DNA from: Chara braunii
Lineage: Eukaryota > Plantae > Charophyceae
Assembly (NCBI GenBank): GCA_003427395.1
Contig: BFEA01000038.1
Coordinates: 4,910,135-4,974,134 of the forward strand
Reading direction: 5' to 3'
Length of the DNA stretch: 64,000 nucleotides
Shown here: in pieces, positions 1 through 64,000 of the stretch
Layout of the letters: every line of letters starts with the position of its first letter
Position numbering within the stretch: position 1 is the first letter of the stretch
Program-made: the position numbers and the translations under genes
Notes under the pieces: model-generated
What the model saw: only the letters and a program-made list of their open reading frames with translations
Told to the model about the DNA's origin: nothing
The model's database searches: none

Positions 1-684
1 TCGATCTTTAACACCGGTTCAACGAGGCTCGTGTTGCTGTCAGCCTGACTAAACCGAGTGTCTGTATAGACGTCGAAAAACTTCTCGATGGCATCTTGGG
101 CGACCACCACATGTCCGAGCAGCCATCCTCGACGCCTGATGTCGACGACCCTCGCAACGTCAAACCTTCCGCGGCATCTGTCGTGGCTTTCTTGCCGACG
201 AACTCTCCGATACTGCCGCCGACCATCGCCTGCGGAGGGGAAGGCGAGATCGGGGGACGACAACATGTCACGTCCCCGAAAAAAACTGCCACCGGCACTC
301 AAGCTCTTGACGTGCTGGCCTTGCCCGCGCCAACTTCACCGATGAAGGAGCGGAAAGACAAACCAGCTAGTAAGATGTGACAAACGTCACTCTGTCTGCG
401 CGCCTGTGACCGCAGTGTCTGTGGACGCGGGGAGTTCCTGATGCCGGCATACTACAGCCACCACTCCTTCAAACTTCCAAGTACATGTGAACGACCATCC
501 TGTGAGTTGGTCAGGTCACTGGTCGTGTGCAGGGCATACGAGACAAAAACATGTGTATTTTTGTTGAAGCGTTCCGTCACATAATGGAAGGATGGTGTTT
601 CTTTTTCGGAATGAGTGGTGGTTCTTGTTCGTCGGGATCCGCACTTCCAAGGCCGATGCGTGATGCGGTTCCTCTTTTTGTGCC

Positions 685-1322
685 TCGATTGGAAAAAGTC
701 CATCGGGATCCTGACTTCGGAAATGTTTGGCCTCCTCGTTTGTGGCTTGTTGTGGTTTTCCCTTCTGAAGGGCGGGGGTGTCGAGGTCGAACACACTACT
801 CCTTTTGTTTTCCTTTTGTCGGTGTCGAGGTTGCGCGGAAGTATTCTCTATCTCTCTCATGGCTAAACGAGGTCTTGTAATTAGATAGGTCCTGCGTCTT
901 TTGTATTTCGTGGTTCTTAAATTGTCGTTTTCGTCGGATTCGTCTTGGAGTACGTATATTCATTTTTCAATTTTCTTATCCTTCGGTTGTACAGGGGTAC
1001 GGTCATCTCTCTGGATTGGCAAAAGTCTGCCGGGATCCGGACTTCAAAGATGTTTGGCTTCCGCTTCTGTGACTTGTTGTGGTTTTCCCTTCTTAAGGGC
1101 GGGGGTGTCGAGCTCGAGTGCACTAGTCGTTTTGTTTTGCAGCGTGGCTCACGCGGAAGTTCTCTCTCTCGCAGTCTCATGACAAAACGGGGTTCTGTAA
1201 TTGCATAGGTCCTGCGTCTTTTAGATTTCGTGGTTCTTTAATTGTCATTTCGTTAGGTTCTTCTTCGGAAACGTGTATTCATTTTCCGTTTTGTCTTTCT
1301 TCTCTTGTACAGGGGTAGGGTC
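685..1322. repeat. Imperfect tandem duplication, ~320-326 bp unit, 2 copies
   Basis: gattgg(a/c)aaaagtc...aagggcgggggtgtcgag at ~688 and ~1014; ataggtcctgcgtctttt...ttgtacaggggta at ~886 and ~1206. Each unit ends in a pyrimidine tract plus tacag, resembling a splice acceptor. Confidence 0.85.
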
Positions 1323-2372
1323 GTCTCGAACACGGAGGCCCTCGAAATATCCGGAACACATATTGCAGACAGTCTCGGGGTTGACGACAAAACACAAGGA
1401 CATGTTAAAGGCATCAGGGGTTGATGTCAAAATAGGGAAGAAGGAGCATGCCATTGCCATTGAGGAGTGTCTTTCCCTTCTGCCCCCAGAGAAAGGGACA
1501 TATCCACGATCTGTGACTAGGGGTCAGGCCATGTATGAGAAATACTTAGCTACTCGTCGTGCGATGAAGGAGAATCCTAAGAGTTCCGTTTCTCACTTCC
1601 TCCCCTGTCCTTTGTTCGATGTTGTGCAGTGCGGGCCACGACACCTGGAAAAGCATTGACTGTGATTGGAAGCTTGAGGGTCTTGAACGACATTGAACGA
1701 GGCTTGGTGCCACCTAACACTGTTCTCTCGACCCTCGACGATGGTCAGTTGCGAATTGCAGCAAACGATATTCTCACCCTCTCACTTACCAACGACAGGG
1801 TGAATGATGAGGTGGTCAATTTTTACATGGCGCTATTGGGAACGACCGCATATGGGATACATGACATCCCGTAAGGCCTTCGAGTCTTCAGCTTTAATTC
1901 TTTCTTCTTCGGTAAACTGCAACTTCAAGGACACGGCGGGGTGGAAAGATGTGCTAAAAACGTGGATCTGCTTCAATATGATATTATCTTTGTTCCAGTC
2001 CACAAAGATAATGATCACTGGATCCTCCTTTCCGTGAACTTGAGAGATAACGTTTTTGAGATTTTCGATTATTTTCCTCGCGTTATAGCCTATTCTACTT
2101 TTTACCTTAGTGTTTTCGAGTTGATCGTACAGTATTTGGAATGTCAAACATCACATAGGCGGTCATGTAGGAGTTGGAAGTCGGTAGCAACAAATGTTGT
2201 TATAGAGGGAGTTCCAAGGCAAGTGGATGAAATTAGTTGCGGGGTGTTTATGTTGATGTTTGCGACACTGTTGCAACGTGGCGATCGACCGCCTTTCAGG
2301 TTCTCTTGTAAAAATATTCCGCATATTAGATGACAATTGGCATCATGTATCTTGGAATGTCGTTGTCTTTGA
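1312..2372 (+). pseudogene. Ulp1/C48-family (SUMO) peptidase pseudogene
   Basis: ORFs 1629-1874 and 1941-2333 are in one frame, split by TAA. Motifs: VNDEVVNFY, FNSFFF, DIIFVPVH..DHW (His), IFD (Asp), PRQ....SCGVF (Gln, Cys). A TGA at 2331 is followed by further sense codons to 2372; probable frameshift near 1630-1660. Confidence 0.85.
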
Positions 2373-2899
2373 TGGATTCGATTGATTTGCAAACTTTTGT
2401 TTCAGAATATTTCATATTTTAACTGTCGCTTTCACAATGACATTACTTTCTTTTGGTGTTGCGAGTTTGAGTTGTCTTTGGTATGTTGACTGCCAGTCTG
2501 GCGTCGCGTGTTCGCTTCGGAATCTCTGTCAGGTCCGGCTCCTCTGTCGTGCCATTAAATTCGTCGCATTGCAGTCCTCGTTTAAAATTGTGTCCAGGTC
2601 ATCCAAAGTTGTGCATAAAATTCACCTCGAAATGATATTCGTGTGTGTGGTGCGACATGATGAATTGGAGTGTGGATGCAAGACAAATATCGGCGAGTGT
2701 GTGAGTGTGAGGCTCGTTATGCATAGAGTCAAAGACCACTGATATCACGTCTCTTGTGTGCATAGACAATCATGTACTTGTGACCGTCTGAATTGCATGT
2801 AACCGATAATTTTGCGTTCGTGACCGGAAAAAAAAACTTGTATGTCAAAAATAAATGTTTGTACTTCGACTCCTATTGTGACTGTTACACACGTCGAAC

Positions 2900-3730
2900 A
2901 AGGATGCAATCATGACACCTTGCTCATCACAATTGTAAACAAGTATGGATCTCATCACATTTCTGCACATCCGGCAAGATGGTGGGCGTATTTTACGGTT
3001 ACTAAGTGTTTTATAGAAGTCTGAATCTCTACAACATCCAAACAACCGCCTCGGACGAGATGATTGTCATGCATGTACAACTAACGCATAACCGAAATAA
3101 ATGTATTATCCAACAATGATTCAATCATGACACCTTGCTCATCACATTTACAAACTTGAAGTTTGACAAGTGTGGCTTCCGACACATTAGCGCACAGACA
3201 TTCTGGATGGGCGTGCTTGTCGCTACTCTACGTCTTCTAATATAATTATCCAACGAGGATGCAATCATGACACCTTGCTCATCAAAACTATGAAATTGAA
3301 ATCTAACAAGTACGGATCCCACCACACTTCCGCACAAAATTCCCTGATGGGGGTGCCTATCGTCATTCATTTATGAAGTTTAACAAGTACGGATCTCAAC
3401 ACACTTCCACACAAGATTCCCAACACATTTTTGAAGTTCAACAAATAACGATCCCAGCACACTTCCGCACAGGGTTCCCTGATGGGCATGCCTATCGTTA
3501 TTCGTTTATGAAGTTTAACAAGTACGGATCCCAGCGCACTTCCGCACATGATTCCCAGCGGTGCCACATTTTTGAAGTTCAGCAAATAAGGATCCCGGCA
3601 CACTTCCGCACAAGGTTCTGGCGTGCCTAACATGTACAGGTCTGAACACCCTTTCTCATTTGGGATATCATTTATAAAGTTTCACAAGTACAGACCTCAG
3701 CACACTTCTGCATGTGCTTAAACCCTGGAT
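2900..3730. repeat. Degenerate repeat array with ~32-bp core AACAAGTACGGATCCCAGCACACTTCCGCACA
   Basis: About 8 copies near 2938, 3165, 3305, 3382, 3440, 3517, 3581 and 3683. A second motif, caatcatgacaccttgctcatca, occurs near 2907, 3122 and 3262. Confidence 0.8.
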
Positions 3731-3809
3731 GAGCGTGCCTACGTTGCTTGGAATGCGGCCGAAAATGAATTCGTTAGAAAGAGGACAGAGTATAATGTCC
3801 TATTTTAAC

Positions 3810-4275
3810 GAATAACATGTTTGAATTGTTTCGTCAATGGCTTGATCAATTCATAGTAGTCTACCTCAACAATATTTTAGTGTGTAGTAAAACATTAGAA
3901 GATCACGAAAAGCATCTACGGATGGTTTTGCGGAAATTAGGCAAAGACAATTTTAAACTGAACCCGAAAAAATCTAAGTTTGTTAAGCCTGACGTCTTGT
4001 ACTTAGGGCATATAGTAAACGAGGAAGGACTAAGGCCCGACGAGAAGAAAATCACATCGATTCGAGTTTGGCCCCAACCTAAAACTATAACTGAATTATA
4101 TTTTTTGTAGGACTTGCAAGTTATTATAAGAAATTCCTTAGAAACTTCTTTTTGAGAGCTCCTCCTATGAGACGACTTCTGAAGAAGGAAAAACCTTGGT
4201 TGTGGGACAAAGATTGTGAGTCGTCGTTCAAAAAATTGAAGTATGTTCTGACTCACTACCCTGTCTTAAAAATCG
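3810..4275 (+). mobile_element. pol: Decayed Ty3/Gypsy RT-connection fragment
   Basis: FIVVYLNNILV (decayed YLDD), WPQPKTITEL, GLASYY, SFKKLKYVLTHYPVLKI; resembles the pol at 50531-51727. Confidence 0.85.
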
Positions 4276-4685
4276 TTCAACAGAAAAAAAAATCCTGGTC
4301 TTAACAGTTATGTTTTTTTAAAATGAGTTGACTATACTAAGTAACAACAGTTCTCTAACACGCACCGGTTTTTAACCTTGATCCATAAACACACATGTGT
4401 TAAACCTTACTTCAACACAAGAAACGTTCACGACTTCGTTGCGGGTTTCCAAATCAATATGACAAACATTTTCGAACTTTGTTCCAACGTTTGATGATGA
4501 GTTAAGTCATCTGTGGTTATACTATATCCCTGATATGCGCGAACGTTTCAGAGTTTGTTGCCTAACTCATTGCAATGTCTTAGCAACATTGAGATATCGT
4601 ACTGAAAAAAAAAAAAAATCGTTTAAAAACAGTTGGAACTCTCAACGAGATAATCAATGTAGATCCTTCGCGACACTTGTCCTTG

Positions 4686-4687
<2 letters not shown>

Positions 4688-4760
<73 letters not shown>

Positions 4761-5625
4761 NNNNNNNNNNNNNNNNNNNNNNNNNNNNNNNNNNNNNNNN
4801 NNNNNNNNNNNNNNNNNNNNNNNNNNNNNNNNNNNNNNNNNNNNNNNNNNNNNNNNNNNNNNNNNNNNNNNNNNNNNNNNNNNNNNNNNNNNNNNNNNNN
4901 NNNNNNNNNNNNNNNNNNNNNNNNNNNNNNNNNNNNNNNNNNNNNNNNNNNNNNNNNNNNNNNNNNNNNNNNNNNNNNNNNNNNNNNNNNNNNNNNNNNN
5001 NNNNNNNNNNNNNNNNNNNNNNNNNNNNNNNNNNNNNNNNNNNNNNNNNNNNNNNNNNNNNNNNNNNNNNNNNNNNNNNNNNNNNNNNNNNNNNNNNNNN
5101 NNNNNNNNNNNNNNNNNNNNNNNNNNNNNNNNNNNNNNNNNNNNNNNNNNNNNNNNNNNNNNNNNNNNNNNNNNNNNNNNNNNNNNNNNNNNNNNNNNNN
5201 NNNNNNNNNNNNNNNNNNNNNNNNNNNNNNNNNNNNNNNNNNNNNNNNNNNNNNNNNNNNNNNNNNNNNNNNNNNNNNNNNNNNNNNNNNNNNNNNNNNN
5301 NNNNNNNNNNNNNNNNNNNNNNNNNNNNNNNNNNNNNNNNNNNNNNNNNNNNNNNNNNNNNNNNNNNNNNNNNNNNNNNNNNNNNNNNNNNNNNNNNNNN
5401 NNNNNNNNNNNNNNNNNNNNNNNNNNNNNNNNNNNNNNNNNNNNNNNNNNNNNNNNNNNNNNNNNNNNNNNNNNNNNNNNNNNNNNNNNNNNNNNNNNNN
5501 NNNNNNNNNNNNNNNNNNNNNNNNNNNNNNNNNNNNNNNNNNNNNNNNNNNNNNNNNNNNNNNNNNNNNNNNNNNNNNNNNNNNNNNNNNNNNNNNNNNT
5601 CTCTCTCTCTCTCTCTCTCTTTCTT

Positions 5626-5693
<68 letters not shown>

Positions 5694-5710
5694 ACAACAC
5701 ACACACACAT
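4688..5710. repeat. (CT)n and (CA)n microsatellites flanking an N gap (4761-5599)
   Basis: Directly visible. Confidence 0.95.
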
Positions 5711-6219
5711 AATAATCCACGATATCATATTCAACTCTCACGACCTCTTCACCATCACCTTGCTACACACCAAATCAAAGTACTATACGGAAATTACAAA
5801 ATAAACGTTGTTTTCATTATAAGTGAAATTGTTTTCATGTTCACTTTTTTTTTTAACTGTAAAATGACAGAACGAAATGAGGAAATTATACACGAAATAA
5901 TAACAAAGCAAAATAACGACAAAGCGAAATAACGACAAAGCAAAATAAGGACGAAACAATGTTCATATATCAAAGCTTAGCAATGCAAAGTTGAAGGAAC
6001 GACAAAACAATGCTCGTATATGAAAAGTTGAAGGAAACATTTAATGTGACAGTCATGATTATACAAGTTCAAAACAATCATGCTCCCGTGTTGCTTGTGC
6101 TCAAAATATAATACAATGTCAAGTTTTTACCTCGAATGTTTACACTCAGTAAACATGTCAATCTCATCAACAAAATATTAACTACGGACTGTAGCTTTAG
6201 TCGCACCTCATTGACTTTC

Positions 6220-7025
6220 CTATCTAACCATGGACAAAATGTCAAATGATATTCTAAGCCTCATATCAGAAATATTGGCTTGTGAGAAAGCAAATGGAGG
6301 GAAGTGACCTCTTGCAAGCAAAGATGCAAAACCTAACATAAAAACACCACAACTACAAGGATCCTCTTGAGCAGGAATCCCATCTACTGATGTATCAAAG
6401 AAGGATGTAGGCCCGTCCACATGATATCTTTCATGAAGATTGTGTCGATGAAACTCCGCTTCGAAAAAATCTTCCAAACGTTCAAGGACTTAAACATAGT
6501 CAACACGAGGGAGAGAGTCTATGAGGTGGAATTTACAGTTCGGACCGTCTATGCTGACATAAGCTAAGGCCCAGTGATTTCCAAAATGAAGAGGGATAAT
6601 CACTAAGTCATAATAAAAAAGATCTGTGTCCTTCACCCATTTCATCTCTTCGGAATATGCGGTTTCAAACCTCGAAGCACCTGACAATCGAGTGAAGAAA
6701 AAGGAATTGAAAATGTGCACAAAAGGAACACTACAAGAGTTTTTATGATCTCTTGTCACTTTTGTACATGTCGAATCAACCTTGATGTGGTCATTGGTGA
6801 TTTTGACGGCTAGCAGGTACGAATTGACGACTTCGTCATTTAATCATTTCCCATCTTTGGCGATGACCATGATGTCTTCCTTTCCCACCTTCCAGCTCCC
6901 CTTGTAATCGACAATGTCGTATGCTTCAATGTCTTCGCTGCTGTCTGTAATTATGTCAAGATACTCCTTTTCTTCTATGGTGAGGCGTCATGTTGCTGAA
7001 GGAATTTGGAACGAAGGGTCATGAA
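6220..7025 (-). pseudogene. Second Ulp1/C48 peptidase domain, probably the terminal exon of the large minus-strand gene
   Basis: K*LNDEVVNSY, IFNSFFF, DLVIIPLHFGNHW, LIDSL, IPAQEDPCSCGVFM, with in-frame stops. An acceptor-like tgtttgtatgcag lies on the minus strand at ~7026. Confidence 0.85.
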
Positions 7026-7790
7026 CTGCATACAAACACACATATAAACAACAATGGAACGACTAAGACTTTATACAAAAACGAACTTTTCTTTATATGA
7101 TGTACGACGTAGACCCGAGTTCATGTTTTAGGTTGTCTATCCGTTTCGCTATCAGAGCTGCCATCCACAATAGATAAACTGCAACCTTCGTGATGCAATT
7201 TCTTCCCTTCTCTGAGGCTTATTCCAACAACTTTAAACATCCTTAGGGCAGTTGGCTTCATAGATAAAAATGTCATGGGTGTAAGTCTTCTTCTCTCTTT
7301 TTTGGGCAATAACGACAAAGTTGATAAGGCTTGCAAGCCACGACGAATGATATTCTTTCACTCTGCTTTTGCGAACGCACGTGCGTCGTTTTCCACAGTT
7401 CTTTTCGTCGCCCTGCATGTTCATCAATATAAAACGACAATGATTGACAAGACAAAACATTATGAGTTGAAGTTCAATTTTCCACATAATTGCAAGTAAG
7501 AGATACACAATATTCTACTTCATTTCTTCTTATCACCGAGCGTACAATTGCAAACCTAGGCAAAAAATTAGTTCCTATGAGATGAGTGCATGTAATATAC
7601 CCCCTAATCCGCATACAATATTAAATATTCCCTTAGAGATAAGTACGTGTTCACCTCAGTGGCTCACTAACACTTTGTTTTCAACACGACCTTCTATCGC
7701 ACCATGCGATGGCGTAAAAGGAGATTCGTCGATACATATCACGAGGTTGGCAAACTGTTGTGCTTCTGATTTTGCAATCATAAGTTCAGG

Positions 7791-10700
7791 TTATACTAGC
7801 GTATGTTGCCCCCGTGTACTTAGTACTATATAGCCTTCATCCTCTTCGATGGCCTGTACATTGACAGTTTCCTTTGCACCTGCAGTCGCGCTTTCACTCT
7901 TCATGTCCAGAGATACTTCATGCTCATCTTTCTCAGCTGGCATATCCAACGATGGCACCTCTAATTCTGCAAGTGCACCAGTATTATCCACTTGCGTAGT
8001 AACACTCTCGCTCACCAACACAGTGGTCGCCCAAACTTGGTCATTCGGAAGGACCTCCTCGACACATTTCGAAAGTTCCCCATGACTTACGCCCTTGACG
8101 CTTGCACCGCCGCTTGCTCCCAAATCCTTGCCAATTGCATCGCCTCTCGATCCCCTGCCATGTGCACCGCCGCTTGGTCCTAATCCCAGAGGCGAACCCG
8201 ATCCCTTGCAATGTGCACCGCTGCTTGGTCCTGATCCCTGAGGCGATCCCGATCCCTTGTCATGTGCACCGCCGCTTGGTCCTGATACCTTTCCCTCTGT
8301 TGCTTGACGCCCTTGACACATTTCGTGTTTTTGCAGTTCACCATGAGTTATTGGCTTTCCACTTGCACCGACGCTCGGTCCCAGGCCCTTGCCACTAACA
8401 CCGCCCCGTGGTTCTGATCCCTTGCCATTTTCACCACCGCTGCATGATCCTGATCCCTTTCCACTCGCACCGCCGCCTGATCCTGATCCCGATCTTGTTC
8501 CCTTGCCACGCGCACCGCCGCCTGATCCTGATCCCTTACCACTCGGATCGCCGCTCGCTCCTTTACTTTCCCCAACTTTGTCTTGAAGTTCCTCTTCGAT
8601 ACGCCAATTATATCCAAAAGCTGGACTTGTTTCTCGATCATAGAACTCTTCCAGTCAAGCCATCGAGATGTTTTGAACTCCTGAAAATTTTCTTCTCTCC
8701 TTGCATCCAGTCTTGATTGAGAAACCTTCGGATTAAGTCGCAGTAGTCGTTTGCCAATCTGATTTTTGGCGTGTGTGACAAACTTGGATTTTGGCATACG
8801 TCTGTGGAAGCAAAATTGTCACTCCCCTTCTTCTTTTATAGCCATTACCCTGTTCCCTCTCGCCAATGCAGGTTGGAAGTGGTGGGGGTGCCATATAATG
8901 TGATGACCCCATACGTCGTTAGGCATCATCGTATAATCGTCTCGGCACACAATAGGTCTAGGAAGCTGTGCAATGTCTGGAGGGATCCTGTCTCCAATCT
9001 CGTACTCCAAAGGCTCAGACGGAGGTTGTTGTGGAGTTTGCGAGCGTAGCAATTCCAAAACAACAGTAGGGTTATGTGCAAGTGCTGACAGACTTGCAAT
9101 AATCTATTGGGAGAGCATTGGTTGCACACTCGGACTAGGGCCATGTGCGAGTGCTGACATACTTGCAATAACCTTTGGGGAGAGCATTGCCTGCACCCTC
9201 GGATCATCCCGAACTACGCCGGAAGGTAGCGCTGTTGTGTTGTCCACCATGTGAGAAGGTGTAAGTTGCAAAAGAGAAGCGGTTGAGGGACGATTCGGTA
9301 ACTGGTCCGTTGAAACTGCCATACTTGAAGCCTCTCCAGAACCGGACGATGTGCCCGACGCACCCATCTTCTGCGAAGCTGAGCTACAAGCTTTTTGCCT
9401 CTCATCTGCCAAAGCCACTTGCAAAGTACCATCTTTACTTTCTTCTTCTGAGTCCTCAACATCAAAGCCTTCCCCAAAACAAGTTGCATAAGTTGCGATT
9501 GTAAACGCCCCGATGTATTCGTCGAAGTACATCATCTCCAAACGGTCTAGAAATGCAACTTCCGTCTCCGCTGGTGCCTTATGATACCCCCTCAGAAGTG
9601 ATTCCATTTTTCGCCTTCTGGCGACATATGCACATTCCCCTCTGTTTTGTGGCTTAGTCTCGAAAAGGAACTCCCAAATGTTGACGATGTTTTGGTCGAC
9701 TTTGTAGACGAGATCACGCCCTTCATCATGTCGAGGAGGCGTCTTAATAAATTTGGTGTAGTAACCTCCAGTCACGACCATCCTGTTGACGAATTGAATG
9801 AGAAACACGAACTTCATAAGCTCCTCTTCCAGAACAATGCAATGACGGTGACTCTTTAACAACTCCCAAATCAACGCCGTATGACCTTTTCCAAGGAAAA
9901 CAACCGCCTCATCCGCAGGACAAAAATGTTCCAATGTCTCCACCATCGCATTTGGCTCCCTTTCCATTCCTTCGTACACAAATTTCTCCTTTGGTTCCAT
10001 ACCTGCCATTTTCAACTTCGTGGGCGTGAAGTTCTTCTCCACGACATCATTCAACATCTTTGGCTTTCTCTCTCTGCACACAAGTGATGATAAGTCACCC
10101 GCCTGCTCGCCGGATGATCGATCTGCAGCTGGAGTTCTTGCTGGAATGTGTTCAAGCAAGGGAATAGTGTTGCGGTGATAATCCCCATCGTTGGAGTACA
10201 TGATGACAGTCATTCTGTCTGTGTCCTCCAAAGGCAAGTTCGCAACCTTATATGAATGCTTCGCCTTCGTTTGTTGCTGACGAGTCCACTTTAGAATAGA
10301 CAAGTGAATGTCCCAACATGTAACTCGCTTGAAAAATGTAAACTCGCAAGACCGCGGAACGGAGCACAATAATGTCCAATAATCACCACCCAGCTTTCCC
10401 ATGAACCTCCATAGACCATCAAAGATTTCTTTACTCCATATCCCTATTTGGGTTGGGCGACACAAATCCAGCACGGCCGTGCGGCAACTCAGATTTTTGA
10501 CAACTCTATACATTTCCTTGGAATCCATCTCGTCTGAAATATTGCTTGGTTCCAATTGGAACGGGACGAAAACAGACTTCACGTTCTATTTTTAGAAATG
10601 TATATATTTCGCCATGCCCGACATTCTTATGCTTTGCGAACCCCTGGTTTCTGATCTGCGCAGCAGCTTGTTGACAAACTGCACGAACTCTTCGGGGCAC

Positions 10701-13700
10701 TTCGCAGCAAGTGATGCTATTTTTTTGAAGCCCTCTTCTCCTTTTTCTCCTCTCTTCCAAGTGTAGACGGGAACGTTCGCACCCAATACATGTCTTTGAA
10801 ATGGCGACGGTGGTTGATCCACCTCTCGGACGTCAATCCTTGATTACGGTACTTATCAAACACATCGGAAAGGTTCTCGAAGAATGGTTCCGTCCACTCT
10901 GATAACTTCCTGTGAGGGTCAGAAATGAAGATGAAGTAGTGAAACATCCTCAACATTGCTCTTTCAATGTTCACCATTTCCACGTATGTCTCAGTTGAAT
11001 GTTTCCCGACACTTTGAGCAGCTCTACTTCGCTTAGGAGTCAGTATTACATTGCCTGTGAGAATGTATCGCAACAGTTGAAGCCGCTCACGCCTCCCAAG
11101 CGCTAAAAAAGACTTCCACGCTCTGATATCTAGATCGTGCAAAGCCACGAGGTAACCTGGTCCTTTGGTACCCTGAACCCTGTGTACCGGAAGCCTAACT
11201 CCACCTTTCAACTCAAATCCGGGTCCAGCCCTCGGTGCCTTTCCTGATTCACCTTGTTTGGTAGCAGGCTTCACATCATCTCTCCCCGGCAATTATCCAG
11301 CCTCCCAAGCGGCGTACAGTTGTTTCACCTTTTCGAAAACGTCATCTGTCGCCCTTGCCAATAATATGTAGGGCCCGAGGGCGTCAGACCACTGACCGCT
11401 CCATTGAGTAGTAAGGGACATGTCAACCAAATAGTTAATCCCGGTCAAAGGAAGAGCCTCTCCTGCAAACTTTCTATAATCTGCATTTTTCACTTTCGTC
11501 GCAGAGCCGCCTTTAGCTTCAGGACAGTTCGATGCTTGCCACAACTCTCGTATGTTTTGGATGACCACGATCTTGTGCGGTGGGGTATTCCATTTGTCCT
11601 TGGCGTTTTGGAAAGTGCTCAGCGTGCCGTAATTGTCCATGCTCTTACCCGGATAATAAACAAGCCTCGCAGTCCAGCGATCCAATCGGAGCTCATGTGT
11701 GATGTCAGGGCGTTCAACAAAACACCTTCTTGCCGCCGCCATGTTATGCTGACTGCTGAGAGGGTAGTAGTAGTACTTGTTCACAGAGCCGAGGTCGAAT
11801 TCATCGGGCAACAATCTCCTTGCTCTCACAATCCTCTCTGAAGCGTCAGTATGCATTGTATCATGGAGGGCAACCAACAAAAGGACAGGCTTTTCATACA
11901 ATGTACAAACATTGACACCGGCAGCTCCATTCATTCTCTCTCTGATAGCAGCCTCACCCGATGCAACCATTGCGTCATAAATGTCATCAATCATCTGCTG
12001 CACAAGATAACATTGATTGTATCTGGATTCCCCGTCGGGGATATCCAGAATTCTGTCGAACTTGACAGAAATGAATTCCATGTCTGGACACTGGTTCCCA
12101 TGCTCGTCCAACTCAAGGAAGAAGCATTTGCTGAGAACACCAGAAGAAGTCTCCGATGGCACATTTCGCAAACTTGGCGGCCTAGTAACTGTCTTGCCTT
12201 CGGCCTCTTCATCCGATTGTGGTTGTTCCGCTGAAAAAACGGAAGTCTTTTCCATGACGCCACCCTTTGCCGTTTTTTTCTTTGGCTGCTGCTTTTTCTT
12301 CGTGGCCGCCTCAGTCTCTAGTGTGCGCTGGACCCCCTCATCCACGGACAATAGTTTGAATTGTCTTTTCTGACCCGCTTCCTGCTCACTCCGTTTACTA
12401 TCCAAAGCACTTCTCCTCTCCTGCCTGTGCTTCCTCTTTCGCTCGGCGAGCCCAACAGCATCTGTATGTGCAGTCACAGCCACTATCTCGTGGTGCAACC
12501 CCCCTCGTGTTGGATGCACATCCCCCTCACATCCTTCGTCGCTGCCCCCATATCCCCTTGCCTGACCAACCTCTGCATCCAATTCGCTGATAATGTGCTC
12601 AGTGTCTTCATCCTGTCCAACCACTTTACTTGTTTCCCCATAGCGCCTCGTCATGTCACCGACACCCACCGCATACTGTTCCTGTCCTCCTGCTCGTTCC
12701 GAATATTCCTCGCCGTTCTCGTCATCATCATCTTCAAAATATTCATGGGCTTCCTCTGCGCGGCTTGGCACAGTGTAATCGCAGTGGTGCTAGCCCACCA
12801 AGGGGAGAGGTCCCTTGGTGGCTGCTGCATAGCGCGGTTGGCTGCCCAAGGCAACTGATGCTTTGGTTGCCGTTGGCCTGGACTTCACAGGGGCTGACGA
12901 CACGACCAGTCCGCGATACGAACCCTTCTCTCCAATCTGCCCAGCTTTCGGAGCCGGTGGTGTGTCGCGGATCGTGATCGAAGACCCAGTCTCCACGGTT
13001 TTTGAAAGCACGCATTTAGGCTCCGATATGCTGTCTTCTGGATGCACAACCGGCTCTTCGCCCGCAGTCACATTACGGTCGAAGAACCCGAGGACGTCGT
13101 CCAGCTCAGGCAACTTCACTTCCGTACTCTCTGGTGTGTTGAATACATCAACAAGCGACTTTCCATATCCTGCGTGTTTGGCCCATCGAAGAGCGACGTG
13201 TTTAACATTCAACATCCTTTCCCCTTTTCCATTCAGGACCATCGTCAACTCGAACATTGCAGACGGTGCATCTTGTCCACATCAGGCTACCAACCGGCAC
13301 AATACTGTCTTTCATGACCACGTATAGAACCAGGCCACTTGATGGTTCTCAGATCTCTACCACCCAGTCCAACATCCAGAACTTGTCCTTGTGATCAACC
13401 ACGGGCACATCGTCCCGCCGACCCGCGGCAGTCGTTTCACCAGACGGTTTACGTCCGGGCACAACGTCCACTGCAGATTTTCCCTCCCGAGGACCAGGCA
13501 CACGTTCCTGACCCACAGGCTCGCCAGTCATCAACAGAGCCTTATCCGGTCCAGAGCCCCGAACACGAGTCGATGGAGTGCCTATGGAAGGTGCACCCCT
13601 CGAAACCAGAGTGCCTGTGGAAGGCCCAGTCTGTGGAACCAGACTGCGTGTGGAAGGCGCAACCCGCGGAACCGGGGTGCGTCGGCTCTTAGCCTGACTC

Positions 13701-13804
13701 CCCCCTCCACCGGTCGGCGTCCCCTTCGATTTTTTCGGAGATTGTTCCATGCTCCTTGAACTCTTACTTAATCGCTGTTTACTTGTCTTCCCTTCTCGTT
13801 CCAT
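7791..13804 (-). pseudogene. Large decayed gene (~2000 codons): ParB/Srx-like domain, degenerate beta-class DNA MTase-like domain, Gly/Ser-rich linker
   Basis: ORFs 12790-13257, 11293-12771 and 10717-11292 share one frame; 10592-10822, 9104-10582, 8819-9058 and 8348-8797 share another. Frameshifts near 13350, 10790 and 8600. ParB-like motifs YNQC..., YYYPLSSQHN, LSTFQN; MTase-like EREP...EAVVFLGKGHTALIWELLKSHRHCIVLEEE. Confidence 0.7.
8140..8560 (-). repeat. Coding minisatellite (Gly/Ser-rich GSGPSGGAHGK-like repeats)
   Basis: Plus-strand unit gatcccttgccatgtgcaccgccgcttggtcct recurs about 8 times, partly at 48-bp spacing. Confidence 0.8.
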
Positions 13805-13967
13805 GTCTTGCAGCGTTGTCGAATCTGAAAGCGACACAGCACATCACCGCAAAGCCAAACATCAGAAGGTCGCCCAACATTGGCATCGCACGACGAGTAG
13901 AAAAGTGAAACGTTTTAGATAGTGGTAAGGTAGCGCAGCTCGATCGCGGCAAGGCAGCCCCGGAGAT

Positions 13968-14262
13968 GGAGTTCGAATCGACCGCGATCGTGTTCAATTC
14001 GACCGCGATCATGCTCGCCTTGACTCGACCGTGTTCGACGTGATCGTGTTCGTGTTCGACTCGATCGTGACGGGCCAGCTCGATCGTGTTGGACTCGATC
14101 GTGGTGGGCCAGCGTGACCCAGAAGATTGTGATCGTGCTCGTGACCCAGAGGCGTGCTCGCGATCGTGGCGGGCCATGGCCCAGCTCGATCGAGTTCGAC
14201 TCGAACGTGGCGGGCCAGCGCGACCCTCGAGGTCAGCTCGATCGTGTTCGACTCGATCGTTG
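13968..14262. repeat. Palindrome array I (ATCGWGTTCGACTCGAT family)
   Basis: For example atcgagttcgactcgaa at 14189 and atcgtgttcgactcgat at 14241; lies just upstream of the large minus-strand gene. Confidence 0.75.
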
Positions 14263-14901
14263 CTGGCCATCGTGACAGAGAACGAGAGCGGCGTATCCAA
14301 GAGCAGGCAAACAGAACACGGGAGCGGCGTATCCAATAAGTCACATCAAACAAGTCACATCAAACAAGTCACATCAATCGAGGCACACTGCAGCCGGCTA
14401 TCAACAGATGCACCGCTATCAATTCAGAATTCAAAGCCTACATCCATTATCAATNNNNNNNNNNNNNNNNNNNNNNNNNNNNNNNNNNNNNNNNNNNNNN
14501 NNNNNNNNNNNNNNNNNNNNNNNNNNNNNNNNNNNNNNNNNNNNNNNNNNNNNNNNNNNNNNNNNNNNNNNNNNNNNNNNNNNNNNNNNNNNNNNNNNNN
14601 NNNNNNNNNNNNNNNNNNNNNNNNNNNNNNNNNNNNNNNATCCATTATCAATTCCAAGCATTCAATTGGCAACGCATGCAATCGGCACCCACAACGAGCG
14701 ACACACAGTCTCAACGCATGTAATCGGCATCGACAATCTCACATCAAACTTACTGCTCCCATAACATAAATAGTCTCAGTTCACACTCTTGCTGAATAGC
14801 TCACATTTCTTACACTGTTAATCTCCCACGACCTCGTCTATCGTTTAGCCCCGAAACCGTACAGTGCGTCCAGGGATGAACCGTACGTCAAGAGCTGGGG
14901 A

Positions 14902-15672
14902 CTAGACAGGGTAGCAGTGGCGGAGAAGCGAGACACGTATCGCGCTCGGACGGAACCACATGTTCTGGATCAAGTGTGACCGATGGCGTCTCCAATGACC
15001 GTCACGTACTCCCCGACCTCCTCCCAATGCCGGGGTCAAATTTACCGTTCCTATAACCATGCGGTAACAAAATCGTGTCCCCGTCAACGATGAGCTCGTT
15101 TCTTGACACGTAAATAGCTGCCTCCGCTGAAGTCTTACTTCTATTTCTTACCGAAACACACAGAACCCTAGCGAAAGGGAAACGATATGCATGCAGAAGT
15201 ACGACACACTCCCCGTCAAGTTGTCCACGAAGGGAAGCGGATATTTCTCTAGAAACTGGTTGTATTTCGCACAGTCCAGCAACTCCTCCTTCATCAATGG
15301 TCCCCACAAGCGTGGCGAACACGACACGTTGTGCACACTCAACGATAAAGACAAGCCTCAGGTACGAAATGCTGCAGACAACCTCGGCGTGTGTTTCGTC
15401 ACGAGGATGTGGTCGAGGAAGATGAATGTCCCCCATTCCTGGCTGGAGGCAAGTCGATAATCAGACGCCCATGGGCAGTCTTTCACGGTGTTCTCCCAGT
15501 CTAACTCCGACCATGCATCGAAAGGCCTGCCAAGCCAGGGCACAACGCTCATCCAAGGGTCCGATTCGAAGTCATCTCTTCGAGCCCCAAGCACAGTAGT
15601 CACCTCCCTTGAACCCTGCATGTACGGCGCGCTAGCATTCAAAGGGAACGAGTACTCGAACCAGTGATCCAT
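14902..15672 (-). pseudogene. Hypothetical ~255-codon gene with two in-frame stops, unknown function
   Basis: ORFs 15358-15738, 15148-15354 and 14902-15087 are all in one frame; globular-looking, Trp-rich sequence beginning MDHWFEYSFP. Confidence 0.55.
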
Positions 15673-15861
15673 CGCGAATGTCCTACACACACAAACGATT
15701 GACGACCACAACAAACACTCAGGGAACGAGAGAGCCATTGCTCAGGTTGAACCAATGTTGCACACACAACAAGGACCCGTCGCAGTCGCGAATGTCGTAC
15801 ACACATCAAGGAGCCATTGCGAATGTCCAATACACAAGGAGAAGACACACAGAACGACAAG

Positions 15862-16830
15862 CGAGGCGAACTCGACGGCCATCGTCGAGTTCATCTCGAC
15901 AAAGGCCATCCGCGCCTATCCATCGTCGAGTTTGAATCGACGACGGCCAAGGCCAGACGGCTGTCATCTAGTTCGAATCGACAACGACCCTGCGTCAAGA
16001 CCTCTGGCCACTGTGGAGTCGATCCCGACGCCCACCACCAAGGCCTCTGGCCATTGTCGAGTCGAACTCGACGACGGACGAATCGACAACAGTGGCCAGA
16101 ACGCCGTCGTCGAGTTCGACTCGACAGTGGCCGGAGGCTGTCGTCGAGTCGAACTCGACATATGGCCTGACGGCCGTCGTCGAGTCGAACTCGACGGTGG
16201 GCCACCACCAAGGCCTCTGGCCATTGTCCAGTCGAACTCGACGGTGGGCCACCACGGATGAATCCACAAACCCTAGACGACCGTCGTCGAGTTTGACTCG
16301 ACAGTGGCCAGACGGCCGTCGTCGAGTTCGACTCGACAGTGGCCAGACGGTCGTCGCTGAGTCGAACTCGATATTGGCCAGACGACCGTCGTTGAGTTCG
16401 ACTCGATAGTGGCGAGACGGCCGTCGTTGAGTCGAACTCGACAGTGGCCAGACGGCCGTGGTCGAGTTCGACTCGACAGTGGCCGGCCGACCGTCGTCGA
16501 GTCGAAGTCGACAGTGGTCAGACGGCCATCGTCGAGTCGAACTCGACAGTGGCCAGACGGTCGTCGTCGAGTTCGACTCGACAGTGGCTAGATGGTCGTC
16601 GTCGAGTTCGACTTGACAGTGGCCGGACGGTCGTCGTCGAGTCGAACTCGACAGTCGGCCAGCGCCAAGGCCTCTGGCCATTGTCGAGTCCGACTCGACG
16701 ATGCCCTCAGGCCGTTGTCGAGTTTGACTCGACAGTAGCCGAGTTCGACTCGACCGCAGGTCGTTGTCGAGTTCGACTCGACAATGGCCATAGGCCTTGG
16801 CGCTGGTCCACCGTCGAGTTTGACTCGACG
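15862..16830. repeat. Palindrome array II: 35-bp tandem unit GTCGAGT-NNN-ACTCGAC + AGTGGCCAGACGGYCGTC
   Basis: Exact 35-bp period from 16321 to 16636 (10 units), with looser copies either side. Confidence 0.9.
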
Positions 16831-17731
16831 ACGGCCTCTGCGCAGGTGGAAATGCCACGTGGCAGCACGTGGTTGCTTGACGGGGGTTTACCGTTCTCCC
16901 AGGCCTCCGCTGCTGCCTTCGATGCGAAAGCTTGGAACTTCGGTCCGATGTTGCGCGAACCTCCGATGTACGAGTGGGAACTCCGTTGCATTCTGCGCGA
17001 GCCTCCGATGTGCGAGTGAGCGCTCCGCCGGGTTCGGACGATGTGCGCGAACCTCCACAGCGCTCTGTCGATCTCGACAAACTTCCAGAAATGGAAAATG
17101 GTGAGCCCACACCACTATTTGTACTTTCTGTGGAGGGCAGAACGGACGCTCGGCACAGCCGTCCAATCGCGAGATGTTGATGGTTGGGGTGTCCGGCAGT
17201 GCTGCCTGCGGGGTGTGGATTCGGGTCCCGGTGCCGGGGGGGAATTGGTGCCGCGGGAGCGACATTTCGGGTCTCGGGAAACTCTGGGCCGTCATCCGTC
17301 GCCTGAGGGCCAGGATCGGGTACGGGGAAAACCGGTGCTGCGGGGAGAATCGGTGCCAAGGGGGCGACGATTCGACTGCCGGTGCCTTCTGCGACTGTTT
17401 AAACGGGCTCCGCAGGTGGATCTAAGGGTCTTTTTCCTTGCATCGCTCCCCGAGAAAAGTACCGGTGCAGTGTCACCTTCGCGTCGACGCGACAGACAGC
17501 TGCGTTGCTGCTCCGATTCATGCCTCCTTTGACCTTGGTGAGTTCAGAATCCACACCGCCCCCGCCNNNNNNNNNNNNNNNNNNNNNNNNNNNNNNNNNN
17601 NNNNNNNNNNNNNNNNNNNNNNNNNNNNNNNNNNNNNNNNNNNNNNNNNNNNNNNNNNNNNNNNNNNNNNNNNNNNNNNNNNNNNNNNNNNNNNNNNNNN
17701 NNNNNNNNNNNNNNNNNNNNNNNNNNNNNNN

Positions 17732-17768
<37 letters not shown>

Positions 17769-17835
17769 TTTCGCCGTTCTTTGTTTTTCAGGACGTCAAC
17801 AAAATTTCTCTGACAGTTCACAGAGGCGTCCATCA

Positions 17836-18470
17836 TTGAGTCCGACACGACGACCGTCGTAATCAACACGATGACGGTCGAGCGCGGACATGTTCACCAC
17901 GTGTTGAACACGACCCCACCATCATGTTCAACACGATGAGGGTCGCTGTCATCGTGTTGAACACGACCACAGTGGTTCGCCACGACCCCGTGGTTGTGTT
18001 CAATACGATGACGGTTGTGTTCGACACGATGACGGTCGCTGTCGTAGTGTTGAACTCGACCGCGTTGGCTCGCCGCCGTGACGGTGATCGTGTTCAACAA
18101 GACGACGGTCGAGCGGAGACATGTTCACCTAGAAAGCACCGTCGTGTTCAACACGACGACGGTCGCGCATCGTCATCTTCGACACGACCGCGGTGGCTGT
18201 CGTGCAGAGACAGGTATCGAGCATGACACAACGATGGTCGAGCGCGTACATGTTGAACACGACCACGCCATCGTGTTGAACACGATGACGGTAGCAGTCA
18301 CCGCGTGAGCCTGTTGTGTTGTGCAATGCGATGATGCATCATCGTGTTCAACATGGCTGAGGCGACAGATCATCGCGTTCAACACAACAGTCGGCGGCTG
18401 TCCAACACAGCATCCGTCATCGTATTCAACACACATTCGGTCGACGTGTTCGAGCCGATCGCCGTGTCTC
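17836..18470. repeat. Palindrome array III (RTCGTGTT-S-AACACGAY)
   Basis: gtcgtgttcaacacgac at 18141, atcgtgttgaacacgat at 18270, and many degenerate copies. Confidence 0.8.
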
Positions 18471-19230
18471 TCGTGGATCGCTTTTGTTGCAGACTGTGTT
18501 TTTTTTTTCTGCCTTCACGGGGCTGATCTTTTACATCAGCTGTGTGTGGCTAGCAGTGGCCTCGCTATACCATATGTGTTGCACTCTATATATACCGCAT
18601 GTGATCCATCTAGCTGCAGATTTGTTACTGATATACATGTCTTGTGCCAGTGGTCCACTTTTTTGTCATCGCAGAAACATTTTAAATGGCTTGTGGTGGG
18701 TATGCACCACGGCAAGCTGCCAGCACAACTTTGGAAAGCATGGACTGTGTGGCATCTAATATACTGCCTAATGATGAATTTCCTCCACCGGACCTGCCAA
18801 TGTTTTCGCAAGACGTTCAAATAACTCCAGAATCTCCTGATCATAAAAGGTCCCGGATGGCTACATGTGAAGAAACCACATGCAAAAGTGCATCTCCAAC
18901 CTTGGGTGGACCAGTGAAAACCTCTGATGCAGAAGGTTTGGAAGGTCAGGGTAGGGCATGCTCCGGTGACAAGAACACATCCGATGTAGATCGTATCATG
19001 TGGGTGCCAAGAAGTTCGCTACGAGATTTCAAGCGCACAGGCCTTCTGTTTGGCGAGAGTGATGAAGATGGTTCGGAATGAGGTTCTTCGATGTCATCTG
19101 ATGCCGACAGTTCTCCAGACAAAATTGATCATCCATAAACTTGTGATAGTGATGTCACTGACCTCTACTGTCGCAATGATATGGAGAATTCTGATGTCAT
19201 CTCTTATTTTGATGACATTTTCCCAAAACG

Positions 19231-19862
19231 TTTGTCGTCTGAGAAGCGTTGTCGAGCGCATCGGCCCTCGCGTGAACAAGGGCCCTCCCGAGTCCCGACC
19301 ATGTCACGCAAGAGATAAACAAAACAAAATTCGTCAGAGCTCCTGGCCCTTGATCGAAATCAATGGCCAGGAGCCATGTGCCTTGGTTCTCCCCTAAGGG
19401 AACTAGGGTCTTTAACCCCCAGCAGTATCTGGCCGCTTCCCTGGGCCAGATACTTCTGGAAATGGCTGTATTCAGCCATTTACTGCAGCCTGCCGAAACC
19501 GAACAGGCGCAGTCCCATCAGCCCCTAGAAGCTTCTAGGGGCTGCACGTGTTCTACGATCGCGGCCACGTCCGTGGCCGTTATTTTTTTTTTTTCTGCCC
19601 CCTTCCTTACTTTTTTTTCTCTTTTTTTTTCTTTCTTTTTACCCCCTGGTTTTGCTTGTGAGAACCAGCCCGTTGCTTAACAGCAAACGGGCGGGGTCAT
19701 TTCACAGAGTCGAACTAGAGTCAAGCTCAAAGGGGGCTTTTTCCCCCTCTGTTCCGCGCGCCCACCTCTGGACGTTTACGGGACCAGGTTCGGGCGTGTC
19801 GCAGTCTGCTGCAGCCTGTTTCTCAAAATGAACGGGCGCAACATTGCAACCCGTCAGGATGG

Positions 19863-19923
<61 letters not shown>

Positions 19924-21205
19924 ATCTCTCTCTCTCTCTCTCTCTCTGAAACTTCGACAGTTGCGACCGTTCGTCGCGACTGAAAACAACCCAAAGCGCG
20001 TGCAGATAGTTCCTCATAACGTACCTTAAGGCCCAGAGGCCTGCCCCCGAAGGTTGCCACTTTCTCTGTCACATTCATTCATTCTTGCTCATCCTTAGAT
20101 GGCAAGTCAGCCCGTTCGTTTTGATGAACGGGCACTCCAAGTAAGACCACGAACATAAGAATAAGAAAAAAAAGAAGAAAATCTAATAAAACAAAGAATC
20201 AAACTAAAAAGAATCTAAAACAAAATCTAAAAGAAGAAAATCTAAAGAAATCTAAAAAAAATCTGAATAAAACGAAAAAAAACAACTTACCTGATTGCGA
20301 GAACAGTCGCCCATTTTTCAGCGCGCTGTTTGGTGCACTGAGGCTGAAACGCCCCAGTCACTTCTGGGGGCGCCAACTTGCGCTTCGTTTTCACTTAGTT
20401 TAAGTTTTTTTTCTTTTTTTCATTGTCTTTTTTTTTTTGCTTCCGTTGGCTTATGCCAACGGTTACATCTCGTGGCTGGCCCACGAGCCTTGAGATACAG
20501 ATCCGAGTTCAAGTCCTTACGGACTTTAAAATAAGAAAAAAAAAAAAATAGACCATTTCTCGATTTGTGTGTGTCATTCTTGCGCACGGGCCATGCTGAT
20601 TGTCGCGCGGCCAATCGGGACCGGACGATCCTCCAGATCGACGGCCAGATCTGGCGCGCCGGTAGCATCACGAACAGCCAGCTCCAAAAGGAGCTAGCCC
20701 AGGTGCGCGGTATGTTGGCTTCGATCCCAATACTTGCTGGGTATGAGTCACCTGCTATAACCTAGTGGGCTAGCTCCTATCACAATAGTGATAGGAGCTG
20801 CTCTTCTATAACAAGAGTTGGCCCAACCACTATTCCCCCATGGCGGGGCTTTGCACGCCCCGCCCGCCTATGGCCTCACAAGCTCTGCCGGCCTACGGCA
20901 CTGCAGGCCCTGCCTGCCTGCTTGTGGCCCTACAGGCGTTGCCGACAGGCCTTACACCGTTGGTAGGCCGCGTGATCTCGACACCGGCCTATCAACCTTC
21001 TGCCTCGATGCCGAACCCCGCTGCCCAGAAAAAGAAACCTTCTTCCTATTTTCCCCTGCGCCGCGGTCCTATACCTGACGCACCCCTTTTTTAAGCCTCC
21101 TTAGGCCCTGAATCGCGCGGATTAACAGCCACGCGACCTTATTATAGGTAGGTTAGGTTTAATTTTTAACGTTCTTATCTCCGCGCGTCCCTGCGGCATG
21201 TGACA
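19231..21205. mobile_element. Probable solo LTR (~1.97 kb)
   Basis: Flanked by a 5-bp direct repeat AAACG (19226-19230 and 21206-21210). Ends ...TGTGACA and starts (tt)TGTCG, so the left terminus is imperfect. Non-coding, with (CT)n at 19866-19947 and an A-rich tract at 20160-20285. Confidence 0.6.
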
Positions 21206-21794
21206 AAACGAAGCATTACCATACACATTCATTACTCCTGGACGCCACAAGCATTCAGACTAACGTTCAAAACTTTTTGTCTGACAGTCATAGGTCAGGT
21301 CTGAATAAACTATTGGCAAACTTCGTCTCATTAAGTCCTTCAATTCAACACAGAAGTCGGACGGCGTCGGACGTTGAAAAACCCCGGCAAATACCCTTAT
21401 CAGGGTATTTTCCCCGACAGCATTCCCGGACCCCATTGAACGACGTCCCCGTCGTTCACCATCAAAATAGAAGTCAGGGTTCTTCCAAAATGATTACAAT
21501 ACATAACAACGTTACAATCCGCTTAAAACGAAGTTGAAGCCTTCTTCGATTGGCAACCACTCAAGAAATTTTTGTTCCTTAGAATGGTACCGAAAACCCT
21601 TCGACTAGTTTCAAGCTACATCCACTCAGTTGATACTATCATTTATCCAAAAAAAACAGGATTAACCCCCTGATAGGTCTTTCGAATGTATCAACCTCCT
21701 GGAGTCGTTCAAACAAAATATGAATAATCAAATATATATGTGTAATAATTCATGTCGCAACCCCTTTTTTATATAAGTCCTTGAAGAGCGCACT

Positions 21795-22102
21795 GATCAA
21801 GACAGGTCTCCCTGTCGCAGGTATACTCTTACAAAGGGGAAAGGAGAACATTGATCAAAACAGATTTCAACCGCCGCAGACGAACTCCTTTATTTTAGAA
21901 GAGGACACTGATCAAGATGGTTATCCCACCGCAAATGAACTTTTTTCTCCCTCAGAAGCAAATGTCGATCAAGACAGCTTTCCCTGCCGCAGACAAGTTC
22001 TTCTCTACTTCAAGTTGAGAACAAAATGCTGATCAAGATAGGTTTCCCTGCCGTAGACGAACTGCTCTGATAAAGATAGGTTCCCCCGCCGCAGACGAAG
22101 TC
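21795..22102. repeat. ~57-bp degenerate tandem repeat, 6 copies
   Basis: tgatcaagayaggtttccctgccgcaga-like motif at 21795, 21852, 21909, 21966, 22030 and 22068. Confidence 0.8.
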
Positions 22103-22258
22103 CTCTATTTTTCATTCAATGACTAAAATGAAGGAGAACGTAATTTATGGCAGGTTACCTTGTCACAAACGAGTTCCCCAATTAATTTGAGTTGCACCAT
22201 GAAATTATTACAGTGAACGTACTATAGTTTATATCATGTTAGATGTTATCAATCTTTC

Positions 22259-23707
22259 TGTGATATGCGCCGAGGAGTGGTGTAATCCTCTTCAAAGGAT
22301 AACATCTCGACATCAAGCCCCGCTTTATATTCGAGGCTCACCACATTCCCTCCGGTTCCAATGTTGCGACCCCACCAATCGGCTACCTAATAGAGTAGAA
22401 CAACCCCACCTCCCATAGTCGAGGTGAGTGAGACCTTGACTACAAGGGTGAGATGACTCTGCTCGACGCGCGGTTGGGTCGCTACTCCTTCCCTTATGGC
22501 GAACAGTGGTCGCCTTTTCTATAAGCACCGTCTTGATATGATCACAATACCTTCCTCTCTTTCAATGATAGTGTAGTCTTACTTCCTCAAACCACTTAGG
22601 ATCCAGAAAACAACATCCCGCTCTGGACTAGGAGCACAGCTCCGGCGCGGGCCTCACTACCACCTACACAACTTACAGCTTTAGCGCAGAAGCACCATGA
22701 CATGATAAAAATCTCATATACATATATAACACAATACAGGTCTTATGGATAAAATATATATACACACATATTTCTATAATTATCACATCCATAAGACAAG
22801 CACATCATCCCAGCTAGGAGTCAGGTTGATCTAAATAAAATATCATGTATTCATGTACTTGTCTATGATGGCAAATACACCAACTAATAATAAAGAACTT
22901 TCACAACCATAGATCAAAATGTTTCTGAAATGGTCTCACCAAAAATATTTTTATGAGAGGTTGAAGAAAAATCATGATCCACACAAAATTACAAAATTCG
23001 GTAAAAACAATCGAATCAAAATTTAATCGACTTGTTTTTTTTCGGCTTTCGATCCCTTACACATACTTAGAGTATGTCCAACTCTACCACAATTCTTACA
23101 CACAATGTTCTTCCAATACTCTCTCCCCCTCTTCGCTCGCTGCCCTTGCCGACCTCCAAATTCTAACTTGGAAGAATTCTTTTCTTGAGCAGCTGGCGTT
23201 GAGAGATCATCAGAACAAACCTTCTTACTCTTCCTACTTAGATCATGTCGATCCATCATTAGTTGTTTGCTTCCTTGCCTTTCTCACTGATGCTTATGAC
23301 ATATGCTCTTCTGAATTTCTTTCATTATTCCTTTTACTTCTGAGAGCATAGGAATGAGGGTTAAATCCCTCTTCCTTTTATTATCCTGGCATTCCCCCTC
23401 AGACTGTAGCAAACGAAGTTGCAAACGACGGACTTGATCAAAGTTTCCATTCTTGAAATTTGAACAGATCCTTGCCCAATCTGACTTGCCGTTTACCCCA
23501 GGGATAAGTTTCTGCTGCTCTGCCTCAGAGAAATTTGTGAGGAAGGTAAGACATTTCTGTTTATCCGTTAAACTCTATATCCGAAGAGCGGTCCTTTCAT
23601 AGTCAAGAAGAAATTTCTCTTCTACTACGTACACATCTCGTTTGATATTCCTCAAACCCTCCAATGTAGCCAATTTATCCCCAAGCCAAAACTTCTTCAA
23701 CATGGCA
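22259..23707 (-). mobile_element. gag: Truncated gag-only LTR element: gag C-terminus, PPT and 288-bp 3' LTR
   Basis: LTR TGTGAT(22259)...ATCACA(22546); minus-strand polypurine tract gaaagagaggaagg (22550-22563); zinc knuckle CKNCGRVGHTLSMC in ORF 23023-23259. Confidence 0.65.
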
Positions 23708-26439
23708 TACAAAGTAAAGGAGGAGGAAATGCGAGGATCTGGGTCCTTGGCAGGTCTACAGGGCCCTGTATGCAGCATTGCCTGCCCTAAGTTAAGGCGG
23801 AGGTGCCCGCCCTAAGTGAAGGCGGGCCTAACAAATCACCTGAGGCCCTCGACTGTCAATTTCATATTTTGGGTCCAGGCATTTGCGATGCGCCGATTGG
23901 TTGAAAGAAACTCAAGCCCTGCTACACAGACATTTCCACGGCCTTCCGGGCCTTTCCAAGGAATGCAGGCCCTGGGCATGATTCGCAGCCTCACATAGAG
24001 ACAGTTGGGCGCCCAACTGAACGAGGCCCAGCAGCCTAGTAGCTGCTGCATCCAGGCAGCCTCCTGGGGCCTTCCGAAAGCTTCTGGGCCCAGGCCAGTC
24101 CAGCCAGGATGGGCGAGCAAGCCGGCTCTTTCCATAAAGGAAAGAGCTCTCCCCCTGACCGCCTCATTTAGGCACTCGCATGCTAGCGGCAGCGCTGCTG
24201 GAGCAAAGGCTCGAGGCTGCTGGCTGGCGCTGAAAGACGAGGTGCAGCGCGTGCGGTCGTGGAGGGAAGAAGGGCGCTGCTGAGGGCAACGCCATAACCC
24301 AGCGACCATAGCTGGTGGGCTTGGACTACAGTGAGACGCAGGGTGGTCTTCGGGTGAAACAGAGGACGGACGTGGGTGTAAAGTCAGGGGATAGGTGAAG
24401 GATGATGATTATGATGATGATGTGAGGGCACTTACCTTGTATTGGCGATGGTCTGCATGGGCGACATCTTCTAGTACTTCGGGATGCTGCTGATGTCAAC
24501 GGTTGCATTGTCAAGTAGGCTGTAGTAGCTGTGCTAGGAGTAGGCTGAGCGCCAAGTAGGAGTGTGAAGGGACTAGACTCTTGTGTTGAAGAGGAGAGAG
24601 TATGCTCTCCGTGACATTGGTTTTCAGTACTATAAACCTCCATTGGTGTATTATTTGTGCAATGGTGTTCTCTGGACACAGTGTGACTATCTGACTTTCA
24701 ATGTGATGGTGTAATCTGGAATTGTCATATCGCTGTTGCTTATTTTCCTTGCAGATGCAAGTATTCGCAGTTTGGAAAATAATACCTGCAGGAGGGATTT
24801 CCCGTACCGTTTTCAGAAAAATGAATTTCGAAAAAGAAGATATTCCGAATTTTCAAATAACGGGAAATGCAATAGGAAATCGATTTTTTAAAAAAAAAAA
24901 GAATATTTCGTATTTTCAACAACGAAATTTTAAATTTTAAGAGGAGAAACGAAAATAAGAATTTTAGATATTGCGCTATTACGATTTTCTACAACAGAAA
25001 TAGCGAGAAAACAAAATCCAAGGAAAGAAAAAAATTCCGATTTTCGATAGTAAGGTCAAAATCGTGATTTTGGGTGCTAACTAGTGTGCTCTAATCAATC
25101 AATAAAGACTTATTAGCTACCTAGTCCCCGCACACGTGTCAGATCAGGTTGTCCTGATTCATGTGTGGCGTTCCTATACCAACTGTTACATGCCCAGTTG
25201 GGCGATGTACATAGAAACCGAGGATCCGCAATGTGATAAAAAAGACTGAATGGACCATGAAGTGCAAGTAGAATCTCAACGAGCAATGTGCATTTTAATG
25301 CATTCAAAATGGTGTTGAATAGCGTAGGGAAGACTAAGATACAAATCTTGACTTGACCGGGACTGACCTCATTCACGTAGTACAAGATAGCGAAGCAGAA
25401 TGCTAGAATATTCATGACTAGCCCAATCAATGTTTCATCGTAGACCAAACATACATCATGCTCATCACACGGTGTGAAGGAGCCTGGCGCTGTACACAGN
25501 AAGGAAGCGCCAGNTCCAGACATACACANACGAAGAGGAGGGGATCAGANGNAGAGGAGAGGGAGAGATNGGAATGCCNTCAAACANCAAGTCCTTGTCA
25601 CAAGNCCCAAATAATCCCTTGTTGCAATGTCTAAAGCCCAAAAGTTAAGTCTGGATTCAATGTCGCCAAACTCTCTCTCTCTTCTCTCGTAGTCTGTTGA
25701 TGCAGTGAAGTCAGATGATGAGAGGGTGAGAGGGAGATGGTGGACTAACAAGAGGAAGAAGAAGAACTCTCTCTCTCTGTTACGAGCTAGGTACTAGCCT
25801 GTGAGGTTGGCGCTCTGCTGCAGGTACCTCGAAGACGAAGCTAGAGCAATGGCGCTGCAGGTAAGTACCTCTGGCCTCCTCCCAATCTCTCCCTCTCTCT
25901 AGGGTTATCCTAGCTATGGCGCCCAGCGCTGAAGACTACAGCTACCTACTACGCCCAACGCTGAAGACTACGGCTAACACTACTACTACTCTTGTAGCGC
26001 TCCCTTTAAAGTGTTGTTGCGAAAACCTTAAAACTACTGCCTCCTGCCTTCCCGTGAAGTGCATGGGAAGTCCTTATGTACTTCCTCGGCCTGCCTCCTG
26101 ACTGCCTGAAGGATGAGCCAGGCCGAGGAGGCTGCTCTTGCCAATGTCGAAGTGTGCCAGGGGCTGGCGCTGCAGCATCTGCTGAGGCTGGCATGGGAAC
26201 AGGCTAAGAAAAACCCTGGTTCGGTGCCTGAGTTTCAAGGCCGGTCGTTGTGATGAACGACCGAAAATGGCCCTTCGTTTCAGGCTAAAAAGACTCTTGC
26301 CATTTTTAGTCTGAAATGACACAGGGATTGTAGGCCCCTGTTTTCAGGCTTTCGGACTGAACAGTCACGGGGCCTGTAGGCCCTGGTTTTCAGGCTTTTA
26401 GCCTGAATTTCAGGCTTTCATCCTGAAGGAAGCAGGGCC

Positions 26440-27130
26440 TGGAAAATTACCCTCGTATGCATGCGCGGCATGTAACAAAGGCCACTCCGGAATGTGGTGT
26501 GTGCCCGGACTTGGATGGACGACATCCAGCACTTGGTGCTGCATTGTGACCTCTACAGACCTTTTTGGGATTGGTGGAGACAGTCGGATGCTCCGCTCCC
26601 TGCTCCGGATTCCCGCTGTGAGGATGACTTCATCCTCCTAGGAACGGCTGCCAGGAGAATGACTCCACAGACACAATTTGCTCATGCGGAAGAGACTATC
26701 AGAGGATCCATTTTGTGGACTCTTTGGAACCTCAGAAACGCATGGTTGAGAAAGAATGAGCATTTAACTCCGCCGATGGTTAGAGCTGAAATCAAATATG
26801 CAATCAAACAAGCTATATCGGCAGACTGGGAGTATCGGGTTCAGAATTTTTTTTTTTGGCCAAGTCTGTCATTTTGTCAAATGGTTTGGAAACAGATGGG
26901 GTAACTTCTCGGGCTTGGTTACTGCGGACACGGCTCAGGATTGTACACTCGTGATGCAATTTTCAAATTTATTTGTTTAGCTTTCTTGTTGAAGCTTGGA
27001 TGATTGATCGGTAGCTAGACTCAAGAATTTGTTGGATTGTATTTCGACTGTGGTCGGGATGGGATTGGCTGGGAGTGCCTTACCCAGCCTATAAGGCCAC
27101 AGTACAGATGTAAGGGACGCCGGACCCGAG
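26440..27130 (+). mobile_element. 3' fragment of a LINE (zf-RVT-like C-terminus and 3' UTR)
   Basis: CAAC...DDIQHLVLHCDLYRPFWDWW...ILWTLWNLRNAW. Confidence 0.7.
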
Positions 27131-30100
27131 TTTTTTTTTTTTTTTTTTTTTTTTTAATATTAACTATCCAATCATCATATTCCAAAAAGCATGTCGAGGC
27201 CGGGCACCTCATAATTCAACCCGGTATTATCCCGACAGCATCAGCCGATTTAGCTTAGGGTGCTTAACCTTGCTAACTGTAACACTGCTTCTTAAGAATT
27301 GCAACTTCTAGCAATCTGAATGTCCTGATCTCAATGATGTTTAGTCCAGAATCAATGTTTCCAAAACGGTCAATGTAAGAACTACTTGTGTGAGCTAAAA
27401 TCTATTGCTAGTCTACCTTACAGCCCTAGCCTACTAAGTAGTCGGTCCACCGCGACTGTAAGTATCGAGGCACTCTCCACCTGAACTAACTCGACACCCC
27501 CTCCTAGGCTTTAAACAGCCTCCGGCCCTATCTAATTAGGCAGGTTGGAACTTGTTGTTCCAAGTAGTCAAGTCCCCCTCCCTATGCGGTCTACTGCGGC
27601 CGCCCACTGGAACCGAGTGCCCTAGTTCACAAGCTTCCCCATCTAACTATTACCAATCCATTGGCACAGTACCAACTTCCCCTCCGGGGAGATATGTGAT
27701 AAGCTGTTCCCCTGACACCAGGTTTCCCTAAACCAGGCTAAGCCTCTTACTTGGTCGCACTACCTCACCCTGCGTGCCCAGTCCGCTTTGATTGAGGTGT
27801 CGAGCATTGCTTTAAACGTGGCTTCAGCCTGAATCTCGTTCAAACTCACACCTTGAAACCGAAACGCTGTTCCTGTCAGACCAGATCAGTCACATCATAA
27901 TAGCCCGACCCACCTGAGCTATATACCCCCATCCTTCCGTAGTACTAGTGTCAACAGGGACAGCCCCCAGAAGAACCCATCTTTGTCCAGACAGACCCTC
28001 TTGTCCTTTGAAGCGTTTCCAGTGCATTTCCCACCACCTCCACCACTTCCTGGATCTTGGGGAGTCCCACCACAAGTGGCTCCATGTCTCCTCCCCTCCT
28101 TTGCATCTGTCACAGCGCTTGTTGACCGCCATTCCCCTCTCTGCTAACCAAGTAGCCGCTGGTACTTCTAAGCGGGATTCAAGCCACAACAAGGAAGCCA
28201 GTTTTTAAGACGGGATTGCTTGTAGCTGAGCCCAGAGCTTGGTTAGTTCCTGTTCTAACAGCGGGCTTACCTCAATAGACTTCTTGACACATCGCTCGCC
28301 AATATTCCTGTGCGCAGGAGCGGAATGGAGCTTTTTTTGACTGATGACCTTCGGATTGAGACTATCCAAGCCTGATACCTTCTCATCTCTCTGTTGCCAG
28401 TCCCAAGCTGTTGGGTCAATTCTCAAACACCTTAACGGTGTTCCATTTGCGACCAATTGGGGTATCGCAGGTAGGCCCTCCTTAGGAGGGGGCCTTATTC
28501 TCACCCTTACCTATGTGAGCCTTCTCATACCATACTGAAAGTGCATGCCTTCTCGACTAAGAGTAGGTTGACCGGGTGGGTTTTGTCTGTAAGTTTCCAG
28601 CCAACATCGGTCTCAAAACTCCTCAGACCAACTTTCCAGTCTGCAATACCACCCGCGCTCTTCCGACTCCCGGTGAAAACAAGTCCCTGGGGTCAATGCC
28701 CCCTAGGCCAAGGATATTAATCCACTCTGTCGGAATGGCAGCCCTCAAGCTGTCCACTCGCTCCTCTTGCAGAGGCTGTTGGCCCAGCACCTCCTTTATG
28801 TCTAACTTTTGTTCCCTCCGATTTGTACTATCGTCCCACAGATCCCCCACTGTCGATATGCCTCTTCGTAGCCAACTCGGACCGAACTTCCCTCGTCTTT
28901 TCTCCAACGAGAAGGGTTGACCCTCTCCATTCACAATCCACTCATTATCAAAGAGGTGTTGACGTCTCACCTCAATCTCATACCTTGGTGGCAACCGAAG
29001 CGAAGGTTGAGCCTTCCTTCACGCTCCCAACACCTCAAGCCAGAACTTCGAGGATAAGCGCTTGCGTGTGAAAGACTCTGACACAAAGGCTACCCAAACA
29101 TCCGAGGGCCTCGCGAGATTCCATTCTTACACCAAGAAGCACTCCGCCAGCAGCACCTAATCTGATCCCTGATCCGCCTCCACCACTTTTACCACCCACT
29201 TGGCCAGCAGGTAAGTGTTCTGTGCGGCCGGGTCCAGCAGAGAGAGGCCCCCTTCCATCCTTGAAGAGCAGATCCTATCCTATGCCACTTTGCAAATAAA
29301 GCCCTCCTCGTCTGTGCTGTCAGGTTTTCAAATAAACTTCTTGGCCACTTCCTTGATTGATTTAAGAACCGGTGGGGACAATCTCGTGACGGTAGCCACA
29401 TACCACAACAGGTAGAAGGCCGAGACCGTAACAACCAGCGCTAGACCTGTGAGGTATAAATGGAACGCGTTGCCCCAGCCGCGGACACACTTTTCACCTT
29501 CGTGGCCAGAATCAGTTCTTGCAAAGAAGAGCAGTCACCTAGCGCCATATGTACCCCAAGAAATCGTTCAGCAGTGTCAGCCGGAACCCTCTTCATTCCC
29601 CACGACAACTGAAACTGTTTTGGGAGAAAGAAGGTCGACTTGTTCCAGTTGACTGCAGCCTCGGAGAACTCGGCGAAGTCAGTAAGGCATTGCTTGAGAG
29701 CCTCTAAAGAGGGCGTCGTGTTGACCGATATTGCAAGGAGATCGTCGGCCAGCTCTTTAACTCTGCTCTCCCGGCCATTTAACATGCTGAGACCCACAAA
29801 GTTTGGATGACACCTAATGTTACATAGCAGAGACTCCAGATGCAGAACAAAAAGGAGCGGGGCTAGGGGGCAGCCATGTCGCAGTGACCTTGACAACTTA
29901 AACTCCTTGGAGATTACCCCATTAACGCATACCGCTGCCAATAAAAACTCATATAACGCTTTTACCCATTTACAGAAGGGGTCACCGAACCCTGCAACTC
30001 TCAGGGTCGTCAGGACAAAAGTCCTGTTTACCCTGTCATAGGCTTTCTCTAGGTCCAATAGTAAAGCGGCCATATCGGAGTCCTACCTGTCAATAAGCTC

Positions 30101-33100
30101 CAGTGCTTCAATAACAGTCACCACGTTCTCAAAAGTTGATCTACCCAAGACGAACGCCCCTTGATCCCTCTGAACTAGGCAAGGATGCAGTCTGCTGAGT
30201 CCGGTAGCAAGAGTTCTGCCCAACAACTTCTAGACCACGTTCGGTAGCGACATCGGACGCCAGTTCGGAATCTCGCTGCGATCACCTTTCTTGAACAGCA
30301 GCGAGATAACGCCTCTAGTCATTGATTTGCTTAGTTTGGCTCCCACCAAGATTTCATTAAACATGTCTGTCAGGTCCTTCGCCAAAAATTCCCAACAGAC
30401 TGCGTAAAATTCCACTGGGAGGCCGTCATCACCTGACGCTTTCTCCCGAGCCATCCTTTTGAATGTCTAGAGAAACTCATCTTCTGAAATCTGTCTATAC
30501 ATCGCCTGTCCGCCTTCGTCCCACAACGTTGTGAGCTGGAACGTATCGTCGTCCAAATCATCAAATGGTCTCCTTGTTGACATTATGTCTTCGTAGTAGT
30601 CCACCGCATACCTGCACATTTCTTCGTTGGAGGTTGCCATTATTCTTAGGCAACAGTCGTTGAAAGCTCTGCTTCGTGGTTCTGTCCGATGAGACAGTAC
30701 CCTTAAGGGCCTTAACCTTCAATATTTGCTGCCAACTTTCCTGTTTCTTGATTTGAAACTGGTCCCACTCCTTGAGCCTGTCTGTCCTCTCTTCAGACCA
30801 GACGTGCACGATACACAATCATACCGTCAGCCTCCTGCACTGTATCGCCTAACACCCGCTCCTCTTTATTTCTCTCGAACGTAGCAATCTGGGAGAAGAC
30901 ATCTATGTTCGAGGAAATGATACGAATACCAGCATCCATCCAGTCGGCTAGCTGGTCGAGCTCCAGTCTTGCAGCCCTCCAGCTTTGCCAAAAAAACTCC
31001 ACCCAGTTAACCATACCATCCTCCGAAAGCAAAGCCGTGTTCAACCGGAAGTATCCAGGCCCACGCTCTTTCACCGACGCCAATGCACAATCAAGAATGA
31101 CAGGTTTGTGGTCCGACATGGACTCAATCTCCATGACCACATTCTAAACATCGCTGGTCGAGGCTGCAGATACCAGAAACAGATCTATTCACCTTTGGAT
31201 TCCTGCCAACAGGGCAAACTGTCCGATCCATGTGAAATCCCGCGCTGTTGGGTGCAAGTCCCTGTACACATCCCTCAAATCCCAGGCGGCCATGCATCTC
31301 AGCAGCGCCATTCTATCCCATGTTAGCCGTTGGTCTAACTCTGAATCTAACCTCGGGGATATCACTGTGTTCGCGTCACCTGCAACTATCAAACTGCAGT
31401 GGTTGGGTAAGACCTACGGGAGCATCTCAAAAAACGATTCCCTTTCCTTAACGCCATTCGCCGCATAAACTGTAGCAAAAGCCCATACCTCCTTCCCGAT
31501 TTTTATCTTTACCCAACACCATCTACCCTAGGCATCGCTATTGAAATCAATCAGACTTGCCTCTAGCCTGCTGTGTATTAGGATCGCCACCCCACCTTTC
31601 GTCCCTCTCACGGGGGACCAAATTTTGGGACCGTCCCACCAATCCTTAAGTTGGGCTAACTTGCATTCTGACAATTTGGTCTCCTGGACAAAAAGCACAT
31701 CCACCCGCTCCCTATGCACCCATGTTTTAATCCTCTTGTATTTCGCCTTACCACCTGGCTCCCCCATCCCCCGCACATTCCAAGTCGCTAGTCTGATTCT
31801 ACCTATTACGGGAATTGATCAGGTATGCGGCTTGGATACCTGCGGGTTGAGGGTTCAATCCTCTAACCTCATCGCCCTCCGTCCCTAGCTCCTGCTCCTG
31901 CCACCTTCCCACTAGACACTGGTTGAATGCATTGGATAACAGATTGACTGCACGAGGCATGTTCGTATTGAGATCCGCCAAGCAAGCAGCGGAAACACCT
32001 TGCTCAATTGTAACCTGGGATAGGATATCAATGGACGGAAAAGTCTGAACCCCACTTTTCCACTTATTCACATGGCTTCAGATCGGGACGTAGTGCTCAC
32101 ACGACTCTTAATGTTATAATGGGTACCTTTTATGGTGCGCAATGATATATTGAAGGATATCTGGAGGCCGAAGAACCTGGAGCCGTAAATCATGGAACTC
32201 TGTATAAGATCATCCGGCGAACAATCCGAGATAAACGGATTCTCAAACTTATCCGCTCTGGACTACAAGCTTTTTTTCATATGCGACACGGAGAGATTGA
32301 AGAGGCGACCATAGGCGCCGCCAGGCGGCGGCCCTTCGGCCTTAGTCCCCTACTATCAAATATATACCTTAATGAACTCGACCACTTTATAGAAACAACT
32401 ATCCGTGAATATAACAAGGCTCGAAGAGCAGACGCTTCGCGTCTGAATCCCACGCATTGGAACCGAAGGATGCATTACATCCGCTTCGCAGATGATTTTC
32501 TAATAGCAATCTATGCATTCAGCGGGAAGGAACCCAAACCAACTTGGTGAAGACCCACCCAGGCTTCAACAGACAATCTAGCATCAATAAAAACCACCGT
32601 GAAACAAATGGACTTCTCTGGAGCAACTTCAACCCGCAACTTTGGCATGAAGAACTCCGGGAATGTACGAAACTTAAACCTGTCATTGAATAGGTAACGA
32701 GCTGTTTCTTGGATGAGCGCTGGCATCGGGGGTACCTCCAGTCCAACTGTTGGTAGGACAAGGTTTTCATCCCTATTTAACAGCCCGATAACGAACAGTT
32801 CTTGATCCTGTGCCGTACACACCATTGGTAGAAGCAATTTCTCTTCAAACGATCTCCTGTCTTGCGAGCTGGAAACGATTCCTCCCAGGATGGCGCGAGG
32901 CGACTCTTCGATTACGTCCCTACGAAGCTCTGCGGAAGCGTGAGTGCCTTGTGAGCCCCCCTCATCTTTTGAGCCCCCAGCTTCATCCTCTGAAGGCAGC
33001 GCCCCATGTCCACTGTCCTTGCAGATCTGGACGAGGGCGTAAGAGATCCGATACTGTACCTCTGCTCCCTCCTGGCCGCCCTTCCTGACCTGGATCACTC

Positions 33101-34671
33101 TGTGGCCAAAATACTCTGTAGTTGAGGCCTAGCCCTCTCCCAAACTGATTACGAAGCGGGAGTCTCGACGAGGATGAAGGCCTGACCAAACTTCCGTGAT
33201 GTTGGTTGATGACGGGTTGCACTCCCGACCGTGGGACGTATGGTTGGAAACCCCGAGACGGCCCACTCAATGGCATGAGGGGGTGGGTAGAACCAGAGCC
33301 TTGGTTTTGGCGACCTTTGCCCCTTGTGTCACCATGTTGATGGGCGCGCGAGCGGACAACTCCGCTGCCACTACCGGTTGCTTGGCCGTCGGACCCGCGT
33401 GCGTAACCTGCTTAAGACCCTTCAGCTTGGGATCTTGCGTACCTATCTCTCGAAATTGGAGTAGCCATTCCCCTCGTGTCCTCCCTCGCTGCCTTCTTGA
33501 TGTGCCGGTTTACTGGTTGTCGACGAAATCGCCCTTCCCCTTGAGTTGTCGTTTCCTCCTTCTCGCCTTCTCGTGGACAACCATCTAATAAAGTGTGAAA
33601 CCACCAATGGCATCTATCGCAATACGGGGTGTGCTTACATACGAACTTCAGCCGGAAAACCTCCTCCCCCAATCGCATCGAAAGTTCCGGTTCAAACTTA
33701 TCTTCATCTTCTTTCTCCAACTCAAACTTCAGATTCATTAGCTTGGGTCTTGTACGATCTTGCTCCGGCGGAAGGCTCTTGATTACTCGGCCCATGGAAG
33801 TTTCCACCATGTTTTCCATGTGGAACATGACGCAAAGTGGTACACGAATTGCCATCACCCAGAACTTGGATTCATCTTCTAGGCGTCTTCTTTCCTCCAA
33901 CTCCGACTTCGTCATCCATGGCTTGAAGTGCATGGCGTACTCGACTCCACGAATAGAGATGGTGTCCTCAGCTTTCGCCACCAGCCACTGCGCCACCTCT
34001 CTAGATCTAGCAACATATGAGATGACATTTGGACCCTCAGCGTGTACTCTCCCACGACCAGTATTTCGTTCAAACGTTTGTTGTCGGTACCACCCATTCT
34101 TGTACGCCCTAATCAAATCTTCCCTCACTCGCATCGAGAGGTCTCTCGCAGCTCCTTGGAAAATAATTGTAACTGTATGTTCTTTTAACCAGGTGCTCGT
34201 GAGTTCATCCAGGCTGGGGTTCACTACAAAGGTTCGGACTCCTCCCGCTACTGCCCATTCTCCATGACGAAGTTTTTCAGGGAGCACCCCATCATCATAA
34301 CACTTTGAAATTAGTAGGCGTAGTCTGTCCTCGTCGGACACTGGCACATCTCCCGGTACCTGAGGAGTATGACCTCTCCCATCTTGCTGCCCCGCCAATC
34401 TTCCTTGTGACGCCATCCGTTTTAACTCCACTCCTCCTCTCTGTCGCGTTGACTCCCCCTACTCGTCAGTGGTGGGCAGCCGAATTCGCTGCACACCCTC
34501 TGAAATTTCCTCCTAGTATGCTGAGCTTTGCACTTAGTCCGCATGTACACATCTTTCACAACACTTTCGTGAGAAAAAGACAAGAAGGGACAACCCGAAG
34601 GTCTTCCTCCACCGGAGCTGGCTCGGAAATTACCGAGCACGAAGACTCTCCAACACCTCGGTCATCGTGTC
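27131..34671 (-). mobile_element. L1/Tx1-like LINE, copy 1, decayed
   Basis: Poly(A) tail at 27131-27155. ORF2 ~31806-27643 has APE (ATWNVRG, VQETK, GDAN, SDHKPV), RT (NWRP, LDLEKAYDRV, HGCPLAPLLF, LADD) and zf-RVT (CDRC...ETWSHLWW). ORF1 runs from >=34431 to 31799 with CDRCHWWFH....C. Confidence 0.93.
32046..32512 (+). pseudogene. Group II intron reverse transcriptase/maturase fragment, probably organelle-derived
   Basis: EPHFSTYSHGFRSGRSAH...YIEG...IRDKRILKLI...LSPLLSNIYLNELDHFI...YIRFADDFLI; absent from LINE copy 2, which reads aaagtc|aatgcattc at ~61778. Confidence 0.9.
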
Positions 34672-35590
34672 NNNNNNNNNNNNNNNNNNNNNNNNNNNNN
34701 NNNNNNNNNNNNNNNNNNNNNNNNNNNNNNNNNNNNNNNNNNNNNNNNNNNNNNNNNNNNNNNNNNNNNNNNNNNNNNNNNNNNNNNNNNNNNNNNNNNN
34801 NNNNNNNNNNNNNNNNNNNNNNNNNNNNNNNNNNNNNNNNNNNNNNNNNNNNNNNNNNNNNNNNNNNNNNNNNNNNNNNNNNNNNNNNNNNNNNNNNNNN
34901 NNNNNNNNNNNNNNNNNNNNNNNNNNNNNNNNNNNNNNNNNNNNNNNNNNNNNNNNNNNNNNNNNNNNNNNNNNNNNNNNNNNNNNNNNNNNNNNNNNNN
35001 NNNNNNNNNNNNNNNNNNNNNNNNNNNNNNNNNNNNNNNNNNNNNNNNNNNNNNNNNNNNNNNNNNNNNNNNNNNNNNNNNNNNNNNNNNNNNNNNNNNN
35101 NNNNNNNNNNNNNNNNNNNNNNNNNNNNNNNNNNNNNNNNNNNNNNNNNNNNNNNNNNNNNNNNNNNNNNNNNNNNNNNNNNNNNNNNNNNNNNNNNNNN
35201 NNNNNNNNNNNNNNNNNNNNNNNNNNNNNNNNNNNNNNNNNNNNNNNNNNNNNNNNNNNNNNNNNNNNNNNNNNNNNNNNNNNNNNNNNNNNNNNNNNNN
35301 NNNNNNNNNNNNNNNNNNNNNNNNNNNNNNNNNNNNNNNNNNNNNNNNNNNNNNNNNNNNNNNNNNNNNNNNNNNNNNNNNNNNNNNNNNNNNNNNNNNN
35401 NNNNNNNNNNNNNNNNNAAAAAGGGAAGGGGAAAAAAAAAAAACGACAGCTGCAAGAGATGAGAAAAAGGGAAGGGGGACACAATACGACGAACAACCGC
35501 GGAAAACAAAAAAAAAAAAGCCGCCTGCATATAGGATGGCTCGCCTCCAAGATGTTCGTCTGCATCAACGCCAGCCGTGTGCCGTGCCCC

Positions 35591-38500
35591 TGTGACAAAC
35601 CACTTCACGACCCCGTGCCACCTTTCGTACCCTTTCTTTTGCTTATATCATACCAACCCCAGGAAAACCCCGTTTTTGATTTCTTGCTTTCGGGTGCCAC
35701 ATTTTCCCTTTTTGAAGAGTTTTTTCGACTGCTGAGTTCTGTTTTTCTTTTTGCAAAGATGGGAAATACATGGGAATTTCCATGGTATTAGCGAGCGCAC
35801 TGGGAATTGGGCTCAGCGGTTGGGAATTCCGGGATAAGCGAAACTTCGACGTGTCCTTTCCGAGTGTATGAATGTTCTNNNNNNNNNNNNNNNNNNNNNN
35901 NNNNNNNNNNNNNNNNNNNNNNNNNNNNNNNNNNNNNNNNNNNNNNNNNNNNNNNNNNNNNNNNNNNNNNNNNNNNNNNNNNNNNNNNNNNNNNNNNNNN
36001 NNNNNNNNNNNNNNNNNNNNNNNNNNNNNNNNNNNNNNNNNNNNNNNNNNNNNNNNNNNNNNNNNNNNNNNNNNNNNNNNNNNNNNNNNNNNNNNNNNNN
36101 NNNNNNNNNNNNNNNNNNNNNNNNNNNNNNNNNNNNNNNNNNNNNNNNNNNNNNNNNNNNNNNNNNNNNNNNNNNNNNNNNNNNNNNNNNNNNNNNNNNN
36201 NNNNNNNNNNNNNNNNNNNNNNNNNNNNNNNNNNNNNNNNNNNNNNNNNNNNNNNNNNNNNNNNNNNNNNNNNNNNNNNNNNNNNNNNNNNNNNNNNNNN
36301 NNNNNNNNNNNNNNNNNNNNNNNNNNNNNNNNNNNNNNNNNNNNNNNNNNNNNNNNNNNNNNNNNNNNNNNNNNNNNNNNNNNNNNNNNNNNNNNNNNNN
36401 NNNNNNNNNNNNNNNNNNNNNNNNNNNNNNNNNNNNNNNNNNNNNNNNNNNNNNNNNNNNNNNNNNNNNNNNNNNNNNNNNNNNNNNNNNNNNNNNNNNN
36501 NNNNNNNNNNNNNNNNNNNNNNNNNNNNNNNNNNNNNNNNNNNNNNNNNNNNNNNNNNNNNNNNNNNNNNNNNNNNNNNNNNNNNNNNNNNNNNNNNNNN
36601 NNNNNNNNNNNNNNNNNNNNNNNNNNNNNNNNNNNNNNNNNNNNNNNNNNNNNNNNNNNNNNNNNNNNNNNNNNNNNNNNNNNNNNNNNNNNNNNNNNNN
36701 NNNNNNNNNNNNNNNNNNNNNNNNNNNNNNNNNNNNNNNNNNNNNNNNNNNNNNNNNNNNNNNNNNNNNNNNNGTCTTGCTGTTTGCGCGCCCATTTCCC
36801 TTTCTTGATCGTCTGAATTTTTGACCCGTCTTGCGCCATTTCTTGCGCCTTTTCTCTTCTCACCCTCGGAGTCTGATGTACGACGCTCTATCGATCCCCT
36901 GATAACTCCCGCTTGCCAATCTGGTGCGTGGATCGATAGGACCTTCCTATCTCGTGACGTATCTGATTGGTTGAACCCTAAGTTCCGAGGGATCGGCATG
37001 GCGTTCGTAGAGCAATCTTCTCCAAATCTTCTCCTCCTGCTTCTCCTCTTACACCTCAGCTTTCCTGTCGCCTTCTCCCCCTTCTATCTCCCCTGTCGCA
37101 ACTATAAAACCCGCAAGCGCGTCCGGAAATCTCTCTTACGTTCTCGACTACTCAGCCAGCTTCTGGGAAGCAGTAGCTAGGCAGAGTTGATTAATGCGAG
37201 TCGAGAAGTCCTGTCGGGCTGACGATAGGCTGGCTGGTTGCGCGCTGGATCACCACGACGGGCTGTGGGATCCGGGCGAATCGTGTCGAGTCTACGACAG
37301 CGGGGTGACGATCGCAGTGGTGGGATTTAGCACGCGACGGCCGGGGCCGTCGGTGCGGGTACGAGGTTAAATGATTGAAGATGAGTGAGTGATTGGCCCG
37401 GGGCCATAGTGGAATTAACGGCGAATGCGCCTTTGCTGCGGATTGTTATCCTTGGCGTGAGCGTGCGGCGGTGACGCCGAACTTTTCTCTTTTCGGACCT
37501 TGTCATCTCCTATTTTGACTTTCATTCTCTCTCTCCCTCTCTCTTTTTTTGAATGATGATGCGTCTGAATGATTGTCCCTCTCTTGAGTAGGAATGAGTT
37601 GGCATCCTGCTTCTGCGTGAGAGAACTTCTTCTGGAACTCTTCCATTAGTTTCCTGGGTAATCCTCCTTCGCAAGGACCCCGTCTACTTATCTTGTGAAC
37701 GGAGGATGCGTGTGTATTGTGCAATGCGATCCATCCTTTCTTGTGCATGTCTCATTTTCGCACCTTCCACAGTGAATGCATGTATAGAGATGCGTGACTT
37801 TTTCGATTTGATTAGACAAGTGTCGTCGCGGTTTTGTTCGAGAATGCAGGAGTTTTAAGATTTGTAGCTCTGTTCGCACTGCGCATGCCATCTGCCTTAT
37901 GATGCACGACATCAGCAGCCGAGCCACGAGGCGGCCCTGAGAAACAAGGCGCCCAGGGACCAACGTTGGGTTGAACTGATCGGACCTGTAGCCATACTGA
38001 TCTGTGATTGCTTTCTCTCTCTTGCGTCAAAAAGATTGATTGGGGGACGCGCGAATCACTTCTGTTCTTAATGACGTCTCATGATATTTTGTGATTGATT
38101 GACATGTGGACTGACAAGTACCCTTCGGTTAGGCGTCAGCCTCCCATATATCCCATCCCAACACGACCTTTTCCTTACAGTGAGGAAAGGACACGTGTAT
38201 GTGAGTGGGACGTACGAGAAGCCGTTGCACAAATGGACGAGCAGTATTACTTCCTTCCGGCCAACCATTGTTCTGGGTTCGTAGAAGCCGGGTTTGTTTT
38301 TATCGATACGCACTTTCCACCTTACTCGGTATTGTTGCCATTTAACGAGTTAATCGTCATTCTGTGGACGATAGTAGAACCCCACTAGCTGCGCACTCTG
38401 TGCACCGAATGTCATCGTTTTGAGCGCTATGAGTCCAGGGGTTTCCACTACCGTGTGCGGAGTGAAGACGAGCGTAAAGAAAGAGCCAACCGACTGAGAC

Positions 38501-38860
38501 CCTCTACGTCAGGCTCGGAACTAACCAGCAAACGACCACGGGATTTGATACGAAAACGGGACACTCGAAGCGTGCCCAAGCCTTTCTGTTGTAAACGACG
38601 GGCTGTAGCCTGGTGGGAGGCACGACAATAGTTTTTGGATTGAATTTGGGTCCTCTCTCTTTCCCGCCTTGCCTGCGCGCGCATTCCGCGACGCGCAAAA
38701 CGATTGACTTGCTCCATCGGACCATCACAGGGGATTTTAGTTCCATCTGTGTCCCCACACTCAATTTCCAAAAATCCTTGGCACACCCCATCTTGCTGTT
38801 TTTTTGGCCTCCTATCCGCACAGCTAACACTCCGAACGAGAGATAGCACCGGGCATGAGG
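35591..38860 (+). repeat. 5' LTR of element A (contains an N gap)
   Basis: Matches 47468-49893; lacks the terminal ~13 bp next to the PBS. Confidence 0.9.
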
Positions 38861-38861
38861 T

Positions 38862-38872
38862 TGGTATCAGAG
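38862..38872 (+). promoter_or_regulatory. Primer binding site (initiator tRNA-Met)
   Basis: TGGTATCAGAG immediately after the 5' LTR. Confidence 0.9.
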
Positions 38873-38997
38873 TCGACACGTGTCGGTTCTGATGATAGTA
38901 AGTCGAGCTGGCGAGAGGTAGGAGAAACCCTCAACTAACTCGTCGGAATCGCCCTGTAACCCGATCTCAGTCTAGTGCGGTTGCATCAGCAATACCA

Positions 38998-40071
38998 GTG
39001 GTGGACGGTACTAGGGTGATCGTTAGCATCCCTTCCCCCTTTCCCTTCTTCCCTAACTATACCCATCCCGAGGCTTGGATGGAAGTTGTCGAAGCTCAAA
39101 ACTACAGCGCAACTGATCTTCCCCGTGTTATGACATTGCTACTCCGCAATACATCGCACGACTGGTTCAGAAAGCATACATGGGTAGATTGGGAGTCTTT
39201 TAAGCACGCATTCTTGGCTCCATTCGACACGGTTAGCGAAGATGTCGCCTGGTACGTGCTAAGAAATCGACCCCAAGGACCAGGGGAACTGTTACCCGAT
39301 TTCGTTGATCGATTTCAAACCACATTCGATAAATCCCGGCGAGATGAGAAATCTGCTCGAGATTTGTTTATTGATCACCTTCGAAGTTCGACCTTGAAAG
39401 GGAAATTGCAGAAAAAGGTTCCGTCAAAAACAACCTAGTTATCGACCATTATCACTAAAGCGTTGGAGCTAGACTTGGCTGATACAAAAAAATATATCAG
39501 CCAGGGAGATGAGGATATTACCGATACCATACGGGATGTAACGGCCAAAAGGTGATCATGGTTATAGGCGTTGGAATGGTTCTATCCCCACCCCGACCAT
39601 GACCTTCCCGACCGAATCGTCTTCGATATCCCGGCTGCTTCTCCTCCCTCTCCCCTAGGGAATCAATCATTTGCAGCCGTTAGAAGTGGAACTCCATCCG
39701 AACCTCCCTCGCCAGCCATAACTAATTTGCATCTTGCCCAGATGATCCATACGGCCACTACTAAGCAGTCCGAATGGATGAGTAACCTGATCCAAATGCA
39801 GGCGGCTCACATAAAATGGATGGAACAGATAATGAGCCGGCTCATTAAGCCTAACCCGGCTCCTGCCCGACCTACCCCTGCATCGTTTCTGCTCTTACCT
39901 GCTCCACCTACTCCAAGATTCGCCCCTCAGTTTCCCTATCTAGCTAGTCCGACAGGAAAGATCGAGTGTTTCAACTGCAAAAAGCCCGGGCATTTCGCCC
40001 GAGACTGTCCGCACCCGAAACGTAATCAGCCTCCCCCTACTGCGACCCCCGTCGCCCTTAATCAAGGATGA
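38998..40071 (+). pseudogene. gag: gag of element A
   Basis: Retrotrans_gag-like WESFKHAFLAPF...QGPGE...FVDRF; zinc knuckle CFNCKKPGHFARDC; in-frame stops. Confidence 0.88.
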
Positions 40072-43060
40072 GTGGCCGCTCAGATGGACACGGACCTGGG
40101 AAGAGAACTCGTGGCATACGCCCCGGGGCAGCCTTCCCCTTCGACGACAATGGTGTCGACAGCAGGAGCTTCTTTCTCTGACGCTGCTGACGTGGTCGAT
40201 CCCCTCGAGTATCTCCATCTTGCGGGAATGATCGGAGCGATCCGATCAACCGAAGATGATCTCGAATGGGTCGATCGCGAGTCCAATCTTGGACCACAGT
40301 TTTGGACAGGGGATATTGCTGTACTGAAAACGCTCAAGCAATTAGATATTCGCGTTCCTATCCCAGTAGGACATCTGCTTACCATATCTCAAGCAGCGGA
40401 CGATAAACTTTTACAGCATTGTCAAAAAAATCAAAAGAGCTTTACCTATCAGCGCATACAACGGATGTTGAAGAAGAAGGAAGAAGGTGAGGAGGTTGCA
40501 CCTCTCGAACCAGATACAAAAGAAACTGAACTCGAAGCCGCACGTATAGCAGCGATCTCTTTAGCAGATAACGATCACTTCGTACGAGCTCGACCGGTAC
40601 TGTGGAAAAGCGCGGAATGTGACTGTGAAGTTTGGGGTAAGTCGTTTAACGCCTTTATCGACACAGGATCTTCTGCAGTGGCCATATTGTTAGGAACTGT
40701 CAAAAACACGGGACGACTTGGATCCATTCTTCCTCAATCTGGCAAAGACAACTATGTCTCTGCCGACGAGGAAGCAATCAACATCGTAGGTATTATCGAG
40801 AACGTAGCCGTAAAAGTGGGACGAGTGCACGTCCTTGTTAACGCACTCGTAATAGATGTGCGTTTCTACTCTGTATTGTTGGGATTACCCTGGGCGATGG
40901 CGGTGGGCGCATGTCTGCATTTCGATTCGAAACAATTGGTGCTTACACAAACTGNGGGAAAGNCTNAGANTGTTCCTTTGCGGGTTTCCACCCNAACGAT
41001 AAAACGGGTCCCTAACTCGGCTCCCATCGGGATGATTCGATACATTGACCCCGAAGAGTGTTCCCCCTCGAACCTCGGGGATGGAATCAGGGAGCGAGAA
41101 TACGAAGAAGAGATGCTCAGTGAAGAGGAATGGAAACGTCTCATTGAACTTTTCGAACATGAAACCCTTGAAGAATTTCGAGTGTGCCCCGACACCGCTC
41201 GAAGCTTCCACGTGGATTCTGAAGACTGTGCATTCACACCTCTAACAACCCAGGTCAGTCCTTCAGTCCTCCTCGGGGAACCCATATTGCAAGTTTCCGA
41301 CCTGGCTGATGACTAGGAACCCCCTCGCACATTGTACGAGGGAACTCTTTCCTTACGAACGCGTTATCAACATACGGAACAGTATTTGGATGTCTCTGTT
41401 TTTCCGCCCAGACCATTACTAACGACAGGAGTCACCACCGCCTTGATTAAACAAGAGGCGGAAACACCAGTAAGTGACGTTATTAATCTGATGCAAGAAA
41501 TGACGGATCTAATAGGGCTAACTGTGGAACCGACTTCGGTTGGTTCAGAGACCGACGCTGAAACTAAAGAAACGGAGATGATCAGCCCCGCTGAGTCCCA
41601 GATGATAGCAACTGTTTTCTTTGTTCGCACCAGTAGTTCCGTTTTTTCTAGTGTCAATGAGCGGCGGGAGCGGCCGGTTGATTGGATCGATATCCCCCTT
41701 AAGATGTCCAGTGAATCAACGATCACCCTCCCGAGTCACGTTCTCGCGGAACTTCGGAAGTCATTAATCTGTGTGTTAAATGGTTACTCAGAAGTGTTGA
41801 GCGTGCATGACAATGATATCGGCTTAACTAATGTAATTGAGCATGCCATCCTCACAGGAGATCATCTGCCTATTAACCGCGGTCCCTATCGATACTCGCC
41901 AGCTCCAAGAACGGNCGCTTTTCAGCGGATTAAGGAGTTCGAAGCTAATGGATGGATCGAACCTGCTATAGGTCCATGGTCTTTCCCTGTAGTGATCGTA
42001 CCTAAGAAGGCTGGAGGGATTCACATTTGCATTNANNATNGAAAGTTGAATGATATCACGATCAAAGATNTGTATCCCCTCCCCCGGATTGATGAGTTGT
42101 TAGATGCGATTGGGAGTGCTCGATTTTTCAGCAAGTTTGATGTTCGTCATGGGTTTCATCATCTCCTTGTTCGTGAGGAAGATCATCCNAAAACCGCGTT
42201 TGTGNTTTTCGAAGGTACGTGGCAATGGATTCGATGCCCGATGGGTATCTGCAACGCCCCTGCGACTTTTCAGCGGGCCATGAACATGGCTTTTCATAAT
42301 TTCGTGCGGAAGACTCACCTGGCGCAAAGCATCATTGGAGCCGCAGAAGGTGGCAGCTGTCAGGGACGAGCCAGTACCTACCACTATCACGCAAGTTCGC
42401 GCCTTTCTAGGCCTAGCCTCGTATTACCGAAGATTTATCAAGGGCTTCACGGCGATTGCGGGACCTCTTACAAATTTGCTGCGCAAGGATCAACCGTTGA
42501 TCTAAACGCCATAATGCGATCAAGCGTTTTCCACACTCAAGGCTGCTCTCATTTCGGCTCTGGTCCTTATACGACCGGATCCTGAAAAACCATTTGTTCT
42601 CATCACTGACTTGCAGCCAGAGGCGATTTCGGCAATTTTTGCCCAGGTGGGACCAAGCGGACTCGAGAGTGTAGTGGAGTATGCGTCCAATCAATGCCCG
42701 CCTACAAGCGCAATTACGCCGCTCCAACGGGTGAATCCTAGCGGCTCTCTGGGAATCTGTCACTTTCGTGCTTACCTGTACGGGCGAAAATTCACCCTGG
42801 TGACTGATCATGAGCCCCTGTTGGCTCTGAAGAAGTCGAAGGATTACTCGGGCATGATTGGGCGATGGGCGACGGTGTTGCAGAGCATGGACTTTGACAT
42901 CCGCCATCGGAAGCACGAGAGACACGGAAATGCGGACGGACTGACACGACTACACCGGCCTAAGAAAGTTCCGAAGAATGAGGAGGTAATTCCGTGGAAC
43001 GAACCCGAACAGGAAATTGGACTTCGGTACGGCCAAGTGGAGATCTTATCGAAGCAGTAA
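40072..43060 (+). pseudogene. pol: pol of element A: protease, RT (catalytic YxDD region deleted), RNase H
   Basis: FIDTGSS; YPLPRIDELLD, KTAF, PMGICNAPATFQRAMN, then a jump at ~42335 to EPQKVAAV...FLGLASYYRRF in another frame; LVTDHEPL, NADGLTR. Confidence 0.9.
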
Positions 43061-43120
43061 GTGGCACGAGGACTAATTGTTCTGTTCTACCCTCCCTGCA
43101 TCCTCTCCTCCTTTGACATC

Positions 43121-44720
43121 ATGGCTACTCCACTCGCCTCCGCAAGCCCTTCATCTCCTACTAATTCTGCCCCACTCACATCCTCCGCTTGCTTTACCAC
43201 CCTCCCCGATAAATTCTGTTATTTTTGCACGTGTATTGCACAGGTTTATGGGGTCGACTGTCATCCCTTCGAGACCGGATTTGTCGATTGGGTAGAATGT
43301 GCCACGTGTGTCAACCGTGCGCATGGGGTCTGCGTTCGATATCGGACGAGTAGCAAGGAATGGAGGTGCCCCCTGTGTAGAACGAACAAGCTCCCCACGG
43401 AGGTTTGATTCGAGGCCGCCCGTACGGACGGTCCCGAATACGACGAAAAATACCGACGAGCGGAAGTCTAGACGGATAAAATTTTATTGGCGAAATTAGC
43501 GGGATTATCATTGGGTCACCTCACCAAACACGACAGACGTAAGGCGACCGAGAGATCTCGGGACTATCGATGGATCAACGGTCATTGGAAGAGCGTAAAA
43601 CTGACGGATCGGGTTCGTGGCTGATGATTCCTTATCCCTTCCAGAGATACGATTGGATCCGATTTGCTCACGAGGAACAGGCCGCTCATTTCGTGATACG
43701 TGTCACGGAGGCAACTGTAAACCAGAATCAATGGTTCTGGTCCAATATACAAGATGATGTCAAATACAATGTCGCTAACTGTCTGGTCTGTGCCGTTGAT
43801 CGCGCCCCTATACGGGGACCGAATACAATCGTACCAACGGAAGTAGAGCGTCCTTTTCAGCGAGTCAGTATGGACACGAAAGATATTGACGTGCCACCTG
43901 ACCCAAACCGCTGTGAATATTCTATTTTATTAGTATTAATTGACCACTTTTCAAAGTACATCGAGGTCTATCCCTGTAAGACCCGAAAAGCCGCAGAAAT
44001 AGCCACGTACATTGAACGGTTCCTCTATACCCATCTAGATACGGAAGAAATTCTAACTGACAATGAATCTGAATTTAAAGGTAAGGTAGAAGAACTACTT
44101 GCGCGAAGGGATGCACGCTCCGACATACGGCACCCCACGTGTCCCAGTCGAACGGGTTGGCCGAGAATGCCAACCGTATGATTAAAACGCCCTTCGCCGA
44201 AACTTAGCGGCACACGACATGCGTCCTTGGCCCGAAATCGTGTATCAGATAGTCGGGATCCACCGGGCCACCCCTCATGAGTCTACGGGGTTTACCCCCT
44301 TTCAGCTTCGAACAAATAGCCTTCCCTGTGTCGATTACTGGGGCAACTCGGAAATTGCCGAAGCAGGGGTAGAGACACGCGTGCGACTCTCAAGGCCAAG
44401 GCCAAAAGGTACGCCGATTCAATGGAACGGGCCGTTCCGAAGGTATCCCCAAAAAGGCAAAGGATGACCGAACTGGCCCACGGTAGACAGGTCCGTAGCT
44501 ACGAGGCTCGGAACGGAAATGCTAGGCCCCAGTACCAATATAAATTGGGGGACCTAGTGCAGGTACGTAAACGTGCACACGACCGGAAACTCGCTCCCAA
44601 GTTCTCGGGCTGTTTTCACGTTGTCGAGCTCGGACCCAACGGCGCCAACACTTTGTGCATCGCGCCTGAGGCTAGTGCCAGCCATAGCTCTGTCCCCATC
44701 GTTCGGCATACCTCCTACCT
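43121..44720 (+). pseudogene. Integrase with N-terminal PHD-like finger
   Basis: FCTC...WVECATCVNRAHGVC...WRCPLC, then HHCC (HEEQAAH...CLVC), VSMD, LTDNESEF, SNGLAE and a GPF/Y-like APKFSGCF. Confidence 0.85.
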
Positions 44721-44843
44721 CCATCTTCTTCCTCCTTCCGATCGTCCTCCCTCTTCTTCTTCGGAAAGCGAGGAGAACGACGACGATCTAACTTTCTCCC
44801 GTCTTTCTTCCTCTTGTCCTTCATCCTCCTCTCCGACCTCGCC

Positions 44844-45326
44844 ATGAGTTTTATCACGGAGCGGGTTCTCGACGCACAGTTGCGGCAGCCACGTGGCCAC
44901 ATCTACGAGATCCGGCAAGTTTGTCACCCTCGGCTCAATACGGATCTCCGCCGTTTGATGCGATTCTTCTGCGACGAAGGTATCTGTGCCGCCGCCACGT
45001 TTCGGATAAAAGGAAGCCCTCACGCAAAAGTATTCGCGGAGGTTACTGCAGTTCATCGGCGAGCGGGTCCCAGAACGAGCCACGTCACCACAGTGGTGGG
45101 ATTCACCGGCGACCTTAGCTCGGTCAATCTGCTGCGGCATACCGCGATCTTGGCCTCGCTGCGTGAGTGGACGGAGCAAGTGTCCAACGTGTGGCAGCAC
45201 CTCCTCGCGCGGGAGGGGTATAACATCATCCTGATCTTTGCATCGGATCTTGACGGTATTCGCCGATCACCGCGCGAGCGGCCAGTTGCGATCCCGGCCA
45301 TCAACCCCTTCCCCCGTCCCCAATGA
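44844..45326 (+). CDS. Extra 3' ORF 1 of element A, unknown function
   Basis: Intact 160-codon ATG ORF between the integrase and the 3' LTR. Confidence 0.5.
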   Translation: MSFITERVLDAQLRQPRGHIYEIRQVCHPRLNTDLRRLMRFFCDEGICAAATFRIKGSPHAKVFAEVTAVHRRAGPRTSHVTTVVGFTGDLSSVNLLRHTAILASLREWTEQVSNVWQHLLAREGYNIILIFASDLDGIRRSPRERPVAIPAINPFPRPQ

Positions 45327-45429
45327 ACCACGATGCTCGTCTCTCTCCTCTCTCTACCTTTGGTCTCCCCTCGTTCTTCCCCACCTTCTGGCAATCCGAT
45401 CTTCACCCTTCTCTTTCCTTCTCGTTCGA

Positions 45430-46330
45430 GCCTCTTTCAATCCCTCTTATCATTCCTGGATATTGGCGATTGTGGCGCGAAACTTTTGAGGAGTTGTCCT
45501 TTTGCTTGGCAGTACAAGTGATGTGGACGGGCACTACCGAGCATCCCACGTGGATCGAGAATCCGGAGTTATTGATCATACAGGGTTGAAGGACTCACGC
45601 GGAAGGAGATCTTATTGGGTTCCTCTTTTGATAGGTACGACCGGGTCGCCGTCAGCTGATTGCAGAGGAGCTCATCGCACCGATCGTGCAATTGGCGGAC
45701 AATCTCTCGCCCGACATCTATATTTAGAGCGACAACAGTCCTGCTCCGTACATTTTCGAGCGATCCTTGGATCCGTACCTTCAGTGGACTTCGTGCTTGG
45801 AGGAACCTAGGGACGAGGATACCCTACCATCGCGGCAGGAGTATTTGAAGTCGTACGAGATCATCCCTAACGCCTTTTATCCGAGGACAGCGGAAGTGGT
45901 GATCAACGACGACGACGAAGAAGAAGACAACGACGAGGAAACATCGGAGGAGGGAAGCTATAGTGAACATAGCGAGGGCGAGCCGAGTGAGGAGGAACAG
46001 GAAGAAGAAGGAACCGGGTCAAAGTGTGAAGCCCCGCCGGAGGAAGCGGAAGATCCGGAAGCGGCGCGAAGACGCGAAGAGATTGACTCCGGAAAGCGCC
46101 AGCTGGAGTTCGCTAGCGAGGCTAGCCTGCACATCGGTAGCGGTCCGACCAGGGATCTTGAGTCGCCGAGGCCCGAAGATGGCGACCCTGCAGCCGCCAC
46201 CTCAAGTACTGCGCGACGAAGACGGCGCCGATCCCCCTCCTCATCCTGCCCCACCCGTCCCACAGTTCGCCCACGTACCAATGCGGGCGATAGGCCTTCG
46301 ACCTTGCACGCTGCCCCGCCGACCCCTTGA
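45430..46330 (+). pseudogene. Extra 3' ORF 2 of element A, acidic C-terminal half
   Basis: ORFs 45323-45589 and 45767-46330 share a frame with intervening stops; Trp-rich N-part, D/E-rich tract, RRRRRSPS tail. Confidence 0.55.
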
Positions 46331-47207
46331 TTTTCTCACCCTCGAGCAGATCCGTACCCCCGTCACCTTCCCTTCCCATCCTTTCCATCCCCATCTCTTC
46401 CGCGACTTCTACTCTACCCATCTACTCGCCACCGTCCACCCCCACGCCTCCTTCCAATCCGCTGCCCCCACGTTCTGTTGGCATCTCCTGCTGTTCAGCG
46501 CTGCATGGGAGCAAAGCAACGTCGTAGAAGTCTACTGCGTTGCCACGGGGACTATCCCCGCCTNTCGCCACTTCGAGATCTTTTGAGCGGCGCTTTTCCA
46601 CACCCTCTCCTCTTTCTATCGCGATTACCTCTCTTCCCTCCCTCGCAGTGGTGATCATTTCTCCCGCTTCCACCGAATCATCCGATATGAGGAGCTCCCG
46701 GTGACGATGGAAGGGATGAATCGTTTCCTACCTCCACTCCCACCCTGTCAACCCTGCGAGATCCCCGNNNNNNNNNNNNNNNNNNNNNNNNNNNNNNNNN
46801 NNNNNNNNNNNNNNNNNNNNNNNNNNNNNNNNNNNNNNNNNNNNNNNNNNNNNNNNNNNNNNNNNNNNNNNNNNNNNNNNNNNNNNNNNNNNNNNNNNNN
46901 NNNNNNNNNNNNNNNNNNNNNNNNNNNNNNNNNNNNNNNNNNNNNNNNNNNNNNNNNNNNNNNNNNNNNNNNNNNNNNNNNNNNNNNNNNNNNNNNNNNN
47001 NNNNNNNNNNNNNNNNNNNNNNNNNNNNNNNNNNNNNNNNNNNNNNNNNNNNNNNNNNNNNNNNNNNNNNNNNNNNNNNNNNNNNNNNNNNNNNNNNNNN
47101 NNNNNNNNNNNNNNNNNNNNNNNNNNNNNNNNNNNNNNNNNNNNNNNNNNNNNNNNNNNNNNNNNNNNNNNNNNNNNNNNNNNNNNNNNNNNNNNNNNNN
47201 NNNNNNN

Positions 47208-49893
47208 NNNNNNNNNNNNNNNNNNNNNNNNNNNNNNNNNNNNNNNNNNNNNNNNNNNNNNNNNNNNNNNNNNNNNNNNNNNNNNNNNNNNNNNNNNNNN
47301 NNNNNNNNNNNNNNNNNNNNNNNNNNNNNNNNNNNNNNNNNNNNNNNNNNNNNNNNNNNNNNNNNNNNNNNNNNNNNNNNNNNNNNNNNNNNNNNNNNNN
47401 NNNNNNNNNNNNNNNNNNNNNNNNNNNNNNNNNNNNNNNNNNNNNNNNNNNNNNNNNNNNNNNNNNNGTGTCCTTTCCGAGTGTGTGAATGTTCTTGGTC
47501 GCGTCGGAGAAAACTTTCGGAATTTCGTCCGGATACGAATAAGCGTAGGATTTTTCTTTTCCCGCGTCACTCTTTCGTGCGCGGATATGGTGATTTCAAT
47601 TTTTGAATTAGGATAGAAGCAAGCTGTAACTCTTTCGGTGGCTATTTCTTTTTTTTTTTGTTGACGGCACCGCGTATGCATAAGCTTTCTCCCCTCTGTC
47701 CCCTGTATCGCTCCCCCCTCCGCTCCCTTTCCTTCTCCCTCCTCTTTCTCTCTCCCTGTAACTAATTCTTTCTCTCTCCTACCCCTCCCCCGTCTTGCTG
47801 TTTGCACGCCTATTTCCCTTTCTTGATCGTCTGAATCTTGGACCCGTCTTGCGCCACCTGTCGCGCCTTTTCTCTTCTCACCCTCTGAGTCTGACATACA
47901 ACGCCCGGTCAATCCCTCGATAACTCCCGCTCGCCAATCCGGTGCGTGGATCGATAGGACCGTCCTATCGCGCGACGTATCTGATTGGTTGAACCGTGAG
48001 TTCCGAGGGATCGGCATGGCGTTCGTAGAGCACTCTTCTCTAAGTCTTCTCCTCCTGCTTCTCCTCTTACACCTCAGCTTTCCTGTCGCCTTCTCCCCCT
48101 TCTATCTCCCCTGTCGCAACTATAAAACCCGCATGCGCGTCCGCAAATCTCTCTTACGTTCTCGACTCCTAAGCCAGCTTTCGGGAAGCAGTGGCTAGGC
48201 AGAGTGGATTAATGCGAGTCGGAAAGTCCTGTCGGGCTGACAATAGGCTGGCCGGTTGCGCGCTGGATCGCCACAACGGACTGTGGGATCCGGGCGAATC
48301 GTGTCGAGCTTACGACAGCGGGGTGACGATCGCAGTGGTGGGAGTTAGCACGCGACGGTCGGGATCGTCGGTGCGGGTATGAGGTTAAATGATTGAAGAT
48401 GAGTGAGTGATTGGCCCGGGGCCATAGTGGAATTAACGGCGAATGCGCCTTTGCTGCGGATTGTTATCCTTGGTGTGAGCGTGCGGCGGTGACGCCGAAC
48501 TTTTCTCTTTTCGGACCTTGTCATCTCCTATTTTGACTTTCATTCTCTCTCTCCCTCTCTCTCTTTTTGAATGATGATGCGTCTGAATGATTGTCCCTCT
48601 CTTGAGTAGGAATGAGTTGGCATCCTGCTTCTGTGTGAGAGAACTTCTTCCGGAACTCTTCCATTAGTTTCCTGGGTAATCCTCCTTCGCAAGGACCCCG
48701 TCTACTTATCTTGTGAACGGTGGATGCGTGTGTATTGTGCAATGCGATCCATCTTTTCCTGTGCATGTCTCATTTTCGCACCTTCCACAGTGAATGCATG
48801 TATAGAGATGCGTGACTTTTTCGATTTGATTAGACGAGTGTCGTCGTGGTTTTGTTCGAGAATGCAGGAGTTTTAAGATTTGTAGCTCTGTTCGCACTGC
48901 GCATGCCATCTGCCTTATGATGCACGACATCAGCAGCCGAGCCACGAGGCGGCCCTGAGAAACAAGGCGCCCAGGGACCAACGTTGGGTTGAACTGATCG
49001 GACCCGTAGCCATACTGATCTGTGATTGCTTTCTCTCTCTTGCGTCAAAAAGATTGATTGGGGGACGCACGAATCACTTCTGTTCTTAATGACGTCTCAT
49101 GATATTTTGTGATTGATTGACATGTGGACTGACAAGTACCCTTTGATTGGGCGCCAGCCTCCCGTATCTCCCATCCCAACACGACCTTTTCCTTATAGTG
49201 AGGAAAGGACACATATATGTGAGTGGGACGTACAAGAAGCCGTTGCACAAATCGGCGGGCAGTATTACTTCCTTCCGACCAACCATTGTTCAGGGTTCGT
49301 AGAAGCCGGGTTTGTTATTATCGATACGCACTTCCCACCTTACTCGGTATTGTTGCCATTTAACGAGTTAATCGTCATTCTGTGGACGACAGTAGAACCC
49401 CACTGGTCGGGCACTCTGTGCACCGAATGTCATCGTTTTGAGGGCTACGAGTCCAGGGGTTTCCATTACCGTGTGCGGAGTGAAGACGAACATAAAGAAA
49501 GAGTCACGCGACTGAGACCCTCTACGTCAGACTCTGAACTAACCAGCGAACGATGACGGGATTTGATACAAAAACGGGACACGCGAAGTGTGCCCAAGCC
49601 TTTCTGTTCTAAACGATAGGCTGTAGCCCGGTAGGAGGCACGACAATACTTTTTGGATTGAATTTTAGTCCTTCTCTCTTTTTCCTGCCTTGCCCGCACG
49701 AGCATTCAGCGACGCGCGAAACGATCGACTTGCTCCATCGGACCATCACGGGGGATTTCAGTTCCATTTGTGTCTGCACACTCAATTTCCAAAAATCCTT
49801 GGCACACCCCATCTTGCTGTTTTTATGGGCCTCTTTTCCACACAGCTAACACTCCGAACGCAAGACAACATCGGGCGTAAGTTGCGCGTCACA
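47208..49893 (+). repeat. 3' LTR of element A (start inferred inside gap 46768-47467)
   Basis: Homology to the 5' LTR; the start is extrapolated 260 bp upstream of 47468. Confidence 0.85.
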
Positions 49894-50184
49894 CCCCGGA
49901 GTCGTGCGGTCTTTGCACACTCCCCCGCCCTGGATCGCCTGCCCCTCATCAAAACTTCGTGCAGCGCTTCATGAGCCTTCCCCCGCGCCCAATGTTGCTT
50001 AAGCCTTAAGGGATAGGATACTCATCTTTCTCATCTATGTCATTCTCTCGCTGGTCTATGTATGTATAGTAGGTGGAACCCCACCCCAACCAACCGGGAT
50101 CTCTGCCCAGAGAGCCCAAATTGCAGTTTGGGCAATGTATACAGGTTAGATTTATGGTCAGGTGGCGTTGCGTGGGGAGGTGTT

Positions 50185-53100
50185 GTGCTCGATGAATTGC
50201 TACTAGGCATGTACTACCTCGAAGTCCCGCAACCTCAGTTTGACTGGGATAGAAAGGTGTTGATCCACAAATTGCCCAATGGTAGAACTGTTAGATTGCA
50301 GAAGTATAAAGCTTGCAGTCTAATAGAAAACTACGGGTGTATGTGCGCTTCATCCTTCTATAACTACTATAAGCAGAATCGGGAGGAGGGCATGTATCTA
50401 GTCTTTGTCTCTAAGAAAGGGGAGTCCGTTAAATCACCCCCAGAGATAGAAAGAGTCGTCGCACAATATTCATGCCTTTTTTAGGAGCCCACGGGCGTGG
50501 TGGAAAGGGAGGTTGTACATGCGATAGAGGTTGTCCCAGGTAGCAAGGTGCCTAGAGGACGAATCAGTTAGGATGTCTCCCGTAGAGTTAGATGAGTTTC
50601 ACCGCCAGCTCAAGGAGCTCACAGAGAAGGGATGGATACGGCCTAGTACCTCCCCTTACGACGCTGTAGTGCTATTTTTACCGAAGAAGGGAGGTACCCT
50701 AAGGATGTGCATGGACTATAGGGGTCTCAATGCCATCACTGTGAAGAACGCAGAGACCCTACCCCGCATCGACGACCTATTAGATAGAGTGCAGGGATGC
50801 CGGTACTTTACTGAGATAGATTTAAAGTTCGGATACCATCAAATTGCAATTAGACCTGAGGACCAGCACAAAACCGCTTTTCAGACCAGGTACGGTCTGT
50901 ACGAGTTTGTGGTGATGCCCTTTGGCCTATGCAATGCACCTGGGACGTTCCAGCACGCAATGAACCGGATTTTTCATGATAACCTAGACAAGTTTATCGT
51001 CATGTACCTCGACGATATCCTTATCTTTAGTAAGATTGCAGAGGAGCACGCCGAGCACTTGAATACAGTGCCAAGTCTCCTAAGACAACACCAGTACAAG
51101 ATTATCTTGGAAAAATACGAGTTCGGCCGCACCAAGATCTTGTATCTAGGTCATGAAATCTCAGCAGATGGGTTGAGGCTGGAAGATGCAAAGGTGGCCA
51201 GCATACGTGACTGGCCTAGACCTCAGACCGTTACTGAGGTGAGATCGTTTTTGGGGATCACAGGCTATTATCATCCTTTCGTCAAAAACTATAGTACGGT
51301 AGCCTCCCCATTAACAGATTTAACTCGACTTGACACCCCTTGGGAGTGGACTGAAGAGTGTGAGGCAAACTTCAAGAAATTGAAGTATGCTCTTACACAC
51401 TATGAAGTTCTCAAACTTCCTGATCCAGACAAGCCGTTTGTTGTGACCACAGACGCTAAACAATATGGCATAGGTGCGGTCCTAGCGCAACAGGAGGGGC
51501 CAAAGTTCAGATTGGTCGAGTACATGAGTAAAAAGATGCCTTCTCAAAAGTTAGCTAAGTCCACTTATGAGAGAGAGCTCTACGCCCTGTACAGAGTACT
51601 AGTTCATTGGAAACATTACCTCCTAGGAAGATTCTTCTATATGAGGTCTGACCATGAGACTTTGCGTTGGATTAAGACACAACCTGTATTGTCAAACGCA
51701 CTCAAGAGAAGTGATAGACATGTATGACTATCAACTTGATCCTATCAAGGGTACGTACAACAAAGTGGTTGATGCGCTATCAAGAAGGGCATATTATTTG
51801 GGCGCGCTAGTCACTGAGTTCGACATATCTGATGACCTCACTCGATCGCTGATGGAAGCCTATCAGGGAGATCCACTTATGTCAGAGATCATCCGTAGAT
51901 TCCAAGCAAAGGACAAAAGGACTTTGGACGAATTTACGATGGTAGATGGTTTGCTGTTTCTCGAGAAGGCAGGGAATAAAAGACTATGTGCTGCTAATAG
52001 TGAGTCTTTGCATAGTTTATTTTTAGGAGAATGTCATGATGCAACTGGTCATTTTGGCTATAGAAAGACATCAACGAACTTCGTGCATAGATTTTGGTGG
52101 CCTTCTATGATGGAAGATGTGAAACGTTATGTTGAAACATGCTAAGTTTGTCAAAGGGACAAACCTAGGACTCAGGCACCGCTTGGGCTCATCAAGCCCT
52201 TACCGATTCCTGAAGGTCCTGGTTAGAGAGTGTCCATGGACTTCATGGATACTCTTGTCACCAGTAAGTCCGACAAAAGGCACATCTTTGTAACAGTGGA
52301 CCGCTTTACCAAGTATGCAAGACTAATCGCTATGCCAGAAAGTTAGAAACTGTTAAGTCTGACTTTGTCATCAAACTATTCATGGACAACTTGGTAAGGG
52401 ACTTCGGTTTACCTACGTCTATCATTAGTGATGGGAATGTAAGGTTCACAAGTGAACTGTGGCAGTCTGCTGCCGAACAACTGAGCACAAAACTCCAAAT
52501 GATGTCAGGGAATCACCCTGAGTCAAATGGTGAGGCGGAACAGATAAACCGGGTAGTGCAACACCTGCTTCGGCATTATATTAAGCCAAGTCAGGATGAT
52601 TGGGACGAGAAGTTACCTCTCGTCGCTAGCCTGTGCAACAATGTTGCACACAGTACCACTGGTATAACCCCCAACCAGCTACATCTTGGTTGGAGACCCA
52701 GATCTGCACTTAGACTTTCTGCTACTAGAAAGACAACCCACAGCAACACCTGGCAGCATAGCGTTTGCTGTCAAGTATGAACAGATGCTGCCGCAGGTCG
52801 TTGAACATATTAGGAAATCTCAAGAAGCAATGATTGCATCCGAGAATAGACATAGACAACCTTCTAACTTTCAGGTAGGCGAGAGAGTCTGGGTTAAGTC
52901 TGTTGAGCTTGGTCAGGAGTTAGGCATATCCCGCAAGTTAATGGCACAATACTTTGGGTCTTGGGAGATCTTAGATATTGTAGGAAATCAACCAGATGGT
53001 CCTTCATACGTAATCCGCATCCCACCTCATTTGCGTACCTACCCTATGTTCCATGCCTCTAAGTTAGCACCCTTCGCTGCTGCTGAGAAGTTTCCCTCCA

Positions 53101-53357
53101 GAAGATCAATGCTGCCCCCAACCATGGATGGCGAAGTGAACATTGACCAGATCGTCCAGCATCGAGTGATGTCTGTTCCTCGACCATCAGGTAGAGGGCA
53201 ACCTCCTAAGCCGAGAATGCAGTATCGTGTGAGCTTCAGACATCATCTCGATCCTAAAGAAGACCGATGGTTCACACGAGAAAAACTCATGAGAAGAGCA
53301 CCTCAAGTGATTGTAGGCTATGAAAGATCACTCAAAGGGAAAATGCCTTCAGAATAA
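50185..53357 (+). mobile_element. pol: 5'-truncated chromodomain-bearing Ty3/Gypsy pol (element B)
   Basis: Protease tail LLGM; RT LRMCMDYRGLN and YLDD; RNase H TDAKQYGIGAVL; integrase HDATGH, SMDF, SNGEAE; chromodomain-like IDQIVQHR...QYRVSF...EDRW. Confidence 0.92.
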
Positions 53358-53378
53358 GAGACTTCTTAGAGGACCTAC

Positions 53379-53397
53379 AAAGTAAAGGAGGAGGGAA
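53379..53397 (+). promoter_or_regulatory. Polypurine tract of element B, followed by TG (putative 3' LTR start at 53398)
   Basis: aaagtaaaggaggagggaa|tg about 20 bp after the pol stop; also present at 23711-23729. Confidence 0.7.
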
Positions 53398-56149
53398 TGC
53401 GAGGATCTGGGTCCTCGGCAGGCCTATGGGGCCCTGTATGCAGCATTGCCTGCCCTAAGGGAAGGCGGAGGTGCCCGCCCTAAGTGAAGGCGGGCCTAAC
53501 AAATCACCTGAGGCCCTCGACTGTCAATTTCATATTTGGGGTCCAGGCATTTGCGACGCGCTTGTTGGTTGAGAGAAACTTAGGCCGTGCTACACAGACA
53601 TTTCCACGGCCTTCCGGGCCTTTCCAAGGAATGCAGGCCCTGGGCGTGATTCGCAGCCTCATAAAGAGACAATTGGGCGCCCAACTGAACGAGGCCTAGC
53701 AGCCCAGTAGCTACTGCATTCAGGCAGCCTCCTGGGGCCTTCCGAAAGCTTCTGGGCCCAGGCCAGTCCAGCCAAGATGCGCGAGCAGGCCGGCTCTTTC
53801 CATAAAGGAAAGAGCTCTCCCCCTGGCAGCCTCATTCAGGCCCTCGCATATTAACGACAGCGCTGCTGGAGCAAAGGCTCGCAGTTGCTGGCTGGCGTTG
53901 AGAGGCGAGGTGCAGCATGTGCGGTCGTGCAGGGAAGAAGGGCGCTGCTGAGGGCAGCGCCATATCCCAGCCACCATAGCTGGTGGGCTTGGACTACAGT
54001 GAGGTTTAGGGTGGTCTTCGGGTGAAACGGAGGACAGACGTGGGTGTAAAGTCAGGGGATAGGTGAAGGATGATGATGATGATGATGTGAGGGCACTTAC
54101 CTTGTATTAGCGGTGGTGTGCATGGGCGACATCTTCAAGTACTTCGGGTTGCTGCTGATGTCAACGGTTGCATTGTCAAGTAGGTTGTAGTAGCTGTGCT
54201 AGGAGTAGGCTGAGCGCCAAGTAGGAGTGTGAAGGGACTAGACTCTTGTGTTGAAGAGGAGAGAGTATGCTCTCCGTGACATTGGTTTTCAGTACTATAA
54301 ACCTCCATTGGTGTACTATTGGTGCAATGGTGTTCTCTGGACACAGTGTGACTATCTGGATTTCAATGTGATGGTGTAATCTGGAATTGTCATCTCGCTG
54401 TTGCTTATTTTTCTTGCAGATGCGAGTATTCGCAGTTTGGAAAATAATACCTGCAGGAGGGATTTCCCGCACCGTTTTAAAAAAAATGAATTTCGAAAAA
54501 GAAGATATTCCGAATTTCTAAATAACGGGAAATGCAATAGGAAATCGAATTTTTTTTTAAAGAAAAATATTTCGTATTTTCAATAACGAAATTTCGAATT
54601 TTAAGAGGAGAAACGAAAATGGAAATTTAAGATATTGCGCTATTACGATTTTCTACAACAGAAATAGCGAGAAAATAAAATCCAAGGAAAGGAAAAATTT
54701 TGGATTTTCGGCAGTAAGGTCAAAATCGTGATTTTGGGTGCTAACTAGTGTGCTCTAATCAATCAATAAAGACTAATTGGCTACCTAGTCCCCGCACACG
54801 TGTCAGATCAGATTGTCCTGATTCATGTGCGGCGTTCTGATACCAACTGTTACATGCCCAGTTGGGCGATGTACATAGAAACCGAGGATCTGCAATGTGA
54901 TAAAAAGGAATGAATGCACAATGAAGTGCAAGTAGAATCTCAACGAGCAATGTGCATTCTAATACATACAAAATGGTGCTGAATAGCGCATGGAAGACTT
55001 AGATACAAATCCTGACCTGACCGCGACTGACCTCATTCACGTAGTACAAGATAGCGAAGCAGAATGCTAGAATATTCATGACTAGCCCAATCAATGTTTC
55101 ATCGTAGACCAAACATACATCATGCTCATCACACGGTGTGAAGGAGCCTGGCGCTGTACACAGGAAGGAAGCGCCAGATCCAGACATACACAGACGAAGA
55201 GGAGGGGATCAGAAGAAGAGGAGAGGGAGAGATCGGAATGCCGTCAAACACCAAGTCCTTGTCACAAGCCCCAAATAATCCCTTGTTGCAATGTCTAAAG
55301 CCCAAAAGTTAAGTCTGGATTCAATGTCGCCAAACTCTCTCTCTCTTCTCTCGTAGTCTGTTGATGCAGTGAAGTCAGATGATGAGAGGGTGAGAGGGAG
55401 ATGGTGGACTGACAAGANGAANAAGAGGAACTCTCTCTCTCTATTACGAGCCAGAAACTAGCCTGTGAGGTTGGCGCTGTGCTGCAGGTACCTCGAAGAC
55501 GAAGCTGGAGCAATGGCGCTGCAGGTACGTACCTCTAGCCTCCGCCCAATCTCTCCCTCTCTCTAGGGCTATCCTAGCTATGGCGCCCAGCGCTGAAGAC
55601 TACAGCTACCTACTACGCCCAACGCTGAAGACTAAGGCTAACACTACTACTACTCCTGCAACGCTCCCTTTAGAGTGCTGTTGCGGAAACCTGAAGACCA
55701 CTGCCTCATGCCTTCCCGTGAAGTGCAGGGGAAGTCCCTATGTACTTCCTCGGCCTGCCTCCTGACTGCCTTAAGGGCAAGCCAGGCCGAGGAGGCTGCT
55801 TTTGCCAATGCCGAAGTGTGCCAGGGGCTGGCGCTGCAGCATCTGCTGAGGCTGGCGTGGGAGCAGGCTAAGAAAAACCCTGGTTCGGTGCTTGAGTTTC
55901 AGGGCCGGTCGTTCTGATGAACGATTTAAAATGGCCCTTCGTTTCAGGCTAAAAAGGCTATTGTCATTTTTATTCTGAAACGACACAGGGACTGTTGGCC
56001 CCTGTTTTCAGGCTTTCGGGCTGAACAGTCACGGGGCCTGTAGGCCCTGGTTTTTAGGCTTTCGGGCTGAACAGTCACGGGGCCTGTAGGCCCTGGTTTT
56101 TAGGCTTTTAGCCTGAATTTCAGGCTTTCAGCCTGAAGGAAGCAGGGCC

Positions 56150-56827
56150 TGGAAAATGATCCTCGTATGCAGGCGAGGCATGTAACAAAGGCCACTCCGG
56201 AATGTGGTGTGTGCCCAGACTTGGATGGAAGACATCCAGCACTTGGTGGTGCATTGTGACCTCTACAGACCTTTTTGGGATTGATGGAGACAGTCGGATG
56301 CTCCGCTCCCTGCTCCGGATTCCTGCTGGGAAGATGAAGGAACGACTGTCAGGAGAACGACTCCACAGACACAAATTGCTCATGCGGAAAAGACTATCAG
56401 AGGAGCCATTTTGTGTACTCTTTGGAACCTTAGAAACGCAAGGTTGGGAAAGAATGAGCATTTAACTCCGCCGATGGTTAGAGCTGAAATCAAATATGCA
56501 ATCAAACAAGCTATATCGGCAGACTGGGAGTATCGGGTTTAGAAAAAAGGATTTTCGGCCAAGTTTGTCAATTTGTCAAATTGTTTGGAAACAGATGGGG
56601 TAACTTCTCGGGCTTGGTTACTGCAGACACGGCTCAGGATGGTACACTCGTGATGCGGTTTTCAAATTTCTTTGTTTAGCTTTCTTGTTGAAGTTTGGAT
56701 GATTGATCGGTAGCTAGACTAATGAATCTGTTGGATTGTATTTCAATTGTGGCCGGGATGGGATTCGCTGGGAGTGCCTTACCCAGCCTATAAGGCCACA
56801 GTACAGATGTAAAGGACGCCGGACCCG
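56150..56827 (+). mobile_element. 3' LINE fragment, copy 2
   Basis: Homologous to 26440-27130, with deletions. Confidence 0.65.
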
Positions 56828-56858
<31 letters not shown>

Positions 56859-59800
56859 TAGCCATCCAATCATTATATTCCAAAAAGCATGTCGAGGTCA
56901 GGGACCTCACAATTCAACCTGGTGTTATCCCGACAGCATCAGCCGGTTTAGCTTAGGGTGCTTAACCTTGCTAACTGTAACACTCCTTCTTAAGAATTGC
57001 AACTTCTACCAATCTGAATATCCTGATCTCAATCATGTTTAGTCCAGAATCAATGTTTCCAAAACGGGCAATGTAAGAACTACTTGTGTGAGATTTAATC
57101 TACTGCTAGTCTACCTTACAGCCCTAGCCTACGAAGTAGTCGGTCCACAGCGACCGGAAGTATCGAGGCGCTCTCCACCTGAACTAACTCAGCACCCCCT
57201 TCTAGGCTTTAAACAGCCTCCGACCCTGTCTAATTAGGCAGGTTGGAACTTGTTGTTCCAAGTAGCCAAGTCCCCCTCCCTGTGCGGTCTACTACGGCCG
57301 CCCACTGGAACCGAGTGCCCTAGTTCACAAGCTTCCCCATCTAACTATTACCAATCCATTGGCACAGTACCAACTTCCCCTACGGGGAGATATGTGATAA
57401 ATTGTTCCTCTGACACTAGGTTTCCCTGAACCAGGCTAAGCCTGTGCCTTGGTCGCACTGCCTCACCCTGCGTGCCCAGTTCACTTTGATTGATGTGGCG
57501 AGCATTGCTTTAAACGTGGCTTCAGCTTGAATCTCATTCAAGCTTACACCTTGAAACCGCAAGCTATTCCTGTCAGACCAGATCAGCCACATCATAATAA
57601 CCCGACCCACCTTAGCTATATACCCCCATCCTTCCGTAGTACAAGTACCAACTGGGACAGCCCCCTGAAAAATCCATCTCTGTCCAAACAGACCCTCTTG
57701 TCCTTTGAAGCGTTTCCAGTGCATTTCCCACCACCTCCACCACTTCCTGGATCTTGGGCAGTCCCACCACAAGTGGCTCCATGTCTCCTCCCCTCCTTTG
57801 CATCTGTCATAACGCTTGTTGACCGCCATTCCCCTCTCTGCTAACCAAGTAGCCGTTGGTACTTCTAAGTGGGATTCAAGCCACAACAAGGAAGCCAGTT
57901 TTTAAGACAAGATTATTTGTAGCTGAGCCCAGAGCCTGGTTAGTTCCTGTTCTGAAGGCGGGCTTATCTCTAAAGACTCCCTGGCCCATCGCTGACCAAT
58001 ATTCCTGTGCCCAGGAGCGAAATGGAGCTTTTTTGAATGATGACCTTCGGATTGAGACTATCCAAGCCTGATACCTTCTCATCTCCCTGTTGCCAGTCCC
58101 AAGCTGCTGGGTCAATTCTCAAACACCTCAACGGTGTTCCATTTGCGGCCAACTGGGGTATCGCTGGTAGGCCCTCCTGAGGAGGCGGCCTTATTCTCAC
58201 CCTTACCTCTGTGAGCCTTCTCAGACCATACTGAAAGTGCATGCCTTCTCGACTAAGAGTAGGTTGACCGGTGGGTTTTGTCTGTAAGTTTCCGGCCAAC
58301 ATCGGTCTGGAAACTCCTCAGACCAGCTTTCCAGTCTGCAATACCACCCGGGCTCTTCTGACTCCCTGTGGAACCAAGTCCCTAGGGGGTCAATTCCCTC
58401 TGGGCCAAGGATATTAATCCACTCTGTGGGAATAGCAGCCCTCAAGCTTTCCACTCGCTCCTCTTGCAGAGGCAGTTGGCCGAGCACCTCCTTGATCTCT
58501 GACTTTTGTTTCCACCGATTTGTATTGTCGTCCCACAGATCCCCCACCTACATATCCCTCTTCGCAGCCAACTCAGACCGAACTCCCCTGGTCTCTTCTC
58601 CAGAGTAGGGCTGACCCTCTCCATTCACAATCCACTCATTATCAAAGAGCTGTTGACATCTCACCTCATTCTCAGACCTTGGTGGTAACCGAAGCGAAGG
58701 TTGAGCCTTCCTCCACGCTCCCAACACCTCACGCCAGAACTTCGAGGACAAGCGCTTGCGTGTGAAAGACTCCGACATAAAGGCTACCCAAAGATCCAAG
58801 GGCCTCGCGAAATTCCATTCTTTTACCAAACAGCACTCCGCCAGCAGCACCCAATCTGTTTCCTGATCCGCCTCCGCCACTTTGACCACCCACTTGGCCA
58901 GCAGGTAAGTGTTCTGTGCGGCCGGGTCCAACAGAGAGAGGCCCCCTTCCGTCCTTGAAGAGCAGGTCCTGTCCCATGCCACTTTGCAAATAAAGCCCTC
59001 CTCGTCTGTGCTGTCAGGTTTCCAAATAAACCTCTTGGCCACTTCCTTGATTGATTTAAGAACCGGTGGGGACAATCTCGTGACGGTAGCCACATACCAC
59101 AGCAGGGAGAAGGCCGAGACCGTAACAACCAGCGCTCGACCTATGAGGGATAAATGAAACGCCTTGCCCCAGCCGCGAACACGCTTTTCACCTTCGTGGC
59201 CAGGATCAGTTCTTGCGAAGAAGTGCAGTCACCTAGCGCCACATGTACCCCAAGGAATCGTTCAGCAGTGTCCGCCGGTACCCTCTTCATTCCCCACTGC
59301 ACCGACAACTGAAACTGTTTTGGGAGAAAGAAGGTCGACTTGTTCCATTTGACTGCAGCCTCGGAGAACTCGGCGAAGTCAGTCAGGCATTGCTTGAGAG
59401 CTTCTATAGAGGGAGTCATGTTGACCGATATTGCAAAGAGATTAGCGGTCAGCGCTTTAACTCTGCTCTCCCGCCCATTTAACATGCTGAGACCCACAAA
59501 GTTCGGATGACACCTATGTTACATAGCAGGGGCTCCAGATGCAGAACAAAAAGGAGCGGGGCTAGGGGGCAGCCCTGTCGCAGTGACCTTGACAACTTAA
59601 AGTCCTTGGAGATTACCCCATTGACGCATACCACTGCCAATGAAAACCCATATCACGCTTTTACCCATTTGCAGAAGGGGTCATCGAACCCTGCAACTCT
59701 TAGGGTCATCAGGACAAAAGTCGAGTTTACCCTGTCATAGGCTTTCTCTAGGTCCAACAGTAAAGCGGCCATATATTAGTCCTCCCTGTCAATAAGCTCC

Positions 59801-62800
59801 AGTGCTTCAATAGCAGTCACCACGTTCTCAAAAATTGATCTACCGTGGACGAACGCCCCTTGATCCCTCTGAAATAGGCAAGGCAGCAGTCTGCTGAGTC
59901 TGGTAGCAAGAGTTCTGCCCAGCAACTTATAGACCACGTTCAGTAGCGATATCGGACGCCAGTTCGGAATCTCGTTGCGATCACCTTTTTTGAACAGCAG
60001 CCAGATAACGCCTCTAGTCATTGATTTGCCAGTTTGCCTCCCACCAAATTTTCATTAAACATGTCTGTCAGGTCCTTCGTCAAAAATTCCCAACAGACTG
60101 CATAAAATTTCACCGGGAGGCCGTCATCACCTGGCGCTTTCCCCCGAGCCATCCTTTTGACTGTCTGGAGAAGCTCATCTTCTGAAATCGGTCTGTCCAT
60201 CGCATGTCCGCCTTCGTCCGACACTCTTACTGAGAAGTTGTCCCACAACGCTGTGAGCTGGGACGTATCGTCGTCCAAATCATCAAATGGTCTCCTTGTA
60301 GACATTATGTCTTCGTAGTAGTCCACCGCATACCTGCACATTTCTTCGTTGGAGGTTGCCATTATTCTTAGGTAATAGTCGTTGAAAGGTCTGCTTCGTG
60401 ATTCTGACCGATGAGACAGTACCCTTAAGGGCCTTAACCTTCAATATTTGCTGCCAAGTTTCCTGTTTCCGGATTTAAAACTGGTCCCAGTCCTTGAGCT
60501 TGTCTGTCCTCTCTTCAGACCAGACGAGATCTAAGACTGCATGATACGCAATTATACCGTCGGCCTCCTGCACTCTATCGCTTAACACCTGCTCCTCTTT
60601 ATTTCTCTCGAATGCAGCAATCTGGGAGAAGACATCTAGCTTCGAGGAAATGATACGAATACCGGCATCCATCCAGTCGGCTAGCTGGTCGAACTCCAGT
60701 CTTGCAACCTTCCAGCTTTGTCAAAAGGACTCCGCCCTGTTAACCATACCATCCTCCGAAAGCAAAGCCGTGTTCAACCGGAAGTATCCAGGCCCACGCT
60801 CTTTCACCGACGCCAATTCACAATCAAGAATGACAGGCTTGTGGTCCGACATAGACTCATTCTCCATTACCACATTCTGAGCATCGCTGGTCGAGGCTGC
60901 AGATAACAGAAAGAAATCTATTCGCCTTTGGATTCCTGCCAACAGGGCAAACTGTCCGATCCATGTGAAATCCTGCGCTACTGGGTGCAAGTCCCTGTAC
61001 ACATCCCTCAAATCCCAGGCGGCCATCCATCTCAGCAGCTCCATTCTATCCCGTGTTAGCCGTTGGTCTGACTCCGAATCTAACCCCGGGGATATCACTG
61101 TGTTCCAGTCACCTGCAACTATCAGACTGAAGTGGTTGGGTAAGACATACGGGAGCATCTAAAAAAATGACTCCCTTTCCTTAACGTCATTCAGGGCATA
61201 AACTGTAGCAAAAGCCCATACCTCCTCCTCGATTTTTATCTTTACCCAACACCATCTACCCCAGGCATCGCTATTGAAATCAAACAGACTTGCCTCTAGC
61301 CTGCTGTGTATTAGGATCGCCACCCCACCTTTCGTCCCTCTCACGGGGGACCAAATTTTGAAACCGTCCCACCAGTCCTTTAGTTGGGCTAACTTGCATT
61401 CTGACAATTTGGTCTCCTGGGCAAAAAGCACATCCACCCGCTCCCTATGCACCCATGTTTTAGTCCTCTTGCATTTCGCCTTACCACCTGACTCCCCCAT
61501 CCCCCGCACATTCCAAGTCGCTAATCTGATTCTACCCATTACGAGAATTGATCATGTATGCGGCTTGGATACCTGCGGGTTGAGGGTTCAATCCTCTAAC
61601 TTCATCGCCCTCCGTCCCTAGCTCCTGCTCCTGCCACCTTCCCACTAGACACTGGCTGAATGCATTGGATAGAAGATTGACTGCACGAGGGATGTTCGGA
61701 TTGAGATCCTCCAAGCAAGCAGCGGAAACACCTGGCTCAATCGTAACCTGGGATAGGATATCAATGGACGGAAAAGTCAATGCATTCAGCGGGAAGGAAC
61801 CCAAACCAACTTGGTGAAGACCCACCCAGGCTTCAGCAGACAATCTAGCATCAATAAAAACCACCGTGAAACAAATCGACTTCTCTGGAGCAACTTCAAC
61901 CCGCAACTTTGGCATGAAGAACTCCGGGAATGTACGAAACTCAAACCTGTCATCGAACAGGTAACGAACTCTTTCTTGGATGAGCGCTGACATCGGGGGT
62001 ACCTCCAGTCCAACTGTTGGTAGGACAAGGTTTTTATCCCTATCTAACAGCCCGGTAACGAACAATTCTTTATCCTGTGCCATACACACCAGTGGTAGAG
62101 AGAATTTTTCTTCAAACGATCTCCCGTCCTGCGAGCTGGAAACGATTCCTCCCGGGATGGCGCGAGGCGACTCTTCCATTACGTCCCTACGAAGCTCTGT
62201 GGAAGCGTGAGTGCCTTGTGAGCCCCCCTCGTCTTTTGAGCCCCCAGTTTCATCCTCTGAAGGCAGCGCCCCGTGTCCTTGCGGATCTGGACGAGGGCGT
62301 AAGAGATCCGATACTGTACCTCTGCTCCCTCCTGGCCTCCCTTCCTGACCTGGATCACTCTCTGGCCAAAATACTCTGTAGTTGAGGCTTAGCCCTCTCC
62401 CAAACTGATTACGAAGCAGGAGTCCCGACGAGGATGAAGGCCTAACCAAGCTTCCATGATGTTGGTTGATGCCGGGTTGCACTCCCGACCGCGGGACGTA
62501 TGGTTGGAAACCCCGGGCCGGCCCACTCAATGGCATGAGGGGGTGGGTAGAACCAGAGCCTTGGTTTTGCCGACCTCTGCCCCTTGTGTCACCATGTTGA
62601 TGGGCGGGCGAGCGGACAACTCCGTTGCCACTACCGGCTGCTTGGCGGTCGGACCCGCGTGCGTAACCTGCCGGAAACCCTTCAGCTTGGGATCTTCCGT
62701 ACCTATCTCTCGAAATTGGAGTAGCCATTCCCCTTGTGTCCTCCTTCGCTGCCTCCTTGATGTGCCGGTTTACTGGTTGTTGACGAAATCGCCCTTCCCC

Positions 62801-64000
62801 TTGAGTTGTCGTTTCCTCCTCCTCGCCTTCTCGTGGACAACTATCTAATGAAGTGTGAAACCACCAACGGCATCTATCGCAATACGGGGTGTGCTTACAT
62901 ACGAACTTCAGCCGGAAAACCTCCTCCCCCAATCACATCGAAAGTTCCGGTTCAAACTTATCTTCCTCTTCTTTCTCCAATTCAAACTTCAGATTCATTA
63001 GTTTGGGTCTTGTACGATCTTGCTCCGGCGGAGGGCTCTTGATTACTCGGCCCATGGAAGTTTCCACCATGTTGTCCACGTGGAACATGACGCGAAGTGG
63101 TACACGAATTGCCATCACCCAGAACTTGGATTCATCTTCTAGGCGTTTTCTTTCCTCCAACTCTGACTTCGTCATCCATGGCTTGAAGTGCATGGCGTAC
63201 TCGACTCCACGAATAGAGATGGTGTCCTCAGCTTTCGCCACCAGCCACTGCGCCACCTCTCTAGATCTAGCAACATATGAGATGACATTTGGACCCTCAG
63301 CGTGTACTCTCCCACGACCAGTATTCCGTTCAAACGTTTGTTGTCGGTACCACCCATTCTCGTACGCCCTAATCAAATCTTCCCTCACTCGCATCGGGAG
63401 GTCTCTCGCAGCTCNTTGGAAAATAATTGTAACTGTACGTTCTTTTAACCAGCTGGTCGTGAGTTCATCCAGCCGGGGGCTCACTACAAAGGTTCGGACT
63501 CCTCCCTCTACTACCCATTCTCCATGACGAAANTTTTCAGGGAGCACCCCATCATCATAACACTTCGAAATTAGTAGGCGTAGTCTGTCCTCGTCGGACA
63601 CTGGCACATCTCCCGGTACCTGAGGAGTACGACCTCTCCCATCTTGCTGCCCCGCCAATCTTCCTTGTGACCCCATCCGTTTTAACTCCACTCCTCCTNN
63701 NTGTCGTGTTGACTCCCCCTACTCGTCATTGGTGGGCACCCGAATTCGGCGCACACCCTCTGGAAATTCCTCCTAGTATGCTGAGCTTTGCACTTAGTCC
63801 GCANGTACACATCTTTCACAACACTTTCGTGAGAAAGAGACAAGAAGGGACAACCTGAAGGTCTTCCTCCACTGGAGCTGGCTCGGAAATTACCGAGCAC
63901 GAAGACTCTCCAACACCTCGGTCACCGTGTCGGTGACTCGCTGTGATGGCTGCCTCGGTACTACCCGAGGGCAAGACAAGAAGGGACAACCCAAAGGTCT
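56828..64000 (-). mobile_element. L1/Tx1-like LINE, copy 2, decayed
   Basis: Poly(A) at 56828-56853; ORF2 61539-57341 (MGRIRLATWNVRG, APE, RT, zf-RVT); ORF1 from >=63691 to 61532, overlapping the ORF2 start by 8 bp. Confidence 0.93.

Follow-up and report, generated by a model that had tools for sequence, protein, structure and literature searches.

The stretch of Chara braunii DNA analyzed here (64,000 nucleotides, hereafter the window) contains a truncated copy of a cut-and-paste element of ~18 kb. Its terminal inverted repeats are ~27 bp long, its target duplication is 4 bp, and its transposase is of the DUF7869 type. Besides the transposase, the element carries a gene with ParB-like, methyltransferase (MTase)-like, and Ulp1 parts, an orphan gene (ORF-X), and a 17-bp palindrome repeated in three separate arrays. 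In the window, the copy has one end at 5804 and is cut at 19249. The three-part gene is almost certainly accessory cargo of this ~18-kb Sola-like DNA transposon of Chara.

The terminal inverted repeat at the end downstream of Ulp1 (5804–5830, plus strand) starts with AACG and differs by one change from the family sequence AACGGTGTTTTC. Sibling homology ends at this repeat (four sibling loci), and an inverted copy was found at the opposite end of the full-length siblings L007/L003 and L008. Only in these two copies are both ends present; the target-site duplications are TCTT/TCTT in L008 and ATAG/ATAA in L007/L003. At the cut side, a divergently oriented 5′ stump of the transposase region (18640–19249, plus strand) is matched by siblings L003, L004, and L005 up to 19249, where they continue into the DUF7869 transposase. 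This enzyme, missing from the window copy through truncation, was detected in five siblings (E 5e-55) with the acidic, three-aspartate motifs DGMDQ, DNC..EN, and GHTH.D.D. The hallmarks of the Sola superfamily are a 4-bp target duplication and a DDD triad, and the Chara element has both. Its DDD motifs, terminal inverted repeats, and AT-rich 4-bp duplication resemble those of Sola elements. It differs from Sola in its size of ~18 kb, its two accessory genes, and its palindrome arrays, and we know of no Sola element with comparable cargo. Plavaka/CACTA, KDZ, and Mutator hosts were rejected because the ends and transposase differ, and a bacterial contaminant or prophage origin was rejected because of the introns, the eukaryotic transposase, and the many nuclear copies.

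ORF-X (15035–15740, minus strand) shows 33–38% identity across subfamilies and distant families and gave no family match in profile and sequence searches. The palindrome pattern RTCGWGTYNRACWCGAY has 35 matches in the 64 kb, all within the three arrays (0.03 expected for a pattern derived from these arrays): five in array 1, upstream of the cargo gene (13987–14257); 22, with a 35-bp period, in array 2, upstream of ORF-X (15884–16829); and eight in array 3, upstream of the transposase gene (17835–18286). The preferred palindrome arm is TCGAGT in subfamily A and TCGTGT in subfamily B. Arrays were not seen in the retrieved DNA of the distant families L010–L012, which may not reach the right region. 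The original prediction had missed the element ends, the transposase, ORF-X, and the arrays, and it is this rest of the element that provides the mechanistic clue.

Copies are numerous (well over 100) and diverged, and they fall into many families (a quick tree was used solely to show that there are many deep families), and all examined Chara copies are broken. All 17 of the named distant matches looked up come from Chara braunii; another three are metagenome proteins from JGI, of which two share a sample.

The cargo gene in the window (13804–6220, minus strand) is a dead copy with 11 stops and 4 frameshifts, as anticipated by the original prediction of a decayed mobile-element gene, and it belongs to a family of transposons with terminal inverted repeats. 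The predicted long minus-strand coding run starts with an ATG at 13804 and continues up to a splice donor following 7655. Stops interrupt it at 12792, 11295, 10594, 10588, 9106, 8821, 7793, and 7658, as do frameshifts of -8 near 13280, -1 near 10746, and -4 near 8653; a 1-nt deletion lies further on at 7357. Most lesions are private to the window copy, and the stops at 8821 and 6846 are common to some siblings. The window copy makes no protein. Searches were run separately on window pieces, on natural sibling ORFs, and on database proteins; copies were compared by pairwise projections, and folds were predicted from P0001 and P0029 rather than from a mended window sequence.

The predicted product is about 2,300 residues long. 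Its start codon, shared with the public model P0026, opens a low-complexity N-terminus (13400–13804), followed by a conserved unnamed domain (WxLDW...GG...GYG; 13000–13400; 42 homologues, dN/dS 0.17), in which the 8-nt deletion near 13280 lies, and by a low-complexity linker that is acidic and then basic (12140–13000). Conserved helical and middle regions (10760–11559; dN/dS 0.22–0.36) separate the ParB-like and MTase-like domains. They occupy the position of the DNA-binding domain in ParB proteins; a DNA-binding domain was not identified in the cargo protein. Past the MTase-like domain lie a second conserved unnamed domain (WGHxIxWHP...W; 8660–9010; 46 homologues, dN/dS 0.35), for which no known relative was found, and a Gly/Ser-rich low-complexity tail with 33–51-nt repeats of copy-variable number, followed by an acidic stretch (7655–8660). 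Searches of Pfam, PHROGs, NCBIfam, and the PDB by sequence left the ParB-like, MTase-like, and both unnamed domains undetected, as well as ORF-X. The predicted order of ParB, MTase, and Ulp1 is borne out by the modeled folds and by the Peptidase_C48 match, but Pfam sees neither ParB nor MTase.

The ParB-like domain

In structural comparison of the predicted model of this domain (11560–12138, minus strand; pLDDT 82), the top 8 of 48,161 chains were all ParB/Srx proteins (Z 4.8–7.7), and the best Foldseek E was 0.01. We assign the modeled domain to the ParB/Srx fold with moderate confidence, less firmly than the MTase-like domain to its own fold. The cargo resembles the ParB/Srx superfamily (ParB, KorB, PadC, Noc, SbnI, and sulfiredoxin) and phage ParB-MTase fusions in fold, in the ParB-then-MTase order, in the conserved R, G-x-H, and N positions, and in having a palindromic candidate site; the motifs of its ParB-like domain are YNxRxL, GQH[N/T], and a conserved Asn. 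In contrast to this group, the GxRR arginine motif is replaced by GQH[N/T] in nearly all homologues (0 of 57 have Arg at the last position), there are large insertions, ParA is absent, and the gene is eukaryotic, putatively spliced, and associated with Ulp1. No prokaryotic or viral relative of the cargo was found by sequence among viral, prokaryotic, and metagenome contigs and phage records, although absence in such short-word searches is weak evidence.

The top language-model match to the ParB-like part was DUF3723 (0.96), and the DUF3723 profile matched 0 of 60 members; we treat a possible kinship as a lead only. Like the Chara gene, DUF3723 of fungal Starships is a conserved cargo of giant eukaryotic transposons, but Starships, unlike the Chara element, use a tyrosine recombinase for movement.

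These properties could fit a transposition helper. The protein would load at the palindromes as ParB does at parS and, by spreading or bridging, help the transposase complex to gather ends that lie 18 kb apart, while Ulp1 would deSUMOylate the transposase or repair factors; silencing would not be the target. Constraint is strongest in the ParB-like domain (dN/dS 0.12), where YNxR, GQH, and Asn are kept; the candidate site, an interrupted palindrome, is similar to parS in size; for such short terminal repeats the element is unusually long; and the language-model resemblance to a Starship cargo points in the same direction. However, the arrays lie in the middle of the element upstream of genes, not near its ends, the ParB CTP motif is without its second Arg, and the DUF3723 profile gave no match. 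We consider such a helper role unlikely.

The methyltransferase-like domain

The predicted model of the region at 9700–10660 (minus strand; pLDDT 81, dN/dS 0.25) matches CcrM with a Z of 17.4 (rmsd 3.4, 219 aligned), a Foldseek comparison gave an E of 6e-9, and the nearest predicted folds are phage N6_N4_Mtase proteins. It contains a permuted Rossmann fold with the motif order IV...X-I-II, and as modeled it is clearly a beta-class amino-MTase fold (N4C/N6A). CcrM, M.RsrI, M.PvuII, rotifer N4CMT, and Marchantia DN4MT1 have the fold and motif order in common with it (Z 15–17), whereas identity to known beta-class amino-MTases is 5–13% and both (D/S)PP(Y/F/W) and FxGxG are absent. In known amino-MTases, PP[YFW] stacks the flipped base. 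This catalytic motif occurs in 0 of 49 homologues, and the site, positioned by the strand order of the model and not by residue-level superposition, reads D-L-C/S-x-P; the SAM motif FxGxG is replaced by FLGKxH. Because no homologue has the catalytic PP[YFW] or the second arginine of ParB, the cargo protein is probably a pseudo-enzyme and not a DNA marker. The state of the MTase-like domain is nearer to that of the inactive MTase folds of METTL14 and the DIRS1 retrotransposons (PMC4738411). Marchantia DN4MT1, an active host gene, carries TSPPY (10.1101/2021.02.12.428880); an active N4C methylase of its kind was rejected here because the catalytic motif is absent, and the originally suggested self-marking by an active MTase, like DN4MT1 or rotifer N4CMT, is not upheld.

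A non-canonical modifier with altered chemistry might still mark the copies of the element, possibly with the ParB-like domain feeding it, as has been predicted for phage ParB-MTase loci. The motif-IV Asp (47/49), ERxP (about 57/64), the motif-II acid (58/61), and the motif-I Gly (57/61) are kept across families that are only about 25% alike, and ParB-linked MTases occur in phage loci and in some algae and fungi (PMC4738411); the nearest predicted folds, too, are phage proteins. Against this, PP[YFW] is missing from every homologue, FLGKxH stands in place of FxGxG, and METTL14 and DIRS1 are precedents for inactive folds, which leaves activity of this kind quite improbable.

The Ulp1 exon and its join

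The last exon (6220–7025, minus strand) encodes the clear Ulp1 domain that had been recognized from the start, with Peptidase_C48 matches of E 9e-7 and 8e-10 in window pieces and 2.5e-17 in an intact sibling exon. The His-Asp-Cys triad and the Gln, read across copies, are intact, and the exon is constrained (dN/dS 0.39, Fisher p 2e-4); the window copy has stops at 6990, 6846, and 6492.

The fusion of the ParB-like and MTase-like parts is real because a natural sibling ORF of 938 codons (L001:9620-12433) holds both; an uninterrupted ParB-MTase ORF is also present in a metagenome (L010). The addition of Ulp1 would depend on splicing. Putative intron 1 (7413–7654, minus strand) has a GTGAGC/GTGAAC donor, and putative intron 2 (7026–7185) an AG|GT donor kept in seven copies. 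The acceptors at ~7413 and ~7026 had been placed correctly by the original prediction: 7026 is invariant in seven copies and 7413 is conserved in six of seven. All sites are phase 1, and the frame is open with or without the putative middle exon (7186–7412), which comprises 76 codons, is basic, carries the 7357 deletion in the window copy, and has a dN/dS of about 0.6, indistinguishable from intron controls. Alternatively, the frame of this exon may stay open as far as a stop near 7123. In the public gene model P0008, the donor of intron 1 and the acceptor 7026 are both used. The three-exon layout recurs in the distant L010, and Ulp1 comes after the MTase in L010, in L011, and in about ten gene models from distant families, even where Ulp1 is only 21–30% alike. 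A join at the protein level is likely, judging from these conserved sites. The predicted single three-domain gene stands as regards the natural ParB-MTase ORF and the in-frame splice sites, but the splice join to Ulp1 was not seen in RNA-run contigs, of which the long ones are unspliced across both putative introns.

The copy behind these long contigs carries a frameshift. In one low-depth contig the match ends exactly at 7412. Contig starts fall, by extrapolation, at about 13780 and 13990.

Ulp1 might instead be a separate neighbour, produced from a transcript of its own or from a rare one, with the ParB-MTase protein stopping near 7123 past the middle exon. Contigs unspliced across 7026–7654, the few polyA reads, which fall mostly on the Ulp1 exon, and a read-through stop after the middle exon in six of seven copies are in line with this arrangement. 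It is nevertheless distinctly doubtful in view of the conserved phase-1 donors and acceptors, the open frame in either exon combination, the same layout in L010, a Ulp1 exon that starts at an acceptor, and the gene models, themselves predictions, that end in Ulp1.

Selection on the cargo and its proposed role

Between subfamilies, dN/dS is 0.12–0.39, whereas private changes give near-neutral values of 0.8–1.1 (ParB, middle, and MTase regions); therefore, selection acted on the element. By this comparison of copies, the ParB-like, MTase-like, and Ulp1 domains were all under purifying selection. Decay of the copies is faster at CG (0.048) and CHG (0.050) than at CHH (0.028), the pattern that DNA methylation would produce. 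A protection footprint over the arrays was absent (CG decay 0.038–0.065 in arrays versus 0.047–0.070 in coding DNA). A domesticated host gene, or a passenger without a role for the element, is very improbable and largely refuted: four runs from a single study suggest transcription of one copy along about 7 kb, but all examined Chara copies are broken with near-neutral private changes, and the layout between the terminal repeats is fixed among the many diverged copies and families.

The reading that we tentatively favour, at a little below an even chance, is that the cargo protein is a self-targeting anti-silencing factor similar to VANC or KAONASHI that binds the palindromes; the anti-silencing idea of the original prediction is retained in this form, by analogy. 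ParB-like and beta-class MTase-like folds were retained by selection in one polypeptide during the active life of the family. The MTase fold, devoid of its catalytic motif, would serve as a DNA-gripping or cofactor-binding module, not as a writer. A dimer of the protein would bind the 17-bp palindromes upstream of each of the three element genes, and the spliced-on Ulp1 would strip SUMO from silencing proteins there, keeping the element promoters open.

In its own element, VANC binds to short motifs that form tandem arrays in the non-coding parts (PMC5735166), and Ulp1 is present in some VANC genes (PMC13317346). The VANDAL elements of Arabidopsis, which are Mutator-like and encode VANC and the VANC-Ulp1 protein KAONASHI, resemble the Chara element as three-gene DNA transposons whose accessory protein has conserved domains, variable repeats, and sometimes Ulp1, and whose short motifs are family-specific and lie in tandem non-coding arrays (PMC5735166, PMC13317346). 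The Chara element differs in its DUF7869 instead of a MULE transposase, its terminal repeats, its 4-bp duplication, and its palindromic motif. In place of the VANC domains, for which no Pfam match was found in any piece or homologue scanned, its cargo has the ParB-like and MTase-like folds, so that the likeness is one of layout without sequence likeness.

A further and rather unlikely possibility is a nucleotide-gated clamp of the ParB/parS type in a eukaryotic nucleus, which would load at the palindromes, carry the retooled MTase fold and Ulp1 along the element, and reset its chromatin; DUF3723 of Starships may share a related module.

Literature searches found no description of this three-domain architecture, which would put two folds that bacteria or phages use for DNA handling to an unusual new use in a relative of land plants. 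Many plant and animal transposons carry Ulp1 domains, and few counter-silencing systems encoded by transposons are known. In the Chara element, a candidate binder, a candidate site of 17 bp with variation between subfamilies, and an intact protease occur together, which makes the proposal directly testable and the system a possible source of sequence-specific chromatin tools.

Domains of the large gene

The large minus-strand gene lies where the original prediction placed it (6220-13804). Its coding frame starts at 13804 and reaches a splice donor after 7655; eight stops and three frameshifts interrupt it, and the downstream exons hold a further three stops and one frameshift; the majority of these lesions are unique to the window copy. 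The ParB-like and methyltransferase (MTase)-like parts stand together in a natural 938-codon ORF at the sibling locus L001 and in a natural uninterrupted 1,419-codon ORF on the metagenome contig L010. When two pieces of the gene served as queries, homology matches came only from Chara braunii proteins (54-90% identity), which places the window in that genome. Profile searching across 1.84 billion proteins yielded 197 relatives, which split into many families with a mutual likeness of only about 25%; among the 20 whose origin was looked up, 17 came from Chara and three from JGI metagenomes.

Structure prediction for the MTase-like domain (pLDDT 81) recovers the proposed methyltransferase fold, matching beta-class amino-methyltransferases far over background (Z 17.4 for CcrM and 15.1 for rotifer N4CMT; Foldseek E 6e-9) as well as phage N6_N4_Mtase clusters. 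Despite sharing this fold, the domain fails the catalytic-motif test of these enzymes. The catalytic position reads D-L-C/S-x-P, with the Asp present in 47 of 49 homologues, and PP[YFW] occurs there in none of the 49. Motif I is FLGKxH, while ERxP and the motif-II acid are retained. An active methyltransferase like Marchantia DN4MT1 is not supported, because the domain lacks the catalytic motif, which is TSPPY in DN4MT1 (10.1101/2021.02.12.428880). Judged by its motifs and predicted model, the domain is best read as a pseudo-methyltransferase, which may retain cofactor binding. A rival reading of the same motifs would make it an active modifier with a changed chemistry.

The first eight chains ranked against the N-terminal model (pLDDT 82) all have the ParB/sulfiredoxin (Srx) fold, with a best Z of 7.7 and a best Foldseek E of 0.01, which is consistent at moderate strength with the ParB fold originally claimed. 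Its motif is GQH[N/T], and the second arginine is missing. By language-model features, DUF3723, a conserved cargo of fungal Starship elements, is nearest to this part (11560-12138, minus strand); the DUF3723 HMM gives it zero support. Two further conserved domains flank the ParB-like and MTase-like parts, and no known relatives of these two were found. The Ulp1 domain call was borne out by a clear Pfam match, and the catalytic triad is complete in the window gene.

Connection to the Ulp1 exon

Both donors and both acceptors of the putative introns are conserved, and because every one is phase 1, the frame is open with or without the putative 76-codon middle exon (7186-7412). L010, from a distant family, has the identical three-exon layout with an Ulp1 only 21% alike to that of the window; L011 holds two additional MTase-then-Ulp1 units, and Ulp1 is the final domain in about ten public gene models. 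A 6.8-kb contig, found in two runs of one study that are only presumed to be RNA, has its start close to the predicted one and shows no splicing over either putative intron; its source copy is ~92% alike and frameshifted. A single low-depth contig breaks precisely at the 7413 acceptor. Reads from polyA runs numbered 19 and 34, mainly sense and mainly in the Ulp1 exon, with no splice-junction reads among them. As between a fusion and a separate Ulp1 gene, the DNA layout points to a probable fusion.

If the second donor were skipped, the middle exon would read on through 7185-7121 (minus strand) to a stop, yielding an isoform without the protease. This read-through stretch is hydrophobic then acidic, resembling a SUMO-interacting motif.

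The element and its surroundings

Sibling loci align with the window across 5804-19249, with no match outside that span. They terminate in one common short repeat, whose inverted copy lies ~18 kb off; the element measures 18,015 bp in L008, with TCTT on both sides, and 18,207 bp in L007/L003, with flanks ATAG/ATAA. Beyond 19249, at which the window copy breaks off, the siblings run into a DUF7869 protein (E 5e-55) with three acidic motifs. These transposase motifs and the 4-bp duplication presumably fit the Sola superfamily. The 64-kb window lacks the element's opposite end; where the transposase half would stand, at 19250-23700, it carries DNA that matched none of the fetched loci.

The stretch separating the large gene from the transposase contains an orphan ORF and three arrays of a single 17-bp interrupted palindrome, and each array lies upstream of a gene. 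All 35 palindrome matches in the 64-kb window fall inside the arrays (0.03 expected), although the arrays themselves supplied the pattern, so that placement weighs more than count. Two subfamilies, which resemble the window at ~90% and ~77%, prefer different palindrome arms.

Related cassettes also occur. At 1-2400 (plus strand) lies another, distant ParB-MTase-Ulp1 cassette, of which the window holds the 3' end, tail to tail with the element; 3-377 aligns with the tails of the database proteins P0096/P0063, and its Ulp1 (~1690-2360) is 68-74% alike to P0093/P0103/P0062 and only 30% alike to that of the large gene. L010 and L012 (JGI sample 3300064063) represent a related family; L010 may be young or active, since its Ulp1 exon is uninterrupted as well as its ParB-MTase ORF. 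The L011 units (3500-7300 and 7600-17200) are in tandem and belong to different distant families, each MTase-like then Ulp1; neither a DUF7869 transposase nor a palindrome array was found in the fetched L011 DNA. Elsewhere in the window, an ~11-kb block containing a non-LTR reverse transcriptase occurs twice (23700-34500 and 53400-63700; 29.7 kb apart, 92-96% identity), and at 36774-48400 stands an LTR retrotransposon whose repeats are 11,018 bp apart. In L001 and L002, relatives of this retrotransposon directly adjoin the end of the transposon.

Selection and proposed function

Between subfamilies, dN/dS is 0.12 for the ParB-like part, 0.25 for the MTase-like part and 0.39 for Ulp1 (p 2e-4), against 0.8-1.7 in wrong-frame controls. 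Private changes of single copies are near neutral across the ParB, middle and MTase regions. Such a pattern marks a gene that worked for the element while it was active and that decays once inserted. In the copies, CG and CHG sites have decayed more quickly than CHH sites, as methylated DNA does, and no protection of the palindrome arrays from this decay was seen. Private changes in the large exon (7655-13804, minus strand) are skewed on the coding strand, with 295 G>A and 207 C>T.

The best-supported reading is that the product would be a self-targeting anti-silencing protein. In this scheme the ParB-MTase part would act as a dimeric scaffold that binds the palindromes of its own element and brings the Ulp1 protease to presumably SUMO-modified silencing factors. 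Alternatively, the product might be a transposition helper that bridges the far-apart element ends. For the anti-silencing reading, the VANC proteins of VANDAL elements bind short tandem-array motifs in their own non-coding DNA and lift silencing (PMC5735166), and certain VANC genes include an Ulp1 whose role is not established (PMC13317346). The layout of arrays with an Ulp1-bearing accessory gene in the Chara transposon parallels that of VANDAL; VANC/KAONASHI is closest in proposed working, and the large-gene product is not a member. ParB-linked methyltransferases and inactive ones have each been described separately on mobile elements of eukaryotes (PMC4738411), and our literature search found no paper on the ParB-MTase-Ulp1 combination or on such an element. 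We class the element as a cargo-bearing DNA transposon, with an accessory protein that is apparently undescribed.
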